A DNA stretch of 64,000 nt. Source: Isurus oxyrinchus (lineage: Eukaryota). The notes beneath the pieces were generated by a model that saw only the letters and a list, made by a program, of their open reading frames with translations, was not told the DNA's origin and searched no databases. A program made the position numbers and the translations under genes. The number at the start of each line of letters is the position of its first letter. The first letter of the stretch is position 1. The stretch spans positions 97,340,001 to 97,404,000 of the forward strand of contig JANJGN010000007.1 in the NCBI GenBank assembly GCA_026770705.1, given 5' to 3'. Shown one piece after another: positions 1 through 64,000 of the stretch.

Positions 1-848
1 AGTCATTATTCGCGATGTTCTGGACGCAAAACCTCCATTGACTTTAGACAAGGAAACAAAATGTTTTTAATTCACTCATAACTCATGACAGGAGACAATA
101 TTTTCTCCAGGCCCAAACATATCATACAGAGCTCGGACTTTGCTCATGTCAATTCTGTGACGACTTAACAGCTTCCCGCCTCAGTACCCCTCAGATCCGC
201 GACTGCGCAACTCAGGGCCATATACAGAGATTTTCCAGCCCTAGAACAAACCGCCTCCTTCCAGAGCCTCAGCCTCATCGGCACCAAAATACCATTTGAA
301 TCTTATTCGTTTCACATGCTTCTAAGCGATGTGATTAATTTCTGTTCCGTCATTCAGACATGCAGGTTTGTTTACTTAAGACAAATGAAAGAAAAAAACA
401 ATCAAGATTAAAATTTGAATCTTCAAAATAAGCAGCAACGTACATTGTTTCATGCTGGGCGTTCCATCTTTTCAGCATTAACAAACTCAATAGTTCAGTA
501 TCACTGACGCTACTTTCTTATCGATATATCGTTATTCCGTTTTATGTTGATACTAAATAGGTTCCTATATACCTCCTGTCTCTTAATCCCCGTTACGTAT
601 CGATCCTGTGCATTTAAAAAAATATTGCTATATACCTATTCGTGCCGTTCCCTCGCAATATTCATTATTATCCTTAACTTCCTCGGCTTTTGATCTTTTT
701 TCCTGGCAAATGCGACCCTCTGTTTCTGTGAATCATCAGTATGTTTCGATTACACAGTGCCCTTTTCACCTTAATTATGTCTTTATCCATTCTGCGAACT
801 TTTACTCTCGATTGCGTTCGCACCTGTCAGATACCCTTTAACTTCATG

Positions 849-986
849 TTATGCAACCGTGAATTCCAAGCCCTTTAGGAACTCATTGTATATGTACGCA
901 CCGGTCCTCGTCCAATTCTCATTCGAAGGAGAGTGGTTAAAGATCATCTGACATGGAACGACGCAAGAATATATAAGGGCATTTTG
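849..986 (-). CDS. Candidate terminal coding exon of a second, minus-strand receptor (QNALIYSCVV...GAYIYNEFLKGLEFTVA*)
   Basis: Strong pyrimidine-rich acceptor (ctccatctttcccaaatttttcag), open phase-0 frame to TAA, and ITIM-like LIYSCV. No upstream exons confirmed. Confidence 0.3.
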   Translation of the reverse strand, partial: QNALIYSCVVPCQMIFNHSPSNENWTRTGAYIYNEFLKGLEFTVA

Positions 987-1704
987 CTGAAAAATTTGGG
1001 AAAGATGGAGGTGTAAAGACATGTTTGGAATAATAGAACAGGTTGACAGAGGCACAGACGCTGTTTCTGTATACGCGTCCGTGTGTGTGTGTGGGGTGGG
1101 GGGTGGGGGAGGGTGGTACTGGTGGTGTGTGGTTAGTATCTGTTTTATTCTAGAAATTCGAGCCTCAGTCCAGAGATTCAGATTGGAGATCTGCAAGAAG
1201 CCAAAATTAATGGCGCCACGTATCACGGAGTATTCTAGGGCTTGAAGATGCCACAGTAATCGGAAGGGGTGAATCCATTGAGGTATTTCAAAGGAAATTT
1301 TGAAATCAAGGCTTTTCTTTGCTTGAGGCCAATGTAAGTCAACAAGCACGGGGCGGATGGGAATCGTGACTTCAGTTAGAATTGGAGGAGCAAACTCTCG
1401 TGTGATCTCTAGTATACGGAGTGTAGAACATGGGAGGCTCCCAGCCATGCATTGCAAGGCTCGAATCTAATGGTAACAAAACTAAGGATGGGGACCTCAG
1501 CAATATTTGAAACAGGGACTGGGTGAGAGACGGTCTTTATATGTCTATTATGCATCAGTAAATACATGTATCTTTATTCTATAATGAATCCATCGATGTT
1601 CAGTTTCGAACTGCCAGATATGTTCAGAATCTGTACAATTGAGAAAGGTGGTAGTCACACAAAACTCAACGAATGACAACCTTACGGTGAAGACCTGACT
1701 TTGC

Positions 1705-2690
1705 CTCCACAAGGACTGTGTGGTGGTCGACCCTAAATTCGTAAATTATATAAATGACATAGATAACTATGTGGGGGTAGGATTAGTAAGTTTATGGATG
1801 ACACGAAGATTGGTCGGGTGTTTAACAGTGAGGTTGAGTGCCTTGGCCTAAAGGAAGATATAGACGGGATGGTCAAATGGGCAGATTAATGGCAGAGGGA
1901 ATTTAATCCTAAAAAGTGTGAGGTTATGCACTTTGGAAGGAATAGGGGCATGGCATTAGAAAGTTGTGAGGAACAAAATGACGTTGGCGTTTGAGTTCAT
2001 TGATCTCTGAAGGAAGAGGGGCTTGTTAGTTGGCTGATAGGAAAAACATATGGGACACTTGCCTTTATTAATCCAGACATATATTACAAAAGAAGGGAGG
2101 TCATGTTGGAGATGTATGGAACCTTGGTGAGGCCACAGCTGGAGTATTGTGTGCAGTTCTGGTCGCCGCATTATAAGAAGGATGTGATTGCACTGGAGGG
2201 GGTGCAGCAGAGGTACACCAGGATGTTCCCTGGGCTGAAACATTTAAGTTATGAAGACAGGTTGGAGATACTTGGGTTGTTTTTGCTGAAGCAGAGAAGA
2301 CTGAGGTGGACCTGATCGAGGTGCACAATATTATGAGGGGTATGGACAGGGTGGATAGGGAGCAGCTGTTCCCCTTAGTTGAAGGTTCAGTCACGAGGGG
2401 ACACAAGTTCAACGTGAGGGTCAGGATGTTTAGGGGGATTTGAGGAAAAACCTTTCTACCTAGAGGGTGGTGACGGTGTGGAATGCGCTGCCTGGAAGGG
2501 TGGTAGAGGCGGGTTGCCTCACATCCTTTAAAAAGTACCTGGATCACCACTTGGCACGTCATAAAATTCAAGGCAACGGGCCGAGTGCTAGGAAATGGGA
2601 TTAGGTAGGCAGGCCAGGTGTTTCTCAGGTGCCGGTGCATTCTCAGTGCGTCAAGGGGCCTCTTCTGCACTGTGATATTCTGTGATTCTG
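1705..2690 (+). mobile_element. CR1 LINE, 5'-truncated 3' end
   Basis: ORF2 C-terminal motif LVRPQLEYCVQFWSPHYKKD and 3' microsatellite tail (ctgtgatt). Closely similar to 62060-63480. Confidence 0.9.
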
Positions 2691-2714
2691 CGTGACAGTG
2701 AAGGAATGGCAATA

Positions 2715-3950
2715 TATTTCTGAGCCAGGATCTTGATTGGCTTGGAGGGGAAATTCCAGTTGCTGATGCTAACCACTGCTGCTGCCTTGCCCTTCTAATG
2801 GTCAGTAGTCATGGGTTTGAAATCTGCTCTCTAAGGCGGCTGGCTGAGCTCCTGCAGGGCATCATGTAGGTGGTACACAATGCTGCCACCGTGCATCGGT
2901 GGTGGAGGGAATGAATGTTTGTAGATGAGGGGCCAATCAAGCGGGCTGAATGGTGTCAAGCTTCTTGAGTATTGTGGGAACTGCAAACACTGCAAGTGGA
3001 CAGTGATCCATCACATTCCTGCAATGTGTCATGCAGATGCTGGATAGACTTTGGGGAGCGAGGAGGTCAGTTTTTCGAAGCAGAATTCCCAGCTTCTGAA
3101 CAATATTTATCTGAATGGTACAGTTCAGTTTCTGGCAATGGTGGCCCCCAGAATGTTGATGGGGGGAGGGGGCAGGGGAGATGATAAGCGATGGCAACAA
3201 AATTGAATGTCAAGGGGCAATGGTTAGTTTTTCTTTTGTGGTTGTTACATGGCACAAACATTGCTTTCCCCTAGTCAGACAAATCCTGGATTTTTTCTAG
3301 ATTTTTCTCCTTTTGGGCTGCTTCAGTATCTGAGGAGCTGCGAAGACAACTGAACATTGTACATTCACTAGTGAGAATCCCCACTTCTGACGTTAGGATG
3401 CAGGGAAGGTCATCAAAGTAGCATTTGAAGAAGGCTGGGCCTAGGACATTAATCTGAGGAACTCCTGCAGAGATGTCCTGGAGCTGAGCTGACTCACCAT
3501 CAACAATAACAGCCATCTTCCTTTCTGCTAGCTATGACTCCAACCAGTGGAGAGTTTTCCCACTGACACCAGTTTTGATAGCGCTCCTTGTTGAAACACG
3601 CTGTCAAATGCAGGCAAGGACAGGCACTCTCAACTCACCTCTGAAGCTCAGCTCTTTCGTCCATGTTTAAACCAGGGCTGTAATGAGGTCAAGAGTTGAC
3701 TTGCCGTTTTGCATCCCAATCTGAACGTTAATGAACAATTTATTGTTTGACTGTCATCCCCTTCCATCACATCACTGATGATTGAGAGTAAACTGACGGG
3801 GCATTATTTAACTGGGTTGGATTTATCCTGCTTCTTGTGTACAGGGCATAACTGGGACATTTCCAATCCCAGTTTTCCAGCTGAATTGGAAAAGCTTAGC
3901 TAAGGGTGTGGAAGATTCTGGAGCACAGGCCTTCAGGAATATTGCCAGCA
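2715..3950 (-). mobile_element. Decayed CR1/L2-group LINE, RT region
   Basis: RT motif ISAGVPQINVLGPAFFKCYFDDLP; same family as 4555-5500 and 14700-17230. Confidence 0.8.
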
Positions 3951-4035
3951 TCACCGTGGTGGGACTTGAAACGGGGTCACAGAGCATTACCCTGGAATAC
4001 TGCATTACTAGTCCAGTGACAATATCACGACAACA
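3950..4035 (-). mobile_element. tRNA-derived SINE head fragment
   Basis: Reverse complement resembles the head of the SINE at 44690-45000 (actggactagtaat...gtttcaagtccc B-box-like). Confidence 0.55.
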
Positions 4036-4554
4036 CTTATCCCCCCTGCCACCGCTAACCGCCACCCCGCCCCATCCCCACACCCTTGACTACGTTGCCT
4101 ATGAAAATTATGTCGATTCCTACTTTTCATAAATTCAATGGCACAGCAACCACTGTTTTCTGTGGAATAGCACTCCACATAGTATGACCCATTCAGAGGA
4201 ACAAAAACTCTCCATCTCTAAGCCAAACGGTGGACCTCTTATTCTTAAATGGTGACTTTCGGTCCTAGTCACTCCCACAAGTGCAAACACCCTCTCTGTA
4301 TCTACCCTCTAAAATCCACCTCATGATCTTGCATGTTTCAGTGAGACCACTTCACCTTCTTCTAAACTCTCTCCATATGATAAAACCATCATCACAGAAA
4401 TGAGTCGAGTGAACCTTCTCTGAACGGATATCCAATGCCCTGTTCAGCTGCAGTAAATCTTTGGTAGAATTATATTCCATTCATCTGCACTATATTTCAA
4501 CATTCCATTTGCCTCCCTACTGAACTGTTGTGCTCACATACTAACTTTATCTCT

Positions 4555-5500
4555 TTTTTATTCATTCACACGATGAAGGCTTCTCTGGTTGGGCCAGCAT
4601 TTGTTGCCCATCTCTAAGTTGCTCTTGAGAACGTGGCAATGAGCTGTCGTCTTGAGCCCCTGCTGTCCAGTGTGGGGTTGGCACAGCCACAGCGCTTTTT
4701 CAAAGGGAGTTGCAGGGTTTTGACCCAGTGACAGTGAAGGAACGGTGATATATTTCCAAGTCAAGGTGATGTACAACTTGGGTGGGAAGTTGCACGTGGT
4801 GGCGTTCACATGCATCTGTTGCCCTTGTCCATCCAGGTGCGACACTTCACGATTTTAGAAGGTGCTGTTGAAGGAGACTTGGTGTATTGCAGCATCTTGC
4901 AGATGGCACAAAGTTTTTCCACTGTATCTCGATGGTGGAGGAGTGAATGGTGTGCCATTCAAGCGGAATGCCTGACCTATATGGTGTGCAGCTACTTGAA
5001 TGTAGTTCTGACGGCACTTATCTACGCAAGTAGAGTGTGTTCCATCATGGTCCTTATTCTTTCTTTAAGATTGTGGCTTTGGGGAATCAGGAGGTGAGTA
5101 AGTCACCACAGTTTTTTCCAACTTATCAAATGCTCCTGTGGCCTCAGTTTTTATATAGCTGGCCCAGTTGAATTTCTGGCCAATGGTAACTCCCAGGATG
5201 TTGATAGCAGGGGATTAAATTTCCCTTGTCCTTCCAGATGATATCGGTCGTGAGTTTGGAAGGAGCTGTATAAGGAACTTTGGTGAGTTCCTGCAATGAA
5301 TCATGTCGATGATACAAATTGCTGCTAATGTGCATCTGCGGTGGATGGAGTGAATTTTTGTGAATGTGGTGCCAATCAGGCGGGATATTTTGTTCCTTCA
5401 AACTTGTTCAGTGTTGTGGGAGTTGCACGCATCCTGGCTGGGCCATTGAATTGATTCAAGTAGGAGTTTGGCAGAACTTTTGCTGACATGGGTGTCAGGA
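4555..5500 (-). mobile_element. Decayed CR1/L2-group LINE 3' fragments
   Basis: The 3' end (ttttttattcattcac..gggccagcatttgttgccc) and body resemble 14700-15400. Confidence 0.7.
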
Positions 5501-5599
5501 ATTGGGAAGGACGAGCTGTGGAGCATAAGGCCATAAGGCAGGGAGCGTGATTCATGTACCACGCCACCAAAAACTGTCTGCACCACCGAGTTCAGCATT

Positions 5600-5980
5600 T
5601 CTTATGCATTTAAATTGTACTCTGTTTTTCGATCTTTACTGCCAAATTGAGCAAGTTCACATTTTGCCCGTTATACTCCACCTGCTATTTTGTTCTCACT
5701 TACATAACCTGTTTATATCCCTTTGAAGACTCTCTAACTCCTCCTAATAGGTTTAATTCCATGTATAGTGGTGCCATAAGCAAATTTAGTTCCACACAGG
5801 TGGCTCCTTCATCCAAATCATTGATGAAGATTGTAAATAGTTTAGGCCCCTGCACTGATCCGTGTAGCATTCCGTTTGTATGGCTTGGGAATCCGAAAAA
5901 TACCAATTCATCCATAGTCTCTGCTTCCTGTTAGGTAGCCAATATTTTCTCATTGCTAATATGTTACTCCCTACAATATG
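5600..5980 (-). mobile_element. CR1 RT fragment
   Basis: GSVQGPKLFTIFINDLDEG RT motif. Confidence 0.8.
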
Positions 5981-6591
5981 TAACCTCATCCAGTGTGAAA
6001 TGAATCTTTGGAGTAGTGGTGCTCTTCTCAATATGGCTGAAGAGCTTGAAGCTGTGCCTGTGAGGAGGTGCTGGAGAGCAAACACGGGAATCCAGGGGGA
6101 TGGATTTCCGGGAGTTGAGATTGAAAACCTGGGAGGTGAGCAGTCGTTGATCCAGTCGAAGTGGGAATGAGATTTACAGGGGATTCTGAGTCACGGTCTT
6201 TCAAACGGAAGAGAGATGACTTGGAACATTTCCTGAGATAGACAGATCTTGAAGGAGGTTGTCTATTCACAGAGAAGATTGACTTCTTGGTGGGTTGCTC
6301 AGTATCGATACCATCTGCCTTGGGCACATTGGTCATTTATTGGGCGGTGTGGTGCTTACGACCATTGTTTGCTTAGTTTTTCTTACTTAGCTGAAGTTAA
6401 ACCTGAATGTTAGATCATAAGATAGATCTTGTAGATTTCTTTACTTTTTGGACTTTGAATAGTGCCATTTATTTTACTTTTTCTCAAAAACCGTGGAGTT
6501 TTGCGGCATTCATCTCGCAGCAAATGGCTTGGATTTCAAACTTTTTCGACTTTAATCAAAAATATTACTAGTCCCTAACTGAATCGTAACA
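5980..6591. mobile_element. Possible LTR remnant
   Basis: Interrupts CR1 sequence and ends in ..tcgtaaCA; non-coding; no TSD identified. Confidence 0.35.
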
Positions 6592-7546
6592 AAACCTTGA
6601 GAGTCTAGTACATTACAGGGTGGAATGGGGAAAAATCCAGAATAAGAAATTAGTTTTTCAGTGTCCGATATGTCGGTCAGCACTGATTATTGCTTAGCCA
6701 TTAAACAGGCCTCATTTAGTCAGAGTTTATTTTTGTCAGTGAGATCACGGCACCCGAACTGGGAATTTATGTAAATTAATTGATATCTAAGATTTCCGTA
6801 TGAAGTCTTCACCAGCGAATCCTTAAGTGGAGTGAAGAAGCACACACGCAACCTTCTGGTTTTCAGCAATGAAGTGTGAATTTGCGGACAGCAGTAGTTC
6901 GTATAGGTTTAACAGTGAAATGACATTTGGGGCTCACAATGTCTCAATCATAATCTCGGCCACGATCATCAAGAGACATATGATGTGTTTGGGAAAAACG
7001 CAAAACCGATACTAAGATTCGAGGTAGTGGTTTAAGACTTCTACCAAAAAAAAGTTGCAAATTGTTTAATGGGCAAATGTGCAGAAAATAAGTTGGAAGG
7101 TTTTCAGAAAGTAAACACTATGCCATATCAATTCCTTACCCTAAACTGCAAAATCATTACTTCATATAAATTAAAGTCATGAACAACAAGTTAGTCAAAG
7201 GGACACCACTAATGTAAAAAAAAATGCTTGCAAAGTTTTAAAAGCTACTGGCAGTTGGGGGAGGTATAAACAATAACAAACAGTTGCAGCAGAAAGAAGT
7301 TATCTGGACCCACCCTGTAATGTCCTGTAAGTATATTGTAATTTTCAATTAGGTTGCCCGTCATCCTTCGAAATTTCAGCGAATGCAGACCAAACATACT
7401 CAATCTCCCCTCATACGACAATCCTGCCATCTCATGGATTAATCTGGTGAACCTCCATTGCATTTTCTCTATGGCAAGTATACCCTTCTTCAAGAAGGTG
7501 ATACAAGCTGTGCACAATACTCCAACAAGGCTCTATATAACAGCAG

Positions 7547-9557
7547 ATAAAAGCAAAATACTGCGGATGTTGGAAATCCAAAAAAAAAATAAAAATACCT
7601 GGAAAAACTCAGCGGGTCTGACAGCATCTACGGAGAGGAATACAGTTAACGTTTCGAGTCTGTGTGCCTGTTCAACAGGACTAAGGAAAAATTGAAAAGG
7701 GGTGAAATATAAGCTGGTTTAAGTTGGTGGGGGGGGGGGTGGGGGGACATGTAGAGCAGGATAGAGGGCCAGTGATAGTTGGAGATAGCCAAAAGATGTC
7801 ATAAACAAAAGGGCAAAGAGGTGTTGTAGGTGATGATATTATCTAAGGCATGTGATAACTGCTGACATTATTGGAAAAAAGGGGGATAGCAAAGGGGGTG
7901 GGGATGGAGAAGAGAGTTCGTGATCTGAAATTGTTAAACTCAATATTCAGGCCGGAAAGCTGTAAAGCGCCGAGTCGGAAGATGAGGTCCTGTTCCTCCA
8001 GTTTGTGTTGAGCTTGTCTGGAACAATGCAGAACTCCAAGGACGGGCATGTCGGCATGAGAACAGGGTGGAGTGTTGAAATGGCAAGCGACAGGGATGTC
8101 TAGGTCATGCTTGCGGACAGATCGAAGGTATTCTGCAAAGCGGTCACCAAGCCTGCGTTTCATCTCTCCAATGTAGAGGAAGTCACATTGGGAGCAGCGA
8201 ATGCAGTAGACCATGTTGAGGGAAGTGCATGTGAAATACTGCTTCACTTGAAAAGTGTATTTGGACCGTTGGATGGTGAAGTGAGTGGAGGTAAAGGGGG
8301 CAGTTGTTTTACCTTCTGCGGTTGCATGGGAAGGTGCCATGGGATCGGGTTGAGGTGTAGGGGGTGATGGAAGAGTGGACCAGCGTGTCCCGAAGGGAAT
8401 GATCCCTGTGATATGTCGCCGAGCGGGCGGGGGGGGGGGGGGGGCGGGAGGGGATTAAGGTAAGATGTGTTTGGCGGTGGCATCATGCTGGACTTGGTGA
8501 AAATGTCAGAGGATGTTCCTTTGAATGCAGAGGCTGGTGGGGTGATAAGTGAGGACAAGGGGGACCCTATCATGGTTCTTGGAGGGAGATGAAGATATAA
8601 GGGCGGATGCACGGGAGTTGGGCCAGACACGGTTGTGGGCCCTGTCAACCACCGTGGGTGCAAAACCTCGGTTAAGGAAGAAGGAAGACATGTGAGAGGA
8701 ACTGTTTTTGAAACTGGCTTCATCAGCATAGATGCGATGGAGGTGAAGGAACTGAGAGAATGGGATGGAGTCCTTACAGGAAGTGGGGTGTGAGGAGTTG
8801 TATTCAAGGTAGTTATGGAAGTCGGTAGGCTTTTAATGAATATTGGTGAACAGTTTATCACCAGAAATTCAGACAGAGAAGTCAAGGAACGGAAGGGAAG
8901 TGTCAGAGATGGACCATGTGAAAATGATGGAGGGATGGAATTTGGAAGCAAAATTAATATTTTTTTCCAGGTCCAGACGAGAGCATGAAGCAGCACTGAG
9001 AAGCAATCATCGATATACTGGAGAAGAGTTGTTGGAGGGGCCCGGAGTGGGACTGAACTAGGGAATTTTCCACCACCTCCCCCCACCCCCCACCTTCTGA
9101 TCCCCCTTTTGTCCGATAATATATACAGATTTTTCTTTTCCCACCTATTTCACTTATATTTAAGTATATTTCCATTTATTGTTTTATCTCTACCTTTTAG
9201 CCTATTTCAATCCCTTGCTCCCACCCCACCCCACCTACGGTTATCTGTACATTGCTCGTCCTGCTTTCTACCCTTAATGTCACCTATTATCACATTCCTT
9301 AGATAATATCATCACTTTCAACACCTCTTCGTCCTTTTGTCTATGACATCTTTTGGCTATCTGCACCTATCCCTGGCCCACTATCCAGCTCTACTTGTCC
9401 CATCCATCCCCACCTTAAATCAGCTTATATTTGACCTCTTTTCTTTTTTTCCTTTGATTTGTTGAAGAATCTTATGGACTCGAAACGTTAACTCTGTTCC
9501 TGTCCGCAGATGCTGTCAGACCTGCTGAGTTTTTCCAGGTATTTTTATTTTTCTTTT
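7547..9557 (-). mobile_element. Penelope-like element: partial RT plus GIY-YIG endonuclease, with terminal repeat in inverted orientation (9075-9557)
   Basis: VYCIRCSQCDFLYIGEMKRRLGDRFAE and GLNIEFNNF (GIY-YIG); QYIDDCF (RT); the ends are inverted copies of the 3' repeat; degenerate TSD ctatataacagcag/ctacataactgaag. Confidence 0.9.
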
Positions 9558-9708
9558 CTACATAACTGAAGCAAGACATCATTACTCATGTCATCAGATC
9601 CCCTCGCAATGAAGGGCAATCTACCATTTGCCCTCTAATTGCTTGTTATGCCTGCTTGCTAGCTTTTTAATAGCTCATGAACAAGGGCATCCAAATCTCT
9701 TTGGACAC

Positions 9709-10254
9709 TGTTCGGGGGAAGAACGTAGAACTGCATTGTAAGGGAATGAATTAATTAAGTTAGGATCTATCGGCAGTCTAGTGCAAACAAGTATATGAAC
9801 AGTTAGCCAGTTAACCCAGATGAACCTTATACACTCCCGAACTTTGTACACCCCCGATGTTTGCAATCACCAGCAAGGTACTGGGAGTTAGACTGCAGAG
9901 TTAGGTAGGGAAACAACTAAGACTAAGTATGTTCGTCAACAGATAGGTGAAGGACAGATGGTCCCAGCTTAAATAGGAGGGAAAGTCTCTACCTGTGTGA
10001 AAATAGGGACATACGATTCATGTACCTGTTGCCAGATATGGCTGTTTAATGTAAAGCTATATGTTTACGAGATCGGAACACAGAGAATGTTCTTCTCCGT
10101 GACAAATAATGTATAAATATGATGAGCACTTGTAATTTATCAGAGTGCTATCTCAAGTTGCCTTCAGACGGATCTTTCCTTGCAATTGCTCGAAAAGGTA
10201 ATAGCGACCTGATTCTGAGACTTCTGTTGTCCATTTGTCAAAGTTACCACAACA
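9709..10254 (+). mobile_element. Candidate solo LTR (546 bp)
   Basis: TGTT...AACA termini, 4/5 matching flanks gacac/gacaa, TATA-like gtataaata at about 10111, cleanly splits the host CR1. Confidence 0.6.
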
Positions 10255-11549
10255 GACAACAACTTCTCTATGTCTCACTATATAAGAAGTATCCCGCTAT
10301 TTTGTTCATTTTTCTGCAAAATGAAAAACTTCACACTTAGTCACATTGCCTTCCGCCTGCAAAGTTTCAGACCGTTCACTTAGCCTGCCCAAATCCTTTT
10401 AAAGTCGCCTTGCTTCCTCCTCACAACTCAGATGCCCATCTTACTTCATGTCATCAGCAAAGGTGGAAATATTGCAATTAGTCACCACACCCAAATAATC
10501 TATATAGCTGTGAGCAGCTGTGGACATAGCACTGATCCTTGTGCCAAGGATCAGCCTGCCATCACGAGAATGACATGTTATTCCTGCTCTCTGCTTCCTG
10601 TCTGTTAACCAATTCGCAATCCATACTAATACAAATCTCCCAATCCCATGCCCCCTATTATTTTTTACCGACCTCCTGTTTTGCATCATATCAAACGCCT
10701 TCTGAACATCCAAATATACCGCATCCACTGGTTCAGTGTTCATTCAGTAGCGATAGTATATGAATGGATAACGTGCTTCAAATCTCAAGGAACCACATAT
10801 CAAATCATGCAAGCTATCCGAAGGTAGTCGGCCTAATGAAATCACAGTAATAAATAAAGTGATGACACTCAAACATAACAAACCCCAAGGAACCAATGGT
10901 TCTCTCGTAAGATTTAAAGGAAGTAGCTGGGACTGTAGTGGATGCATTCATTTTAACCTTACAATGTTCCATTGCTTATTAAATTGACCACTTAGTTTGA
11001 GGAATCCTGCATGCCATACTGTTGCTTAAAAATCTAAGAGGTAGGAACAAGAGAATAATAAACCAGTTAGTCTAATATCAGGAAATTACTAGAATCAATA
11101 ATTAAGATATCGTCACTCAATATGTTTGTTCCTTTCCAGCTTATCAGACAACATTACTTGGAAGGGTGGACGAAGCTGGACGAATTTCTGAAGGGATGAT
11201 TAAGCAGTGGGCAGGAAAACTGAAATGGATAATAATGAAATATACTTACTGAAAACATTTGATAAACTCCCTCATAAGGGACTAAAACCTACAATTGAAG
11301 CTCGTTAGAGCTTGTTTGTTGATGAATTACATGAGGGAAGAGAGCAATATGTAGAAGTTTGCCCATGACACAAAGATAGGCAACAATCTATTCTGTTCCA
11401 AGTGGGGATTAATATTGTAAGTAGATCGAGCAGATAATAGATGGGATGAAAACAGAGAGGCAGGAGGTATTGAACAGAGGGGGTATGCTTGGAGTAGGTG
11501 TCCCGCCAGATCACAATGGCGTGTATCACAAATGACTAAATAAAGTACT

Positions 11550-12435
11550 AAAGACAAAACAAAACTGCGGATGCTGGAAAGCCAAAACAAAAACAGAATT
11601 ACCTGGAAAAACTCAGCAGGTCTGGCAGCATCGGCGGAGAAGAAAAGTGTTGACGTTTCGAGTCTTCATGACCCTTCGACAGAACTTGATTTCGAGTCCA
11701 GGAAAGAGTTGAAATATAAGCTGGTTTAAGGTGTGTGTGTGTGGGGGGGGGGGGGGGGGGGGGGGGCGGAGAGAGAGAGAGAGACAGAGGTGCTTGTGTA
11801 GACAAACAAGCAGTGATAGAAGCAGATCATCAAAAGATGTCAGTGACAATGGGACAAAAGAACACATAGGTGTTAAAGTTAAAGTTGGTGATATTATCTA
11901 AACGAATGTGCTAATTAAGAATGGATGGTAGGGCACTCAAGGTACAGCTCTAGTGGGGGTGGGGGGAGCATAAAAGATTTTAAAATATTTAAAAATATTT
12001 AAATGATTATTTTTAAATATTTTAAAATCTTTTATGCTCCCCCCACCCCCACTAGAGCTGTACCTTGAGTGCCCTACCATCCATTCTTAATTAGCACATT
12101 CGTTTAGATAATATCACCAACTTTAACTTTAACACCTATGTGTTCTTTTGTCCCATTGTCACTGACATCTTTTGATGATCTGCTTCTATCACTGCTTGTT
12201 TGTCTACACAAGCACCTCTGTCTCTCTCTCTCTCTCCGCCCCCCCCCCCCCCCCCCCCCCCCCCCCAACACACACACACACACACACACCTTAAACCAGC
12301 TTATATTTCAACTCTTTCCTGGACTCGAAATCAAGTTCTGTCGAAGGGTCATGAAGACTCGAAACGTCAACTCTTTTCTTCTCCGCCGATGCTGCCAGAC
12401 CTGCTGAGTTTTTCCAGGTAATTCTGTTTTTGTTT
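11550..12435. mobile_element. Fold-back (palindromic) non-autonomous Penelope-like insertion
   Basis: Near-identical inverted arms of about 415 bp (11584-11997 / 12008-12435), loop of about 10 nt, exact 13-bp TSD taaataaagtact (11537-11549, 12436-12448). Confidence 0.92.
12334..12372 (+). ncRNA. Minimal type-I hammerhead ribozyme-like motif in the Penelope terminal repeat (mirror copy 11648-11686 on -)
   Basis: agtt-CTGTCGA-a-gggtc-atgaa-gactc-GAAA-cGTC-aact: stem I agtt/aact, stem II gggtc/gactc, palindromic acgt stem III. Confidence 0.65.
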
Positions 12436-12554
12436 TAAATAAAGTACTGTTGGATATAACAAACACCCAAGATTTGGTTTGACGTGCGTCGATGCCAATC
12501 AACTTTTAATCGTCCCATGGATACGGCTGAGCAGCTGATGACCTTGGTGCTAGG

Positions 12555-13130
12555 TTTTCTTCTTATTGTGTCCAAGAACAGTCTATACATGGCTCAGCCA
12601 GAACTGGGCACATGTTTGCACCTTGTTGAATTCGGCAAGATCTGCAAAACTGCAGGGTTCCTCTAGCGAATAAGTATTGCACGAGATGTGCATAGTCTGT
12701 GGCTCAGTTCCACATTCATTAGTTGTCGGGCTGTTTGTATATCCACATTTGTTTAGTGACACCTTTGAACGACCTACATCAGTCCTAAGTCTGTTAAGGC
12801 ACGTCCAGGTTGCCCAGTTGCAATTAACTCCTGGGGGAAGGCTTTCATCCGATAGAATTTCCATCACTGGGGGTTGTTCGAGACTGGTGAACCGATCTTT
12901 CCACAAGGCGATGCGAGCTTCAGATGGGGTTGACTGTAATGGAACAACACTGTTCATGAAGCTATTCCATGACTTTAGGTGGCTGGGTGTAGGTATATGA
13001 CCATGTAGAGGGTGCCTCTCATCTGATGTTTGACGGACTCACTCTTTCTTGCTGGCTACCGTTCTTCTTAAATCAGGGGGAGCGATACCCACCAGGATAT
13101 ATAGGCTGTTGGTGTTTATTGGTTTTAAGT
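12555..13130 (-). mobile_element. Non-LTR retrotransposon 3' fragment (Vingi/RTE-like)
   Basis: C-terminal motif WTCLNRLRTDVGRSK...ECGTEPQTMHI and 3' tail gacacaataagaagaaaa. Confidence 0.7.
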
Positions 13131-13469
13131 TGGTGCAAGGCTATTGTATCTCACTCTAACTTTCTGTGCCTCTAAAATATGTTTTATTTCACAGTCTCCG
13201 CACAGCAGGTTGTCTCTTCTCACACATTGCTACATTTCCCCTTTTGTCAGCTGCATAGCCATTCTGCTTCTTTTCCAAATTTGGAACGATAAGAAATTTG
13301 GTCAATGAAGGTCGACAATTACTTCCCCATTTTTTTTCTACCTGCCAAACATCCTTAGCCAGCGGGTAATGACTTTGGGAACAAATACAACATATGTGTA
13401 ACATCAACAATATGTCAGCAATCGTACTTAAGTTAGTGATCATTAATTAGCAAGAAAGCTTGAAGTCAT

Positions 13470-14660
13470 GTCTCGCAGGATTTATAAAGAAGGGTTTACC
13501 GTAATATTATAACTTTGATTGAATATGGGGAGGTAGCAGTTTTGGAAAGGTAGAAAATGTTACAAGAAAAAATGTCAGAATAATAGGGATGGTCATTTAA
13601 AACCGCTGGTGAGTAATGTTTCAAACACAATAATCATGGAAATATAACCACGCATTTGGAAGGGCTTGAATGTATTATCCAGAAGGTGCACCGATTTGTA
13701 AAAGCCAGGTCCAGTTGCATTAATCAAATTGATTTTGATGACACAAATGAAAGATTGATAAAGGGAATGCAGTGAATGCTTTCTGCATTTATTTTATGAA
13801 AGTTTTTGAGAAATTATCACATCCAAAGTTCGCTTTAAAACATGTAGGAGGTGACGGCTGTGGCCAGTGTCAACTTAGAGAAAAAAACGGGTTAAGGGAA
13901 GAAAATGAACAGCCGTGTTAAGGCTGGAAGCTTATGGAAGGTGCTGTTCCCAAAGCATCAGTGTTAGGGCCATTGTTCTTTTGTTGTTGCTATAGATAAA
14001 TGACGTGGATCTTTGAAAACAGAACAAACGCTTCAAATTTCCGATCATACCAAATTTTGAGATATGGCAAACATTGAGGATGATACTAATCGAAAGCAAC
14101 AAGGTGTAGATAGCCAAGAACAAAGGGCAGATAATTTGCAGATCCATTTCAAAACAGAGAAATCCCAGGTGACACATTCCATACAGAAGGGATGGCGGGA
14201 AATAATACAGAAATAATGGCACATTGCCAACTGGTGTGCAGGAACACAAGGGCCTGGTCGTGCTTGTTGATCTTTGAGAGTGGAAAGACATATTCACAGA
14301 ATAGTTAGAAAGCATGTTGGACTCTGGCGTTCATAAACAGAAGTATTTATTAAAGGAGATAATAATGAACTGGAAGTCTACAAATCGATTTTTTGTGTCC
14401 AACCCTGATCAGTAGTATTTCTTAGGGATGCAACTCTTATTCAAGGGATGCAGATAAGATTTCCGAGAATTGTTCCAGAGATGGATAATATTAGATATCA
14501 CATTGGAGAAGCTAAGGATCTTCTTAGAGCAAAGGAGATTTAGGAGAGTGTTGAGCAAGATGTTAAAGATTATGAAAGCTTTGGAAGATGAACAGAAGAG
14601 ACAAGCTGTTCCCACTAGCTTTTTATACAAGGACTGGGGTGCACATATAATGCTTTTAGC
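13470..14660 (+). mobile_element. Old CR1 RT/3' fragment
   Basis: Degenerate VPQ-SVLGP and downstream CR1-like nucleotide sequence with many stops. Confidence 0.65.
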
Positions 14661-14699
14661 ATAACATATATTGTTATTGGGGGTTATTGAGGTTCAATT

Positions 14700-17230
14700 T
14701 TTTTATTTAATTTAATTACTCTTTCATGGAATGTGGGCCTTACTGGATAGACTATCATTTATTGACCATCCATAATTGCCCAAGAGAACGTGGTGTTGAG
14801 ACGCCCTGAACAACTACAGTCCACGTGCTGTAGGTACAGCTAGAGTGATGTTAGAAATAGTTTCCAGGGCTTATATCCAGCGACAGTGATGGAACGGCTA
14901 TGTAGTTCCAAGTTCCAAGTCAGAGTGATGTAGGACTTGGATGGAAACTTGTGTAGTGGTGTTCACATGCATCTGTTGCCATCGGCCATCTAGATAGTAA
15001 AGGTCGCGAGTTTAGAAGGTACTGATGAAGGAGCCTTGGCGACTTCGAGTATCTTGAACATGGTTCTAAGTGCTGCCTCTACGTTCTGATGGTGGGAGAG
15101 TGAATGGTTTGCCATTAAAGTGAGCCACTTTCCCTCGATTGTGTCCACCTTCTTGAATGTAATTCCAACTGCACTTATCCAAGCAAGTAGAGAGCTTGCA
15201 ATCACGCTCCTGAACTCTGCTTTGTAGATGCTGGACAGGTTTTGGGGAATCACGAGGTGAGTCATTCGACTCAGGTTTCCCAGCTTCTGAGCTCCTATTG
15301 TAGATATAATTTTTACATGGCTGGTCCAGTTCGGCGTCTGGTCAATGGTAACTCTTAGCATGTTGATAGCAGGGGATTTAGCAAATGCAATGCGATTGAA
15401 TATAACGGGGTGAATGTTAGTTCATCTCTTGTTAGAGGTGCGCATTGTCCGGGTCTCGTGGAACAAAATTGTTATTTGCCACTTGTCAACCCAAGTATAA
15501 ATAGTGTCCAGATCTTGCTGAATATGAGCACAGGCTACATCAGTATCTGAAAAGCCACAAAGTGAAGAACTTTGTGCAAGCATCAGCGGACATCCACAGT
15601 TCTGACGTTATGAAGGAGTGGCTGTCGAATATGGTTGGGCTTAGAACTGTATCCTAAGAAACTCCAGCAATGATGTCCTAGGAATGAGATGATTGAGCTC
15701 TAACCGTCATAGCTATCTTCATTTGTGCAAAGTATGGTTAGCGTTAGTGGAGTTTCCACCCGACCCCTCTGCTTCACATTGCCTCCATTCTTGCTGGGGC
15801 TCATTGATTCCACACTCTGGCAAATGCTGCCTTGAATTAAAGGGCAGACGCCCTCACCTCACAACTTGAGTTCAGCTATTTTATCCATGTTTGCATCAAA
15901 CTTCTCATGAGGAGAGGGGGCGAACGACCCTTTTGGAAACCAAACTGAGCATGAGTAGGCGCGAGTTATTGTTGAGTCGGAGCCGCTTGATAGCACTGAC
16001 GCTGACACCATCTTTCACATTGCTGATGATTGGGAGTGGACTGGTGGAGCCAGGGTATGATTTGTCCTCCTGTTTGTGGACAGGCCCTCCCTGGAAAATT
16101 TTCCACAACTGTATGTTGGCTGCCCTGGAACTGGTTCGTTAAATGTGCAACTAGTTCTGCAGCAAAAAGCCTTCAGCACAATTGGCGAATGTTGTCAGGG
16201 TGCATAGCCATTGCACTGTCAAGTGCCTTCAACCGTTACTGATATTATCTGGACCCACTGTTATTTGCTGAAGATTGTAACCTCTATAGCTGCACACAAC
16301 AAAGTGGAGCCGAGATTTGTCATCCATTCGAAAGTTATGGTTGAAAATTGTTGAAAATGCTGCACCAAAGTGTTGGGCTCCCCCTCCATTGAAAATCAGG
16401 ACATTTCTGCAGTTTCCTTCCCCAGTTAGTTGTTTAATTTCCAACACCAACCACTCTAGAGCTTAGACTTGATCCATTGGCTCTGGGATCGCTCAGCTCT
16501 GTCTATTGTACGCGCTTCCACTGTTTGGCATTCATGTCGCCCTGTGTTTTAGCTTCAACAGTTTGACAATTCATTTTTAAGTATGTATGCATGTCCTCCT
16601 GCACTCTTCATTACGTAGTGTGATTGCACTCTATTGATGCTAACGGTAGGTTGAGAATTTGCCGAACTTTGATGTTATGCATTGTGGTTGAATACAAGTC
16701 TGCTGATACTAATGGCACATGGCACCTCATGGATGACGAGTTTTGAGTTGCTAGATCATTTTGATATGTGCCACACAATATGATGCATAGCATTTTCAAG
16801 GTGAAGATGGGACTTCTACTCCACAAGTGTTGCTCGTCACTACCAATATTGTGACAGACGGATGCATCTATCTCAAGTGGATTGGTTATGACTAGGTCAA
16901 GTCGGTTTTTCCCTCTTGTTGATTCCTTCATCAGCTGTCGCAGACCATGCCTAATTGTTCTGCCCTTTAGTTTTCGGCCTGCTCTGTCAGTAGTGGTTTT
17001 ACTCAAGCCACTCTAGGTGGTGGACATTGAAGCCTCCAAGCAGAGGACATTCTATGTCCTGTCACCCTCAAATCTTCTCCCAATTGGTGTTCAACATGCA
17101 CAACTACGAATTCATTAGCTGAGGTGGTTATGCAGTTTGTCGTAATCAACAGGAGATCCCCTTGCCTATTTTGGAGCAAGTACCATGAGACTTCAAGGGG
17201 TCTGGAATCAATGGGAAGAATCAGTGCAGA
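14700..17230 (-). mobile_element. CR1/L2-group LINE, APE-RT remnant
   Basis: TRGKNRLDLVITN (APE), YPGSTSPLPIIS and VTIDQTPNWTSHV (RT-associated); T-rich 3' end at about 14700. Confidence 0.8.
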
Positions 17231-17489
17231 TTTGCACAAAGTGTGATAGCAGGTGGGAAAAATAATATGCTACTTGTCAACGGCAATGGCAGATTTTTGC
17301 ACCGTATGGTCCCGTTCCTGCCAAATCAATAATGCATTCCTGGGAAACATGGCTGATCGCTGGTGGGGCGGCGTCTGGTTTGCCAACCTCGCTGTCACCT
17401 CAGGCCTTCAGTAATCTGGGCGCCATATTTAAAGGACCCCCCTGTACAGAGCTAGCACTCTCTAAGGTATCAGATGCTGCTAGAAAGTC

Positions 17490-17726
17490 ATGGCTGCCAA
17501 TTGAAGGAAACATGCTGCTCCCAAATTTAGCAACAGCTCCCTCCGGCGCCTACTGGGTGCTGTGGAAGCCCACAGTGAAGTCCTCTGCTCCCACTCTGGG
17601 TGAAGACCAGCAGGCAATGTCACCAATCCAGCATGGGAGGCGGAGGCAGCAGCAGCACAATGTCCTGCAAAAGAGGACAGCCACCCAGTGCCAAAGTGGT
17701 TGAGTGATATCCTTCGTTCAGCCAGG
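17490..17726 (+). pseudogene. Harbinger Myb/SANT-like DNA-binding gene, first exon (frameshifted)
   Basis: AAPKFSNSSLRRLLGAVEAHSEVL...AWEA...KRTATQC..DILRSAR followed by a gtaatt donor. Confidence 0.65.
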
Positions 17727-18208
17727 GTAATTCACTCTTCTCATCACTTTCAACTCACATACTCACAAACAAAGCACCCACCCACAGGGATCTCAGAGAT
17801 TGACCATTCAATAGACTTCACCATTCACTCGCCTACACACCTTCATCTGCCCTGTCGGCCATGTCCTCATCCCAGCCATGACAGCTCTCATCACAACACA
17901 TGCTAGGCATTCTTATCATCTGGACTAGCAGACGTCCTGCCAACATTCTCTGCATATGTATTCATGCAGGACAAGCTGGCCCAATACAGGGAGACATTGC
18001 AGTTTAGCTCCGGAATGCCTGACATCAAGATCCTCATAGACTTTACAAATAGTAATCGATTTGGCCGGCAACAACCTAGACCATTCCTGTGCTGGTGGCG
18101 AGATTGACGGTGGGTGCACAATGATGTGAGGAGCCAGCAGTGCAAGGTCCATCATACAACCATGTTGAGAGTCAGTGCCAATGTTCCATTAGCCCCTGCC
18201 ATGCAGTA

Positions 18209-18587
18209 ATCACAGATCACAGAATCACAGACTTTTAATGGCTGAGGAGACCAATTGGCCGTCCTGTCTGCACCGGCTCTCCAAATGGGCATGTTGAACT
18301 AGTGCCATTGCCTGGCCTTTTCCCCATACATTGTTTCTATTCAAATAATCATCAATCTCTCACTTGAAAGCCTCTATTGAACCTAGACCCACCACACTTC
18401 CGGGCAGTGCATTCCAGACCCGAAGCACTCGTTGTGTGAGGAAGTATTTTTCTTCCCATCACATTGCTTATTTTTCAAATCATTTTAAATATGTGTCCTC
18501 TAGTTCTTGGTCCTTTTACGAGTGGGAACGGTTTCTCCATATCTACTCTGTCTAGTCCCCTTATGATTTTGAACATCTCTAATTCGC
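18209..18587 (-). mobile_element. Short CR1 3' end
   Basis: (cacagaat)-type tail and probable short TSD taatca. Confidence 0.8.
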
Positions 18588-19619
18588 TAATCAGTACTTG
18601 ACTTCCTTGCTTTCACAGGCACCTCTGAGAAGCAGCTAAGGCAGCCCATGACCAGAATGCTCGACTCAAACCCCGCAGATATTTCGGAAGAAGGATCTGA
18701 TGACATCCCAATTGAAGACCTGTCAGAGCACTGACCCACACCTTCTACCAGCACAGGGACAAACATGTCATTGAGACGTAGCTCTAGTGTAGACTCGGGG
18801 TGCAAATCTGTTAAGCAGATATCTGATCCACAGCAGGCAACGAAGCAACTTTTCAGTTTTCTTGCACTTTGAGTACATCTGGAGGCCAGACACCCATTGA
18901 ATCCGAGTCATGCAAGGAGCATCTGGACTCTCAATTGGTCGCCAATTGGTCTCCTCAGCCATTAAAAGTCTGTGATTCTGTGATCTGTGATTACTGCATG
19001 GCAGGGGCTAATGGAACATGTCTCAGTTGCTTGATCTGCAAAGGAAAGCTCGGGAACATTAAGAAGGGATGTCTGGCGCACTCCTCGGATTTCAAGGCAA
19101 AATGTAGGAATCCATCTGCCTTCAGTCTGAGGGTCCAGGACATCGCTCTTCCACTGCTGCAAGGGCTGAACTCCATCACTGACATCATAGTTGGCCATCA
19201 ATAGTTTCAATACGAGAGTGGTGTAGGAATGCTCAATCTCACTCCAGCTTTCCTTTCTACTCAGGAAGGCCAGCAGGGGCCGTCAGCCGCTATAAGAGAG
19301 GAGGGTCGGCTGGTACAAAACCCAAGGCCATTAATCCAGTTGGCAACTCGAGTACCTGGTTCATCCAAATCCCCTCAGCCCGTGACTCCAGCCAGCAGCT
19401 CCAGCTCGACAGCCCGAAGTGAAGTGCCACTGCCACACAGCCAAACCCGGAAAGCAAGCTGGGGGCCTTCAGGTGTCGGGCCTCCATAGGACTCCCGTCA
19501 TCACAGGCAAGGACATCACAGGCAAGTTGCAACAGTCAGCAGGCGGCCTCCAGCTCAGCTGTGGGTGCCAGGGTAGCGCCAAGATGTAGCAGCAGGGTAA
19601 GTAAGCTTAAGATTATGTG

Positions 19620-22600
19620 ACTCTTTGGAGTCAAACAATTAAAATAATTTACCAAAATGAGATATAAGTTAAACGCAGTCGCTAAGTTAGAGTCATTGCA
19701 AAACCACAGGTTTAGAATATGGGGCTCTTTTTTTTAAGCCAACCAAATAAACTAAATTAACAAAATGAGAGATAAAATAAACACAGCCCCTAAATTAGGT
19801 GAACATGAAAAAAACAAAGACAAAGTTTAAAGAAAACTTACAAACGTCAAATCAAAATGTAATTAAGAGGGTCGATAAAGCACCCCAGCTGCCGTGGTGC
19901 CCACTGGGCATAGAAGGCCTCGAAGGTGCCGGCAGACAATGAATGCTCCCTCTCCAAGGACACACAGCCATGAACGTAGCCGTGGAAGAGTGGCAAACAG
20001 TCAGGTAGGACAACACACTCGATCACCTGCTGTCTGGACCTGTTGACGGCTAAATTGGCCTAGTCCAGCAGCAGTTTCACGAGGAGGTCCTCCTTCTGAG
20101 CCCCGTATCTCAGGAAGGATGTTCTAGCCCTGGGGAGGGTGCAGAGGAGTCCACAAGAACGATCTCAAGAATGAAAAGCTTAACATATGACGAACATTTG
20201 AGAACTCTGGGTCTATACTCGATGGCGTTTAGAAGGGTGAGGGACAATCTGATTTAAACTTACAGAATGCCGAATGGACTGGATAGTGTGGACGTGGGGA
20301 AGATGTTTCCATTAGTAGGAAAGACTAGGACCCAAGAGCACAGCCTCAAAATAAAGGGAAGACCTTTTTGAACAGAAATGAGGAGAAACCTCTTTAGCCA
20401 GTGAGTCATGAATCTATGGAATTCTAAGCCACAGAAGGCTGTGGAGTCCAGGGGATTGAGTGTATTTAAGACCGAGATAGGTTCTTGATTGGTAAGGAGA
20501 TCAAAGGTTATGGGGCGATGGCAGGAGAATGGGGTTGAGAAACATAACAGCCATGATTGAATGGTGGAGCAGACTCGATAGGCCAAATGGCCTAATTTCT
20601 GCTCCTATGTCTTATGCTCTTACGGTCTAACCAGCAAATTCTACAACTGTAGGGGACTGCTGCATGCAGCACCCTCCATCCCAGTTGCCCCATGGACAGC
20701 AGGAGGAAACTCTGTAGCAGGAATCCCAACAGGGACCTCCACCGCCAGATGGGAACAGAGCACGTCAGGGCTGGGCGGCAGGAGAGAGCAAGGAAGTGAA
20801 GGGTGTGCAGCAGCAGTCCACACAGGAAAGTCCTCCGCGCCCTGCTGAATGACACGGAGGGCAATTCTGTGAGGCAGCTCATATTTTTGCGGGTCACCAG
20901 CTCCCTAGGGAGGTTTCGGGTGCTCGGGGCCTATGTGCAATTCTGTCTGAACAGGGGCAAGCTCTGATGGAAGAACACTGTGCACCTGAGCCAATTCAAG
21001 ATCCAGTATGACATTAGGGCCGAGCACGTCCGTTTTGACGTCTTGAATGGCACCAGCCGTGAGCTGAATGCCCGCAGATGCACGCGCACCAACTCCTGTC
21101 GACGCAGCCTGCCCACTCGTCCGGCATCCAGCACATCCCCTATCCTGGTCCCACTAGCAGCGACAGCCCTCCTCTCTGCCAGCCTTTGAAATGGATGGAG
21201 GGGTTGGATTGCTGAGCAGTGGCTCTCTCAAGATAGCCGCTGCTCCTGACAGTGGAGAGCTGTGTCGCAAGATGACCATGTTCCAGACATTCATCAGGTA
21301 CTGGTAATAGATGGGCAATGCTTGCATGGAGCGATGAAGGCCCCTCTGGTCTATAAATACGAGCTGCACATCGTAATTGAGGCTGTGCACCTGGCAGAAG
21401 AAACACGTCGCTGGGGCACACTATCTTGGAGGAGGCTCAATGCAAATGTTTCGCTGCAGGGCGTCAAGCTGGAAAATCACCACCTGGTTGCTTAGGCACA
21501 CCAGCTCCTGATAGCCCTCCCTAAGCCGGAGACTCAGAACATCAGCAGAGACCCAGTGCATTCTTTTGACCTATAAGAAGTCGAAGAGCATTCTCTGGAT
21601 TTTCATGACAAATTCCAGGAGGAGTCAAAGTGGCCCGCTGGTACCACAACATAGCAGCAATCGCGTGGTTTATGACCAGAACCCGACCCCAGAAAGATAG
21701 CACTTGGAGCAGTCCTGTCCAGCACTGCAGGCGGGCAGTGATTTTCATCTCCAGTTCTTGCCAATTCGCCTGCCAGGATTCCTCAGCAGGGCACAGATGG
21801 ACCCCCAGGCAGAGGAGACTGGCCCTGCTCCAGGTGAAAGGCCAGAGCTCCTAGATTAGGGGATCTATCTGCTACTGGCCGTCCATGAGTCCAGAACATT
21901 TACCCCAGTTGATCCAGGCAGAAGGCGCAGTAGGGTAGAGCTCGTGGCAATTGCGCAGCCCCCGCCAGTCAGGCGGGTCATTAAATATAAGGAGCACATC
22001 ATCTGTGTAAGCCTAAAGGACCACGCCAATGCCCGGTCTATGCATAACCAATCCCAACAAACTCCTCCACAAGAGGCGCATGAAAGCCTACACCTAAATA
22101 GAATACAAAAGGCCAGACAGGGGGCAGCCCTGATGCACTCCTCTCCCAAAGCGAAGGGCTGCCATTAGGGTCCCATTACACTTAACTAGACACTCAGCGG
22201 CACTGTATAGAAGTCGGATCCAGGCAACAAAATGCAACCCAAACACGAATTCTGGCAGTGTTCCGATTAAATATTTGTGATCCACCCCGTCAAATACCTT
22301 CTCCTGATCAAGAGACACAAAGACGTTGGACAGAGCAGCCCTCTGGGAATAATGGACAATGTTTCAGACCAAATGGATGTTATCAAAAATGGTGTGGTCC
22401 AGGAGAGTAAAGGACTGGTCACCGTGGATCATGTGGTCCAGCACGGTGCCAAGCCTAGAAGCCATGACCCTGGCAAAAATTTAGTAATCTGTGCTGAGAA
22501 GGGACACCAGGCACTAGTTTTTTAGAAGGCAGAGATCCCCGTTCTTAGTCAGCCGGCCATTCACGGCCCTGCACCACGAAAGTGGCATCTCCCCAGTTGC

Positions 22601-25600
22601 AATACTTTCCCCCAGGACCCCCGCGTAGTCGCTCCCGAGGATGTCCCAGAATGCCCTGAACAACTCCACGGTGAGCCTCTCCAGCCCCGGGGATTGTCCC
22701 CTAGAGGCTGTCAAAAGTGCTGGTCAGCTCTGCCAGACTTATATGGGAGTCAAGCATTCCGGTGCCCTCCGGCCGACCTGCAGCAGGTTCTCCCACAAAA
22801 CTCTGTGAGCATCCTCGCTGGATGGATCCGGAGAGAAGAGGCCAGTATAGAAGGTTCTGGCAATAGCACTGACGCCCTCTGGATACGAGAAATGGGATCC
22901 GTCATCAACCAGCAGCGCAAGGAGCTGCTGACAGACCCTGTGCCTTTTTTCCAGCAAATAGCAGAAGGAGGAGCCATGGTCCAGGTCCTGGATAAACTGG
23001 ATCAGTGACCTCACGAATGTGCCATGAGGCCCGATGAGTTGCAGGTCCTGCAGATCACCATTCTTCTCATCGTACACTGACTGCAGGGCAGGGTACCCAT
23101 CGGGTTGATGGGGAAATGCCTCCATTTCGAGCACCTCCTTCTTCAATTCCTCGACCCTGGATTTCCACCTCTTTGACCACACCCTTGCGCACTCCTGACA
23201 GAAAACCTGGACGTGAGTATTGCCCAAGTCCAACCATAGACTCAGGAAGTGGAGGACACCGCAGTTCCTTCTCCAGACGGCCTTGAAACGACAAACCAAG
23301 TCCAGGAACCACTCGTCCTCGAGCAGCAGGTGGTTAAAGTGCTAGTGCGCAGATTCCGTCCGAGTGCAGAACGAACAGGGCTCTGCCCATACCAGATGGT
23401 TGTCTATGCATGGCACCCACCACACAGAAACTGAGGGAACGCAGGACACCTAGGCCCTTGAAACATAAAGGTGGTAGAGTTTGGATGCTACGACTCCAGG
23501 TAACACAATGGTGAAAATGTTGGAGTCAGGATGACATTTTGCCAGACATCCACCAAGTCAAAGGACCCGACCAGGACACACAACTTACTAACAACCTCGC
23601 TATGGTGCTGGGCACAGTGACAGTCCTGGGCTTCGAAGGTGCAGTTGAAATCCCGCTCGAGGACGAGTACTCACCCGCGTCAATGGAGCCAAGATCAGCG
23701 GGCACTTCCTCAAAGAAGCTCGCCTGCAGCTGCACGGCGAGGGGAGCAAACACATTCACAAAGTGAAGTGCCGCATCCCCCAGGTGCACACTAAGGTGCA
23801 GCAACCAGCCTGGCATTAGCTCCTTGATCCCCAAGAACTCCAGCTGAAAATGTGGGGCCAAAAGGATAGCCACCCCACCAGAATTGGAGGCAAGGTGACT
23901 AATGTAGACCTACTCTCCTCGCCTCCAGGAGCCAAGTGGCTTTGCTTCCTAGAATGGTTTGGGTTTGCCACAGGAAGCACAGAGCATACTTCATGTCCCA
24001 GAAGACCACAAAGTTCTGGAACCTGCACTGTGTGGCACTGCTGCGGATGTTGAGGCTGGCTATGATAGTCTTCATTCTCACAAGTATGTGCAACCATCAC
24101 CTGAGATAAAAGAAGGAGAGGACTTTTGTTAAGCCTTCCTCTCCTTCAGGAGCCCAGCGGGAAATGTATGTACCCTCCAGCGCATGTTCCTGTCCAATTT
24201 GGTGATCTTGTGTGCCTCACGAGTGGACCAGAACACCAGCAGAAAAGAATACCAGCAGTGCAGGGCCAAATGAACTCTGTCTCGGTGACCACAATGCTCG
24301 GTAAAATGTCCTGGAGCTCCCATACAGGGATGAGAGGAGAGTGAGCTGGGGGCACCAGATGATCCACCACCACACCCGATATCGACTCTAGGTCATCCCT
24401 GGTGCTCACCACTGAAACTCCGTCGTTCTCCAGGTTGTCGCCTCCAGCTTCCAAACCCTCCACCATATTGAGTACAGGGGCTGGTATACAGCTGCCAGTC
24501 AGCTCCAGCTCTACCTCGATTCCACCCACAGGATCAAAGCCAGAGGCGTCCTCTCTGGTCTCCACTATAGGTTTTGCGTCAGAGGGCAGTGGCATTTCGG
24601 AACCCGCTCCCCACCTGCACCGCACACCCCCCAACCACCCTGCCAAAGCCACTGGGTCATCCAGCAAGCTCAGGAGAAGCTCCTGACCTAAAACAAGGAT
24701 GCACAGTGCTAAAGGTTGGGAGGGCACAGGACGGCCTTCTTCACCACCACTACCCAATGACCCACTTGTAGAAATTAAAAATGGGGTGCCGTAGACCCCG
24801 ACGGGCCAGATAATATCTCGGGGTATTAAGTGGGTCTTTGAGTGGAACCTCCTCAAGGGAGGTACCCAGAGTGACCACCGAGGGGCCCTGCTCAGTGGAC
24901 TGCGGCAAGGTGTTGTGGGAAACAATAGGGACAGGGGAGTGGGGTTGCCCCAGATGGATGAGTGAGGATTTCAATTGTGGAGATGCCACCACCGATTCAC
25001 CAGGGGAGGGGAAACACCCAGCCTGTTCAGCCTGGATGTCCCCCTCATCCTCTTCCTCCTCCCAGGAGTGACATCTCTTCTGGAGTAGACTGGGGGCACC
25101 TCCATTTGTGAGGCCTCCTCCACCTCGTCAAGCCCTCCTGGATGCTCCACCCTCTGGGGTTTGGGCAAGTTCACACTTTTTAACAAGACCAACACCTTGG
25201 GGTCCCTTGTATCACCACCGCTGGCCCCGGGAACACACACAGAGACGACGCCGGGCCTAGCATATTGCACTTCAGCACACATGGCCTGGGAGGATGCACA
25301 GAGATGACACCGGGGCCGGATGTTTGAATTTCCCCCGAGGAGGTGTCTTCAAGGCGTTAGAGGTTCGAGGTGTTCTGGGGGCTTTGGGGAGTCTCGGGGG
25401 CTGCCCTCAAGTTGCGGGACTTCCTCTGCGTCCTCCTATGGCCCAGGACCTCTTCCCTCACCTCAATGGCAGCCGAGATGGTGGTGGCTATCAGCGACAC
25501 CTTCCATTCCTGGGAGGCAGATTGAGTGGTAGTGGAGGGAGGACCAGCGGTGCCAGCTGTGGCTGCTTGGATGGAGTTGGCATCTCTGGAGATGAGACAG

Positions 25601-27140
25601 TTTTTCTAAGGTACTCCACCTCCTTGAAAGCATGGAACCTCATGCCATCCGCTGTCGAAAAGACCCGGTAGGCAGAATCCTCAAAATCTATTGAAAAGAG
25701 CACCTCCATGCACTCCACTCGGGCCAATCATTTGAAAATCTGGCGCCAGAAGGAGGACACGTGGTGGAGGGCCGTGTCTTGCATGCCGAACAGGATCGTG
25801 CCTACCCCAGACCTGACGTCCTCCATTTGATGGAGGTGGGGAGCAGGGGCTCACTGGAGACAAAAGGTGGGACATTTCATATTTTGAGTCTCTGGGAGGT
25901 GGTCTCAAGGTGGTCCACCGCCAGAAAGGTCCTGTCCACAGTGAGCCCCTTTTGCAGGGCCAGGTGCACCATCTGCTCGGACCTCCAGAAAAGATGGCTT
26001 TGCCGCACATCTTTGAGGTGGCGACTGTGGCTGAGGATGCCGATGACCCCAGCCATAGCCCTTACACATGCCTCAATTGTCATCTCGGAATGGGTGTAGC
26101 CCTTCATCCCAAAAGCATTGGTGAAGATGCGGAAATGTGATGGGGCCCTGGGAGCAGCAGGGGCCACAGAAGCAGCTGCCCCTGGTAGGTTTCTCTGGGG
26201 GTCCCCACCATCGGTGATAGCACCATCTCCACACTTGCCCTGGAAGACCCGGCCACAGGTGACCCTGTTGTATTTGTCTTAGGGGCTGTGCCATACCCAC
26301 CCCAAGAAGTATTTGTAATAATATTAATAATTAATGGCTCTGTGCCACCCTGAGGGAGAAGTGGAGAAAGGTAGCTTAGCCTCCCCCTCTGAGATGTTAG
26401 TAGAGGAGTGCAGAGGAGGGAGAGGGGTAGAGGAGAGAGAGGCACAGGAGGAAAACGGGAAGGTATAGGTGGGTACCTTGATGGGAAATGAATGACAGGT
26501 GGGGGCCTTGATGATCTTCTGTCAGGGGGAGGGCGATGTCTTCACCATGCAGCCGGTACTGCCTGAAACACAGGACTAAGGCCTGCCCCTCTTTACCAGG
26601 CAGCACCAGCTGCCAGGCTCAGGCTGAGTGATATTCACTGATGGAAAAGGGGGGAGGGGTCGTGGCAAGATTTTACAGACAGACACAATCACCCTTTTTT
26701 CTCCTCCAAGTCTCTAGGGCTGTCTTCTGCCCTCCACCTACAAAACACAGCCCCCACTTGAACAAATATAATTCCAGACAACCACCTAGGATGTTTGAAA
26801 CACAGTCCTGGCCTCCTGGCCTCCCTTTCCAGTAGCAGCATTAAACACAGCAAACAGGAGCAGCAGCAGCTCTTCCTCACTCTCTCTCTCCTCCTTCCTC
26901 TGCAGGCCCCATAGAATGCCTTCCAGTCTCCAATTCCCCTGGCAATGGAAGGTAATGGTGATGATAACAAAACAGAAGGCTTCTTGAGGCAGGCAGAAGA
27001 ATTGGAATAATAAAGTAGTAGTATTCACTAGCAGGCAGGAGCACAAAGCCAGAGCACCCTACTCTCCTCAGTCTCTGGCTGCAACTGGAGCAACAACGAG
27101 CAGGACACGTGCCACAGGTGAGAGCAATCGAGGAGATGCA
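19620..27140 (-). mobile_element. Near full-length Tx1-clade LINE (ORF1 about 24100-26300; ORF2 APE-RT about 19860-24080), frameshifted
   Basis: APE IASLNIR; RT SLDQEKVFDGVDHKYL, GVHQGCPLSGLLY, SPGLERLTVELFRAFW; Tx1-type ORF1 MTIEACVRAMAGVIG. Confidence 0.88.
20100..20630 (+). mobile_element. CR1 3' end inserted in Tx1 ORF2
   Basis: CR1 3' UTR ending cctaatttctgctcctatgtcttatgctcttacggtct. Confidence 0.85.
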
Positions 27141-27799
27141 GATTTCTAAGCCTAGGCACGGGTGTTAATCACTTGTACTTAATGTTACCTATTGCAAATT
27201 AGCGCCCAAGAATGTCTCCTTGTCTATGGTTCCTTCTAATTGTGAGCGCTGTGAAACCTTGGATCTTGCATAAGGTAACGGCAGCTGTCTCCATCCAGGG
27301 CCTCTTCCCTGTACAGTGTGTAACCTTCAGACCAAAGTAATGATCTGGCTACACACTCACGGGAAAAATTACTGATGCTTGCGCCTCAGTGGTGCTTGTC
27401 ATTGCTGCCAGGTCGTCGTGAGCAGGCACCACAGAGTTCTCTTTGTTTTCTAAACACATTTGAGGTGGGGCTGCCCCTTCCCATCAATGCCTTCAGCATC
27501 TGTGACCTGTCACGGCGTGCTCCTGAAGCAGCCAGCTGCTGAAGGTTGAGAAAGGATCAGCTGCATTTAACGTTTCATGGCTGTGTCTCGACGATGTCAT
27601 CCTGACTGCATAGGGCAAGCGAGTTGCCCTCAGCTCGACAGGAATCAGACATTCCCAGAGGTAATGTGAAGGTCTATGGAGTGTTTTCACTGCATGTTGT
27701 CATCATCCTCCTGGCATCTAGCGGCTATTCAAGCTTTCTTAGCATATCCATGACATGAGCCTGAGCACGGAGGATTTGTGTGCTCCTGTCAGCCAGACA

Positions 27800-29080
27800 G
27801 GGGTCAAATGTTTACAGCAGCTAGGCGAGGATGTCAGGAATGTTATCCCTGCACCTTGTCATTGTCCTCCACGAACCTTGCGGTTACAAGGGGCTCACGA
27901 GCACGACTGCAACGTCTAGCCATAGTGATGGCGTCATCGCTGGCACCCTCAGCTTTGAGGACCTCATCACTATCATCCCCTTCGACATCCTCATCATTAG
28001 AGGATACTTGCAGCTCTTCCATCTCCTCCTCAGCAGTTCCTCTCCCGGTTGCCATGCCAGGTTGTGGCGAATGCAGCAGGTGACAGAGATGTCCAAACCC
28101 TCTGTGTGTTGTATAGTTCTCCACTGGACCTGAGGAGGCACCAGAACCTCGTTTTCAAAATGCTTATAGTTTGCTCCACTAATGTCCCTGTCATCGCAAG
28201 AGCCACATTGCACCCATGGCCAGCTACAGCCTGATGTTGCTGCATGAGTGTAATCAACCACATTCTCTTTATGCGGTCCTTCTTGCCAAAGAGGCAAGCC
28301 CATAGCCTCCCTGAGCCCTGGAAGATGCCACGGACCTGAGACATGCTAAGGATGTAGAAATTGTGAACACTCCCAGGGAACCACGTGCAGAACTGCAGGA
28401 TGTATTTGTGGTGGTCGTATACTAGCTGAACATTTTGGTAGATGTAGTTGACTGATTGTTGCCATGGAAAACTAAGCGGAAAATGAATGCTGTTGATGGA
28501 ATCCTGCAAGGCACCTCCGAGCAATGGCTCCCGGTGGATCTCAGCTGCTTATGTAACAGGCCCTGCCACCCCAGCATGTTCTGCCACACCTTCATCCTGA
28601 GGGAGGTGAGCTTCCCTTTCCTGAGCCAGGCACCTCCAACGCTCTTCTCCTTCTCTGGCCTCTGTAAGCCAAAAAGCACACCACTAAATCACCAATTTGC
28701 ATGATAATGACGTTCTCCTTCTACAGGATCAAAGAGAGATTCACTTGTGTTAGCATATGTGTCCTAAAAACCTATCACCCTTAAGTCTGAACGACCCTTC
28801 ACGCATGAATGAAAGTCCTGGTCACCACTTGGATGGCCAGTGTGCAGTGCACTTCATTGCTGCTGATATCCCACCCACCTTCACTCCAATCTACTTGACC
28901 GATTGTCAGCAGTATTGCCACCGGACTGCATGCAGTGCTGTCAGCTCAGGTGCAGGCATTCTCCTAGCCTGCACTGCAAGGTGGCGCTGATAGGTTGAAC
29001 CATAATGGTCACTGGTCCACCCCTTAATGAAGGCACTGTAAGAGCCTGTGAGTGCTTCGGTCAATGACTGTGCCATGGTC
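27800..29080 (-). pseudogene. Harbinger (HARBI1-like) DDE transposase remnant
   Basis: ILQFCTWFPGSVHNFYIL and LVEQTISILKTRFWCL match Harbinger transposase motifs; acidic C-terminus; frameshifts. Confidence 0.85.
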
Positions 29081-30299
29081 ACCTTTCCCAAGGTACTGAA
29101 CAGCTTGCCCAGTTTGGCCAATTTTTCTATTGTCCCCAATGATACATTTGTTTTGTCATGTGCACCAGAGGGAAGAAACATTCTGGCGCATATGGTGGCA
29201 CTTTCATGCTTTTGTGTTTCTTGAGTGAGCAAAGAAGATTCAAAGGCTCAACTCCAAACATGTCAATGGAGCTGCAGTTGAACGGTCTCAGCACTCAGTT
29301 GCAGGAAAATGCTCATTTTTATTTTGAGAAGCACCACCGTACCCCTTCTCCCCATGCACGCCCTACTCCCACACCTCCTGCCCCGCTCTGCCCTCACTGG
29401 ATCCCTTGCCACAGCATGACAAAGTAAGCTAGCTAAGAGAAGGCGACTTGCCTGTGCACCCCGGAATTGCGCAACTTCTCATCCTTGATGACCTATGGGA
29501 GATGCTCATGATCGTAGCACATGGTTCTGTGTACTTAGTTCCGAGTTCCCCTCAAAGTGCAGGTCGCCAGGCGCATGCCTTTCAAAGACAGTCGTGACGC
29601 ACATTCTGAAGTCATGCCGACATACGGGATATATTTCAGGTGGGGGCAGGATTCCTGCTTGCAGGGCTTACAATTGTATGCAAATATATCAAAATGATGT
29701 TCCCGACGTCCAGAGGCGTGAAAACCATTGGCGGGTGGAGCAGACGATGGCAAAGACATTTCACAATCGCGTAAAACAGATGTTTGCCTTCTCACCACAC
29801 TAGAGCAGCGCACATTTATCAAAATTATATCTGCACTCAAAGGGGTGCATTAATAGGAGAGACTGTGCAAACAATGCTTCTATTTCCTCTAATTTGCATG
29901 GAGCAAGGGCTATTTGATCGACATTTCAGCAAATTAAGGGGAACAGAGCAACTCGTTATCAGTTTATTAAATCTAAGTTGAGATCAGTTTGTCAGTTTGA
30001 TATGGATTGTGGAAAAACTTTGGGTATTTCCAACATTAACTATCCTGTTGTTACAATAGCTTGCAATCAAAACCTTGGTGGTTAAAAACATTGCGGCACT
30101 TAAATGACCATGGTATCGAATATTTGTCATTATGAGGACAACTTTCAGGAAAGAAGCCGGAAGGCAGCGTGATGAAAGTGCTAGCATAGGGGGAGCAGAA
30201 AACTCTAGAAGAGTTCTGAGCACATGGAATTCCATTTTCTGGAAGATAGGAAGGCGTTCCTGCAACTGACACTATACCTACTGTAGGCAATATTGCCTC

Positions 30300-32860
30300 T
30301 ATGCTGTCTGGATGAAGCTGATCACAGAAATGCAGTCCTCATTAGGGCGGAAATATTTGGTTCAAAAACCTGAGGCATGTGAGAAGCAATAACAGAGCAA
30401 GGAAAGGCCCTGGCGGATTTCGATCAAAATAGGGCATTGAAAAATGTAATATTTGGATTTTCTGCCAGTGCCATGGCAATGAGAGCACATGAAGAGGAGG
30501 ATAAAGAGTGCCAATTTGTGACCAGATGAATCGTGCAGGGGGAGGGTCTTCGTAATCCTTTGGGAATTCTGATTAGCTGTGGAGCATGTGGAACTTTTCA
30601 AGTCGGCAGGTTGCACTTCAATTAACTTGGGACAAATAGCCAAACTCAAAGGTGAATGAGAGCTGTGGGGCAGGACATAAACTAAGGTGACCTGGTTGAG
30701 GAGTTATGGGGCTGTGTGCACTCAAAAACAGAGAACGTTGCAAGGTGCACAGAGGATTCAGAGAGACAAGCAGCACGAGAGCAAAAAATAAATTGTTCTC
30801 CAGAAATAGGAGGGATTAACTATGGGAACAATGTGAGGCAATTAGGGTGGGTTTCGAGAGCATTTGCATTAATACACTTAACATGTTAAATAACTTTAGT
30901 GAACTGCAGGTAGATGTCGCCAAATCGCAATAGTGAAAACAATAAATCATGGCTCAAAGAAGTAAACAGCATATGGGCAATTGGCAACTGAGTTTTAGTG
31001 GGTACAAGGTACCTAGGACAGGAAGGGAAGAAAAAGAGGCTACGACAGTATTTATCAAGAAAACTATTATTATGTCAAAGTCAGAATGCACTTTTTAAAA
31101 ATAAGGAACACAGGGCCTGCCATCCCACGCGATAATGCAAAACAACAGATCGTGGAAGGAGATAGAGGACAGAATACGCAGGACAATTTCAGGAAAAGCT
31201 GTGGGAGCCACAGCGTAATTATAATGCCAGCTATGCAATTCAATATTTTCACACTTTCTTCACAACACCGTAAAGGAGATAATGGAGGAATTTATGAAAC
31301 GAAAACAAAACGGTATTCATAACCAGCATGTTTTTAATCGAATGCGAAAGTAATCAGTGTTGGAAATAGTTTTGGAGGATGAAATGCAGAAAGTTGTTGT
31401 GGTGACAGACCATTTGGAGGGCGGTGAGCATATCTCCAGCTTTAGAGTAGATACTGAGTTTTATATCTAAGCACCGATGAGACAAATGAGGAGGGTTACC
31501 TTTCAAAAGTCGGGAACTGGTAAGGCCTAGGTGGATGAGAATAAAATATTTCTCGACAAAATAGCTAGATTACACAATGGAAAAAAAAATGCACACAAGC
31601 GTAACAGGAAGTGCATTCACATTTGAAGTCCCCTGGATGACTAATAATATGGAGGTTAAAAAGAGAACGAAAAAAAATGGATTATAGCAAGTTTAAGGCT
31701 TATAATGCAGGAGAGAACAAACCTGGACATAGAAAGCATGGACAGCATATAACAAGATCAATGAACAGCAGGGCAGAAATGAGTACATGAAGAGCCTAAC
31801 ATCAAGCACAGCCCTAAAGTGATTTGTGACAAACCCATTTGAAAATGCTTTTTAAAGGAGACGGGGCCAGTTGGTAACAAAAAAAATGCTTGATTGGATA
31901 GAGAGACGAATTGTCTCGGACCTTAAATAAAAAAAAATCCATCTGTATTCAAAGAGAAGAAGCTGCCATGAATGTACTTGCTAATGAGGAGAGAGTAGAA
32001 ATATTGAATTGATGAAAATTGTTTAAGAATGAGCGTATTGAAACGGTTGGTAATCGGTAAAAGCAAGCAATGAAATGACCTGGCCCAGATGGGATGAATC
32101 CTAGGTTCTGGAGAGCAGAAGGGGATGAAATTTTTGAAACTCTGAACAGTATCTTCTAATTGTCGGCGCACATTGAGTTAGCACTGTGCGCTGATGGGCT
32201 CCCAAACTTGCACCTCTGTACAATAATGTGGTGAAGGCTGAACACTTTAACTGCAGATCAATCAATATAATTTCGATGATGTGAAAACTTTTAGGGATGA
32301 TAAAGCTCGAAAAAAATAATTAGCATTTGGCAATGTATTGACTAACATAGATTTTCTGGGGATAAATCGTGCTTGAATACATTGTTGGAGTCCCTTAATA
32401 AAGTAAAGGAGATGAATAATGAAGACACTGTGCTTTGGCTATCAAAGAGTATTCTACAAATGCTCAAATAAACTAAACTCGATTTGAGTAAAAAGGGACA
32501 GTAACTGCATGGACACTAAATTGGCTCCGGGATAGAAATTAGAGAGGTGGCTGACCAGTTGGTCCATATACCGGAAAGAGGTAAACAGTTGGGCTTCGTA
32601 ACGATTCAGAGTTAGGACAACTCATTTATTTTATATATGTTAATTCATTGAATTAGTGAATAAGGGGCATAAATGCAAGTTTTCATATCAAACGAAACTC
32701 AGAGAGGAAGGTAAAATTAGAAAGATGGTAACTGAACTCAGGAGAATATAGAAACACTGTCAAATGAAATTAAACATAGAGAAGCGTGAAGTGATTAATT
32801 TTGCTATCAGGAATGATGAAAGGTATTATGAACTCATTGGTTCTTTAAAATAAGTTTATA
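30300..32860 (+). mobile_element. Very old CR1 remnant
   Basis: Colinear degenerate similarity to the ORF1-end/ORF2 of the other CR1 copies in the window. Confidence 0.55.
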
Positions 32861-33919
32861 GAGGGTGCAGAAGCTGTGCTGAACCTTACTGAGGAAGTCC
32901 CTAGTTTCCAGGCCATAGCATCTATCCCGCATTTATCTACATTCCAAGTGTTGATAAAAGGAAATAAATCACAGTTTCTTCCAGTTTGCGTCAGCCAATC
33001 AAATTTCACTCTCTGATTACATCTCACATACACTTGCGCAATCAGCTCGACTTTCCAAGACCCGGCATGACACACTATCATTATCAACTGTTCAAATAAT
33101 CAATAACCATGAACAACTGCTACTATTTCCGAAAACGCTAATATTGCAAATGTATGGAATTATTTGTGCTGTATTTTCTTTGCTTCCTTAAGGATGTGAT
33201 TCATGCTTGGCGCGGACGATGTTTTTGAATTGTGACTGGAAGAAACAGAATAAAAAATTCGATTAGATATTGCCACAAGATACTTCGCTCACCTTTTCTT
33301 TCGCCCCGAAAGCCATTTCTCTGCCACCATCAACGCTTTTCCTGTCTTTTCTCGAATACAGTTGAGTGTTAGACAGAGGAGAATGGCAAGGGAAGATATA
33401 CCCGATTTCAGAGTCACTGTTCTGTGCTCCTTTTTTTAACTAATGTGTAGGTTGTAGGCAGGGAAGGGGACGGTGGTTCAAAGGGGCCTGCTGCATTCCG
33501 CCGGGACACAGGGCGCCGTGACTTTAAAGGATCATGAACAGCGATTCATTGCAGTTACGGCAGGAACCTCCAGAGACTGGGGCTCGGGGCGTCCGCGTGA
33601 GTGGAGGCCCACAATGTCGTTGCCGGATGGACCGGGCGAACAGGTGGAATACGCTATGGGCCACAATCCACGGCAGACAGGTGTTTTTTTTTCGAGAAAT
33701 CTGAATGTCTAGAGTTCCGCAGAGGAGTGAACACGAATTCAATATTTCATTTCTAAGTAAAAACAACAAACGAATCTGTGATCTGGGCGCAAAGTTTGAC
33801 AAAGAGAAACATTGATCGGGAGTGGGCACAGTAACGCCACTCGGGGATGAGTTAAAAACGCATCAGGGGAAAATAATTCAATTGTGTGTTATCAGTTGGC
33901 AACTATGCACACGTAATGC

Positions 33920-34290
33920 AGAACACACACCTAATAAACATCTACACACTCACACACACACGCTGAATAAATTATCTGAAGAGTAAAGGAGACAAACGTA
34001 TAACAGAACTCATACGTATGTAACACAAATCTAACACAAACACACGCATGCGCACACACACGGTCACACACAAACAAATAACGCGTCGCATGCATAAAGT
34101 ATACACACACGGATACTCATGACAAATGCAAAACTTACACACCTACAAAATGTACATATCGTGACGTATAATTTCATAAAACTTACAAAATTGCATAACA
34201 CACATAGCCGTTTGTGCAGGAAGCGCTTGGAAATTCACCAGCAACATCGAAAATGCAAAAGAAAATACTTGGATGTGCACATGCACACAG
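33920..34290. repeat. Degenerate CA-rich simple repeat
   Basis: Multiple interrupted (CA)n runs. Confidence 0.6.
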
Positions 34291-35513
34291 AAACGGACCC
34301 ACATATAATGGAGAAGCACCAGTCAGTAGCAGCACTAACAACCAGTCACCAATAACGGAGGTGCCCAAGCACAAGTAACGGAATTCAATCAACAGCAAAA
34401 AGGCCCAGTCACCATTATCGTTTGCCAGTCCTAAGCAGCATTATCTAGCAGAATCACCAGCAGCGGTATCTAACTTCCCCTGTTTCATAACTAGCAGCAT
34501 CCTGTCTCCAGCACAAACACACGGTCACCAGAAACATTTAACAGTCGGTGGGATACCATGATACAGATCACCATCAATGCACACCAGCAGAAGTGCCTTG
34601 TCAGCAGCAGCAACACAATCAACAGAATAAGTACCTCCTCGTAAGGCGAAAACCCAGATCATCAGCAACTTTCCGTTGACCAGCAGTTCGCCCAACAGGC
34701 ACACACAGGATCATCCAAAGATTAAGAACTTTATCGAGTCACCATCACTCAGTCAACGGCAGAAAAAATAGACCATCAACATGAAATCCCACTCAACAGT
34801 AGCATTATCTGTCACCGGTAACATTTAGCAGTCAACATAATGCTGTGATTAAAAACGTTAACCTGTCCTATGTTAGACATAAAGTAAAATCCCTTCCCGA
34901 AATGGATTATTGAGTGGTTACTGATCGTTGAGAACCGTTTCATTCAATTTGGAATTCTATCATTTCCATCAATCCGCTTGTATCTGGAGTGCCGATCTAC
35001 AATTTCAAAATAGCATGTCAGCTGAATGTCTGTCTATATGTCAGTTTCTGTGTAGTGGCCTTAATGCCAAAGGACCTTTTGCTCATGCAAACAACTAAGC
35101 TGTTGGTCCGCCTTGCGGCTGAGTTTCCATTGCATCGGCCCACCACTCTAAGACCGAGCGATACAGGGAAATGGGTCAATCGAGGCATACCGCTGTCAGC
35201 ACATCTGCAATAACGTGTCAGTAAAAACTGGCAAACTTTGCAATTATTGAGTAATTGCATTAATCCGGAAAATTTCACGTGATGCAGAAATGTTCCATGT
35301 TCTATTACACAACAGTGAGATGTGGGTGGCTTTAAATTCCACATTGCGTTCTCCGCTCTGACGTAAAAATGAAACCAGTACATTGTAGTTGTAGTTTCAG
35401 TTATGTCATACTGCAGTATATTGCAACACGCCCATTGCCAGATAATCTCCAAACAGTTCTATCCCCGCCAGTTCACAGTGCGAGTGATCAAGGTTTATCG
35501 GAATTTGCTCCGA

Positions 35514-35580
35514 ATGTCAGCATTGGATTTGCCGTCGTACCTTTCGGTCCTAGGCATTATTTATATAGGTTTATGCACAG
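35514..35580 (+). CDS. Exon 1, signal peptide MSALDLPSYLSVLGIIYIGLCT
   Basis: ATG followed by a hydrophobic stretch and a phase-1 donor cag|gtgacc, 176 bp upstream of the V exon acceptor. The donor is somewhat weak. Confidence 0.65.
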
Positions 35581-38500
35581 GTGACCTTTCTAATAAATAG
35601 ATAAGTGAACAACAACTGTGTAGAGGCCTCTTATGTTGAATGTTTATTATAAGATTTTCCATTTGATTTTGTTTTATTTCGTACTTATTATATCCGTATC
35701 TATAATAATGATCATCATTATCTCCGTCTGTAAACCATGCTCTTTTTTTATAACAGTGACTGACGGGTCCTCTCTATCAGTTCGCCAGCTCCCCATCCGT
35801 GTGACGGTGGTCAAATGTGTAAATGTGTCAATTTATTGCTCCATCCCACTTTTCGATCGCAACACATGGGTGGATGTTTATTGGCGGAGAGACAGCCAGA
35901 AGGGGATTTTGGATTTGATTGCAGACACAACGAAAATAATGACACCTTTCAGACAGGGATCTGCCGAACTCCGCCTGCTAAATGTGAATTTCCAGGACTC
36001 CGGAGTCTATTATTGCAGCGCCAGAGTGAGCGGGAGGATTTCCAATGGGAATGGAACGGAGTTAATTGTATACGGTGAGTGTCACTGAGCTGCTTTAACG
36101 GGTGTAAACTTATACAGCTGTATTTCAGAGCACATTTAATGAAAAGTCACTTTTCCCTCAGTTCAGTTAATCCTGTCTGTGAACGTACAGCTGTCGCGTA
36201 GAGCCAACATTGGAACTAAGAATATCTGACTTCGGACAATCATTGTTCTCAAATCCAGTCTCACTTATTCAAATAACTCAAATATGTTTAAATGTTTTCA
36301 AAGAATGCGGGCGTCTTTGGCACACCCAAGATTCATTGCATATTCGTACTTCTTCTTGATAATGTGGTTTGGTGTCGTTATCTCGAATCGCTGCATTTGG
36401 TATGGACAATGGTTTAACACCGTGCTCTGAGCTATGGTGAAATTGCCGCATTTTGTTATCCCGCAATGATGAAGGAACGGTGATATATGTTCTAGTCAGC
36501 ATTCCGTGCGTACTGGAGGGAATTTGGAAGTGTTGGTGTTCCCATGTGGTGTTCTGCCTTCACTTTCTATGTGATAATCTCACGGACTCGGGAGGTGGTG
36601 TCGAAGAATCTTTGGCGCGTATTGTAGTGCACCGCAAACACGATGCCCCTACAGTGAAATGAGTGAGCGTTTCAAGTGTTGGATAAAGTGCCTTCAATGG
36701 ATTTGTTTTACGGGATCGTATGGAGTATTGTTGCATCAATATACATCCAGACCGTAGTGAGAATTTCATCACACTCATGAGTTGTAGGTGGTGGGGACGC
36801 TTTGAGGAGAGAATACTTGAGCCACTCATTGTAGTACATAAAGCCTCTGACCTCTTCCAGTAACGATCGCATTTTAATGGTCATTTGTTTTGCATAATTA
36901 TAATTGGAAAATGTTGGGTGTGCAAACGTTAATCTACGTTAAAACAACTATGGCAAAAAGAAATAGACGCGCATCAATCTCTCAATGAAATCCTGTTTGA
37001 ATCATTGCATCCAATCCTCTTATCGCCGAAGAATTGAAATCCACTGTATTTACAAGTGCCCCAGAGTTTAATACCATTTCCAGATTACAAGGGAATGTAA
37101 TGTGTGAATTGATAGCAAGTGTATGTAAATGTTAAAAATAGAGGGAAGAGATACAGGGTAGTGTGGCATAAAATAAATCAAAGTTGTAAAAACAAAGCGC
37201 CGTTACAACGCCGGCATTAAACAGAAGCATGATTAAATGAATGGTCATAATTGCTGATACCAGGTTTTATATATATATATATATGCTGATAGGTTTGAAA
37301 GTAACAATGATGACATATTTGCTTGCATCACCTATTGCATTTGCACAACCAGGTTATTTTCACAATGTTAAGACATTACAGTTGCATTCACTGATTAGAT
37401 TTACATGGTCATGCATTGACCATTCTGCTTGCACGAATTGGAGATCAAACATGCAAATCATCTTCCGACTAGGCACCTTACAGCCTTCCGGACTGAATAT
37501 TGAATTCAACAACTTTAGGTCGTGAGCTCCCTCCCCCATCCCCACCCCATTTCTGATTCCCCCTTTCTTTTTTTTTTCCAATAAATTATATAGATTTTTC
37601 TTTTCCCACCTATTTCCATTATTTTTAAATATTTTAAAATCTTTTATGCTCTCCCCACCCCCATTAGAGCTATACCTTGAGTGCCCTACCATCCATTCTT
37701 AATTAGCACATTCGTTTAGATAATATCAACAACTTTAACTTTAACACCTATGTGTTCTATTGTACCATTGTCGTTGACATCTTTTGATGATCTGTTTCTA
37801 TCACTGCTTGTTTGTCCATACAACCACCTCTCTCTCTCTCTATCTCTCCGCCCCCCACACACACACCTTAAACCAGCTTATATTTCAACTTTTTCTTGGA
37901 CTCGAACTCAAGTTCTGTCGAAGGGTCATGAGGACTCGAAACGTCAACTCTTTTCTTCTCCGCCGATGCTTCCAGACCTGCTGAGTTTTTCCAGGTAATT
38001 CTGTTTTTGTTATGCACTTATGTTAATTTGTTGGATCAAATTACAGTAAGTTATATGATTGCAACTATGATTTCCATGATTAAATGCATAGTTGATGACT
38101 GAAAATGAGATTATTCAAGCACTGGAGGGGGAACATTTCAACAAAACACCATCAGTGATGATAAAATAATAAATCTCCCATGTCAAGTGGCCCGCCTGCG
38201 GGCTCAATCTGAGACTCTAGTAGGATAGCACCGGTAAAGGCGAAGTATCTCGATTCAGCTTCTGAAGGTCACGCAGGAGATTGATTCTGTTAATGTAATA
38301 ATTACTGAGATACTGTTTAACATGCAGTCGGGGGTAACGCTAGAAGTCGAATGGGATCACTGTCTGATAGCTGGAAAATTTCAGAGATTGAGTATGTTGT
38401 GAACTCAAAGGTAAAACATTCCTGATGAAGCAGGAAGTGGTTTTTAACGTTACCGTTTGTTTCAGCGAGCGCCGGCGAATGGAATGGGTTAGATCTGCGG

Positions 38501-41500
38501 ATAGGAGAATGGAGGCGAGTTTCTGAAAATAAAATACTGGATTATGAAAGAGGGTATTAACGATTAGAAGTGGACTAGTCGGTGTTACTCCAATAATTCG
38601 AGTTCAACTGTTACCTCGGCAGTCTGATTGAGTTTGGAGTGATCAAAAAAGAAATTCAAGGTTTTGCAAGCAGTGCGATGTCTCGGAGCCTTGCTACATG
38701 TGAAATTATTAATCAAACGAACATGGTAAGTTTAAGTAGAAAGCGAACAAACTGTCAGCGGGCCTGCAGGAGATGAAAACAGCACGCGCTGGAAACGCTT
38801 AGTACGCCTAACAGCAACTGTGCAAAGGGAAACAGAGTTAACGTTTCGAGTCGAATATGACTCTTCTTCGGAACGATAGAGTAGATTGGGTGTGCTGTGA
38901 GTTATGTGGTCAATTGCACAGGACCCTGAACCAAAACTCAAAGGTATGCACAAAATTCGACGGTTCAACAGAAATATAGTTTAACCCGCTTCATCAGTTA
39001 TTCAATAACACTGCTCAAGAAGCACCCCGATCCTGAATTGAGAAATTGCTGTGAACGTATTGTTGACATTCTATAGTTGTGTTGGCGATTGCTAAACCCG
39101 GTTTCCTTATGCCCTCCGACATGCGTCAAGCACCCAGTAACACTCCACCACGTTTATTCGGTGACAATGTAAGTGCTGACCTAGGTTTGTCTGGAAATTC
39201 AGCGCCAGTAACTTGAGGGAAGTGGAAGGAATTTGCTTTACCGAGACGGTGCTCTGCTGGTGATTTGCACCACGGTGTGTGTGCTTATCATTAAGGAAAA
39301 TAATGACGTTGATCTATAGATTAATTTCGCGAAATATTATGGTTCAGAGAGGCATCGCACTCTACATTTGGCTGTCTAAAGCCATTGACTCGGCCGCAGT
39401 TGTAGCAGTGCCTATGAATATGGGGTATAATGAGGCAAAACAGAAGTTACAGGGTGCATTTACTTATTGAAATTTGGTTTAAATACTGTAGATCAATCAT
39501 GATTAAAGGTAATCCAAAAAGAAGGGTTTTCAGGGCGTTATCATTGGTGACAAAGGTCCGTTAATTTAGATTTGCTGGATAAACTGGGGGGGGGTGGTGG
39601 TGTTAGAAGACAAGAAGACAATTTTTACTCAAAGATGAATGATACCATGGCATAATTAAGCCAAGGCATGCTGGAGGATATCACATTGGGTGGGGTGGTT
39701 GTGGGATCAGTGTTGAATGAGATAAACACTTCAGGAGAAATATTAACTAATGTTGAAAATGGCACTTTAGCGGAATGGGGTAGAGAGCTTACAGTCCAGC
39801 TGTCAAGGCGCCTTTCTGTCTTAAACATCTGAAAATTAACGGTAAAGTAAATATGGATGTACTTAGAGCACCGAGACAATTAGTTCAACGAATCATAGCG
39901 AATCAGTGATGCGTTACCACATAGAGATTCGTAATGTCTCAACAAAGCTTGAACCAGAACCTCGGGGAATTGGATTACCCCTATGGAATGCTGGACACGT
40001 ATTTGCATAAGTGCGCAATACTAGGATACCGGCTTTTTAATATTCTGTGGCCTAGTTATCTTGTTATTTATGATAACTGAATTGCAATGAAGGCTTGACT
40101 TTATTCACACTGAGCACTAACTGGGATCAAAGCTTAGATAAACTCTCGCAAATGCATCAATCACGTTAGCATTGCTTTCGCCAAGTTCGCCCTGGACTGA
40201 AATAGCAACGGATTGTGTTCGATGCTAACAATAATGATAATAATATAAGCTGTGAAGATGAATTACATCAAGTCATGTCACCGTCTAGGAAGTTTGAAAC
40301 CCATATGAATTGACGGCCAATAACTGTTGGTCTTGTCAATGACATCTAAACCCCATAAGTGAGGGAAAACAACAGCAAAAAGAAACAACACCACAGTGAA
40401 ACACCCGCATGGAATTTTAAGCCATCGGACGGACTGATTCTGCTAAACGGGGTCCGAAATTGGATTCAATCCGCTGAAGTGGGGTCTCACCTCAACCAAT
40501 GTTGGATGAGGACAAATGAAAGGAACATTGTGATGTACTTCTTCATGCAATAAAATCTCTATTGCAATGAAGATTTCCTACTACAGGAATACTCCAGTGC
40601 GAACTGATTTCCTTTTCCATTTACATTTGATAGCTTTGCAAACCTGTCCTGATGAGTTCAAGACGAAAGGTTTCATCGAAAAGCATATCTTTTTTCAGCA
40701 GTGCTCAATATATAATTTTGTTCATTTTCTAATGGAATGTGCAAGTAGCGATTTGATCGATTTCCTTTAAATCCTTTTTCAGTGCCACCAACACCGGTGA
40801 AGATTACTCGCGTTTCCTCTACCTTCCTCAAAATCCTCTGCACAACAGCTGGCTTCTTCCCGAAGGAAATTAACCTCACGTGGTACAAAAATGACATCGA
40901 AATTACAACTGGGATGAAAATCACGGAAATACAGAACAAGGGGGGATTATATCATGTTTCCAGCTTTCTCAATCTCCCGGAGGCCGGATCGGTTTATACC
41001 TGCCAAGTTTCACACATCTCCCTCGAGTCCCCAGCCAATGACAGTTATACGGTTCGTAGTCAGGGTAAGAGATTCAGATTAGCAATACCCTCGTGAAATG
41101 CAGCTGTGTTTAACGTCCCGCGGAAAACTTTATATCCCCACTAATGTGCACCAACGGATTTTAATAGTGTGATTATGAAGGACGTTGATGCGCTTCTTAC
41201 ACTGTATTTTCTTTTCGCGAGGTATTAAACAAAATATCACTATGTAAATTTCAGCTGCGTCTGATTAGAATAAAGACCGTGGTTTGAATAGCAAATTGGT
41301 TTCATCTTCATAGAAAGAGGGTAGTCATTGATCGTAGTGACCCTGTATGCAGGACGGCTACTAATTGGTCCCTTTGGCCAAAGCGATAAGACTCATTGCA
41401 TTTCACGATTACCACTGATGTTCTGGATGGAGCCGTTGGTAATATCTCTGATGGTGCACAAATATTTTCTGAGACACATCGAAAATGATTATGATTTGAT

Positions 41501-44500
41501 TTAGATGCGATCAGGGCATGGGTTTGCATCTGGCAGATTATATTAGCGTACATATTGCAGAGGAATATTCGTGAGTAGGTTTATTGCCAAGTTGTATATA
41601 GTGTGCTGGGATCTGAGATAAAATAAGTCAAAAGAGAAAGTGATCTGAGCGCAATTGCGTATGGAAATTTAAATGTCTACAATCACTGTCAAGTGGTTGG
41701 AGCCAAAATTCAAGCATTGGTTTCTCTAACAGGGCCAAATCAAGAAAAGATTTATCAAATGTCCCTATCTTTTGTCCATCCTCATCTATCAGATCATGGC
41801 CTGTTCAGGATCATTTTTTTAAAATTCCCCTTTGTGTTTTCTGTTGAAAGTGATCATTTCCACATCAGAACCTTCCTCAGCCTCTAAGATCCCATTTTAA
41901 CTTCCAGCTTTTAAGCTGATGCTCTCTTTCTCTTTCCTTTCTTATTTCCCCCAGTGCTAACTGTAGCCAGTTCAAGGTGACTCAAAAGTCATAAGTATTG
42001 GGGCACTGGGTGAAAACATTCCAAAGAGCATTCGTAGGTTGGTATCTGGTTATGCTCATTTCTAGCTTAGAATGGCATAAACCTGAGGCGGGTGAGGGCA
42101 GAGGAAGCTAATTTTAATTGCATAATGACTGGCTGGACTGTGTACACGGAGATAGAGGACACATTTAAATGAATGAATGGGGCATGTCATATCCAGACAG
42201 GGTTGTTTTAGCTTGCATTATATAAGCCTTCTGCCAAAAGGCTCGGGCAGTAAGTGCATATTAGCTGCAAGTGCTTTAAAAGACCTGGGCTAGTTTCTAT
42301 AATCGGTCTATAACCAAGAATTATTGAGAACAAAAGGAAGCTATTTGGTCCATCGTGCATATGGAAACTCGTTTAAAAAGTTATGTATTTAGCCCTACTC
42401 ACCCAGTCTTCGCGTTGCCTCTTAAGAATTAGCCCTCCAAGTATTGATACAATGCCCTTTGAACGTTATTAGTCACTTTGCTTTCAGGCAGTACATTTCG
42501 GATCACAGGATCACAGCGTGGAATAATAATTTTCCACATGTCCTCTCTGCATGGCTGCCATCACTTCTGAGCCGTGTCCTCACCTTACCGACCCAGCTCC
42601 AATAAAACTGTTAATTAATTAAAGCACCTCTATAAATTAGATTGTTCATCATCTTTAATTCATGAAAAACATCTTACCTCCACTGGTCTCTCCAAAATTA
42701 AAATCCTATATCAGAGTTATCATCTGAGTAACATGTTCTACACTCCCTCTAACCCCCAACATCCTTCTGTAAACGCAATGCACAGACTTCGAATCCATAT
42801 TCCACATAAGAGCTAACGAGTGTTTGAAAAACATTAGACATAACTCCCTTTGCTTCAAACCCGTTTACTCTATTAGCAAAGCCACTGATCCCACGCTTTT
42901 ACAGTTTTCTGAACCTGTCCTACCGCTATGAAACAATTGATTATATCTACCACACCACTCTGATCGAGAGCACCATATAGGTTATATAACATACTTCATA
43001 CTGCCTCTTCACATTCTTGTCACCAAAATGCACCATTTCACATTTCTTCATTAAACTTCATTTTCTACGTGCCTACCTAATTTAACAATCGTCCTATGCA
43101 TGCCTGGAATCTGTTAATCGCTCCCTCACTGTTTGCTAATTTTCTGTTTAAGCTTATCTGCAAGTTTGATATTATACACAAGGTTGTGTCATTAACATGT
43201 GAAAAACATAGAGCTGTTCCTAATATCAACCATTTTGTAACACCAGTGCATGCCACTCTCAGTTTACCGATCGTTAGCAAAATGTATATCCAATGTGGCA
43301 CCTTCTCTTTAATCTCCCGGGTGTGAACTGTGCGAAGGTTACTTTAAGGAGCCCTACTGACGGTAACAACATATCAAATCAACTACACGATCTTCATTGA
43401 CCGTCTCAATTATTATAACGAATAATCCAGCAAGCTAACCGAACCCTATTTGCCTTTAACAGTTCTTGCTCACCTTCATTTATCTGCCCATGCTTTTCTC
43501 ATAAATGTCAACTAATTTTGTCCTGGAGCATTGTATTTAAAAAGGTTCGGCTGAGATAAGGCTGTCTTGCCTGCAGTCATTAACAGTACCCTTCATCTCA
43601 TTTATTTAAACAGAGGCGCAATACTTGCATTCATCGAAGCCCCTGATGTGACTCCAAAATCCAATGTTGTGATTAGGGACAGATCTGAAACTCAGCAGTT
43701 ACCTCAGAATAATGGGCTTGTACACAAAAGGCAAATGGAGCCCTAAACGGCAGATGGGATCTTGCCTGATATACCAGATGGTCAACATCATCGAATTGAA
43801 GTCAAATATCATTGCCTTAGGATAATGTTCTTTGTTTTAATTTCTGGAATTGGCACAGTATTTTTATTTGAATGCGTTTGGGTGTTTGCTGGTACAATGA
43901 TACAGAGAGAGAGGGAAGTACATATACATGGTAAAATCCACACGCATATAATCAGGGACACAGGATGAGCAAAGCTATATAATTATTCTTTAGGATTTGG
44001 GAATTATTCAAAATGAAAGTTGCTGATTGTCACACACAGATAGTTCATTTCTGAATTACCATTGATGCACGTTAGTAGAATAATGCTTCTCCAATAAAAT
44101 GTCAGGATGAAAGAAACCATTAAGATTCCTTCGTAGCTCCTTCAGGGAGGATAGATGCAAGGTGTTGGGTTGCCTGTGATGTTGACGTTGTTTCATATTT
44201 CGACACTTTTTTCTCTGTACAATGCGAAGGTGGTTATCCCTACACCTTGGTAACTGGATGTGCAGTCGGCGGGTTAATAATCCTTGTGCTGGCAATTCTC
44301 GTCATATGTTGGAGATTGGCCACGACTGAAGGTAAGTTCTGACACGATCTTAGTTCAGAGTTATCGTCTAATTGTTGTTTAACGTTTCAATAGCGGGAAA
44401 CTTCAAATGTCCAGGCTGGGATTGAGGTTTCCAGAGCACTCCCGATTGCATGGAGAGCAATTGCCCTTCCAGGCACAGTGTTGTGATGAGGGAGGGCGTA

Positions 44501-46256
44501 AAACGCAACACACCCACCAGAATAATTAAACACATTTCGATATTAAATCGAACGGTATTTCTGTTCTTTATGGGAACTAAACGTTCTACATTAAATATGA
44601 CTAAGGTTGGAGCAGAAGGAGGGTGCAACCTTCTGGTAAAAATCTTGAAGTATGTCATGCACTTAAGCAAGCTGTACAGTGGGCCCTAAAGCGTAATTCC
44701 ATTTGACGCTGGACTCATAATACCGAGGTCCAGAATAATTATTTTGAGACCTGGGTTCGAATTCCACCGCCAAAGATGGTGAAATTTGAATTAAGTAAAA
44801 ACCTGGAATTAAAAGCTCTGATGATAACCATGTAATCATTGTCGATTTAAAAAACGATCTTGTTCACTAATGTCATTTCTGGAAGGAAATCTGCCACCCT
44901 TGCCTGGCCTGACCCACACGTGACTCCAGACCCTCAGCAATGTGATTACCTCTTAAATGCCCCCTGAACAAGGGCAATGCCCATATTTCATGAACGCATA
45001 ACAAAGGACCCAGCAGCAAAACGGGTTGCGATTTTGGACTGAGGGCGCGTCTCGCCCCTTTGCTCAAATTTTGGGTAACTTTTGGCGGACTTGTCGCTCA
45101 TGTACTTCACGCTGACTTGCATTGTTCATGTATATTTCAAATAGGCACAGAGATTACAGAGAACATACCGAACCAGCTTGAGGAGCAGGTCAGTTTTACA
45201 CTGATGATACATTGAAATGCACTGAACGTCTACAGCATAGAGATAGCAATACTCCTGCGGCCTCAGAAAAGCTTCGACTTACGATGGAACAAGGGGCGAA
45301 CACTGCCAATCTCTGTTTCTTTTTCTCCCTGTCTTCTGCACCTGTGACATTGCGGTGAATGACTAATCAGGGCTACAGCGTTACTCATTTCACGCAATCC
45401 TCCTGTTCTCGCAGTAACCTGTGTTGATGTTTGCACCCTTTCAATATTAGTTGGACAGCTATCAAATGCGTGAAATATCCTACTCTAGCTCTAACCTGTT
45501 GCCATCGCCACTCCTGCCTTTAACGTTGTATGCGGACCCTCTGTGTTTTAACCAGGGCTGGCGCCTTGAGCGGAAACATCCAATCTGTGCGAAAAGCCAC
45601 TCAGGCCAAATGCATTTTCTGAAATTTGCATAGTCAAATTTTAGACATGCGTTAACAGGTCAGTAACACCACGAGTCATATATTGGCAATTATTGCATAC
45701 ATTGCAAGTATTTGGCCTAACAACATGGATAGCGCCTAAAGGGCTTCCACTAGCAATCAGTTCTACTTATATAAGTATTCTTAGATAGATAATGCTACTT
45801 AAAGCTCCGACCTACGCTAACCTACACTAAAAATGGTTACATCCTTATAAGGCATCTGTGGTATGTTTGTGGTTCTGTACCATGTTTATGTAATTTGATA
45901 TGCATCTAGTATTTCTCCAAAATCTCTCTTCAGGTTGTTCATGGAGAAGTGATGGGTAGTCCGCCTTATGCTGCTCTCAACCACAGCGAGCACGGAAATG
46001 CCTTGAAATCCAGATGTGTGGAAGGGGGCCCCATCCGTGTACAGGTACTTACGGAAATCATAACGCTCCATCCCAAGCATTAGCGTTCACTTTCTTGTCT
46101 CCAATGTCAGCAATGTGCATTCAGAATCTGGAACCAGTAGTTTGCGTAGAAGGTGCCACTGATCTTTCATTGTTGTTTTCACAGGCCATGCAAGATACAG
46201 GAGTTAAACTGACTTACGCGTCTCTAGATTTCTCCGCTTCCCAGAAAAGTGCATAA
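35514..46256 (+). CDS. Six-exon VJ-C1-TM-ITIM immunoglobulin-superfamily receptor (SIRP/NKp30-like), 294 aa; join(35514..35580,35757..36074,40783..41064,44230..44331,45145..45188,46185..46256)
   Basis: All introns are GT-AG with phases 1,1,1,1,0. Exon lengths 67+318+282+102+44+72=885 nt give one open frame, with domains in the expected order for a type I membrane receptor. Confidence 0.85.
35757..36074 (+). CDS. Exon 2, V-set Ig domain with J-like G strand
   Basis: Acceptor tcttttttttataacag-type tract ending at 35756; motifs VRQLP, SIYC, VYWRR, AELRL, DSGVYYC, GNGTELIV; phase-1 donor g|gtgagt. Confidence 0.95.
37425..38010 (+). mobile_element. Penelope-like 3' fragment in intron 2, with hammerhead-like motif at 37911-37949
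   Basis: IFRLGTLQPSGLNIEFNNFRS* followed by a terminal repeat nearly identical to the hairpin arms. Confidence 0.9.
38770..38875 (-). mobile_element. Short Penelope-related fragment with hammerhead-like motif
   Basis: Reverse complement reads gttCCGAAGAagagtcatattcgactcGAAAcgttaac. Confidence 0.6.
40783..41064 (+). CDS. Exon 3, C1-set Ig domain
   Basis: Acceptor tcctttttcag; C1 motifs ILCTTAGFFPKEINLTWYKN, GLYHVSSFL, YTCQVSHISL; phase-1 donor g|gtaaga. Confidence 0.95.
42320..43670 (-). mobile_element. Old CR1 3' half in intron 3
   Basis: Degenerate CR1 3' end and RT-like sequence. Confidence 0.65.
44230..44331 (+). CDS. Exon 4, transmembrane segment GGYPYTLVTGCAVGGLIILVLAILVICWRLATTE
   Basis: Not in the ORF track. 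It starts at the first AG after a polypyrimidine tract, has about 22 uncharged residues followed by WR, and ends at a consensus phase-1 donor g|gtaagt. Confidence 0.88.
44690..45000 (+). mobile_element. tRNA-derived SINE (resembles shark DeuSINE/SacSINE1 type) in intron 4
   Basis: B-box gggttcgaattcc at about 44753 and core gttcactaatgtc..ggaaggaaatctgcc..gtgactccagaccc. A related fragment lies at 54415-54530 (-). Confidence 0.7.
45145..45188 (+). CDS. Exon 5, short cytoplasmic exon GTEITENIPNQLEEQ
   Basis: tttcaaatag acceptor and cag|gtcagt donor. Its 44 nt convert phase 1 to phase 0, exactly as required to join the TM exon to the ITIM exon. Confidence 0.75.
46185..46256 (+). CDS. Exon 6, ITIM-bearing terminal exon AMQDTGVKLTYASLDFSASQKSA*
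   Basis: Strong acceptor ttgttgttttcacag, phase 0. LTYASL (46209-46226) matches the ITIM consensus (I/V/L/S)xYxx(L/V). Confidence 0.88.
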   Translation, partial: AMQDTGVKLTYASLDFSASQKSA

Positions 46257-47369
46257 AGGGAACAGAAGAAAATTGGGGCTGAGTATGCAGGGATCAAGAT
46301 AAACAAGCCAAACGGAGAATCTTTTGTTGTATGAGCAGTATCAATGTCCGGTGATGTTGCAATTACACCGGCCCTGCCATAATGGTGTCTGAATGCTGCA
46401 ATTAACAGTGTGTTGTTCATTGATCGTAAACGCATTGCCATGTATTGGACTTTGGATAAGCAGCATGAGATTTACAGACAGAAAGACACGGGTCACTGGA
46501 CATGTGCATATTGTTGAAATCTGAAATCCCTGTAAGATAAAATAATCAAAGAAGCACCTGTCAGTAAGATATAATAATTGTCCTAATATTACTGGAATTT
46601 ATCGTAAAATCGTGTAATAGCAGGATGTGCCTATTTGTGTGATTTAATGGAATTCGAGGCAGCTAGTCTGGTGCTTTGATGCAAAAAGCGAAGCTAACTT
46701 TGAAATGTTAATGAGGTAAACATGGAGAAGTTTGAAAACATAGATATCAAGGGGAAGGAACATTTACATTTTTAAATAAGCCAGAGTAGGTTGTTTTCAA
46801 AGGATGGGAGAAATGTTTCACCCAGCTAGGTGAAGTTTAGAAACAGTGTGTTTATTTTTCCCTAAGCTATGACAGGTGTTTTTTTATTATCAGGGTGATA
46901 AAGTCCAAGGACAAAGTGAAACGATTCGTATTTGCATTCAAAATGGAAGATGTCTATAAATGAGAGAAAACTGCTTACAAATGAAGACATTTTGAAGATC
47001 TTGCATGTATGAAAAAGTATTCAGCATCTTTGCCTTAAGCTGCTGTTTCCAGGTCTGAAGTGAAGGGAACTCACTTTGAATTCGACTTGCTCAGCATACC
47101 ATGCTTCTTTGCCTTGACATTTTAAAAACTATGTCTCTTATTGTCACCTTAACGAAAGTATAACTGGGAACTAGATTGATTAGGAGAATTTAGAATTTAT
47201 CATAGTAGTAATTTTTAGATCTATGATTGTATTTTACTTAATTATCTTACTAATATATGTTTAATTTACTTGTATCAAAAATATATATGACTTGGTGGTC
47301 TTATTACTACTGAATTCAATGTTCACCTTTCGAAATTTATGTGAACTGCAAAGCAAATTGTGGCAGTTC

Positions 47370-50300
47370 AGAGTCTGAGGAAAGTGTCCTGCAGCCAGTG
47401 TCGTGGTGAAGCAGTCTGGGAAGAGTGTACTGCAGTCATCATTGCTGTGAAGCAGTCTGGGAAGTGTGTCCTGCAGTCACCATCATGGTGAAGCAGTCTG
47501 GTATGAGTGTCTGCAGTCAGTTCTTATTGAAACTAACAAGAGTTGTCACAGGACAGCTCGAGAGAGTGGTGGAGAGGTTAGAGCCAGGGCTAGTGTGGGA
47601 AAAGTAAGAGTTCTAGTCTTTATTTAAAGTACATAAATAATTTAACATTTTTTCTACTGAATTTAAGTTAAAGTAAAGATCTTTTCAACCAGATTTATGG
47701 CATGGCAGAGCAGCTCAGCCCCGTGTTATGTACCACCTGCAATATGTGGGAAGGGCTAGATGCTCCTTACGCTCTGACCAACCACGTGTGCAGTAAGTGC
47801 CACCAGCAGCAGAAACATGAACTCCGAGTTTTGGAGCTTCAGCAGCAGTTGGAGGCACTGAGGTACATGCACAAGGCTGAGAGATTTGTGGATAGCACAT
47901 CTTTAGACATCGTCACACCTTATGGAAATGCAGACAGAGAGCGAATGGGTGACCATCAGACAGAAAAAACGTGTCAGTCAAGTGGTCACGGAATCCCCGC
48001 AGTGCATCTCCCTCGAGAACTGCTTTTTCTGTGTTGGAAAGTGATGAGATTGGCAGTTCCTCTGAGGAGTGCAGCTAAGCTCATGGAACTGACATTAGCT
48101 CAGCTGCACAGCAGGAGAGACAAACAGGGGAAGATCAATAGTGGTCGAAGACTTAATAGTAAGGGGAACAGACATGGTTTCTGCGGTCACAAATGTGAAT
48201 TCAGGAAGATACATTGAAAACCGGAAGGGCTAACAGATAGAGATCATGGTGCATATTGGTACTCACGACATCGACAGAAAGAGGAATGAGCTCCTGCAAG
48301 TAGAATTTAGGGAGTTAGGAAACAGAATAAAAAACATGACTTCAAAGGCAGTAATCTCTAGGTTTCTTCTGGTGCCACACACTAGTTACTATAAAAATAT
48401 GGTGTTAGCCGAGATGAATGTGTGGTGAAGAAATGGTATGGGAGGGAGGGCTTTAGATTTCTGGCGGATTTGGGAACTTTTCTGTGGGTGACGTGGCCTT
48501 TACAAGGTGGATGGGTTGCACCTGAACCAGAATGGGACCAACATCATTGTGGGGAGGTTTTCTAGTTGTGCTGGTGAGATTTTAAACTAACTTGGCAGGG
48601 GGTGGGACCCTGATAGGAGGGATAGCAGGGGGAGATGCACAGCCAAAATTAGAAGGGAGAGTGAGTGAGTCTGGAAGCCATAGAATTTAGAGATCAGCTA
48701 AGGCACAAGGTAGTTTGGCAGGGTTGGATGGTGTTTATTTTAAGGCAAAGAGTCTGACGAATAAGGCAGATGCATTGAGGGCAAAAATTAACACATGGAA
48801 GTGTGATATAATTGACGTAGCAGAGATATGGTTGAGAGAGGGACAGGAATGGCAGCTCAATAATCCAGGTTTTCGGTCTTCAGGTGAGATAGGGAAGGAG
48901 GTAAAAGAGGATGGGGTATTACAATATTGATCAAAGAATCAATTAGAGCAGAAAGGAGGGATGACATCTTAGAAGGCTCCTCAAATGAAGCCATATGGAT
49001 AAAGCTTAAAAACAAGAAAGGGGCAATCACATTTCTGGGGGTGCACTATAGGCCCCCAAACAGTGACAGAGGAATAGAAGCGCAGATAAGTAGCCAAATT
49101 TCAGAGGAGTATAAAAATGATAAGGTAGTAATACGAGGGTGGGGGAGTGGTGGGATTTCAAGTTCCCCAATATTTACTGAATTAGTCATATTGTGATAGG
49201 TTTATAGGGAGCGGAACTCTTAAAATGCAACCAGGAGAGCTTTTTAAGCCGGTACACAGAAGGTCCTGCAAGAGAGGGGGCTGTCCAGGGCTTCATTTTA
49301 GGAAATGAAGCTGGGCAAGTGGTAGAGTTATCAGTGGGGGAGCACTCTGCAGATAGTGATCATATCTCTGTTACATTTCAGGTTTTTATGGAAAAGTACA
49401 TGAATGGATCAGAAATCACACTTCTGATTTGGGGGCAGGCCGATTTTAATAAGATCAGATATGATTTGGCCAGATTGTACTAGGAGTAGCTAAGTTCAGG
49501 TAAATATGCTTCAGAGCAGTGGGACTCATTCAAGAAGGAAATAAGGAGAGTACAGGGCCAACATAGTCCAGTAAAGGCAAAGTGTGGGACCAACAAATCG
49601 AGGGAATCCTGGATGTCGAGGGATATACAGGATTGTGTAAAGAGAAAAATGGAGGCTTATGGCAGATTCTGAGGGCTCAAAACAGCGGAGCCATGGAGGA
49701 GTATAGACTGTGTAGTGGGGAACTTAAAAAGCAAATTAGGAAATCAAACAGGGGGCATGAAAAAATATTGGTAGGTAAAATAAGGGAAAATCCAGAAGTA
49801 TTCTACAATTACATTAAGAATGAAAGGTTAACTAGGGAAAGATTAGCGCCCAGTAAGGACCATTGCGGTAAATTGCGTGTGGAACCAGAAGAAGTAGGTA
49901 GGGTTCTACATGACTACTTTGTGTCAGCGTTCACAAATGAGGGGGAAATCATGCAGTAGGACTCGGATATAACTGAAGAAATTAACAGAGAAAAGAAGGA
50001 GGTTTTAAGTAGTCCCGCACAATTTAAAGTAGGTAAATCTCCAGGCCTAGATAAAATGTATCCCAGACTTTTGAGTGAGGCAAGAGAGGAGATAGCAGGG
50101 GCGCTGGCCATAATTTCCAATGCCTCTCTGACAACAGTTCAGATGCCAGAGGAATGGAGGGCAGCCAAAACTATACTGTTATTCAAGAAGTGAAGAAGGG
50201 ATAAACCAGCGCCAGTCAGTCTAACCTCAAAGGTGGGGAAATATTGGAAGCAATTCTGAGGGACAGAATTAAACTACACTTGATGAGGCAGGAATTAATC

Positions 50301-50520
50301 AAGGACAGTCAGCATGGTTTTGTTAAGGGGAAGTCACATCTGACCAATTTGATTGAACTTTTCGAAAAGTTGACCAGGTATGTATACGAGGGCAATGCAT
50401 TTGTTGTAGTCCACTTGGGCTTCAGCAAGGATTTTGACGAGGTCCCGCATTGAATGTAAGAGTCCAGGGGATACAAGGCTATATGCCTAGTGCTGGGAAA
50501 TGGGATTAGAATAGTTAGGT
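47370..50520 (+). mobile_element. CR1 with 5' UTR, ORF1 (zinc finger, coiled coil, esterase) and APE-RT; internally deleted
   Basis: CTTCNMWE..CSKC, VHIGTHDI, GVHYRPPNS, SQHGFVKGKS, DFDEVPH, then a jump to 3' UTR-like sequence. Confidence 0.9.
47380..47519 (+). repeat. About 41-bp tandem repeat, 3.4 copies
   Basis: Unit gaagtgtgtcctgcagtcaccatcatggtgaagcagtctgg. Confidence 0.85.
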
Positions 50521-53500
50521 ACATCCTCTTCATCTCAGTATTATTTGGGAGAGTCCATATTTTAAATTTTGCTCCCTTGTTCTTGATGTCCCAGGAAGGG
50601 AAACATCCTCTCAGCATCCACACTGTCAAATCCATACTTAACCTTATGTATTTCAGTAAGGCTACCTGTCATTCCCATGAACTTCAAATAGCATAGACCC
50701 AGCCTGCATAACATTTCCTCATAAGGCAACCCATTTATCCAAGGAAACATTGGAATAGCATTCTGTGAAGGGCTTGCAATATAATTAATCTCCTTAAGCA
50801 AGGAGACTAAAACACTACACAGTGCTTCAGATAAGGCCTCAAGAAAACCCTTTTCACAGCTAACACTTCCATGCTTTTAAAGTGCGTTCCCCTTGCAAAT
50901 AAGGCCAACATTACAATTAACTTCCCAATCTCCACAACTATCCATGTTTTTCGCCAACCTTTCTGGAATAGAGGTGTTACATTTTTCTGTTCTCAGATTG
51001 GGTAGATTGTGTCAAGAATCCAGCTAAGTTGGTAAATTACAAAAATGAATACCTAAGTTCTGCAACCATTTCTTTTGAACCCCATGATTCAGACCATTAG
51101 GTCAAGAGGACTTGTCAGCCTTCAGTCCCATTCGTTATCCCAAATCATTTTCCCTAGTGATCATGTTTCTTTAAAGAGTAAGACGAGTTTCCCACGAATT
51201 TATTTTTGAATTTATTAGTGAAAATATTTCATTTATGACCTCTCACGTTTGTCTCACCCACAAGTGCAAGTGTGTCGTCGATGTTTACCCTGTTAATAAT
51301 TGATTTAACATTAAAGATATCGTCTACCTGATCATCTGTCAGTTTTAAAATCACAGAATAGGAACAAGGGTAGGTCATGCAATACGACTATTGCTGATCT
51401 TCTACGTCAGGTCCACCTCCCCTGCATTGTCCAAATACCCATTCCTTTCGCTCCCCAGATTCTAGCCATTGATGGTTTGAATACGTTCAGTGATGATGTA
51501 TCAACATTGTTTCGGGTAGAAATTCCCAAGATCCACAAACTTTCGAGTGCATAAATGTATCTCCCCCTCAGTACCTCATGGTCTTACTCTTATTCTCCAA
51601 CAAGTAGTTCTAGATTAGCTAGCTAGGGAAACAACCACCCGACTATATTAAGTCCCTTAAAAATGCTACATGCTTCACCAAGTTCATTCTCGTTCTGTTA
51701 CACTCTAGAGAGTTCAAAAAATTTGACTAAATCACTCCTCATAGGACAATGCCCTATCCTAGCAAGCAGTCAAATGAACATTCTTTGTACTGCCCGGGAC
51801 AGGTGTATTCTTCCTTAAATAAAGGGAAAATGTACGGGATCTCCCTGAGGCCCTAAATACTGATATAAACAATCCTGCGCTCTTATCTTGCAACTAATTC
51901 GTAAAAACTAACAACATTGATAAGCAACTATAGTGATTGCTCCCTGCGCTATCATGTTTCTTTGATTCGTGCACAACAGCTATGCAGATCCCAGTGAATA
52001 TCAACATATCCCAGTTTCTCTTCCTTCCACAGTTTCCAACCTGTCCACAAGCATTGCCCGGACCTCCCTATCGCTTGCCATTTCAACACTCTACTCTGCT
52101 CCCATGCCCACAAGTCCGTCCTTGGCTTACTGCATTGTTCCAGTGAAGCTCAACGCAAACTGGAGGAACAGCACCTCATCTTCCGACTAGGCACTTCCGG
52201 ACTGAATATTGAGTTCAACAATTATAGATCATGAACTCTCACCTCCACTCCCACCCGCTTTCCAATTCCACCCCTCCCCACTTTTTCCAATATTTTATAT
52301 AGATTTTTTTATTTTCCCACCTATTTCGATTATTTTTAAATTGATTTCCATCCATTGTTCTTTCTCTACCTTTTAGCCTTTTTTGATTCCTTCACCCCAC
52401 CCCACCCCACTAGGGCTACCTCTACCTTGCTTGTCCTGCTTTCTACCCTTAATTAGTACATTCCTTCGATGATATCACCACCTTCAACACCTCTTTGTTC
52501 TTTTGTCTGTGACATCTTTTGGTGATCTCCACCTATCACTGGCCCTCTCTCAAGCTCTACTTGTCCCACCCCACCCCCCCCCCCCCCCCCCATCCCACAC
52601 TTAAACCAGCTTATATTTCACCTCTCTTTTATTTTTACTTAGTTCTGTTGAAGGGTCGTTCGGACTCGAAACTTTAACTGTATTCCTCTCCGCAGATACT
52701 GCCAGACCTGCTGAGTTTTTCCAGGTATTTTTGTTTTTGTTATCCCAGTCGCTCAATCATTATAATTTCTGCGTTTTTTGTTTCCTTCCAATTCGGTAAA
52801 CAAGGTTTTACTACGTTATACGCCAAATAGTAACTTCTCACCCATTAATTCAAGCTGCAATGATCCCTTTGGAGTCAGTTAGGCCTTTTATTAATGGACC
52901 AATTTCGCACCCATCTATGCATCATGAGGAAAATTGGATATGTCAAATTTGGTCCCCTCCTCTAAGTCACGAATAGAGGTTATAAGTAGCTGAAGCTGAC
53001 TCATGCAGCAGCGGTTTCCTACTCGACCATTAAAATGATTCCTAACTTTTGATTTATAAACCTTAATGAATTCTCAATCCTCGTTTCTACGAGCCTCGAT
53101 TTTTTATTCTAAAATCTTCTGGGGGAACGGCTGTTATTTTAATGCTTTTGCTTGAAAATCAAATACATGCTTCACTGCTTCCCAGTTACATGGCCTACAA
53201 TTTATGCCCTCAAAAGATAAATGGATTTTTCAAATCCACAAATTTTCGCTCATAAGCCCGTATGGCCTGCATAAGCATATGCTTTTCAAAATGCAGTGTT
53301 ACCATGTCCATAAAATATGTGCTGGTAGTTTATTTGCTCCTGATGCCAGGTCAATTAGTTTATAGCGCCCCGCTATTTTCGCTAGCACCTGTTTTGAATA
53401 ACGGTTTTAAGTTTGCTACCTAACATTCCAAGTGGAAGTTCCGGGAATAAAGGGAATATAGGGAAATCAAAACCAATCATTGCAGTCAACTTCTTTCTAA

Positions 53501-53600
53501 CGCCTCTGTGCAAGTCATTGGGTATACAGTATTTGTTAAATTTAAGTCTCATTAATTTCTGCATATAGTTTCATTACTAATAATAACAACTCTAAGTCTT
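50520..53600 (-). mobile_element. Decayed CR1 fragments
   Basis: GLPYEEMLCRLGL and degenerate CR1 3' ends. Confidence 0.65.
52016..52740 (+). mobile_element. Penelope-like 3' fragment with hammerhead-like motif at about 52641-52679
   Basis: Endonuclease C-terminus (caacgcaaactggaggaacagcacctcatcttccgact) plus terminal repeat; 9-bp TSD tatcccagt. Confidence 0.88.
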
Positions 53601-54534
53601 CTGCTTCTAAAAGGAGAAGAGTTCCTTGCCATTCAATAGTTTCCTGGTAAATATACTGTCTCGGTTGTGGTGTCATTCTAATCATATTTTTTGCATCCTA
53701 TCCAAGGTCTATTACAGAATGGACATGAGAAAATTTCACAGTGCTCCAAATGTTGTCCCACTCTCCTTGCAAGGTTACCTTAATTGCTCAGTGTTGCAAT
53801 TCTCACTGTTGACATAAATATAGCTAAATGTATCAAATATTGCGGATAAATTGGTGAACTCTAATACAAAATAAAATGGAAGGAGATTGATATCAGATAT
53901 TTAACTCTATGCATATTCTAAAGAATGATTCAAAGCTGAACAATCGACTGAGATATAATCGGGAAAATAAGGAAAAAATATAAATGGGTGGATCTATTTC
54001 CATTGGTTACATTTAACGAACTTGAATGTCTGCTGATAGCAGAAATTCTTATATTAAGGATGGTTGATAGCATATCAACCACAAGAAAGCATATACAGTT
54101 AACAGCATGTGGACAAATAGAAGAATAAAGAAACAGAAGAGCAATAGTAAAGGAAGATTTCAAATCTCCACACATAGACCTGGTTGAAAAAGGAGGATAG
54201 CTTTTACATTGTGATGAGTGCTGCTATGAAGAAAGAAAAACTTAAATTTAAGCTTATAAGGAAGGATGTAGAGCTCGTTTTAGTACTAGCAAGGGTGCTG
54301 GCCAGTAGATAATAGAATGCCAGGGGATGTTTAGGAGACAGCGTTAAACAAACAAACAGACAAATGAAAAGCAGATGAAAGAATCACAAAAAGACTTAAA
54401 ATAAGACAGCTTCAATTCTTGAGAGCATTTAAGAGTCAACTGCATTGAAGAGGGCCTGGAGTTACATGCAGTGGAGACCAGGTAATGGAGGCACTTTTTT
54501 CCCCTGAAATGCACTAGAGAACCAGTTGTGAGCA

Positions 54535-55755
54535 TAGGAACATAGCATCAAGAGTAGGCCATTCAGCCTGTCGAGCCTGCTCCACCATTCAAATAGGCGA
54601 TGGCTGATCTTTCACCTCAAAACACGTTATCCCCGTATCTTTTCATATGCTTATTATTGAGAAATATATCTATCTCTGTCTTGAAGATAATCAATGACTG
54701 TGCCCCCACAGCTTTCTAGTTTAGAGGACTCCAAAGGTTCATCACCCTCTGGCTGAAGAAATTGAACATCAACTCAATCATAAATGGCCTACGTCTTATC
54801 CTACGATGGTGCTCACTGGTTCCCGACTCCCAAGCCAGGGGAAGCATCATTGCTGCGTCTACCATGGCAAGCCCTGCATTCTTTCATGACATCACCAGTC
54901 ACTCTTCTAAAGTCTAAAGAGTACAGGGCCAATATCCTCAATCTCTCCTCACAGGAAATTCCCGCCATCCCAGCAATCAATCTGGTGAACCTTGCCTGCA
55001 TACCCTCTATGACAAATATATCCTTCCTCCTGTAACAGAACAAAAACTGTGCATTATACTCCAGGTGCATTCTCACCAGGGATCTATTCAATTACAGCAA
55101 GACATCTTTACTCCTGCACTCAAATCCTACTGCAATAATGAGCAACATACCATTTGCCTTCCTAATTAATTGTTGCACCTGTATGTTAGCTTTCAGTGAT
55201 TACGAATACGAACACCCAGACCCCTTTGGGCAACAACACTTCTCAATCTCATACCATGTAATAAATACTATGAATTTTGGATTTTCGTGTCCAAAATGGA
55301 TAACTTCAGATGTTCAACATTCTATCACATCTGCCATGTTCTTGCCCATTCAGTTAGCCAGTTTAAATCACCTTTAAGACTCTTTGAATCCTTCTCACAG
55401 CTCACCCTCTCACCAAGTTTCAATCATAAGCAAATTTGGAAATTTTACATTTCGCCTCCATATCCAAATCACTGAGAAGATTATGAACATCTGGGCGAAA
55501 ATCACTGATCTTTGTGGTGCCATTCACTAGTAACAGCCTAACAACCTGAAAATGAACTGTTTGCACAAACACTCTGCTTTCTGTACCGTAATCAAATTCA
55601 GTCCATGCCTTATATTATCTCCGAACTCATTTTACTTAGTCACCTCTTTTGTGTGAGAAATTATCGAAAGCCTTTTGAACGTTCCATTGCACCAGATCCG
55701 CTGACCACCCCCTCCACCGCCTGCCTTCCACCACAGACACACACACACACACACA

Positions 55756-55788
<33 letters not shown>

Positions 55789-57855
55789 GCATTTAGTATC
55801 TCAACAGCCACCTCTTTCAACACATGGAAATGTAGGTCATCAGTTCCAAGGGATTTCTCAACTTTCAATCCAAATAATTTCTCCAGTAAAGTTTTTTTAT
55901 GCAATGCTAATACTTTCCAGTTCTACAATCTCACGTTCTTTTGTTTCCCTAGTATTTTAGGTATTTTTTCTCTATATTCCTTTTTCTCCATTATAAATTC
56001 TCCTGTCTCTGCCTGTAAAGGGTCCACATTTGACTTCGCTAATCACTTCCTTTTTTAGATACCTATAGGATACTTTCCAGTCCATTTTTATGCGTTTTGC
56101 TAAATTACTTGCATATTCTAATTTCTTCTAATTTCAGATCCTTGGCTCGCCTTTGCTGAATTCTAAAATGCTTCCAATCCTCAGTCTTACCACTTTTTTG
56201 GCAAATTCATAAGCCTTCGATCTGATAAATTCCTTAATTTAAGTTTATCCGCCATCATTAAATCCCTTTAACTGCCATGTTTTTTGCACCTTAAAAGAAT
56301 GGAAATATATTGTAATCCACTTATTTATCATTTAAATACTAATCATGTCAGAATACAGCCATGCCTTTTATTGTAGCTTCCAAATCTACTACCACCAACT
56401 TGTCATTCATGGTTACTTTTGTTTAAGTTTAACATCGTTGTTTCATCCTAGTTGAATGTCAACACATGCATTCTTGGCGTGAACCTAATACATATTATGG
56501 TCTGATCCTCCTCAAATAATCATCAGTGTTTATTAATTCGTGATTTCTCAGTGTGCAAAACTAGGTCTAAAATATATCTTCCACTGGTTGGTTCCTCAAC
56601 ATACTGCTCTAGAAAGCCATCTTGTATACATTTCAGGACTTCATCCTTCATGGCATTAGTGCTACTTGGGTTTGCCCAAGCTATACGCTGATTGAAGTCT
56701 GCAATGGTTACTGTGTTGCCTTTATTGCATGCACTTCCAATCTCCTGATTCATACATGTCTTGCATCTCCATTAACATTCCATAGCCTGCAATGAATTCT
56801 TTCCAATGTTTTCTGCCATTGCTTTGACTTAGGTCCAGCTAAACCGATTAAATATCAGGGTCTTCTGATAAAAGACCTTCTCTCAATTATGTACTGATTG
56901 CATCCTTTATCAACAGTGCTATCCTACCTCATTTTAGTTCCTCCCTATCCTTCCTAAATGTCGAATAAATGCAGTTCCCAGCCTTGGACACCCTGCAGCC
57001 ATGCCTTTGTAATGGTAATTAGATCATTTCCGCTTACTTATATTTGCCCCACAATTCACCTGACTTGTTGCAAATGCTGCATGCTTTCACATAGAGTGCC
57101 TTTAATGCTGTACTTTTTCTCTATTGTTATTTTAGCAAACTTTAGCCTCACCTGCTGGCACACTCTTAAGTTTGTTCGCTCTGTCCCTTCATGCCACATT
57201 TCCCTTCCTGAAACCTTGCTCTTGTACCTGCCTTTCTCTCTTTCATTTCTCACATCGTCCCTCACATGATCCCTTTCCCCCAGTATTTAGTTTATAACCC
57301 TCTCTACCACCCTAGATTTATGAATTACCAAAAGACTTGTCCCTGCACAGGTCAGTGAGCACCGCCCCAATGCGACAGCTCCCAATTTCCCCGGTAATGC
57401 TGTCGGAACCCCACAAAACCAGATCCATTTCTTCCACATCGATCTTTCAGGCACGCATTCAAATCTACAATGTTAATTTCCCGACACCGACTTGCATGTG
57501 GCTCAGGTGGTAAACCAACTTTGAGGATATGCCAAATAATTTAGCCACTAACTGCAAGCAGTCTCTAAGCAGAGACTCTTTCCTAGTCCTACATATGTCA
57601 TTGTTACCTGTGTGGACCACAACAACGGGATACTCCCACTCCCCACTGCAAGTTCCTCTGCTGCCCAAGGCAAGTGACCCAAAGCCTGGCACCAGCCGGG
57701 AAATACGACCTTCTGCATTCTAACATGCAGCTGCATAGAACTGTCTCTATCATAGTAACAATACAGTTCTCTACTGCCACCACGTTCCCAAAAAAATCCG
57801 TCCAATTGAACAGCTTCCTGTACCTTAGTGTCATGGTCATTTTGAACATTCACCC
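54535..57855 (-). mobile_element. Long decayed CR1 (ORF1 esterase to 3' tail)
   Basis: VVVHTGNNDI, IADFN, YVEEPTSGRYILDLVL, LVRMHLEYNAQF; tail cataggaacatag. Confidence 0.85.
55733..55787. repeat. (CA)n microsatellite
   Basis: Directly visible. Confidence 0.95.
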
Positions 57856-58199
57856 TGCAGACCCAACATTAACCAATCAAGGCTGCAAGAACCTGAAACT
57901 GGTTGAATGTATGAAATAGGGACTTTAAAGAAATTGTGTTTTTTGACCTGTGATGAGCTGTCAAGGAAACAGCTGGCACAGCATTTATATACACACGGAC
58001 ATATAAATGATGAGCAGGAAAGGGAGTTAATAATGGATAATATGGAAATGGTGCATGCAATGACCAAAATATATTTTCTGTCTTCACTATAGGGGATGAA
58101 TAAAATATTCCAGTAATAGCTGTAAATCAAGTCACAGACAGGGCGAGGAGAACAGGGTGAAATTACAATCAATAGGAAGTGGTATTTATCCAACTGGTG

Positions 58200-59655
58200 G
58201 CGCTGCGAGCTGACAAGTCTCCACGTCTCAAAAGAGGTAGCTAATTAGGTAGTAGATGCATTGGTGTTAATTTTCTAAGATTCGCTAGATTCTGGAAATG
58301 TCCCATCAGACTGGAAAGTAGCAAATATCACCTTTCTAGTCAAGAAGGGAGGCGGAGGCAGAAATCAAGAAACTATAGGGCTGTCAGTTTGAAGTCTGTT
58401 TTAGGAAAAGTGTTAGAATCAATAATTAGGGCTGTAACAGCTGGATACTTAGAAAAACTCAAAGGTAATCAGCATGTTTTTGTGAAAAGAAAATAATGTT
58501 TAACAAACGTATTGGAGCTTGTTGAAGGAGTAACATGAACTATGGATAAAAGGGAGCATGTAGGCATGTTAAACTTGGATTTCCAGAGAGCATTTGATAT
58601 GGTGCCACATCAAAGGTTATTGAGGAAAACAAAAATTCATGGTTTAGGTGGCAACAAACTGATTTGCATAGAAGATTGGCTGGCTGGCAGAAAACAGAGT
58701 GTATGGATAAATTTTGTTTTGGCAGGCAGGATGTGACGAGTGAAGTCCCGGAGGGGTGTGTGTTGTGGCCTCCAATTTACAATTTATATCAATGACTTGG
58801 ACAAAGCGAGTGAAGGTGGGGTAGTTAAATTTGCAGATGGCAGAGAGATAAATAGGAACATATATGCTTAGCTGGACATAAGGATACTGCAGACAGGTAT
58901 TGATAAGTTCAGGGAGTAGGCAAAGCCCTGGCAGATGGAGTATAATGTGGGAAAATGTGGCAGGATGAATAATAAATAAGTGTATTACTAAAATGGAGAA
59001 CGGCTGCAAATTCCGAGGTGCAGAGGGATATAGATGTTCTCGTGATTAAAAGTAAAAGCTACTATGCAGATACATCAAGTAAGTAAGGCAGCAAATGGAA
59101 TGCTACATTTAATTACAAGAGGAATTCAACATAAAAGTAAGCATGTTATGCTTCAGTAAACAGGACACTTGTGAGACAACGTCTTGAATATTGTGTGCAG
59201 TTTTATTCTCCTTATTTAAGGAAGGATGAAAAAGAGTTGGAGATGGTTCAGAGGATGTTTACTAGATTGGAACCTCGAATGAGCAGATAGTTTTTCGAGG
59301 AATGGTTAGACAGACTGGCTTGTTTCCACCGGAGTTTGGAAGAATGAGGGTTGGCTTGAACAAAATACGTAAAATCCTGAGGACATTGAGAAGGTGAACT
59401 TATAAACGATGTTTCCTTTTGTTTCCAGAACTACGGGGCACCGTTGTAAAATTAGGAGTTATCTATTTAGGACAGAGATAAGATTTGTTTTTTTTTTTCT
59501 TTCTCAGAGGTCTGTCTGCCACTGAAAGTGATGGAGGCGGGGTCATTGGCTTTTTTAAGAGGAGGTAAATCGATTCTTGTTAGGCAAGGGAATGGAAGGT
59601 TATCAGTGTATTTAGGAACGTGGAATTCGACACACTAATGGAGCAGTCATGATCT
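58200..59655 (+). mobile_element. CR1 RT/3' half
   Basis: LDFQRAFDMVPHQRLL and CR1 3' UTR. Confidence 0.85.
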
Positions 59656-60570
59656 TATCAAATGGATTAGCAAGGATATTGACAGTACTACCAACGATAT
59701 TGATGGGACGAGAAAGGAAGTTCTTCTCAAATAATTTGAACAATTGTGGGCTAAATTGAAATGCACAACCGAGAACCTCGGGATTACAGCATGAGCCAGA
59801 GTACATAAATTCTACAAGTCAAATGCCTGGCTCAAAGGTTGGTGTGGAAGGATTGGGTTTAAGTTCATGGGGCACTCGCACCAGTATCGGGGTAAAAGGG
59901 AGCTGTTTACGCTGGGACAGGCTTCACTGGAACTGGGCTGTGACCTGTGTCCTGGCAAACTGAATAACCAGGACTTTAGAAATGTCTTTAAACTAAATGC
60001 TTGGCAAAGGTGGGGTTGGGGGGGGGTGGGGGGGTGCATGGTGTTGCTGGAGAGGAGATATGTGGGCTAACAAAGCAAATGGATATGGAAGCATTGAATG
60101 GCAACTATTTATGTATTGATACCCAGAGTGTGACAGAAAGGAACAGAGGGCATAAGTTAAAAAAAAGGACAGCAAATAGTGGGGAAGAATGGTTAAAAAG
60201 GCAAAATTAGTTTTACTTAGTTGAATGCATGTAATATTCGGAATATAATTAATGGATTAATGTCACTATTAGGGGTGAACGGGCATGATTTTGTAACCAT
60301 TATGGAGATGTGGTCAAGGAGAAAAAAAGCTGGAAACTAAATCTTCATGGTATGTGACTTTTCGAAATGACAGGCAGGAAGGAAAGGATGGTGGGGTAGC
60401 TTTCTTAGCACGAGATGAAATAAGAACGGTAGCAATAAATGATTTTGGATCAGAGATGTAGAATCCGTATGGGTGACCTAAAAAATAACAAGGAGAAGAA
60501 GGCATAGATGAGAGTAATCTACAGGACTCCCAACAGTAGCTATACTGTAGGACAGAATAAATATTGTTTT

Positions 60571-63480
60571 TACACACCTCCACATATTGAAGAGCAAATA
60601 TGTGCTCAATTTGTGGAGGTGTGTAAAAACAATAACAATTGGGTAATTATATTGGGTGATTTCAACTTTCCCAACATTAATTGGGATAGACATAGTGTTA
60701 CAGGTTTGGATGGAGTGGATATCTTATAACGTGTACAGGAGAATATTTTAGGTCAATTAGTAGAGGGTCCAACAAGGGACAATGCAATGCTAGACCTAAT
60801 TCTGGGGAATGAAGCCAGACAGGTGGTTCAGGTTGTGGTGGGCAAGCATTTTACTGATAGCGACCACAACATGATACAGTTTAAATTTGTTGTAAGACAA
60901 AGAAATCGACAAGCTGCAAAAAAAAGTGTTTTGAATTGGGGGAGAGTGGATTTCAGTAAAATATGGGAACAGTTAATTGTGGTGAAATCTACAGAGGAAC
61001 AGTGGGGGGCGATCGCACAGGAAATGGGGAGGGTATAGGCTCAAAATATTCCCTCTAGGATAAAAAGAAGGAGTAACAAGCCCAGAGAACCATGGATGAC
61101 CAGGGATATTCAGCTTACCATGGGAAGGAAAATACAGGCTTTTAGCAGGTACAAGGAAGCTGTAGAGGCATTAATGGAGCACAGAGAGTGCTGGGAGGCC
61201 CTCAAGAAAGCAAAGAGGGGATATGAGAAAGCTCTGGCTGGTACATTTAGGGAAAAGCCCAAGATATTCTATAAGTATATCAATGGGAAACAGATAACAA
61301 AGGAAAGAGTAAGGCCCATAAGGGACCAAGGGGGCAATCTATGGGTGGAGCCAAAGAACATCACTAGAGTGTTGAATAAATTCTTCACATCCATTTTCAC
61401 CCAAGAGAATGCGGGTGAAGGTATCAAACTTGGAGAGAGAGACTGCGAGGTCTTTATGCAAACTGATATAGGGAGTGACAAGGGATTGGAAGTGTTGGCA
61501 GGCTTAAAAGTGGACAAATCTCCAGGTCCCAGTCCCTTGAGGGAGGCAAGGGAGGAGATCGCAGGTGCTCTGACTAAAATGTTTAATTCCTCTCTGGCCA
61601 CGGGGGAGGTGCCAAAGTACTGGAGAACAGCTAATGTGGTTCCGCTATTTAAGAAGTGTAGTAGAGATAAGCCAGGGAACTACAGGCCGGTGAGTCTATC
61701 GTCAGTGGTAGGGAAGCTATTGAAGAAATTTCTGAAGGAGAGAATCTATCTCCACTTTGAGAGGCAATGTTTGATCATGGATAGTCAGCATGGCTTTGTC
61801 AGAGGGAGGACATGCCTAATAAATTTAATTGAATATTTTGAGGAGATGACCAGGTGTGTAGATAACGGTAGCACAGTTGATGGAGTTTATATGGATTTCA
61901 GCAAAGCCTTTGAAAAGGCCCCACATGGGACACTTATAAAGAAGGTAAAAACACATGGAAAATAGGGTAATTTGATAAGGTGGATTCAAAATTGGCTTAG
62001 ATGTAGGAGGCAGAGGGCGATGATAGAATGATGCTTTAGTGGCTGGAAGCCAGTATCCAGTGACGAACCACAGGGATCAGTGCTCGGTCCCCTCTTATTT
62101 GTTAATTAACTAAACGACATATGTGACTATGTGGGGGGTAGGATTAATAAGTTTGCGGATGGCACAAAGATTGGCCTGTGGTTAACAGTGAGGTTGAGTG
62201 TCTTGGGCTACAGGACAATATAGAGTGGATGGTCAAATTGGCAGATAAGAGGCAGGTGGAAATTAACACTGAAAAATGTGAGGTGATACAGATTGGAGGA
62301 AGTAATTTGACAAAGAATTATTCAATGAACGGGCATGGCACTAGGAAATTCTGAGGAACAAAGGGACCTTGGTGTGTGTGTCCATTGATCTCTGAAGCTG
62401 GAGGGGCATGTTAGTGGGGTGGTGAAAAAAGCATTTGGGACTGTTACCTTTAACAATCGAGGCATAGACTACCAAAGTGGGGAGGTCATACGGGACAAAA
62501 ACAGAATTACCTGGAAAAACTCAGCAGGTCTGGCAGCATCAGCGGAGAAGAAAAGAGTTGACATTTCGAGTCCTCATGACCCTTCGACAGAACTTGAGTT
62601 CGAGTCCAAGAAAAAGTTGAAATATAAGCTGGTTTAAGGTGTGTGTGTGGGGGGCGGAGAGAGCTCTCTGTCTCTCTCTTTCTCTCCGCCCCCCCACACA
62701 CACACCTTAAACCAGCTTATATTTCAACTCATTCTTGGACTCGAACTCAAGTTCTGTCGAAGGGTCATGAGGACTCGAAACGTCAACTCTTTTCTTCTCA
62801 GCTGATACTGCCGGACCTGCTGAGTTTTTCCAGGTAATTCTGTTTTTGTTTTGGATTTCCAGCATCTGCAATTTTTTTGTTTTTATCTCTGAGGTCATAC
62901 GGGAGTTGTATAGTACCTTGGTGAGGCCATAGCTGGAGTACTGCGTGCAGTTCTGTTTGCCACCTTATAGGAAGGATGTGATTGCACTGGAGGGGGTGCA
63001 GAGGAGATTCAACGGCATGTTGCCTGGGATGAAACACTTAAGTTATGAAGAGAGGTTTGATAGACTTGGGTTCTTTGCAGTGATGCAAAGAATGAGGGGT
63101 GACCTTATCGAGGTGTACAAGATTATGAGGGGCGTGGACAGGGCAGATAGGGAGCAGCTTTTCCCCTTAGTTGAAGGTTCAGTCACAAGGGTTCATAAGT
63201 TCAAACTGAAGGTCATGGGGATTAGGGGGGCTGTGAGGAAAAACTGTTTTACCCAGAGGGTGGTGATGGTCTGGAATGCACTGCTTGGGAGGGTGGTGTA
63301 GGATGGTTGCCTCACATCCTTTAAAAAGTAGCTGGATGAGCACTTGGCACGTACTAACATTCATGGCTATGGGCCAAGTGCTGGTAAATGGGATTCGGTA
63401 GGTAGGTAAAGTATTTGTCACGTGCCGGTGCAGACCCGAAGGCTCGAAGGGCCTCCTCTGCACTGTGATTCTGTGATTTT
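60571..63480 (+). mobile_element. Younger CR1, most of ORF2 plus 3' tail
   Basis: ILGDFNFPNINW; 289-aa ORF with PGNYRPVSLSSVVGK, SQHGFVRGR, YMDFSKAF; tail ctgtgattctgtgatt. Confidence 0.92.
62496..62890. mobile_element. Second fold-back Penelope-like insertion (hammerhead-like motifs at 62556-62594 - and 62750-62788 +)
   Basis: Inverted arms of about 165 bp meeting in a GA/TC tract; exact 14-bp TSD gaggtcatacggga (62482-62495, 62891-62904). Confidence 0.92.
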
Positions 63481-64000
63481 GCTATTCCGATTATTTGAAA
63501 TCAGGAGATGCAAAATATTCAGAACACGAACCACGGGTGATGTTAATCTTAATGAAAATTGGGAAAATCGAATTAGCAGACATAGCCACGAGCAATAATT
63601 CATAGGGTATTCGGGACAGTTTATTGGAACAATATGTTCTTGATACAACCAGGGATCAGGTTATTATGGATCTGGCGATGTGTAATGAGGCTGGTTTAAA
63701 TGATCTGAGTGAAAGATGCCAGAGGAAACAATGAGCATAACATGGTAGAATTTAGCATTCGATTTGAGAGTGAGAAACCTGGTCAGAAGCAAATGTGCTA
63801 AACTTAAATAAAGGTTATTACAAAGGAATGAGGGCAGAGTTGCTTGGACTGGACTGGGAGAGAAGTTTAACAGAAAAGGCAGCTGATGATCAAAGGCAGA
63901 TGCTTAAGAAAATTACTGATGACTCACAGCAAATATACATCCCAGTGGAAACGAAGGATTCTAGAAAGGTAATAAACAAAATATGGTTAACCAAGGAAGT

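Follow-up and report, generated by a model that had tools for sequence, protein, structure and literature searches.

A head-to-head insertion of Penelope-like element ends in Isurus oxyrinchus, probably a product of twin priming

The palindrome at positions 11537-12448 of the window (the whole 64,000-nucleotide stretch of Isurus oxyrinchus contig JANJGN010000007.1 that was analysed) is a single young insertion, a dead by-product of an abundant Penelope-like element (PLE). It consists of two 5'-truncated PLE ends lying head to head, which were probably made by twin priming on one RNA, with host end-joining as a likely partner. The head-to-head layout is already published for this class of element, and the locus itself is ordinary. 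Inverted 5'-truncated pLTRs with a one-sided tail of 30-40 bp and a target site duplication (TSD) are described for Pen2 and Pen2a of Adineta vaga (PMC3846280; overview in PMC8557442), and inverted repeats of variable size for Penelope of D. virilis (PMC2377424), in the accessible text of these papers.

The insert proper is 886 bp long (11550-12435) and lies between two exact copies of a 13-bp direct repeat (11537-11549 and 12436-12448). Its arms (aligned over 11584-11997 and 12008-12435) are inverted and separated by 9-10 nt, and the element 3' ends point outward. The left arm (11550-11997, minus strand) is an antisense 5'-truncated PLE 3' UTR/pLTR that ends at a long, tailed site (+37, counted from a reference point placed at the short end); the right arm (12007-12435, plus strand) is a sense 5'-truncated copy that ends at a short, tail-less site, at +3. 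Between them is a 9-nt filler (11998-12006), of which 7 nt match sequence no more than 40 nt away and which is likely to be a scar of locally templated end-joining. The turn, symmetric to 1 nt, falls within a quasi-palindromic AT tract. With 99 codons in the longest stop-free frame and 89 in the longest Met-started one, there is no real ORF. An earlier sequence-only reading had described just such an insert (886 bp, two inverted copies, a loop of about 10 nt, no ORF, an exact 13-bp TSD) and had called it a perfect hairpin. The inverted arms stand but the symmetry does not: a 34-nt tail (11550-11583, minus strand), one-sided as in PMC3846280, PMC8557442 and PMC11167929 so far as their accessible text goes, is confined to the outer end of the left arm, and the arms differ besides by one base at 11648, in stem I of a hammerhead-like motif, and by 15 nt of microsatellite. 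In the arm-arm comparison 1 of 303 sites differs.

Is the palindrome real, or a folded-back read mis-assembled? Among the records examined none spans the centre or the whole insert, and no long-read run is among them, which favours an artefact. Against this, a related species (organism B) has an empty site: in each of two studies (X5 and X8), one 482-nt contig maps to 11231-11536 and then to 12436-12611, with 11536 joined straight to 12436 and only a single 13-mer present, so that the duplication dates from the insertion itself. From organism A, an X1 contig (possibly of the very sample that was assembled) extends over the left junction to 11573 with 0 differences. In about 4% of run X21, which was used to look for the insert in a second individual of organism A, the unique flanks had no depth. 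Moreover, the arms are not identical in tail, base 11648 or microsatellite length, and their layout fits the long/short rule of the family given below. An assembly artefact is very unlikely as the source, and the palindrome and its TSD are confirmed as real rather than due to chance.

The arms belong to a large family. The sequence-only reading had pointed to variants present in both arms and absent from the copies at 37.9 kb and 62.7 kb. That distribution is correct, but a 49-mer holding both variants has 2,840 exact matches in the genome searched (4.98 Gb), against 0 for a reversed control. The variants therefore mark a subfamily, not a private template, and are no evidence of homogenisation. 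The sister variant, as found at 37.9 and 62.7 kb, has 10,704 exact matches genome-wide. (A DNA search with the centre of the palindrome returned itself and one 80% locus; common words were skipped in that search, which makes it uninformative.) The same end sequence adjoins a parent unit of 3.3 kb with a 926-codon frame encoding RT and GIY-YIG domains; the Pfam match to RVT_1 (E 7e-8) is above the cut-off, and that to GIY-YIG is weak (E 9e-4) and below it. Units in tandem, about 3,325 bp apart, occur in the family alongside head-to-head pairs. The family thus shows the features of EN+ PLEs (an RT/GIY-YIG ORF, tandem and inverted pLTRs, a one-sided tail of 30-40 bp and a TSD), and the parent ORF and one-sided tail bear out the Penelope origin, with inverted truncated ends, that had been proposed for the insert. 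A CX4CxxC motif precedes the endonuclease core of the parent ORF. A CX2-5CxxC linker between RT and endonuclease is assigned to Neptune and Nematis, and described as absent from Penelope/Poseidon, in the accessible text of PMC8557442; judged by this linker, the parent would be a PLE of Neptune/Nematis type.

Two other head-to-head insertions lie in the window, both with turn points different from that of the 11537-12448 copy. One (62496-62890) is independent and of the sister subfamily, with arms of about 170-185 bp, a 14-bp TSD and a tail on the right arm only. The other (7545-9556) is older and holds a decayed RT/GIY-YIG remnant; its tail is on the left arm only, and it has a possible 12-bp TSD with 2 mismatches. 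As for the remaining neighbours, a decayed LINE-like frame on the minus strand (12583-13038), which by its motif may be RTE-like, ends about 135 bp from the insert. An open frame at 35624-36088 on the plus strand carries an Ig V-set domain (Pfam E 1.6e-8), for which no close solved relative was found, and there is an exact inverted duplicate of 79 bp at 18181-18259 and 18941-19019.

How are such pairs made? Family members were fetched around all 100 listed matches of the first pattern (68 stretches, in the first 139 Mb of contig C1), together with 20 pairs and 12 single arms from the 100 listed matches of the second pattern and 4 loci picked by turn point; the pair sample is therefore almost wholly from C1 and required an exact match to the bait. 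On the scale set by the short-end reference point, element ends form two clusters, around 0 and around +38. Among the 61 TSD-flanked pairs, 60 join one long to one short end, one is long/long and none is short/short (binomial p 5e-17). These 61 comprise 50 called automatically, 10 called by hand because the first filter had missed their TSDs, and L078, counted by its inner pair; L070, a short/short adjacency without a TSD, was excluded. The sole long/long pair (L133) carries 126 foreign nt inside. In a separate set, the first 50 listed hairpins of the turn hot spot discussed below, 48 are clearly long/short. TSDs are 12-18 bp long with a mode of 14 (31/51) and are 68% AT. Positions of the short ends range from about -69 to +11, and the 'short site' is thus in part a product of trimming.

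L078 (C1, about 98211730-98212110) was considered as a second long/long pair and rejected: one 14-bp target is present there in three copies, which means two events. The site was used twice, by a single-arm insertion of one subfamily that now stands beside a head-to-head pair of the other.

Self-priming has been proposed for such palindromes (PMC3846280, accessible text), and the sequence-only reading likewise took the insert for a snap-back product. A cDNA begun at the tailed site would fold back in the AT-rich tract and be copied to just short of the tail. The 1-nt symmetry of the turn within its AT tract agrees with this, as does the single difference in 303 sites between the arms. Symmetric turns are also in excess family-wide. 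Turns symmetric to within 12 nt occur in 13 of 48 pairs as against 1.3 by permutation (maximum 7 in 20,000), and in 5 of 33 with arms longer than 300 bp as against 0.5 expected, arms of 2.1 and 3.1 kb included; three loci selected for their turn were left out of these counts. In addition, junctions at the control turn sites (see below) often use built-in palindromes, which suits fold-back as well as annealing. Snap-back, however, cannot produce pairs whose tail is on the shorter arm, and this is the arrangement in 17 of the 30 clearly asymmetric pairs, the tail being on the longer arm in the other 13. Since neither arm of these 17 is contained in its partner, the second cannot have arisen as a fold-back copy of the first. 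Copying would, furthermore, have to stop at the short site, where single-arm insertions start (9 of the 12 with a TSD of their own end at the short site and 3 at the long one), and the 9-nt filler of the insert differs from the continuation of the template. The symmetric copy at 11537-12448 is still compatible with a snap-back origin, but as a general mechanism snap-back is not supported, and for the insert we hold it to be unlikely.

That the two arms come from one source, as had been proposed for the insert, was upheld across the family. Variants otherwise private are common to the arms of a pair at 68 of 45,150 sites (1.51 per kb), whereas cross pairs have 119 in 2,544,647 sites (0.047 per kb), a difference of about 30-fold; own pairs with the tail on the shorter arm have 35 in 24,042 sites. 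At 11537-12448 itself there are 0 such variants in 303 sites. The arm-arm distance is below that to the nearest other copy in 14 of 36 pairs only. A common source could also mean twin priming on two RNAs transcribed from a single locus, or arms of independent origin that gene conversion later homogenised, and either would cover the head-to-head layout, the TSD, the presence of the tail on either arm and the shared private variants. Alone, though, this leaves unexplained both the strict pairing of long with short ends (60/61) and the matched stops in arms of 2-3 kb, and strong conversion is argued against by the many arm-private changes accumulated in older pairs (17-95 in most of the long old ones). 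We regard this explanation as quite unlikely. Identity of the arms in symmetric pairs was also considered as evidence of homogenisation and rejected because it is confounded by age.

The junctions fit an origin by end-joining of two cDNAs. In the 51 pairs there are 21 overlaps, 7 blunt joins, 20 short fillers and 3 large ones, and of the 12 fillers that are 6-40 nt long 8 have a match close by (a raw count). Turn points differ in all 51 automatically called pairs.

Some other loci of the sample deserve mention in their own right. The junctions of L133 (385-1671), L065 and L116 hold 110-298 nt of other sequence. L058 (418-6668) is a near-perfect palindrome of 6.2 kb with 3.1-kb arms and a 15-bp TSD. 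L093 (436-6596) and L100 (380-4537) each lie within an older family member, at almost identical positions in the pLTR and with overlapping 14-bp TSDs, and L056 is alike; this place is possibly a self-targeting hot spot. L066, L074 and L060 are local tandem duplications of 3.7-4.7 kb, each with a PLE end and identical flanks.

The commonest symmetric turn lies at one place in the element. By pattern count, 2,767 loci genome-wide turn within 12 nt at the first base of hammerhead stem I. The corresponding position in the right arm is 12332-12334 (plus strand), which is not the turn of the 11537-12448 copy, both of whose arms ended about 385 nt from the short site. Control turns number 207 at the predicted cut site of the hammerhead, 121 about 20 nt upstream (a pattern that covers the larger subfamily only) and 117 at a TATA-like box, so the hot spot exceeds them 13-24x. 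Among the first 50 listed, the hot-spot hairpins are near-perfect and mostly about 240 bp long, and 49 loci show 30 loop types, with both loop orientations and two subfamilies represented, as expected of repeated independent formation; the 50 loci lend no support to the idea that whole hairpins are copied on later. Two of the 50 were set apart, L145 because its 'long' arm enters the ORF and L162 because its TSD call is an internal repeat.

What is at this position? The hot spot lies about 32 nt past the TATA-like box, and in three older copies the box is at 29 nt; in the insert the box occupies 12301-12308 (plus strand), 29-32 nt upstream of the first base of the hammerhead. The box is an imperfect match, conserved in older subfamilies, that may serve as a promoter. 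Long arms that run through the ORF in L145, L093 and L137 have 5' ends at the hot spot or no more than 10 nt away, although three further long arms begin 60-115 nt downstream of it. In L163 (C1:23664320-23665150) the sense side has two tandem copies that both begin at the hot spot, as would result if the RT had switched template on reaching a genuine RNA 5' end. We read the hot spot as the likely transcription start. The predicted hammerhead cut was rejected as the main source of turns, since its 207 loci are only 1.7-1.8x the two other controls; 4 of the first 50 loci turning there are blunt. Cap read-through, in the form of an extra C/G at the junction, was not adopted either: CC/GG does occur in some loops, but in both orientations and with most bases templated. 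A pile of loose read ends at 12334 was set aside as evidence because older subfamilies also stop matching there.

The sequence-only reading had noted one hammerhead-like motif per strand, and this is so: both are of minimal type I, at 12334-12372 on the plus strand, with a predicted cut after 12368, and at 11648-11686 on the minus strand, where the change at 11648 affects stem I. The plus-strand copy has a stem I of 4 bp, the core CUGUCGA that the minus-strand copy also has, a bulged A, a stem II of 5 bp, a GAAA loop and a palindromic ACGU in place of stem III. Position 6 of the core is A in the canonical hammerhead but U in 190 of the 195 family motifs counted. An Rfam scan of the whole window gave no hammerhead at E<=1, and the miRNA-precursor matches in it were dismissed as generic hairpins below the gathering score. 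Folded in isolation, the motif does no better than shuffles (z 0.27). In the predicted rod formed by the palindrome 94% of bases are paired, the whole motif among them, and on either strand the complementary arm is transcribed first. The suggestion that the locus yields a potentially self-cleaving RNA in either polarity thus conflicts with the predicted fold, according to which each motif would be fully paired; the motif came in with the element end, and in RNA transcribed right through the palindrome it is predicted not to fold. Minimal hammerheads of PLEs act as dimers with low activity (PMC4209133, accessible text). The family motif agrees with the metazoan PLE hammerheads described there in being of type I, in lacking loop 3 and in having a palindromic 15-16, a bulge before stem II and a short stem I. 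It differs from them in its stem II of 5 bp, and from the canonical core in its U6 throughout the family, and it is known from sequence.

Could the palindrome nevertheless belong to a non-autonomous family of retrozyme or viroid-like kind, propagated by a rod-shaped RNA that cleaves itself, as had been suggested? In retrozymes the units are repeated head to tail, every unit has its hammerhead on the same strand, and expression is as circles (PMC7229834; bioRxiv 10.64898/2026.07.22.740005; accessible text of both). The insert is like non-LTR retrozymes, as these two sources present them, in being non-coding and PLE-related, with a hammerhead-like motif and a long TSD, and unlike them in being head-to-head and single-copy with one motif per strand. 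The absence of an ORF, the motif on each strand, the TSD and the stable predicted rod all speak for such a family, as do the thousands of ~240-bp hairpins with a recurring turn. On the other side, same-strand tandem hammerheads, a canonical foldable type-I motif and a fixed multi-copy structure were not found, the core having U6 and the motif being fully paired in the predicted rod. A propagating family would share its turn, yet the turn-around points, which the sequence-only reading had wished to see examined for recurrence or variation, vary among the pairs sampled (51/51). The junction of the insert is unique: four loci turn in its AT tract, and no two of them are joined alike. The tail variant of the insert occurs in 4 further copies, but in other structures: two long single arms, one full unit and one tiny hairpin. 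Finally, the variety of hot-spot loops (30 types in 49 loci) suggests independent formation, and turns at the predicted cut site (207) are not in excess. The retrozyme reading is thus largely refuted and hardly credible for this locus.

We return to twin priming on one RNA. In this scheme staggered nicks about 14 bp apart would leave two target 3' ends. Synthesis from one nick would begin at the distal site, so as to include the tail, and from the other at the proximal site, some 35 nt further upstream, a pattern that the pairing counts show and for which we infer the mechanism. Both enzymes would copy the same RNA towards its 5' end. Stops at independent points would give asymmetric pairs, and stops at the same RNA 5' end symmetric ones like that at 11537-12448; the commonest common stop would be the 5' edge of the hammerhead, the likely transcription start. 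The two cDNA 3' ends would then be joined through microhomology or a short locally templated filler. In vitro, a PLE protein nicks and extends both target strands, two adjacent internal start sites bound the tail, the protein is predicted to be a dimer, and hammerhead cleavage is unnecessary (PMC11167929, accessible text). That paper reports start sites that do not differ between the strands, which falls short of strict long/short coupling in vitro. We lean slightly towards a more specific version, in which a protein dimer would hold one uncleaved RNA and prime from two fixed sites never used twice, the ~240-bp hairpins being run-off records of a capped RNA 5' end at the first base of the hammerhead. 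If true, such coupled twin priming would account, by one reaction, for all three features: inverted arms, a tail on one side and a 14-bp TSD.

In the twin priming of L1, one RNA serves as template for primers on the two target strands, and the cDNAs are linked through microhomology, which leaves an inversion flanked by a TSD. Because the second primer binds far upstream, the arms do not overlap. In the family described here, by contrast, only about 35 nt separate the starts, and each arm repeats sequence of the other.

The insertions are like the complex insertions of EN+ PLEs (PMC3846280, PMC8557442 and PMC2377424, accessible text) in their inverted ends, one-sided tail, TSD, palindromic junction and hammerhead-like motif in the pLTR. 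They differ from those of A. vaga (PMC3846280) in that the arms of the insert are too short for an ORF and that the TSD is 13-14 bp as against 8-10 bp. In our family the side of the tail is independent of arm length, for which the accessible text of the same three papers holds no report. With PAc, a Poseidon element of Anolis carolinensis (PMC11167929, accessible text), the family shares two RT start sites that bound the tail, extension of both strands, independence of hammerhead cleavage and AT-rich targets; it is unlike PAc in having the CX2-5CxxC linker and in that its start sites precede the first ATG, whereas those of PAc are 111-118 nt inside the ORF. Among titles and abstract beginnings in the open literature we found no twin-priming account or tail-pairing count for PLEs, and no statement of the long/short pairing rule, the independence of arm length or the hot spot.

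The PLE insertion reaction has been called 'still undefined' (PMC8557442, accessible text). The locus at 11537-12448 is one footprint of that reaction, and the family counts argue against simple self-priming. These counts (pairing, tail independence, matched stops and hot spot) are directly testable in the existing in vitro Penelope system. Beyond the reaction itself, the sequence-only reading had seen in the palindrome a potential source of double-stranded RNA, which is possible; the thousands of such palindromes in this genome may give rise to double-stranded RNA and may make the DNA fragile.

What the first reader, a model, noticed from the sequence alone, without database searches (positions are those of the whole stretch)
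35514..46256. Intact germline-joined VJ-C1 inhibitory receptor with the ectodomain layout of a TCR/Ig light chain
Seen: six phase-matched exons encoding leader, V with a J-like GNGTELIV strand in the same exon, one C1 domain, an uncharged TM and an ITIM. Three of the exons are hidden from or only partly covered by the ORF track. Known: C1 domains are largely confined to Ig/TCR, MHC, b2m, tapasin and SIRP-type molecules; NKp30 is VJ without C1 and mammalian SIRPs are VJ-C1-C1. An uninterrupted VJ-C1 gene is the type proposed as the RAG-transposon target that gave rise to antigen receptors. Inference: a possibly uncharacterised lineage-specific inhibitory receptor family resembling a proto-antigen receptor.
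Basis: partly seen in the sequence, partly recalled or inferred. Interest (0 to 1): 0.85.

Follow-up and report, generated by a model that had tools for sequence, protein, structure and literature searches.

The report
Shark V-C1 inhibitory immune receptor gene
This is a real, spliced shark gene for a surface receptor with an antibody-like tip, one constant-type domain and an inhibitory tail; it is one more copy of a large gene family of sharks, rays and chimaeras that databases list under stray automatic names and that I found in no paper.

Summary
On the + strand, 35514-46256, lies an intact gene. It encodes a split leader, a V domain with an in-exon J-like strand (GNGTELIV), one C1-set domain, an uncharged membrane helix and a tail with the ITIM LTYASL. 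All introns are GT..AG.

A contig from a public run (type recorded only as a guess at RNA) joins the VJ exon to the C1 exon at exactly the predicted bases.

Corrections:
- There are seven coding exons, not six. A 111-nt exon at 45934-46044 was missed.
- This copy stops at a TAA 25 codons before the family's usual stop.

The gene is not unique. It falls in a well-supported elasmobranch subfamily of a multigene family, found in at least 16 cartilaginous-fish species including a chimaera. Automatic names include SIRP-alpha-like, tapasin-related-like, B7-H6-like and Ig-lambda-like. No bony-vertebrate orthologue turned up.

By sequence profile and predicted fold it sits about equally far from Ig/TCR chains, UrIg2, SIRP and B7-H6. 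It is therefore not shown to be a special antigen-receptor ancestor, and the published UrIg/UrIg2 genes are better candidates.

The scan already reported two paralogues, one 45 kb downstream, with the same reading.

Best reading: a non-rearranging inhibitory receptor that signals through SHP phosphatases (inferred). Its ligand is unknown.

The parts
35514..35580 (+). Exon 1: start codon and first part of the split leader (22 codons plus 1 base, donor GT)
   Evidence: Sequence read; splice sites. The Cetorhinus orthologue P0001, residues 1-22, maps here at 95% identity.
35757..36074 (+). Exon 2: end of the leader plus the V domain with the J-like G strand in the same exon (phase 1 to 1)
   Evidence: Pfam V-set 37.1 bits. 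90% identical to P0001. The X4 contig begins to fit at 35756, and the X2 contig leaves at 36073/4.
35816..35818 (+). Cys codon (KCV) at a position that is Gly in 90% or more of family members
   Evidence: Alignment A1, near-invariant G39; translation. The X4 contig covers it without a difference. Cetorhinus has Arg here.
36047..36070 (+). J-like motif GNGTELIV (G-x-G bulge of the G strand)
   Evidence: Translation. The G-x-G is near-invariant in the family. In the model of orthologue P0001 the G strand is broken at exactly G120-N121-G122.
40783..41064 (+). Exon 3: C1-set Ig domain (phase 1 to 1)
   Evidence: Pfam C1-set 55.6 bits. PDB sequence hits are to Ig C, UrIg2 and MHC II beta-2 domains. 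97% identical to P0017. The splice joint from 36074 is seen in RNA.
44230..44331 (+). Exon 4: short stalk, uncharged transmembrane helix and start of the tail (phase 1 to 1)
   Evidence: Hydrophobic scan; sequence. P0017 maps here. No charged residue lies in the helix.
45145..45188 (+). Exon 5: 44-nt cytoplasmic exon (phase 1 to 0)
   Evidence: Sequence; identical to P0017 residues TEITENIPNQLEEQ.
45934..46044 (+). It carries PPYAAL, a YxxL that is not a canonical ITIM.
   Evidence: AG/GT and frame. Present in P0017. It aligns with the first tyrosine motif of the family (LSYAAL in P0151).
46185..46256 (+). Exon 7, coding part: ITIM LTYASL (46209-46226) and TAA stop (46254-46256)
   Evidence: The motif is conserved across the subfamily.
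46257..46334 (+). In-frame relic of the ancestral C-terminus, cut off by the TAA. It holds AEYAGI (46278-46295) and the family's usual stop at 46332-46334.
   Evidence: Translation. P0017 has Lys in place of the TAA and reads on. Orthologues end at this second stop.

Best explanation
The locus is an intact, transcribed, non-rearranging immune-receptor gene of a lamnid-type shark. It encodes a type I membrane protein of 331 residues.

Protein layout:
- a signal peptide;
- one VJ-type V domain;
- one C1-set domain;
- a very short stalk;
- an uncharged helix;
- a tail with one canonical ITIM (LTYASL) and an upstream YxxL.

Family: it belongs to one elasmobranch-wide subfamily of a multigene family restricted, as far as seen, to cartilaginous fishes.

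Likely mechanism (inferred, not shown):
- The V domain binds a still unknown cell-surface or pathogen ligand.
- Src-family kinases phosphorylate the tail tyrosines.
- SHP-1/SHP-2-type phosphatases dock and damp activation of the leukocyte that carries the receptor.
- Family members without tyrosine motifs, and predicted isoforms without the C1 exon, would act as non-signalling or differently spaced partners, as in other paired-receptor families that evolve by gene birth and death.

This copy has a shortened tail. It lost the last tyrosine motif to a TAA, and the lamnid lineage also lost the second motif.
For: Shown:
- Exon map, phases and GT..AG sites.
- V-set and C1-set scores above Pfam cut-offs.
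- V-to-C1 splice joint at the predicted bases in a contig, and contig ends at the V acceptor and the C1 donor.
- Near-identical RefSeq model P0017 (Carcharodon) with the same exons.
- Confident two-domain model of the 90% identical orthologue, pLDDT 83, with a G-strand bulge at G-N-G.
- The family occurs in sharks, rays and a chimaera, with a sharp score gap to everything else. Family proteins score 205 bits or more against the profile; the next hit scores 84 bits and is a tail-only match.
- The window copy sits in a starred clade in both the V tree and the C1 tree (96 and 99 SH-aLRT). That clade holds five shark orders and Mobula.
- Conserved tail motifs across the subfamily.

Inferred:
- ITIM function, from the established (S/I/V/L)xYxx(I/V/L) consensus and its role in SHP recruitment.
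Against: - There is no protein, ligand or signalling data.
- RNA support is a handful of low-depth contigs from runs whose type is only guessed, and the tissue is unknown.
- The four downstream junctions rest on homology alone.
- This copy keeps only one canonical ITIM, whereas tandem SH2 phosphatases usually prefer two.
- It has Cys at a near-invariant Gly and an early stop. It could therefore be a weakened allele.
- The family's ITIM-less members lack a charged membrane residue (P0046, P0127, P0110), so a classic activating partner is not evident.
Confidence: 0.72

Rival explanations
1. It is simply the cartilaginous-fish orthologue of SIRP-alpha (SHPS-1), with one C1 domain fewer, and works like it, binding a CD47-like 'self' marker.
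For: - NCBI names many members 'tyrosine-protein phosphatase non-receptor type substrate 1-like'.
- With the family profile, SIRP-alpha (2wng) is the best PDB hit that is neither an Ig chain nor UrIg2: rank 7, 103.8 bits, with one stretch across V and C1. SIRP-gamma scores 92.9 bits.
- Full family tails carry four spaced tyrosine motifs (LSYAAL, TVYAQT, LTYASL, VEYSEI). This resembles the four-tyrosine SIRP-alpha tail (resemblance from memory).
Against: - There is one C1 domain, not two, and no second C1 exon in the introns.
- Neither the V-only profile nor the C1 exon brings a SIRP into the best 60 PDB hits.
- The same kind of ITIM plus TxYxxI tail also occurs in Siglecs and other receptors. 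The 84-bit tail-only hit to a fish MAG/Siglec shows this, so the tail is weak evidence of kinship.
- No bony-vertebrate SIRP appeared among the sequence hits that I could name.
- Synteny could not be tested.
Confidence: 0.15
2. It is a B7-H6/butyrophilin-type ligand (V-C ectodomain) rather than a receptor, read by NKp30-type receptors of other cells.
For: - The best whole-ectodomain structural matches include B7-H6 (4zso_E, Z 16.0, 190 residues aligned, 26% identity), B7-H3, PD-L2 and butyrophilins.
- Some members are auto-named 'NCR3 ligand 1-like' or 'CD276 homolog'.
Against: - The Z values of B7, nectin, Neph and NCAM types are tied within 1, and depend on a predicted, flexible domain angle.
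- The V domain has a conserved G-x-G J motif, the mark of a VJ-type V domain; whether B7 V domains have it was not tested here.
- The conserved multi-ITIM tail points to a signalling receptor.
- Foldseek's local matches favour light chains and TCR beta.
Confidence: 0.07
3. This particular copy is a decaying allele or young pseudogene within a tandem array that gains and loses genes.
For: - The TAA lies 25 codons before the conserved stop, with the lost motif still readable behind it.
- There is a Cys at a near-invariant Gly.
- The second tyrosine motif is lost (RVQ where others have VYAQ).
Against: - The frame is open through all seven exons, all splice sites are intact, and the gene is transcribed and spliced.
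- The key ITIM is kept.
- The Gly is also replaced (by Arg) in the Cetorhinus orthologue, and the second motif is also missing in Carcharodon. Those two changes are therefore older lineage traits, not fresh damage.
Confidence: 0.1
4. One reading: the family is a surviving relative of the very gene that the RAG transposon split, specifically allied to Ig/TCR.
For: - It has an uninterrupted VJ exon followed by a C1 exon, and a split leader.
- The top PDB hit of the family profile is UrIg2, at 126 bits.
- The best single-domain V hits are shark V-NAR, V-lambda and TCR V.
- The nearest named Atlas cluster is 'putative antigen receptor'.
Against: - The UrIg2 score is the sum of three C1 matches. 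Its V-C1 stretch scores 59 bits, no better than a lambda chain at 65 bits.
- The C1 domain is closest to MHC II beta-2 domains.
- No linkage to the MHC or to antigen-receptor loci is seen (unchecked notes).
- The homodimer test gave no answer.
- UrIg and UrIg2 have the synteny that this family lacks (PMC12227049).
Confidence: 0.08

Closest known systems
SIRP family (SIRP-alpha/SHPS-1, beta, gamma)
   Same: - A non-rearranging VJ-type V domain is followed by C1-set domain(s).
- It is a single-pass membrane protein.
- The tail has spaced tyrosine motifs that recruit SHP phosphatases in SIRP-alpha.
- SIRP-alpha is the highest-ranked PDB hit of the family profile that is neither an Ig chain nor UrIg2.
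   Different: - There is one C1 domain instead of two.
- Neither domain alone shows a specific sequence tie.
- No bony-vertebrate orthologue was found.
- The family is large and diverse in each species.
- CD47 binding and synteny are untested.
UrIg and UrIg2 of elasmobranchs (PMC12227049; UrIg2 structure 9dmx)
   Same: - Both are non-rearranging, with the VJ in one exon, a split leader and C1-type domains.
- Both are found in sharks and rays.
- UrIg2 is the top PDB hit of the family profile.
   Different: - UrIg2 has 9-11 C domains, and both have several, against one here.
- The paper reports no ITIM in them.
- They are single genes linked to the MHC or to the antigen-receptor complex.
- They are reported from elasmobranchs and no other vertebrates, whereas this family is multigene and also present in the chimaera Callorhinchus.
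NKp30 / shark NCR3 family
   Same: - Both have a non-rearranging VJ-type V domain.
- The J motif G-N-G-T-x-L-x-V resembles that of human NKp30 (from memory).
- Predicted isoforms of the family that skip the C1 exon would be V-only, like NKp30 (P0002, P0005, P0011).
   Different: - NKp30 has no C1 domain. From memory, it is an activating receptor with a charged membrane residue and is MHC-linked.
- Here there is a C1 domain, an uncharged helix and an ITIM, on a piece of the genome without MHC notes.
- NKp30 ranks only 50th by structure, Z 13.5.
- The paper on shark NCR3 genes (Kinlein et al. 2021, cited from memory) did not turn up in the library, so overlap with its eight subtypes could not be excluded.
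PRARP genes (Fu et al. 2019, cited in PMC10751288)
   Same: - Both are non-rearranging VJ genes (PMC10751288). That PRARPs carry an inhibitory motif is recalled from memory.
- The nearest non-chondrichthyan V hit here is a coelacanth V-TM-ITIM protein (P0080, 31% identity). It may be of that kind.
   Different: - PRARPs are described from bony vertebrates, in chicken with a single V domain (from memory).
B7-H6 and butyrophilin-type V-C molecules
   Same: - The ectodomain has the same V plus C layout with a similar extended shape. B7-H6 gives Z 16.0 at 26% identity.
- Several family members carry automatic names that point to these molecules (NCR3 ligand 1-like, CD276 homolog, butyrophilin-like).
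   Different: - This family has the G-x-G J motif and a multi-ITIM tail.
- The structural scores are tied with nectin, Neph and NCAM types.

Membership tests
Unnamed chondrichthyan VJ-C1 receptor family (auto-named SIRP-alpha-like, tapasin-related-like and so on) | V and C1 domains each score far above all other proteins against family profiles | tested here: met
   Family V domains score 85 bits or more, against 63 or less for all others. The window V is 90% identical to P0001 and the C1 97% identical to P0017. The window sits in starred clades in both domain trees.
Unnamed chondrichthyan VJ-C1 receptor family (auto-named SIRP-alpha-like, tapasin-related-like and so on) | Exon layout leader / VJ / C1 / TM / short tail exons, with the motifs NG-x-G-T/S-x-L-x-V, VPPTP and Y-x-C-x-V-x-H | tested here: met
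   All are present in the window gene.
SIRP family | Ectodomain V-C1-C1 | tested here: not met
   There is a single C1 exon. No further Ig exon was found in the window with 208 family and related proteins.
SIRP family | V and C1 group with SIRPs rather than with other IgSF | tested here: inconclusive
   SIRP-alpha ranks 7th with the whole-protein profile. No SIRP is in the best 60 for V alone or C1 alone. No reference sequences were on hand for a tree.
SIRP family | Location in the SIRP neighbourhood; CD47 binding | not testable with these tools
The window holds only transposon remnants beside the gene.
UrIg / UrIg2 | VJ followed by several C1-type domains (three or more) | tested here: not met
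   There is one C1 exon. Domain counts for UrIg2 come from PMC12227049.
UrIg / UrIg2 | Linkage to the MHC or to the Ig/TCR gene complex | tested here: inconclusive
   All MHC notes for this genome lie on other pieces. These are unchecked notes, and no direct map was made.
NKp30 (NCR3) | V-only ectodomain, charged membrane residue, no ITIM | tested here: not met
   A C1 exon is spliced to the V exon in RNA. The helix is uncharged. An ITIM is present.
Rearranging Ig light chain / TCR chain | Separate V and J segments flanked by recombination signals | tested here: not met
   V and J are contiguous in one open exon, with no heptamer inside it.
B7 / butyrophilin family | V-C ectodomain whose domains group with B7 members | tested here: inconclusive
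   Structural Z is 16.0 to B7-H6, tied with unrelated V-C pairs. No sequence test was possible.
PRARP | Orthology to the chicken PRARP genes | not testable with these tools
   No sequences or paper are held. The only lead is the coelacanth hit P0080.

The most novel reading that the evidence does not exclude
The family is an old, independent branch of membrane-bound VJ-C1 receptors that predates the split of chimaeras from sharks and rays. It would be the cartilaginous-fish survivor of the stock from which the V-only inhibitory VJ receptors of bony vertebrates (PRARP-type, NKp30-type) and the SIRPs descend. That would make it a living example of what a pre-RAG, signalling 'one-chain proto-receptor' looked like. 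Its optional C1 exon would show how V-only forms arose.
Probability: 0.12. Interest if true: 0.8.

Novelty: new variant of a known kind. Interest (0 to 1): 0.45.

Why it matters
Non-rearranging genes that keep V, J and a C1 domain together are rare. They are the raw material for ideas on how antibodies and T-cell receptors began.

Cartilaginous fishes turn out to hold not just the two published single genes (UrIg and UrIg2) but a whole, diversified family of such genes with inhibitory tails. I found no paper on this family. It offers:
- a new set of candidate innate receptors of shark leukocytes;
- a natural series for asking how VJ-C1, V-only and V-C1-C1 receptors relate;
- outgroups for V and C1 phylogenies.

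This single copy adds little beyond that. It is one more member, with a shortened tail.

Tried and rejected
- Paralogues in the window: none found with the gene's own exons or with 208 related proteins.
- Neighbouring genes for synteny: only a Harbinger-type DDE remnant and a reverse-transcriptase ORF were found.
Chromosome position and neighbours in other species could therefore not be read.
- Rfam: no match in the window.
- Homodimer prediction of the orthologue's ectodomain (P0001 residues 24-222, two copies): score 0.11, 'no answer'. This is not evidence either way.
- Word-indexed protein searches with a full-length member and with the family profile reached no SIRP, NKp30 or B7-H6. This reflects the word filter, not distance.
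- Papers: the 'PRARP' search returned only unrelated acronyms. The UrIg 2023, Ohta 2019 and Flajnik 2012 papers are not held, and a token I recalled from the shark NCR3 paper (Kinlein 2021) matched no held paper.
- The joined, spliced protein of the window was never built or searched.
- Species: the window differs from the Carcharodon RefSeq protein at about 10 of 250 residues and at two stop positions. I did not settle whether it is another lamnid species, a divergent allele or a very young paralogue.

Full report
**What is in the sequence**

The window has no N runs. On the + strand I read a gene of seven coding exons:

| Exon | Coordinates | Content |
|---|---|---|
| 1 | 35514-35580 | leader, part 1 |
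| 2 | 35757-36074 | rest of leader plus V domain ending in SNGNGTELIVY |
| 3 | 40783-41064 | C1 domain |
| 4 | 44230-44331 | short stalk, uncharged helix, start of tail |
| 5 | 45145-45188 | cytoplasmic |
| 6 | 45934-46044 | cytoplasmic, PPYAAL |
| 7 | 46185-46256 | LTYASL, then TAA |

- Every intron begins GT and ends AG.
- The phases are 1, 1, 1, 1, 0, 0.
- The sum is 996 nt, or 331 codons plus the stop.
- Pfam scores exon 2 as V-set (37.1 bits, cut-off 26) and exon 3 as C1-set (55.6 bits, cut-off 21).
- No recombination-signal heptamer lies inside the V exon. V and J are germline-joined.
It missed exon 6. That exon is symmetrical and is skipped in one predicted Heterodontus isoform (P0152), so the six-exon form is a plausible isoform.

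**Is it expressed?**

Public runs were found with 35450-41100. Four of them, kept as contigs and only guessed to be RNA, were laid on that stretch.
- One contig of X2 fits 35985-36073 and then skips 4708 bases, with GT..AG ends, to 40783. This is the predicted VJ-to-C1 junction.
- A 506-nt contig of X1 fits 40801-41066 and then runs on for 240 nt that are not in the stretch. This is as expected for a splice from 41064 to exon 4, whose first two bases are also GT.
- A contig of X4 fits 35756-35873 without a mismatch and has 36 further letters upstream. This is as expected for the leader junction.
- Depths are low (2.5-5.5).
They rest on the RefSeq model P0017, which maps exon by exon onto the window.

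**What it belongs to**

An exhaustive HMMER search with the V exon returned these best matches:

| Protein | Species (source name) | Identity |
|---|---|---|
| P0001 | Cetorhinus maximus | 90% |
| P0017 | Carcharodon carcharias, 'tyrosine-protein phosphatase non-receptor type substrate 1-like' | 98% over the part it holds; 97% in C1 |

Dozens more proteins follow at 30-70% identity.
- Names and species show sharks of five orders, rays (Mobula, Hemitrygon, Narcine) and the chimaera Callorhinchus.
- The automatic names vary widely: SIRP-alpha-like, tapasin-related-like, NCR3-ligand-1-like, Ig-lambda-like, CD276 homolog and MHC-like.
- Several species have many members on one chromosome-sized record.
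- Against profiles built from the family, family V domains score 85-145 bits and all other proteins 63 or less.
- With the whole-protein profile there is a drop from 205 bits to 84 bits. The 84-bit hit is a tail-only match to a fish Siglec-type protein.
- The next-best V domains belong to a coelacanth V-TM-ITIM protein, to multi-V ITIM receptors of lizards, snakes and turtles, and to a frog and a fish 'SIRP-like' protein.
- I saw no bony-vertebrate protein with both family domains.

In quick maximum-likelihood trees the window copy sits with Cetorhinus and Carcharodon.
- This group lies inside a clade of 17 rows in the V tree (SH-aLRT 96) and 19 rows in the C1 tree (SH-aLRT 99).
- The clade also holds Scyliorhinus, Heterodontus, Heptranchias, Hemiscyllium, Chiloscyllium and Mobula.
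- At least five other clades hold the remaining members. Carcharodon alone has three subfamilies.
- The family therefore diversified before sharks and rays parted.

**How it compares with known kinds**

C1 exon alone against PDB sequences:
- The hits are Ig constant domains, UrIg2 and MHC class II beta chains.
- The best single-domain scores go to MHC II beta-2 domains (45-50 bits).

Family profile (A1) against PDB sequences:

| Hit | Bits | Remark |
|---|---|---|
| UrIg2 (9dmx) | 126 | sum of three C1 matches; its V-C1 stretch gives 59 |
| Lambda chain part of 2rcj_C | 65 (V-C stretch) | comparable two-domain stretch |
| SIRP-alpha (2wng) | 103.8 | rank 7 |
| SIRP-gamma | 92.9 | |

V-only profile (A2) against PDB sequences:
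- The best single-domain hits are a shark V-NAR (55.9 bits), a V-lambda (53.9) and TCR V domains (about 50).
- Neither SIRP nor NKp30 is in the best 60.

Predicted structure:
- AlphaFold2 on the Cetorhinus orthologue with 64 family sequences gave a confident model. Mean pLDDT is 83, and most blocks of ten residues across the two domains are above 90.
- The G strand is interrupted exactly at G-N-G, the bulge typical of VJ domains.
- Whole-ectodomain structural matches are tied among extended V-C pairs: Rst, B7-H6 (Z 16.0, 26% identity), Neph1, PD-L2, B7-H3, butyrophilins and nectins.
- The C1 domain alone fits HLA-DP/DQ membrane-proximal domains at 1.3-1.6 Å.
- The V domain alone fits NCAM d1, IgNAR V, CD79b and TCR V. 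NKp30 gives Z 13.5.
- Foldseek lists Fab light chains and TCR beta chains at E about 1e-15, but with rmsd above 9 Å. The local features agree and the domain angle does not.
- The language-model atlas gave only generic V-set and C1-set neighbours.

In sum, the family has the layout of a light chain or TCR chain but no measurable special kinship to them. It is about equally far from SIRP, UrIg2, B7-H6 and Ig/TCR.

**The tail**

Full-length subfamily members carry four spaced tyrosine motifs. In Heterodontus P0151 these are LSYAAL, TVYAQT, LTYASL and VEYSEI.
- In the lamnids the second motif is gone: RVQ stands where others have VYAQ.
- In the window the first motif is PPYAAL, which is not canonical. 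The third is the canonical ITIM LTYASL.
- The fourth motif (AEYAGI, 46278-46295) lies behind a TAA at 46254-46256.
- The reading frame continues intact to a second stop at 46332-46334, the position where the orthologues end.
- Carcharodon P0017 has Lys at the first stop and Leu at the second.

The window copy also has Cys where 90% of members have Gly (35816-35818). Cetorhinus has Arg there, and the Cys codon is present in the X4 contig. These points make a weakened allele possible, but the gene is otherwise intact and spliced.

**Mechanism**

- Shown: gene structure, splicing of V to C1, domain types and family conservation.
- Inferred from the established role of ITIMs: phosphorylation of LTYASL (and perhaps PPYAAL) recruits SHP-type phosphatases and damps the cell.
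- Unknown: the ligand, the expressing cell and the oligomeric state. The homodimer test gave no answer.
- The window copy's helix is uncharged, and three ITIM-less family members show no charged membrane residue either (P0046, P0127, P0110). A classic activating partner through DAP12-type adaptors is therefore not evident.

**Literature**

- Non-rearranging VJ-C1 genes are an active topic. UrIg and UrIg2 are proposed as relatives of the gene that the RAG transposon invaded (PMC12227049).
- PMC10751288 lists NKp30, PRARP and several tetrapod VJ-C1 genes as possible remnants.
- Neither paper mentions SIRP-like or ITIM-bearing VJ-C1 genes of sharks.
- My searches found no paper on this family.
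- Key subscription papers could not be read: the shark NCR3 family paper, Ohta 2019, Fu 2019 and the UrIg 2023 paper. Prior description cannot be excluded.

**Earlier notes of this scan (unchecked AI notes)**

- Two paralogues were already followed up with the same conclusion: s1-864164, 44.8 kb beyond this window and described as part of a tandem array, and s1-865376 on another piece.
- Note s1-870896 flagged the TAA. I confirmed it against P0017 and the orthologues.
- All MHC notes, and a note on NKp30-type VJ receptors in the MHC (s1-868612), lie on other pieces. That speaks against MHC linkage and against identity with the MHC-linked NCR3 genes. I did not check those notes.

**Limits**

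- No reference sequences of SIRP, NKp30, PRARP or B7-H6 could be brought in for a tree.
- The spliced protein of the window was not joined or searched.

**Verdict**

This is one more member of a large cartilaginous-fish family of non-rearranging VJ-C1 inhibitory receptors, on which I found no paper. It is a new variant of a known kind, of moderate interest as a family and low interest as a single copy.

Noticed in passing
window 37340-38095 (intron 2), also about 12350-12420 and 62760-62880: A repeat inside the long intron draws enormous contig depth in all four runs (up to about 5.7e5) with many variants and rearranged joints. Short translated pieces of it recur at about 12.3 kb and 62.8 kb of the window. 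It is probably a very abundant, transcribed interspersed element. It has no Rfam match.
   Followed up: partly
window 40938, 40982, 40990 (C1 exon): RNA contigs of runs X1 and X2 read G, A and T where the window has A, G and C. Two of these give the residues of the Carcharodon RefSeq protein P0017 (Lys to Glu, Ser to Leu). The window is therefore a divergent allele, a sister species or a very young paralogue of that gene.
   Followed up: partly
window 46332-46334: The window keeps the family's usual stop codon here, whereas the Carcharodon RefSeq protein reads Leu and runs on for 16 more residues. The two sequences thus differ at two stop positions within 80 bases.
   Followed up: partly
window 28030-28524 (-), within the GC-richer block 20000-28000: An ORF with a weak DDE_Tnp_4 (Harbinger-type transposase) match, 24.1 bits against a cut-off of 24.8. 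The block 20-28 kb has 52-56% GC against about 41% elsewhere.
   Followed up: no
window 61096-61965 (+): A 289-codon ORF with a reverse-transcriptase (RVT_1) match, 37.6 bits. It is a retroelement remnant downstream of the gene.
   Followed up: no
proteins P0002, P0005, P0011 (Scyliorhinus, Heterodontus, Mobula): Predicted isoforms of family genes join the VJ exon straight to the membrane exon, skipping the symmetrical C1 exon. This gives V-only, NKp30- or PRARP-like receptors from the same gene.
   Followed up: no
protein P0075 (species not looked up): A family member with the C1 exon duplicated in tandem (V-C1-C1, the two C1 copies nearly identical). It shows how a SIRP-like three-domain layout can arise within the family.
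   Followed up: no

Follow-up and report, generated by a model that had tools for sequence, protein, structure and literature searches.

Among the closest described systems is SIRP-alpha (SHPS-1, PTPNS1), which, like the gene described here, combines a V and C1-type immunoglobulin (Ig) ectodomain with one transmembrane (TM) segment. According to the accessible part of the source, SIRPs have three extracellular Ig domains, and the SIRP-alpha tail has about 110 residues with four tyrosines (PMC12066663). The tails of PD-1, BTLA, and G6B-b carry an ITIM followed by a second tyrosine motif, an order shared by the ancestral tail of our gene. The consensus sequences are given as S/I/V/LxYxxI/V/L for the ITIM and TxYxxV/I for the ITSM in the available text of PMC8631942, and CD28/PD-1 family members are described as having a single extracellular V domain (PMC11599192, consulted in excerpt). 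The same kind of partial source describes the CD300 and KIR genes as birth-and-death clusters in which copies stand in tandem, some have premature stops, and the ITIM motifs vary (PMC12447643), and UrIg and PRARP as non-rearranging VJ-C1 genes (PMC10751288).

The window analyzed here, a stretch of 64,000 nucleotides (C7:97340001-97404000) inside a 4.98-Gb shark genome, contains a plus-strand gene with seven exons for signal peptide, V domain, C1 domain, TM segment, and tail, all of them open with GT donors and AG acceptors. Its spliced frame runs for 331 amino acids to a TAA and for 357 to a downstream TGA. From its signal-like exon, hydrophobic segment, and tail, the product is predicted to be a type I membrane protein whose TM segment has no charged residue. 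The features of the gene are as follows.

35514..35580, plus strand: exon 1, ATG and predicted signal peptide; open, with GT donor; 21 of 22 residues equal the N-terminus of basking shark protein P0001
35757..36074, plus strand: exon 2, Ig V-set domain with a J-like end joined and an extra Cys in the strand B region; Pfam V-set E 3.9e-09, AG/GT ends; the Cys is absent from the paralogues compared
40783..41064, plus strand: exon 3, single Ig C1-set domain; Pfam C1-set E 6.9e-15, the sole C1 match within the gene
44230..44331, plus strand: exon 4, predicted TM segment with a hydrophobic core lacking charged residues, acceptor AAG; from a hydropathy scan and a match to white shark protein P0007
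45145..45188, plus strand: exon 5, first tail exon; splice joint in the X17 contig
45934..46044, plus strand: exon 6, with Y283 (PPYAAL, codon 45967-45969) and CGT (Arg) at 46036-46038 in place of the family's second tyrosine; splice joints in X17
46185..46256, plus strand: coding part of the last exon, phase 0, with the canonical ITIM LTYASL (46209-46226); X17 joints and spliced frame, ITIM consensus from the available text of PMC8631942
46254..46256, plus strand: derived premature stop TAA; AAA in the sister species, AGA in paralogues g2, g4, and g6, TGA in g3
46257..46334, plus strand: 25 formerly coding codons, now 3' UTR, with AEYAGI (46278-46295) and the ancestral TGA (46332-46334); from relatives and paralogues

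A contig of run X17 from the related species B contains the joints 45188>45934 and 46044>46185 at GT..AG ends, which confirms the last two introns and sets the last exon in phase 0; the RNA status of runs X16 and X17 is a program guess. These joints rule out a frame artefact through wrong splicing. A loose end of the same contig joins the 3' end of exon 4 to exon 5, and we infer the 5' boundary of exon 4. In g3 and g6, the TM exon extends four codons further at its 5' end than in the window gene, where it starts at AAG (window 44216-44229); the site of the g3/g6 AG reads TG in the window gene by anchor count, the alignment being ambiguous there. The basking shark model P0001 skips the TM exon, and the model of white shark P0007 begins only within the V domain and lacks its first half. 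Besides the extra cysteine, the first half of the V domain (exon 35757-36074) differs from P0001 and g7 by about six further changes.

White shark P0007 and basking shark P0001 are the nearest named proteins and group with the window gene at 100/97 and 100/98 support in a tree made of cartilaginous fish sequences alone; the ectodomain is close to P0007 (end branch 0.0087 versus 0.024). The organism is probably a mackerel shark. The same exon plan and tail modules are found in the predicted chondrichthyan V-C1 receptors P0004, P0006, P0007, P0010, and P0016 (automatic names "PTPNS1-like," "tapasin-related-like," and "NCR3LG1-like"), from which the window gene differs in its tail, where the second tyrosine is missing and, in this species, the fourth as well. 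Although RefSeq names many relatives "PTPNS1-like," we do not file the gene as a SIRP because it has two Ig domains, encoded by a single V and a single C1 exon, rather than three; P0007 and P0006 also pass from C1 straight to the TM segment. Matches in the PDB include SIRP-alpha (E 1.2e-12), with UrIg2, antibodies, CD276, and B7-H6 scoring alike. In the tail, relatives P0004, P0006, and P0010 resemble SIRP-alpha in having 110 residues and four or more tyrosines, whereas the window allele has two tyrosines. It also differs from the single-V CD28/PD-1 family in having V plus C1. A protein search with the P0006 tail matched only P0005 and P0006, and a literature search, whose coverage excluded most subscription journals, returned no paper on this shark V-C1 family or this allele.

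The premature stop and the frame behind it

Translation reproduced the frame reported in the preliminary description (46209-46334), with TAA at 46254-46256, AEYAGI at 46278-46295, and TGA at 46332-46334. Over the 25 codons past the TAA, the alignment with the coding C-termini of shark proteins P0007, P0006, and P0004 is free of gaps, and two paralogues also align gaplessly over them and stop at the same TGA. The proteins of the horn shark and the sevengill shark have the same 23-residue tyrosine pair and end at the homologous stop. Because of this gapless match to the coding C-termini of relatives, the downstream frame is not a product of chance; in orthologues it is conserved coding sequence.

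At 46254, the sister species B has A (codon AAA) in all four runs counted, which come from four samples and four studies (run X12 lies outside this count), and its letters reproduce the tail of P0007, whose protein model keeps the AEYAGI motif. Seven of the 24 runs listed were compared with the window; none of the 24 is recorded as RNA, and X21-X24, of species A, matched almost none of its sequence words. The codon is AGA in paralogues g2, g4, and g6 and TGA in g3. Given AAA in the sister species and AGA in three paralogues, the T is a derived, lineage-specific nonsense change, AAA>TAA by a single A>T. A recent change of just this kind had been proposed from the window, together with a search for a sense codon in orthologues and paralogues, which was thus found in both. 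Assembly error is unlikely, since short-read contigs carry the T; contigs drop variants, so heterozygosity or polymorphism at 46254 would not show in them.

Between species A, that of the window, and species B, noncoding divergence is 4.0%. In the tail, they differ at 4 of 67 synonymous and 3 of 233 nonsynonymous sites, a ratio of 0.22 (Fisher p 0.046) that leaves out two stop-codon changes, a gain in A and a loss in B; with both counted, P is 0.083 against the noncoding rate. The ratio suggests that the tail was constrained for most of the time since the split, and the changes as a whole are consistent with a working gene under loosening constraint, a weak signal from small numbers. Species B has lost the ancestral TGA at 46332-46334 (TTA in 4 of 4 runs), a loss also seen in P0007, which makes its tail 15 residues longer; the tail end was thus altered in opposite directions in the two species. 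The 75 bases after the stop show no change assignable to the window lineage, where 1.5 would be expected and none has a P of 0.22 at the neutral rate; the intact downstream frame therefore needs no selection, and a test for selection on these bases has no power.

An in-frame CAG at 46263-46265 raised the question of whether splicing, by a mini-intron or alternative acceptor, might bypass the TAA, but this was rejected: the tract upstream is purine-rich, and no joint was found among the contigs, which show presence rather than absence. A pyrimidine-rich in-frame CAG at 46242-46245 in the last exon could be a cryptic acceptor that skips the ITIM. The X16 contig of species A starts at the same place, 46245, which may be a coincidence. 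No spliced transcript from species A was seen among the contigs compared, and the contigs run unspliced to 46455 (B) and 46483 (A).

Tail tyrosines and predicted SHP recruitment

The tail of the family has four tyrosines in two modules. In the window gene, the tyrosine of the ITIM has number 319 and the distal one would have number 342, the distance of 23 codons counted in the preliminary description, which had linked it to the spacing at which the SHP-1 and SHP-2 tandem SH2 domains engage paired motifs. This distance proved to be the family norm: of 51 database proteins scored, 35 have the next tyrosine exactly 23 residues after the last ITIM, 4 have it at 19 to 22, and 12 lack it, a count that includes isoforms and in which at least 3 of the 12 missing cases are mis-picked motifs. 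The corresponding tyrosines of PD-1, Y223 and Y248, are 25 apart according to the part of the literature available to us. The TAA trims the last 26 residues, including the conserved distal tyrosine. The family's second tail tyrosine, Arg in the window gene, is TAT in all three paralogues aligned, and no difference of species B is listed there, so it had been lost by the time A and B diverged.

The short tail thus retains two tyrosines, Y283 in PPYAAL and Y319 in LTYASL, 36 residues apart. Only LTYASL fits the ITIM consensus, as the preliminary description had it in speaking of a single-ITIM receptor, but the upstream YxxL at Y283, which is noncanonical with Pro at -2, had been overlooked. The likening of AEYAGI to the distal motifs of SIRP-alpha and to the ITSM holds in part: it is a conserved distal tyrosine motif, but strictly it is neither an ITIM nor an ITSM because it has Ala at -2, where PD-1-type ITSMs have Thr. 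P0004 and P0006 also have Ala at this position, and other family members have Thr.

As a general rule, an mRNA with a stop codon in its last exon escapes nonsense-mediated decay. As the TAA lies in the last exon, its mRNA would do so, and a surface receptor of 331 amino acids would be made. After phosphorylation by Src-family kinases, the ITIM at Y319 could still dock one SH2 domain. The standard 23-residue pair would be gone, and with a noncanonical YxxL 36 residues upstream as the only partner left, inhibition would be weaker, the loss of the distal tyrosine probably hitting SHP-1 harder than SHP-2. In the portions of the sources available, SHP-1 requires both motifs of G6B-b while SHP-2 binds with one (PMC3501490), and SHP2 activation depends on linker length (PMC10231330); by analogy, weaker SHP recruitment and inhibition by the short tail are likely. 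Counting against this are reports, likewise available in part, that SHP-2 can bridge the single ITSMs of two PD-1 molecules (PMC7078208) and that CD300A, as long as its third ITIM is intact, is affected to a limited degree by losing two others (PMC12447643).

On balance, we find it somewhat more probable than not that the A>T stop, by trimming 26 codons, weakens two-point binding of SHP-1 and SHP-2, likely as a loss that is tolerated while the tandem cluster decays and not as an adaptation. The short and long tails, versions of one gene from species whose noncoding sequence differs by about 4%, form a natural pair for gauging the distal tyrosine's share in SHP recruitment.

The surrounding cluster and competing readings

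With about six further copies next to it, the window gene makes up a tandem cluster of about seven, and most of these are damaged. A C1 search of the genome gave 109 matches with two dense groups on C7. At C7:96.4-97.6 Mb and 108.6-110.1 Mb lie two large clusters of V-C1 receptor genes, several of them broken, whose tails are built of tyrosine modules; for their relatives in chimaera, rays, and sharks, all names are automatic ones. Locally, the C1 of g2 is broken and its last exon has lost one base, g4 has a frameshifted V, g5 has stops in V, and the C1 of g7 lacks its second Cys; no TM segment or tail of g7 was found in the sequence examined up to C7:97,634,900. Of the roughly seven copies, g6 alone looks whole as far as its exons were located, which the signal exon was not. 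As far as checked, the signal, V, C1, TM, and tail exons of g3 (C7:97,448,800-97,459,150) are open; where the window gene has its TAA, g3 has a TGA, and it keeps three upstream motifs. It also has a TAG just past the distal motif, in common with g2.

Of 17 final ITIM modules found across the genome, 5 are interrupted by a stop ahead of the partner tyrosine, with eight linker stops in all; the 17 are a lower bound, sought within 10 kb after 40 C1 matches and in the local cluster, and leave out modules in upstream exons and one partly deleted module in locus L064. Tail trimming is thus common in this gene family in this genome. Together with the apparent wholeness of g6 alone among the local copies, this makes a tolerated loss likely. 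The setting resembles the CD300 and KIR clusters, although CD300C is inactivated by stops, in the available part of PMC12447643, whereas the stop in the window gene lies in the last exon and trims the tail end alone.

Decay may have gone further, so that the receptor is a pseudogene in progress in this species, unused, and the stop is without consequence for signaling. The broken neighbors g2, g4, g5, and g7 would agree with this, as would the oddities of the lineage, namely, the lost second tyrosine, the shorter TM exon, the extra V-domain Cys, and the stop loss in species B, and the models of P0007, starting within the V domain, and P0001, lacking the TM exon. However, the 331 codons and the splice sites are free of lesions, species B has a spliced contig and the tail ratio is 0.22, and a contig of species A, from RNA by the program's guess, covers the 3' end. 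We regard this outcome as unlikely.

Weaker signaling by the short tail would also not follow if the ITIM were dominant and the upstream YxxL or receptor clustering gave the second docking point, leaving function about unchanged. In favor, Y283 is retained 36 residues before Y319; LTYASL has Ala at pY+1, which is favored for SHP1 in the available text of PMC8631942; single-motif bridging and a dominant ITIM are known from PD-1 and CD300A in the partial sources cited above (PMC7078208 and PMC12447643); and the catshark proteins P0002 and P0011 and the epaulette shark protein P0161, predicted models that may be mis-spliced, also lack the distal motif. Against it stand the wide conservation of the 23-residue partner tyrosine, which extends over chimaera, rays, and sharks, and the Pro at -2 of Y283, a noncanonical site. 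An unchanged function therefore seems quite unlikely to us.

It is also conceivable, though we think it improbable, that the truncation was favored, the removal of the distal tyrosine being a recurrent way of tuning receptors down. Selection would then act on tail length to adjust SHP recruitment in a large SIRP-like family that cartilaginous fish have and that is apparently undescribed, a doubtful proposal that rests, with equally slim prospects, on two otherwise intact paralogues cut by different stops at the same codon and on the loss of the motif by other routes in other sharks. For a linker stop, the chance of the codon shared by the open g3 and the window gene is about 0.04 to 0.08, calculated post hoc over one-step routes, and among 17 in-clade rows of the tree, 5 have an ITIM without its partner, 7 keep the partner, and 5 are unscorable. 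However, two linker stops also fall at +15 (the clearly decayed L057, and L068), as two do at +13, and of the 15 modules without a stop at codon +13, 13 read AAA, AAG, or AGA at it and so are a single step away from a stop; the database models may moreover be mis-spliced. This genome-wide control weakens a same-codon hotspot, and the stop codon shared by g3 and the window gene may be taken as a lead, not a result.

An error of sequencing or assembly, raised as an alternative from the start, is scarcely credible: a contig of run X3, probably the source sample and hence not independent, spans 45110-46720 in one piece with 0 differences at depth 40, and the X16 contig of species A, which comes from a separate sample and study, likewise shows 0 differences (46245-46483), although it is the only non-source run of this species compared over the site, with a depth of 2.2 and the T as its 10th letter, near the contig end and short of the 31-letter bridging rule, and so gives weak support. 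Ribosomal readthrough of the TAA into the long tail, the other alternative raised at the outset, is extremely improbable as well: the 25 downstream codons are still open, with no change assignable to this lineage, but zero changes in 75 bases are unremarkable at the neutral rate, UAA is the tightest stop and +4 purines favor termination (shown for UGA) in the accessible part of PMC5829715, and in place of a conserved leaky stop there is a TAA followed by A, with a sense codon in the orthologue.

As it stands, the stop adds one more motif loss in an immune receptor cluster of fast turnover, of interest mainly for shark immunogenetics. The larger lead is the family itself, with dozens of V-C1 genes, two clusters, and modular 23-residue tyrosine pairs from chimaera to rays and sharks. 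Elsewhere in the window, positions 19200-27100 and 60700-63300 are GC-rich and bear open reading frames with endonuclease- and reverse transcriptase-like words, and they resemble decayed LINE-type retroelements.
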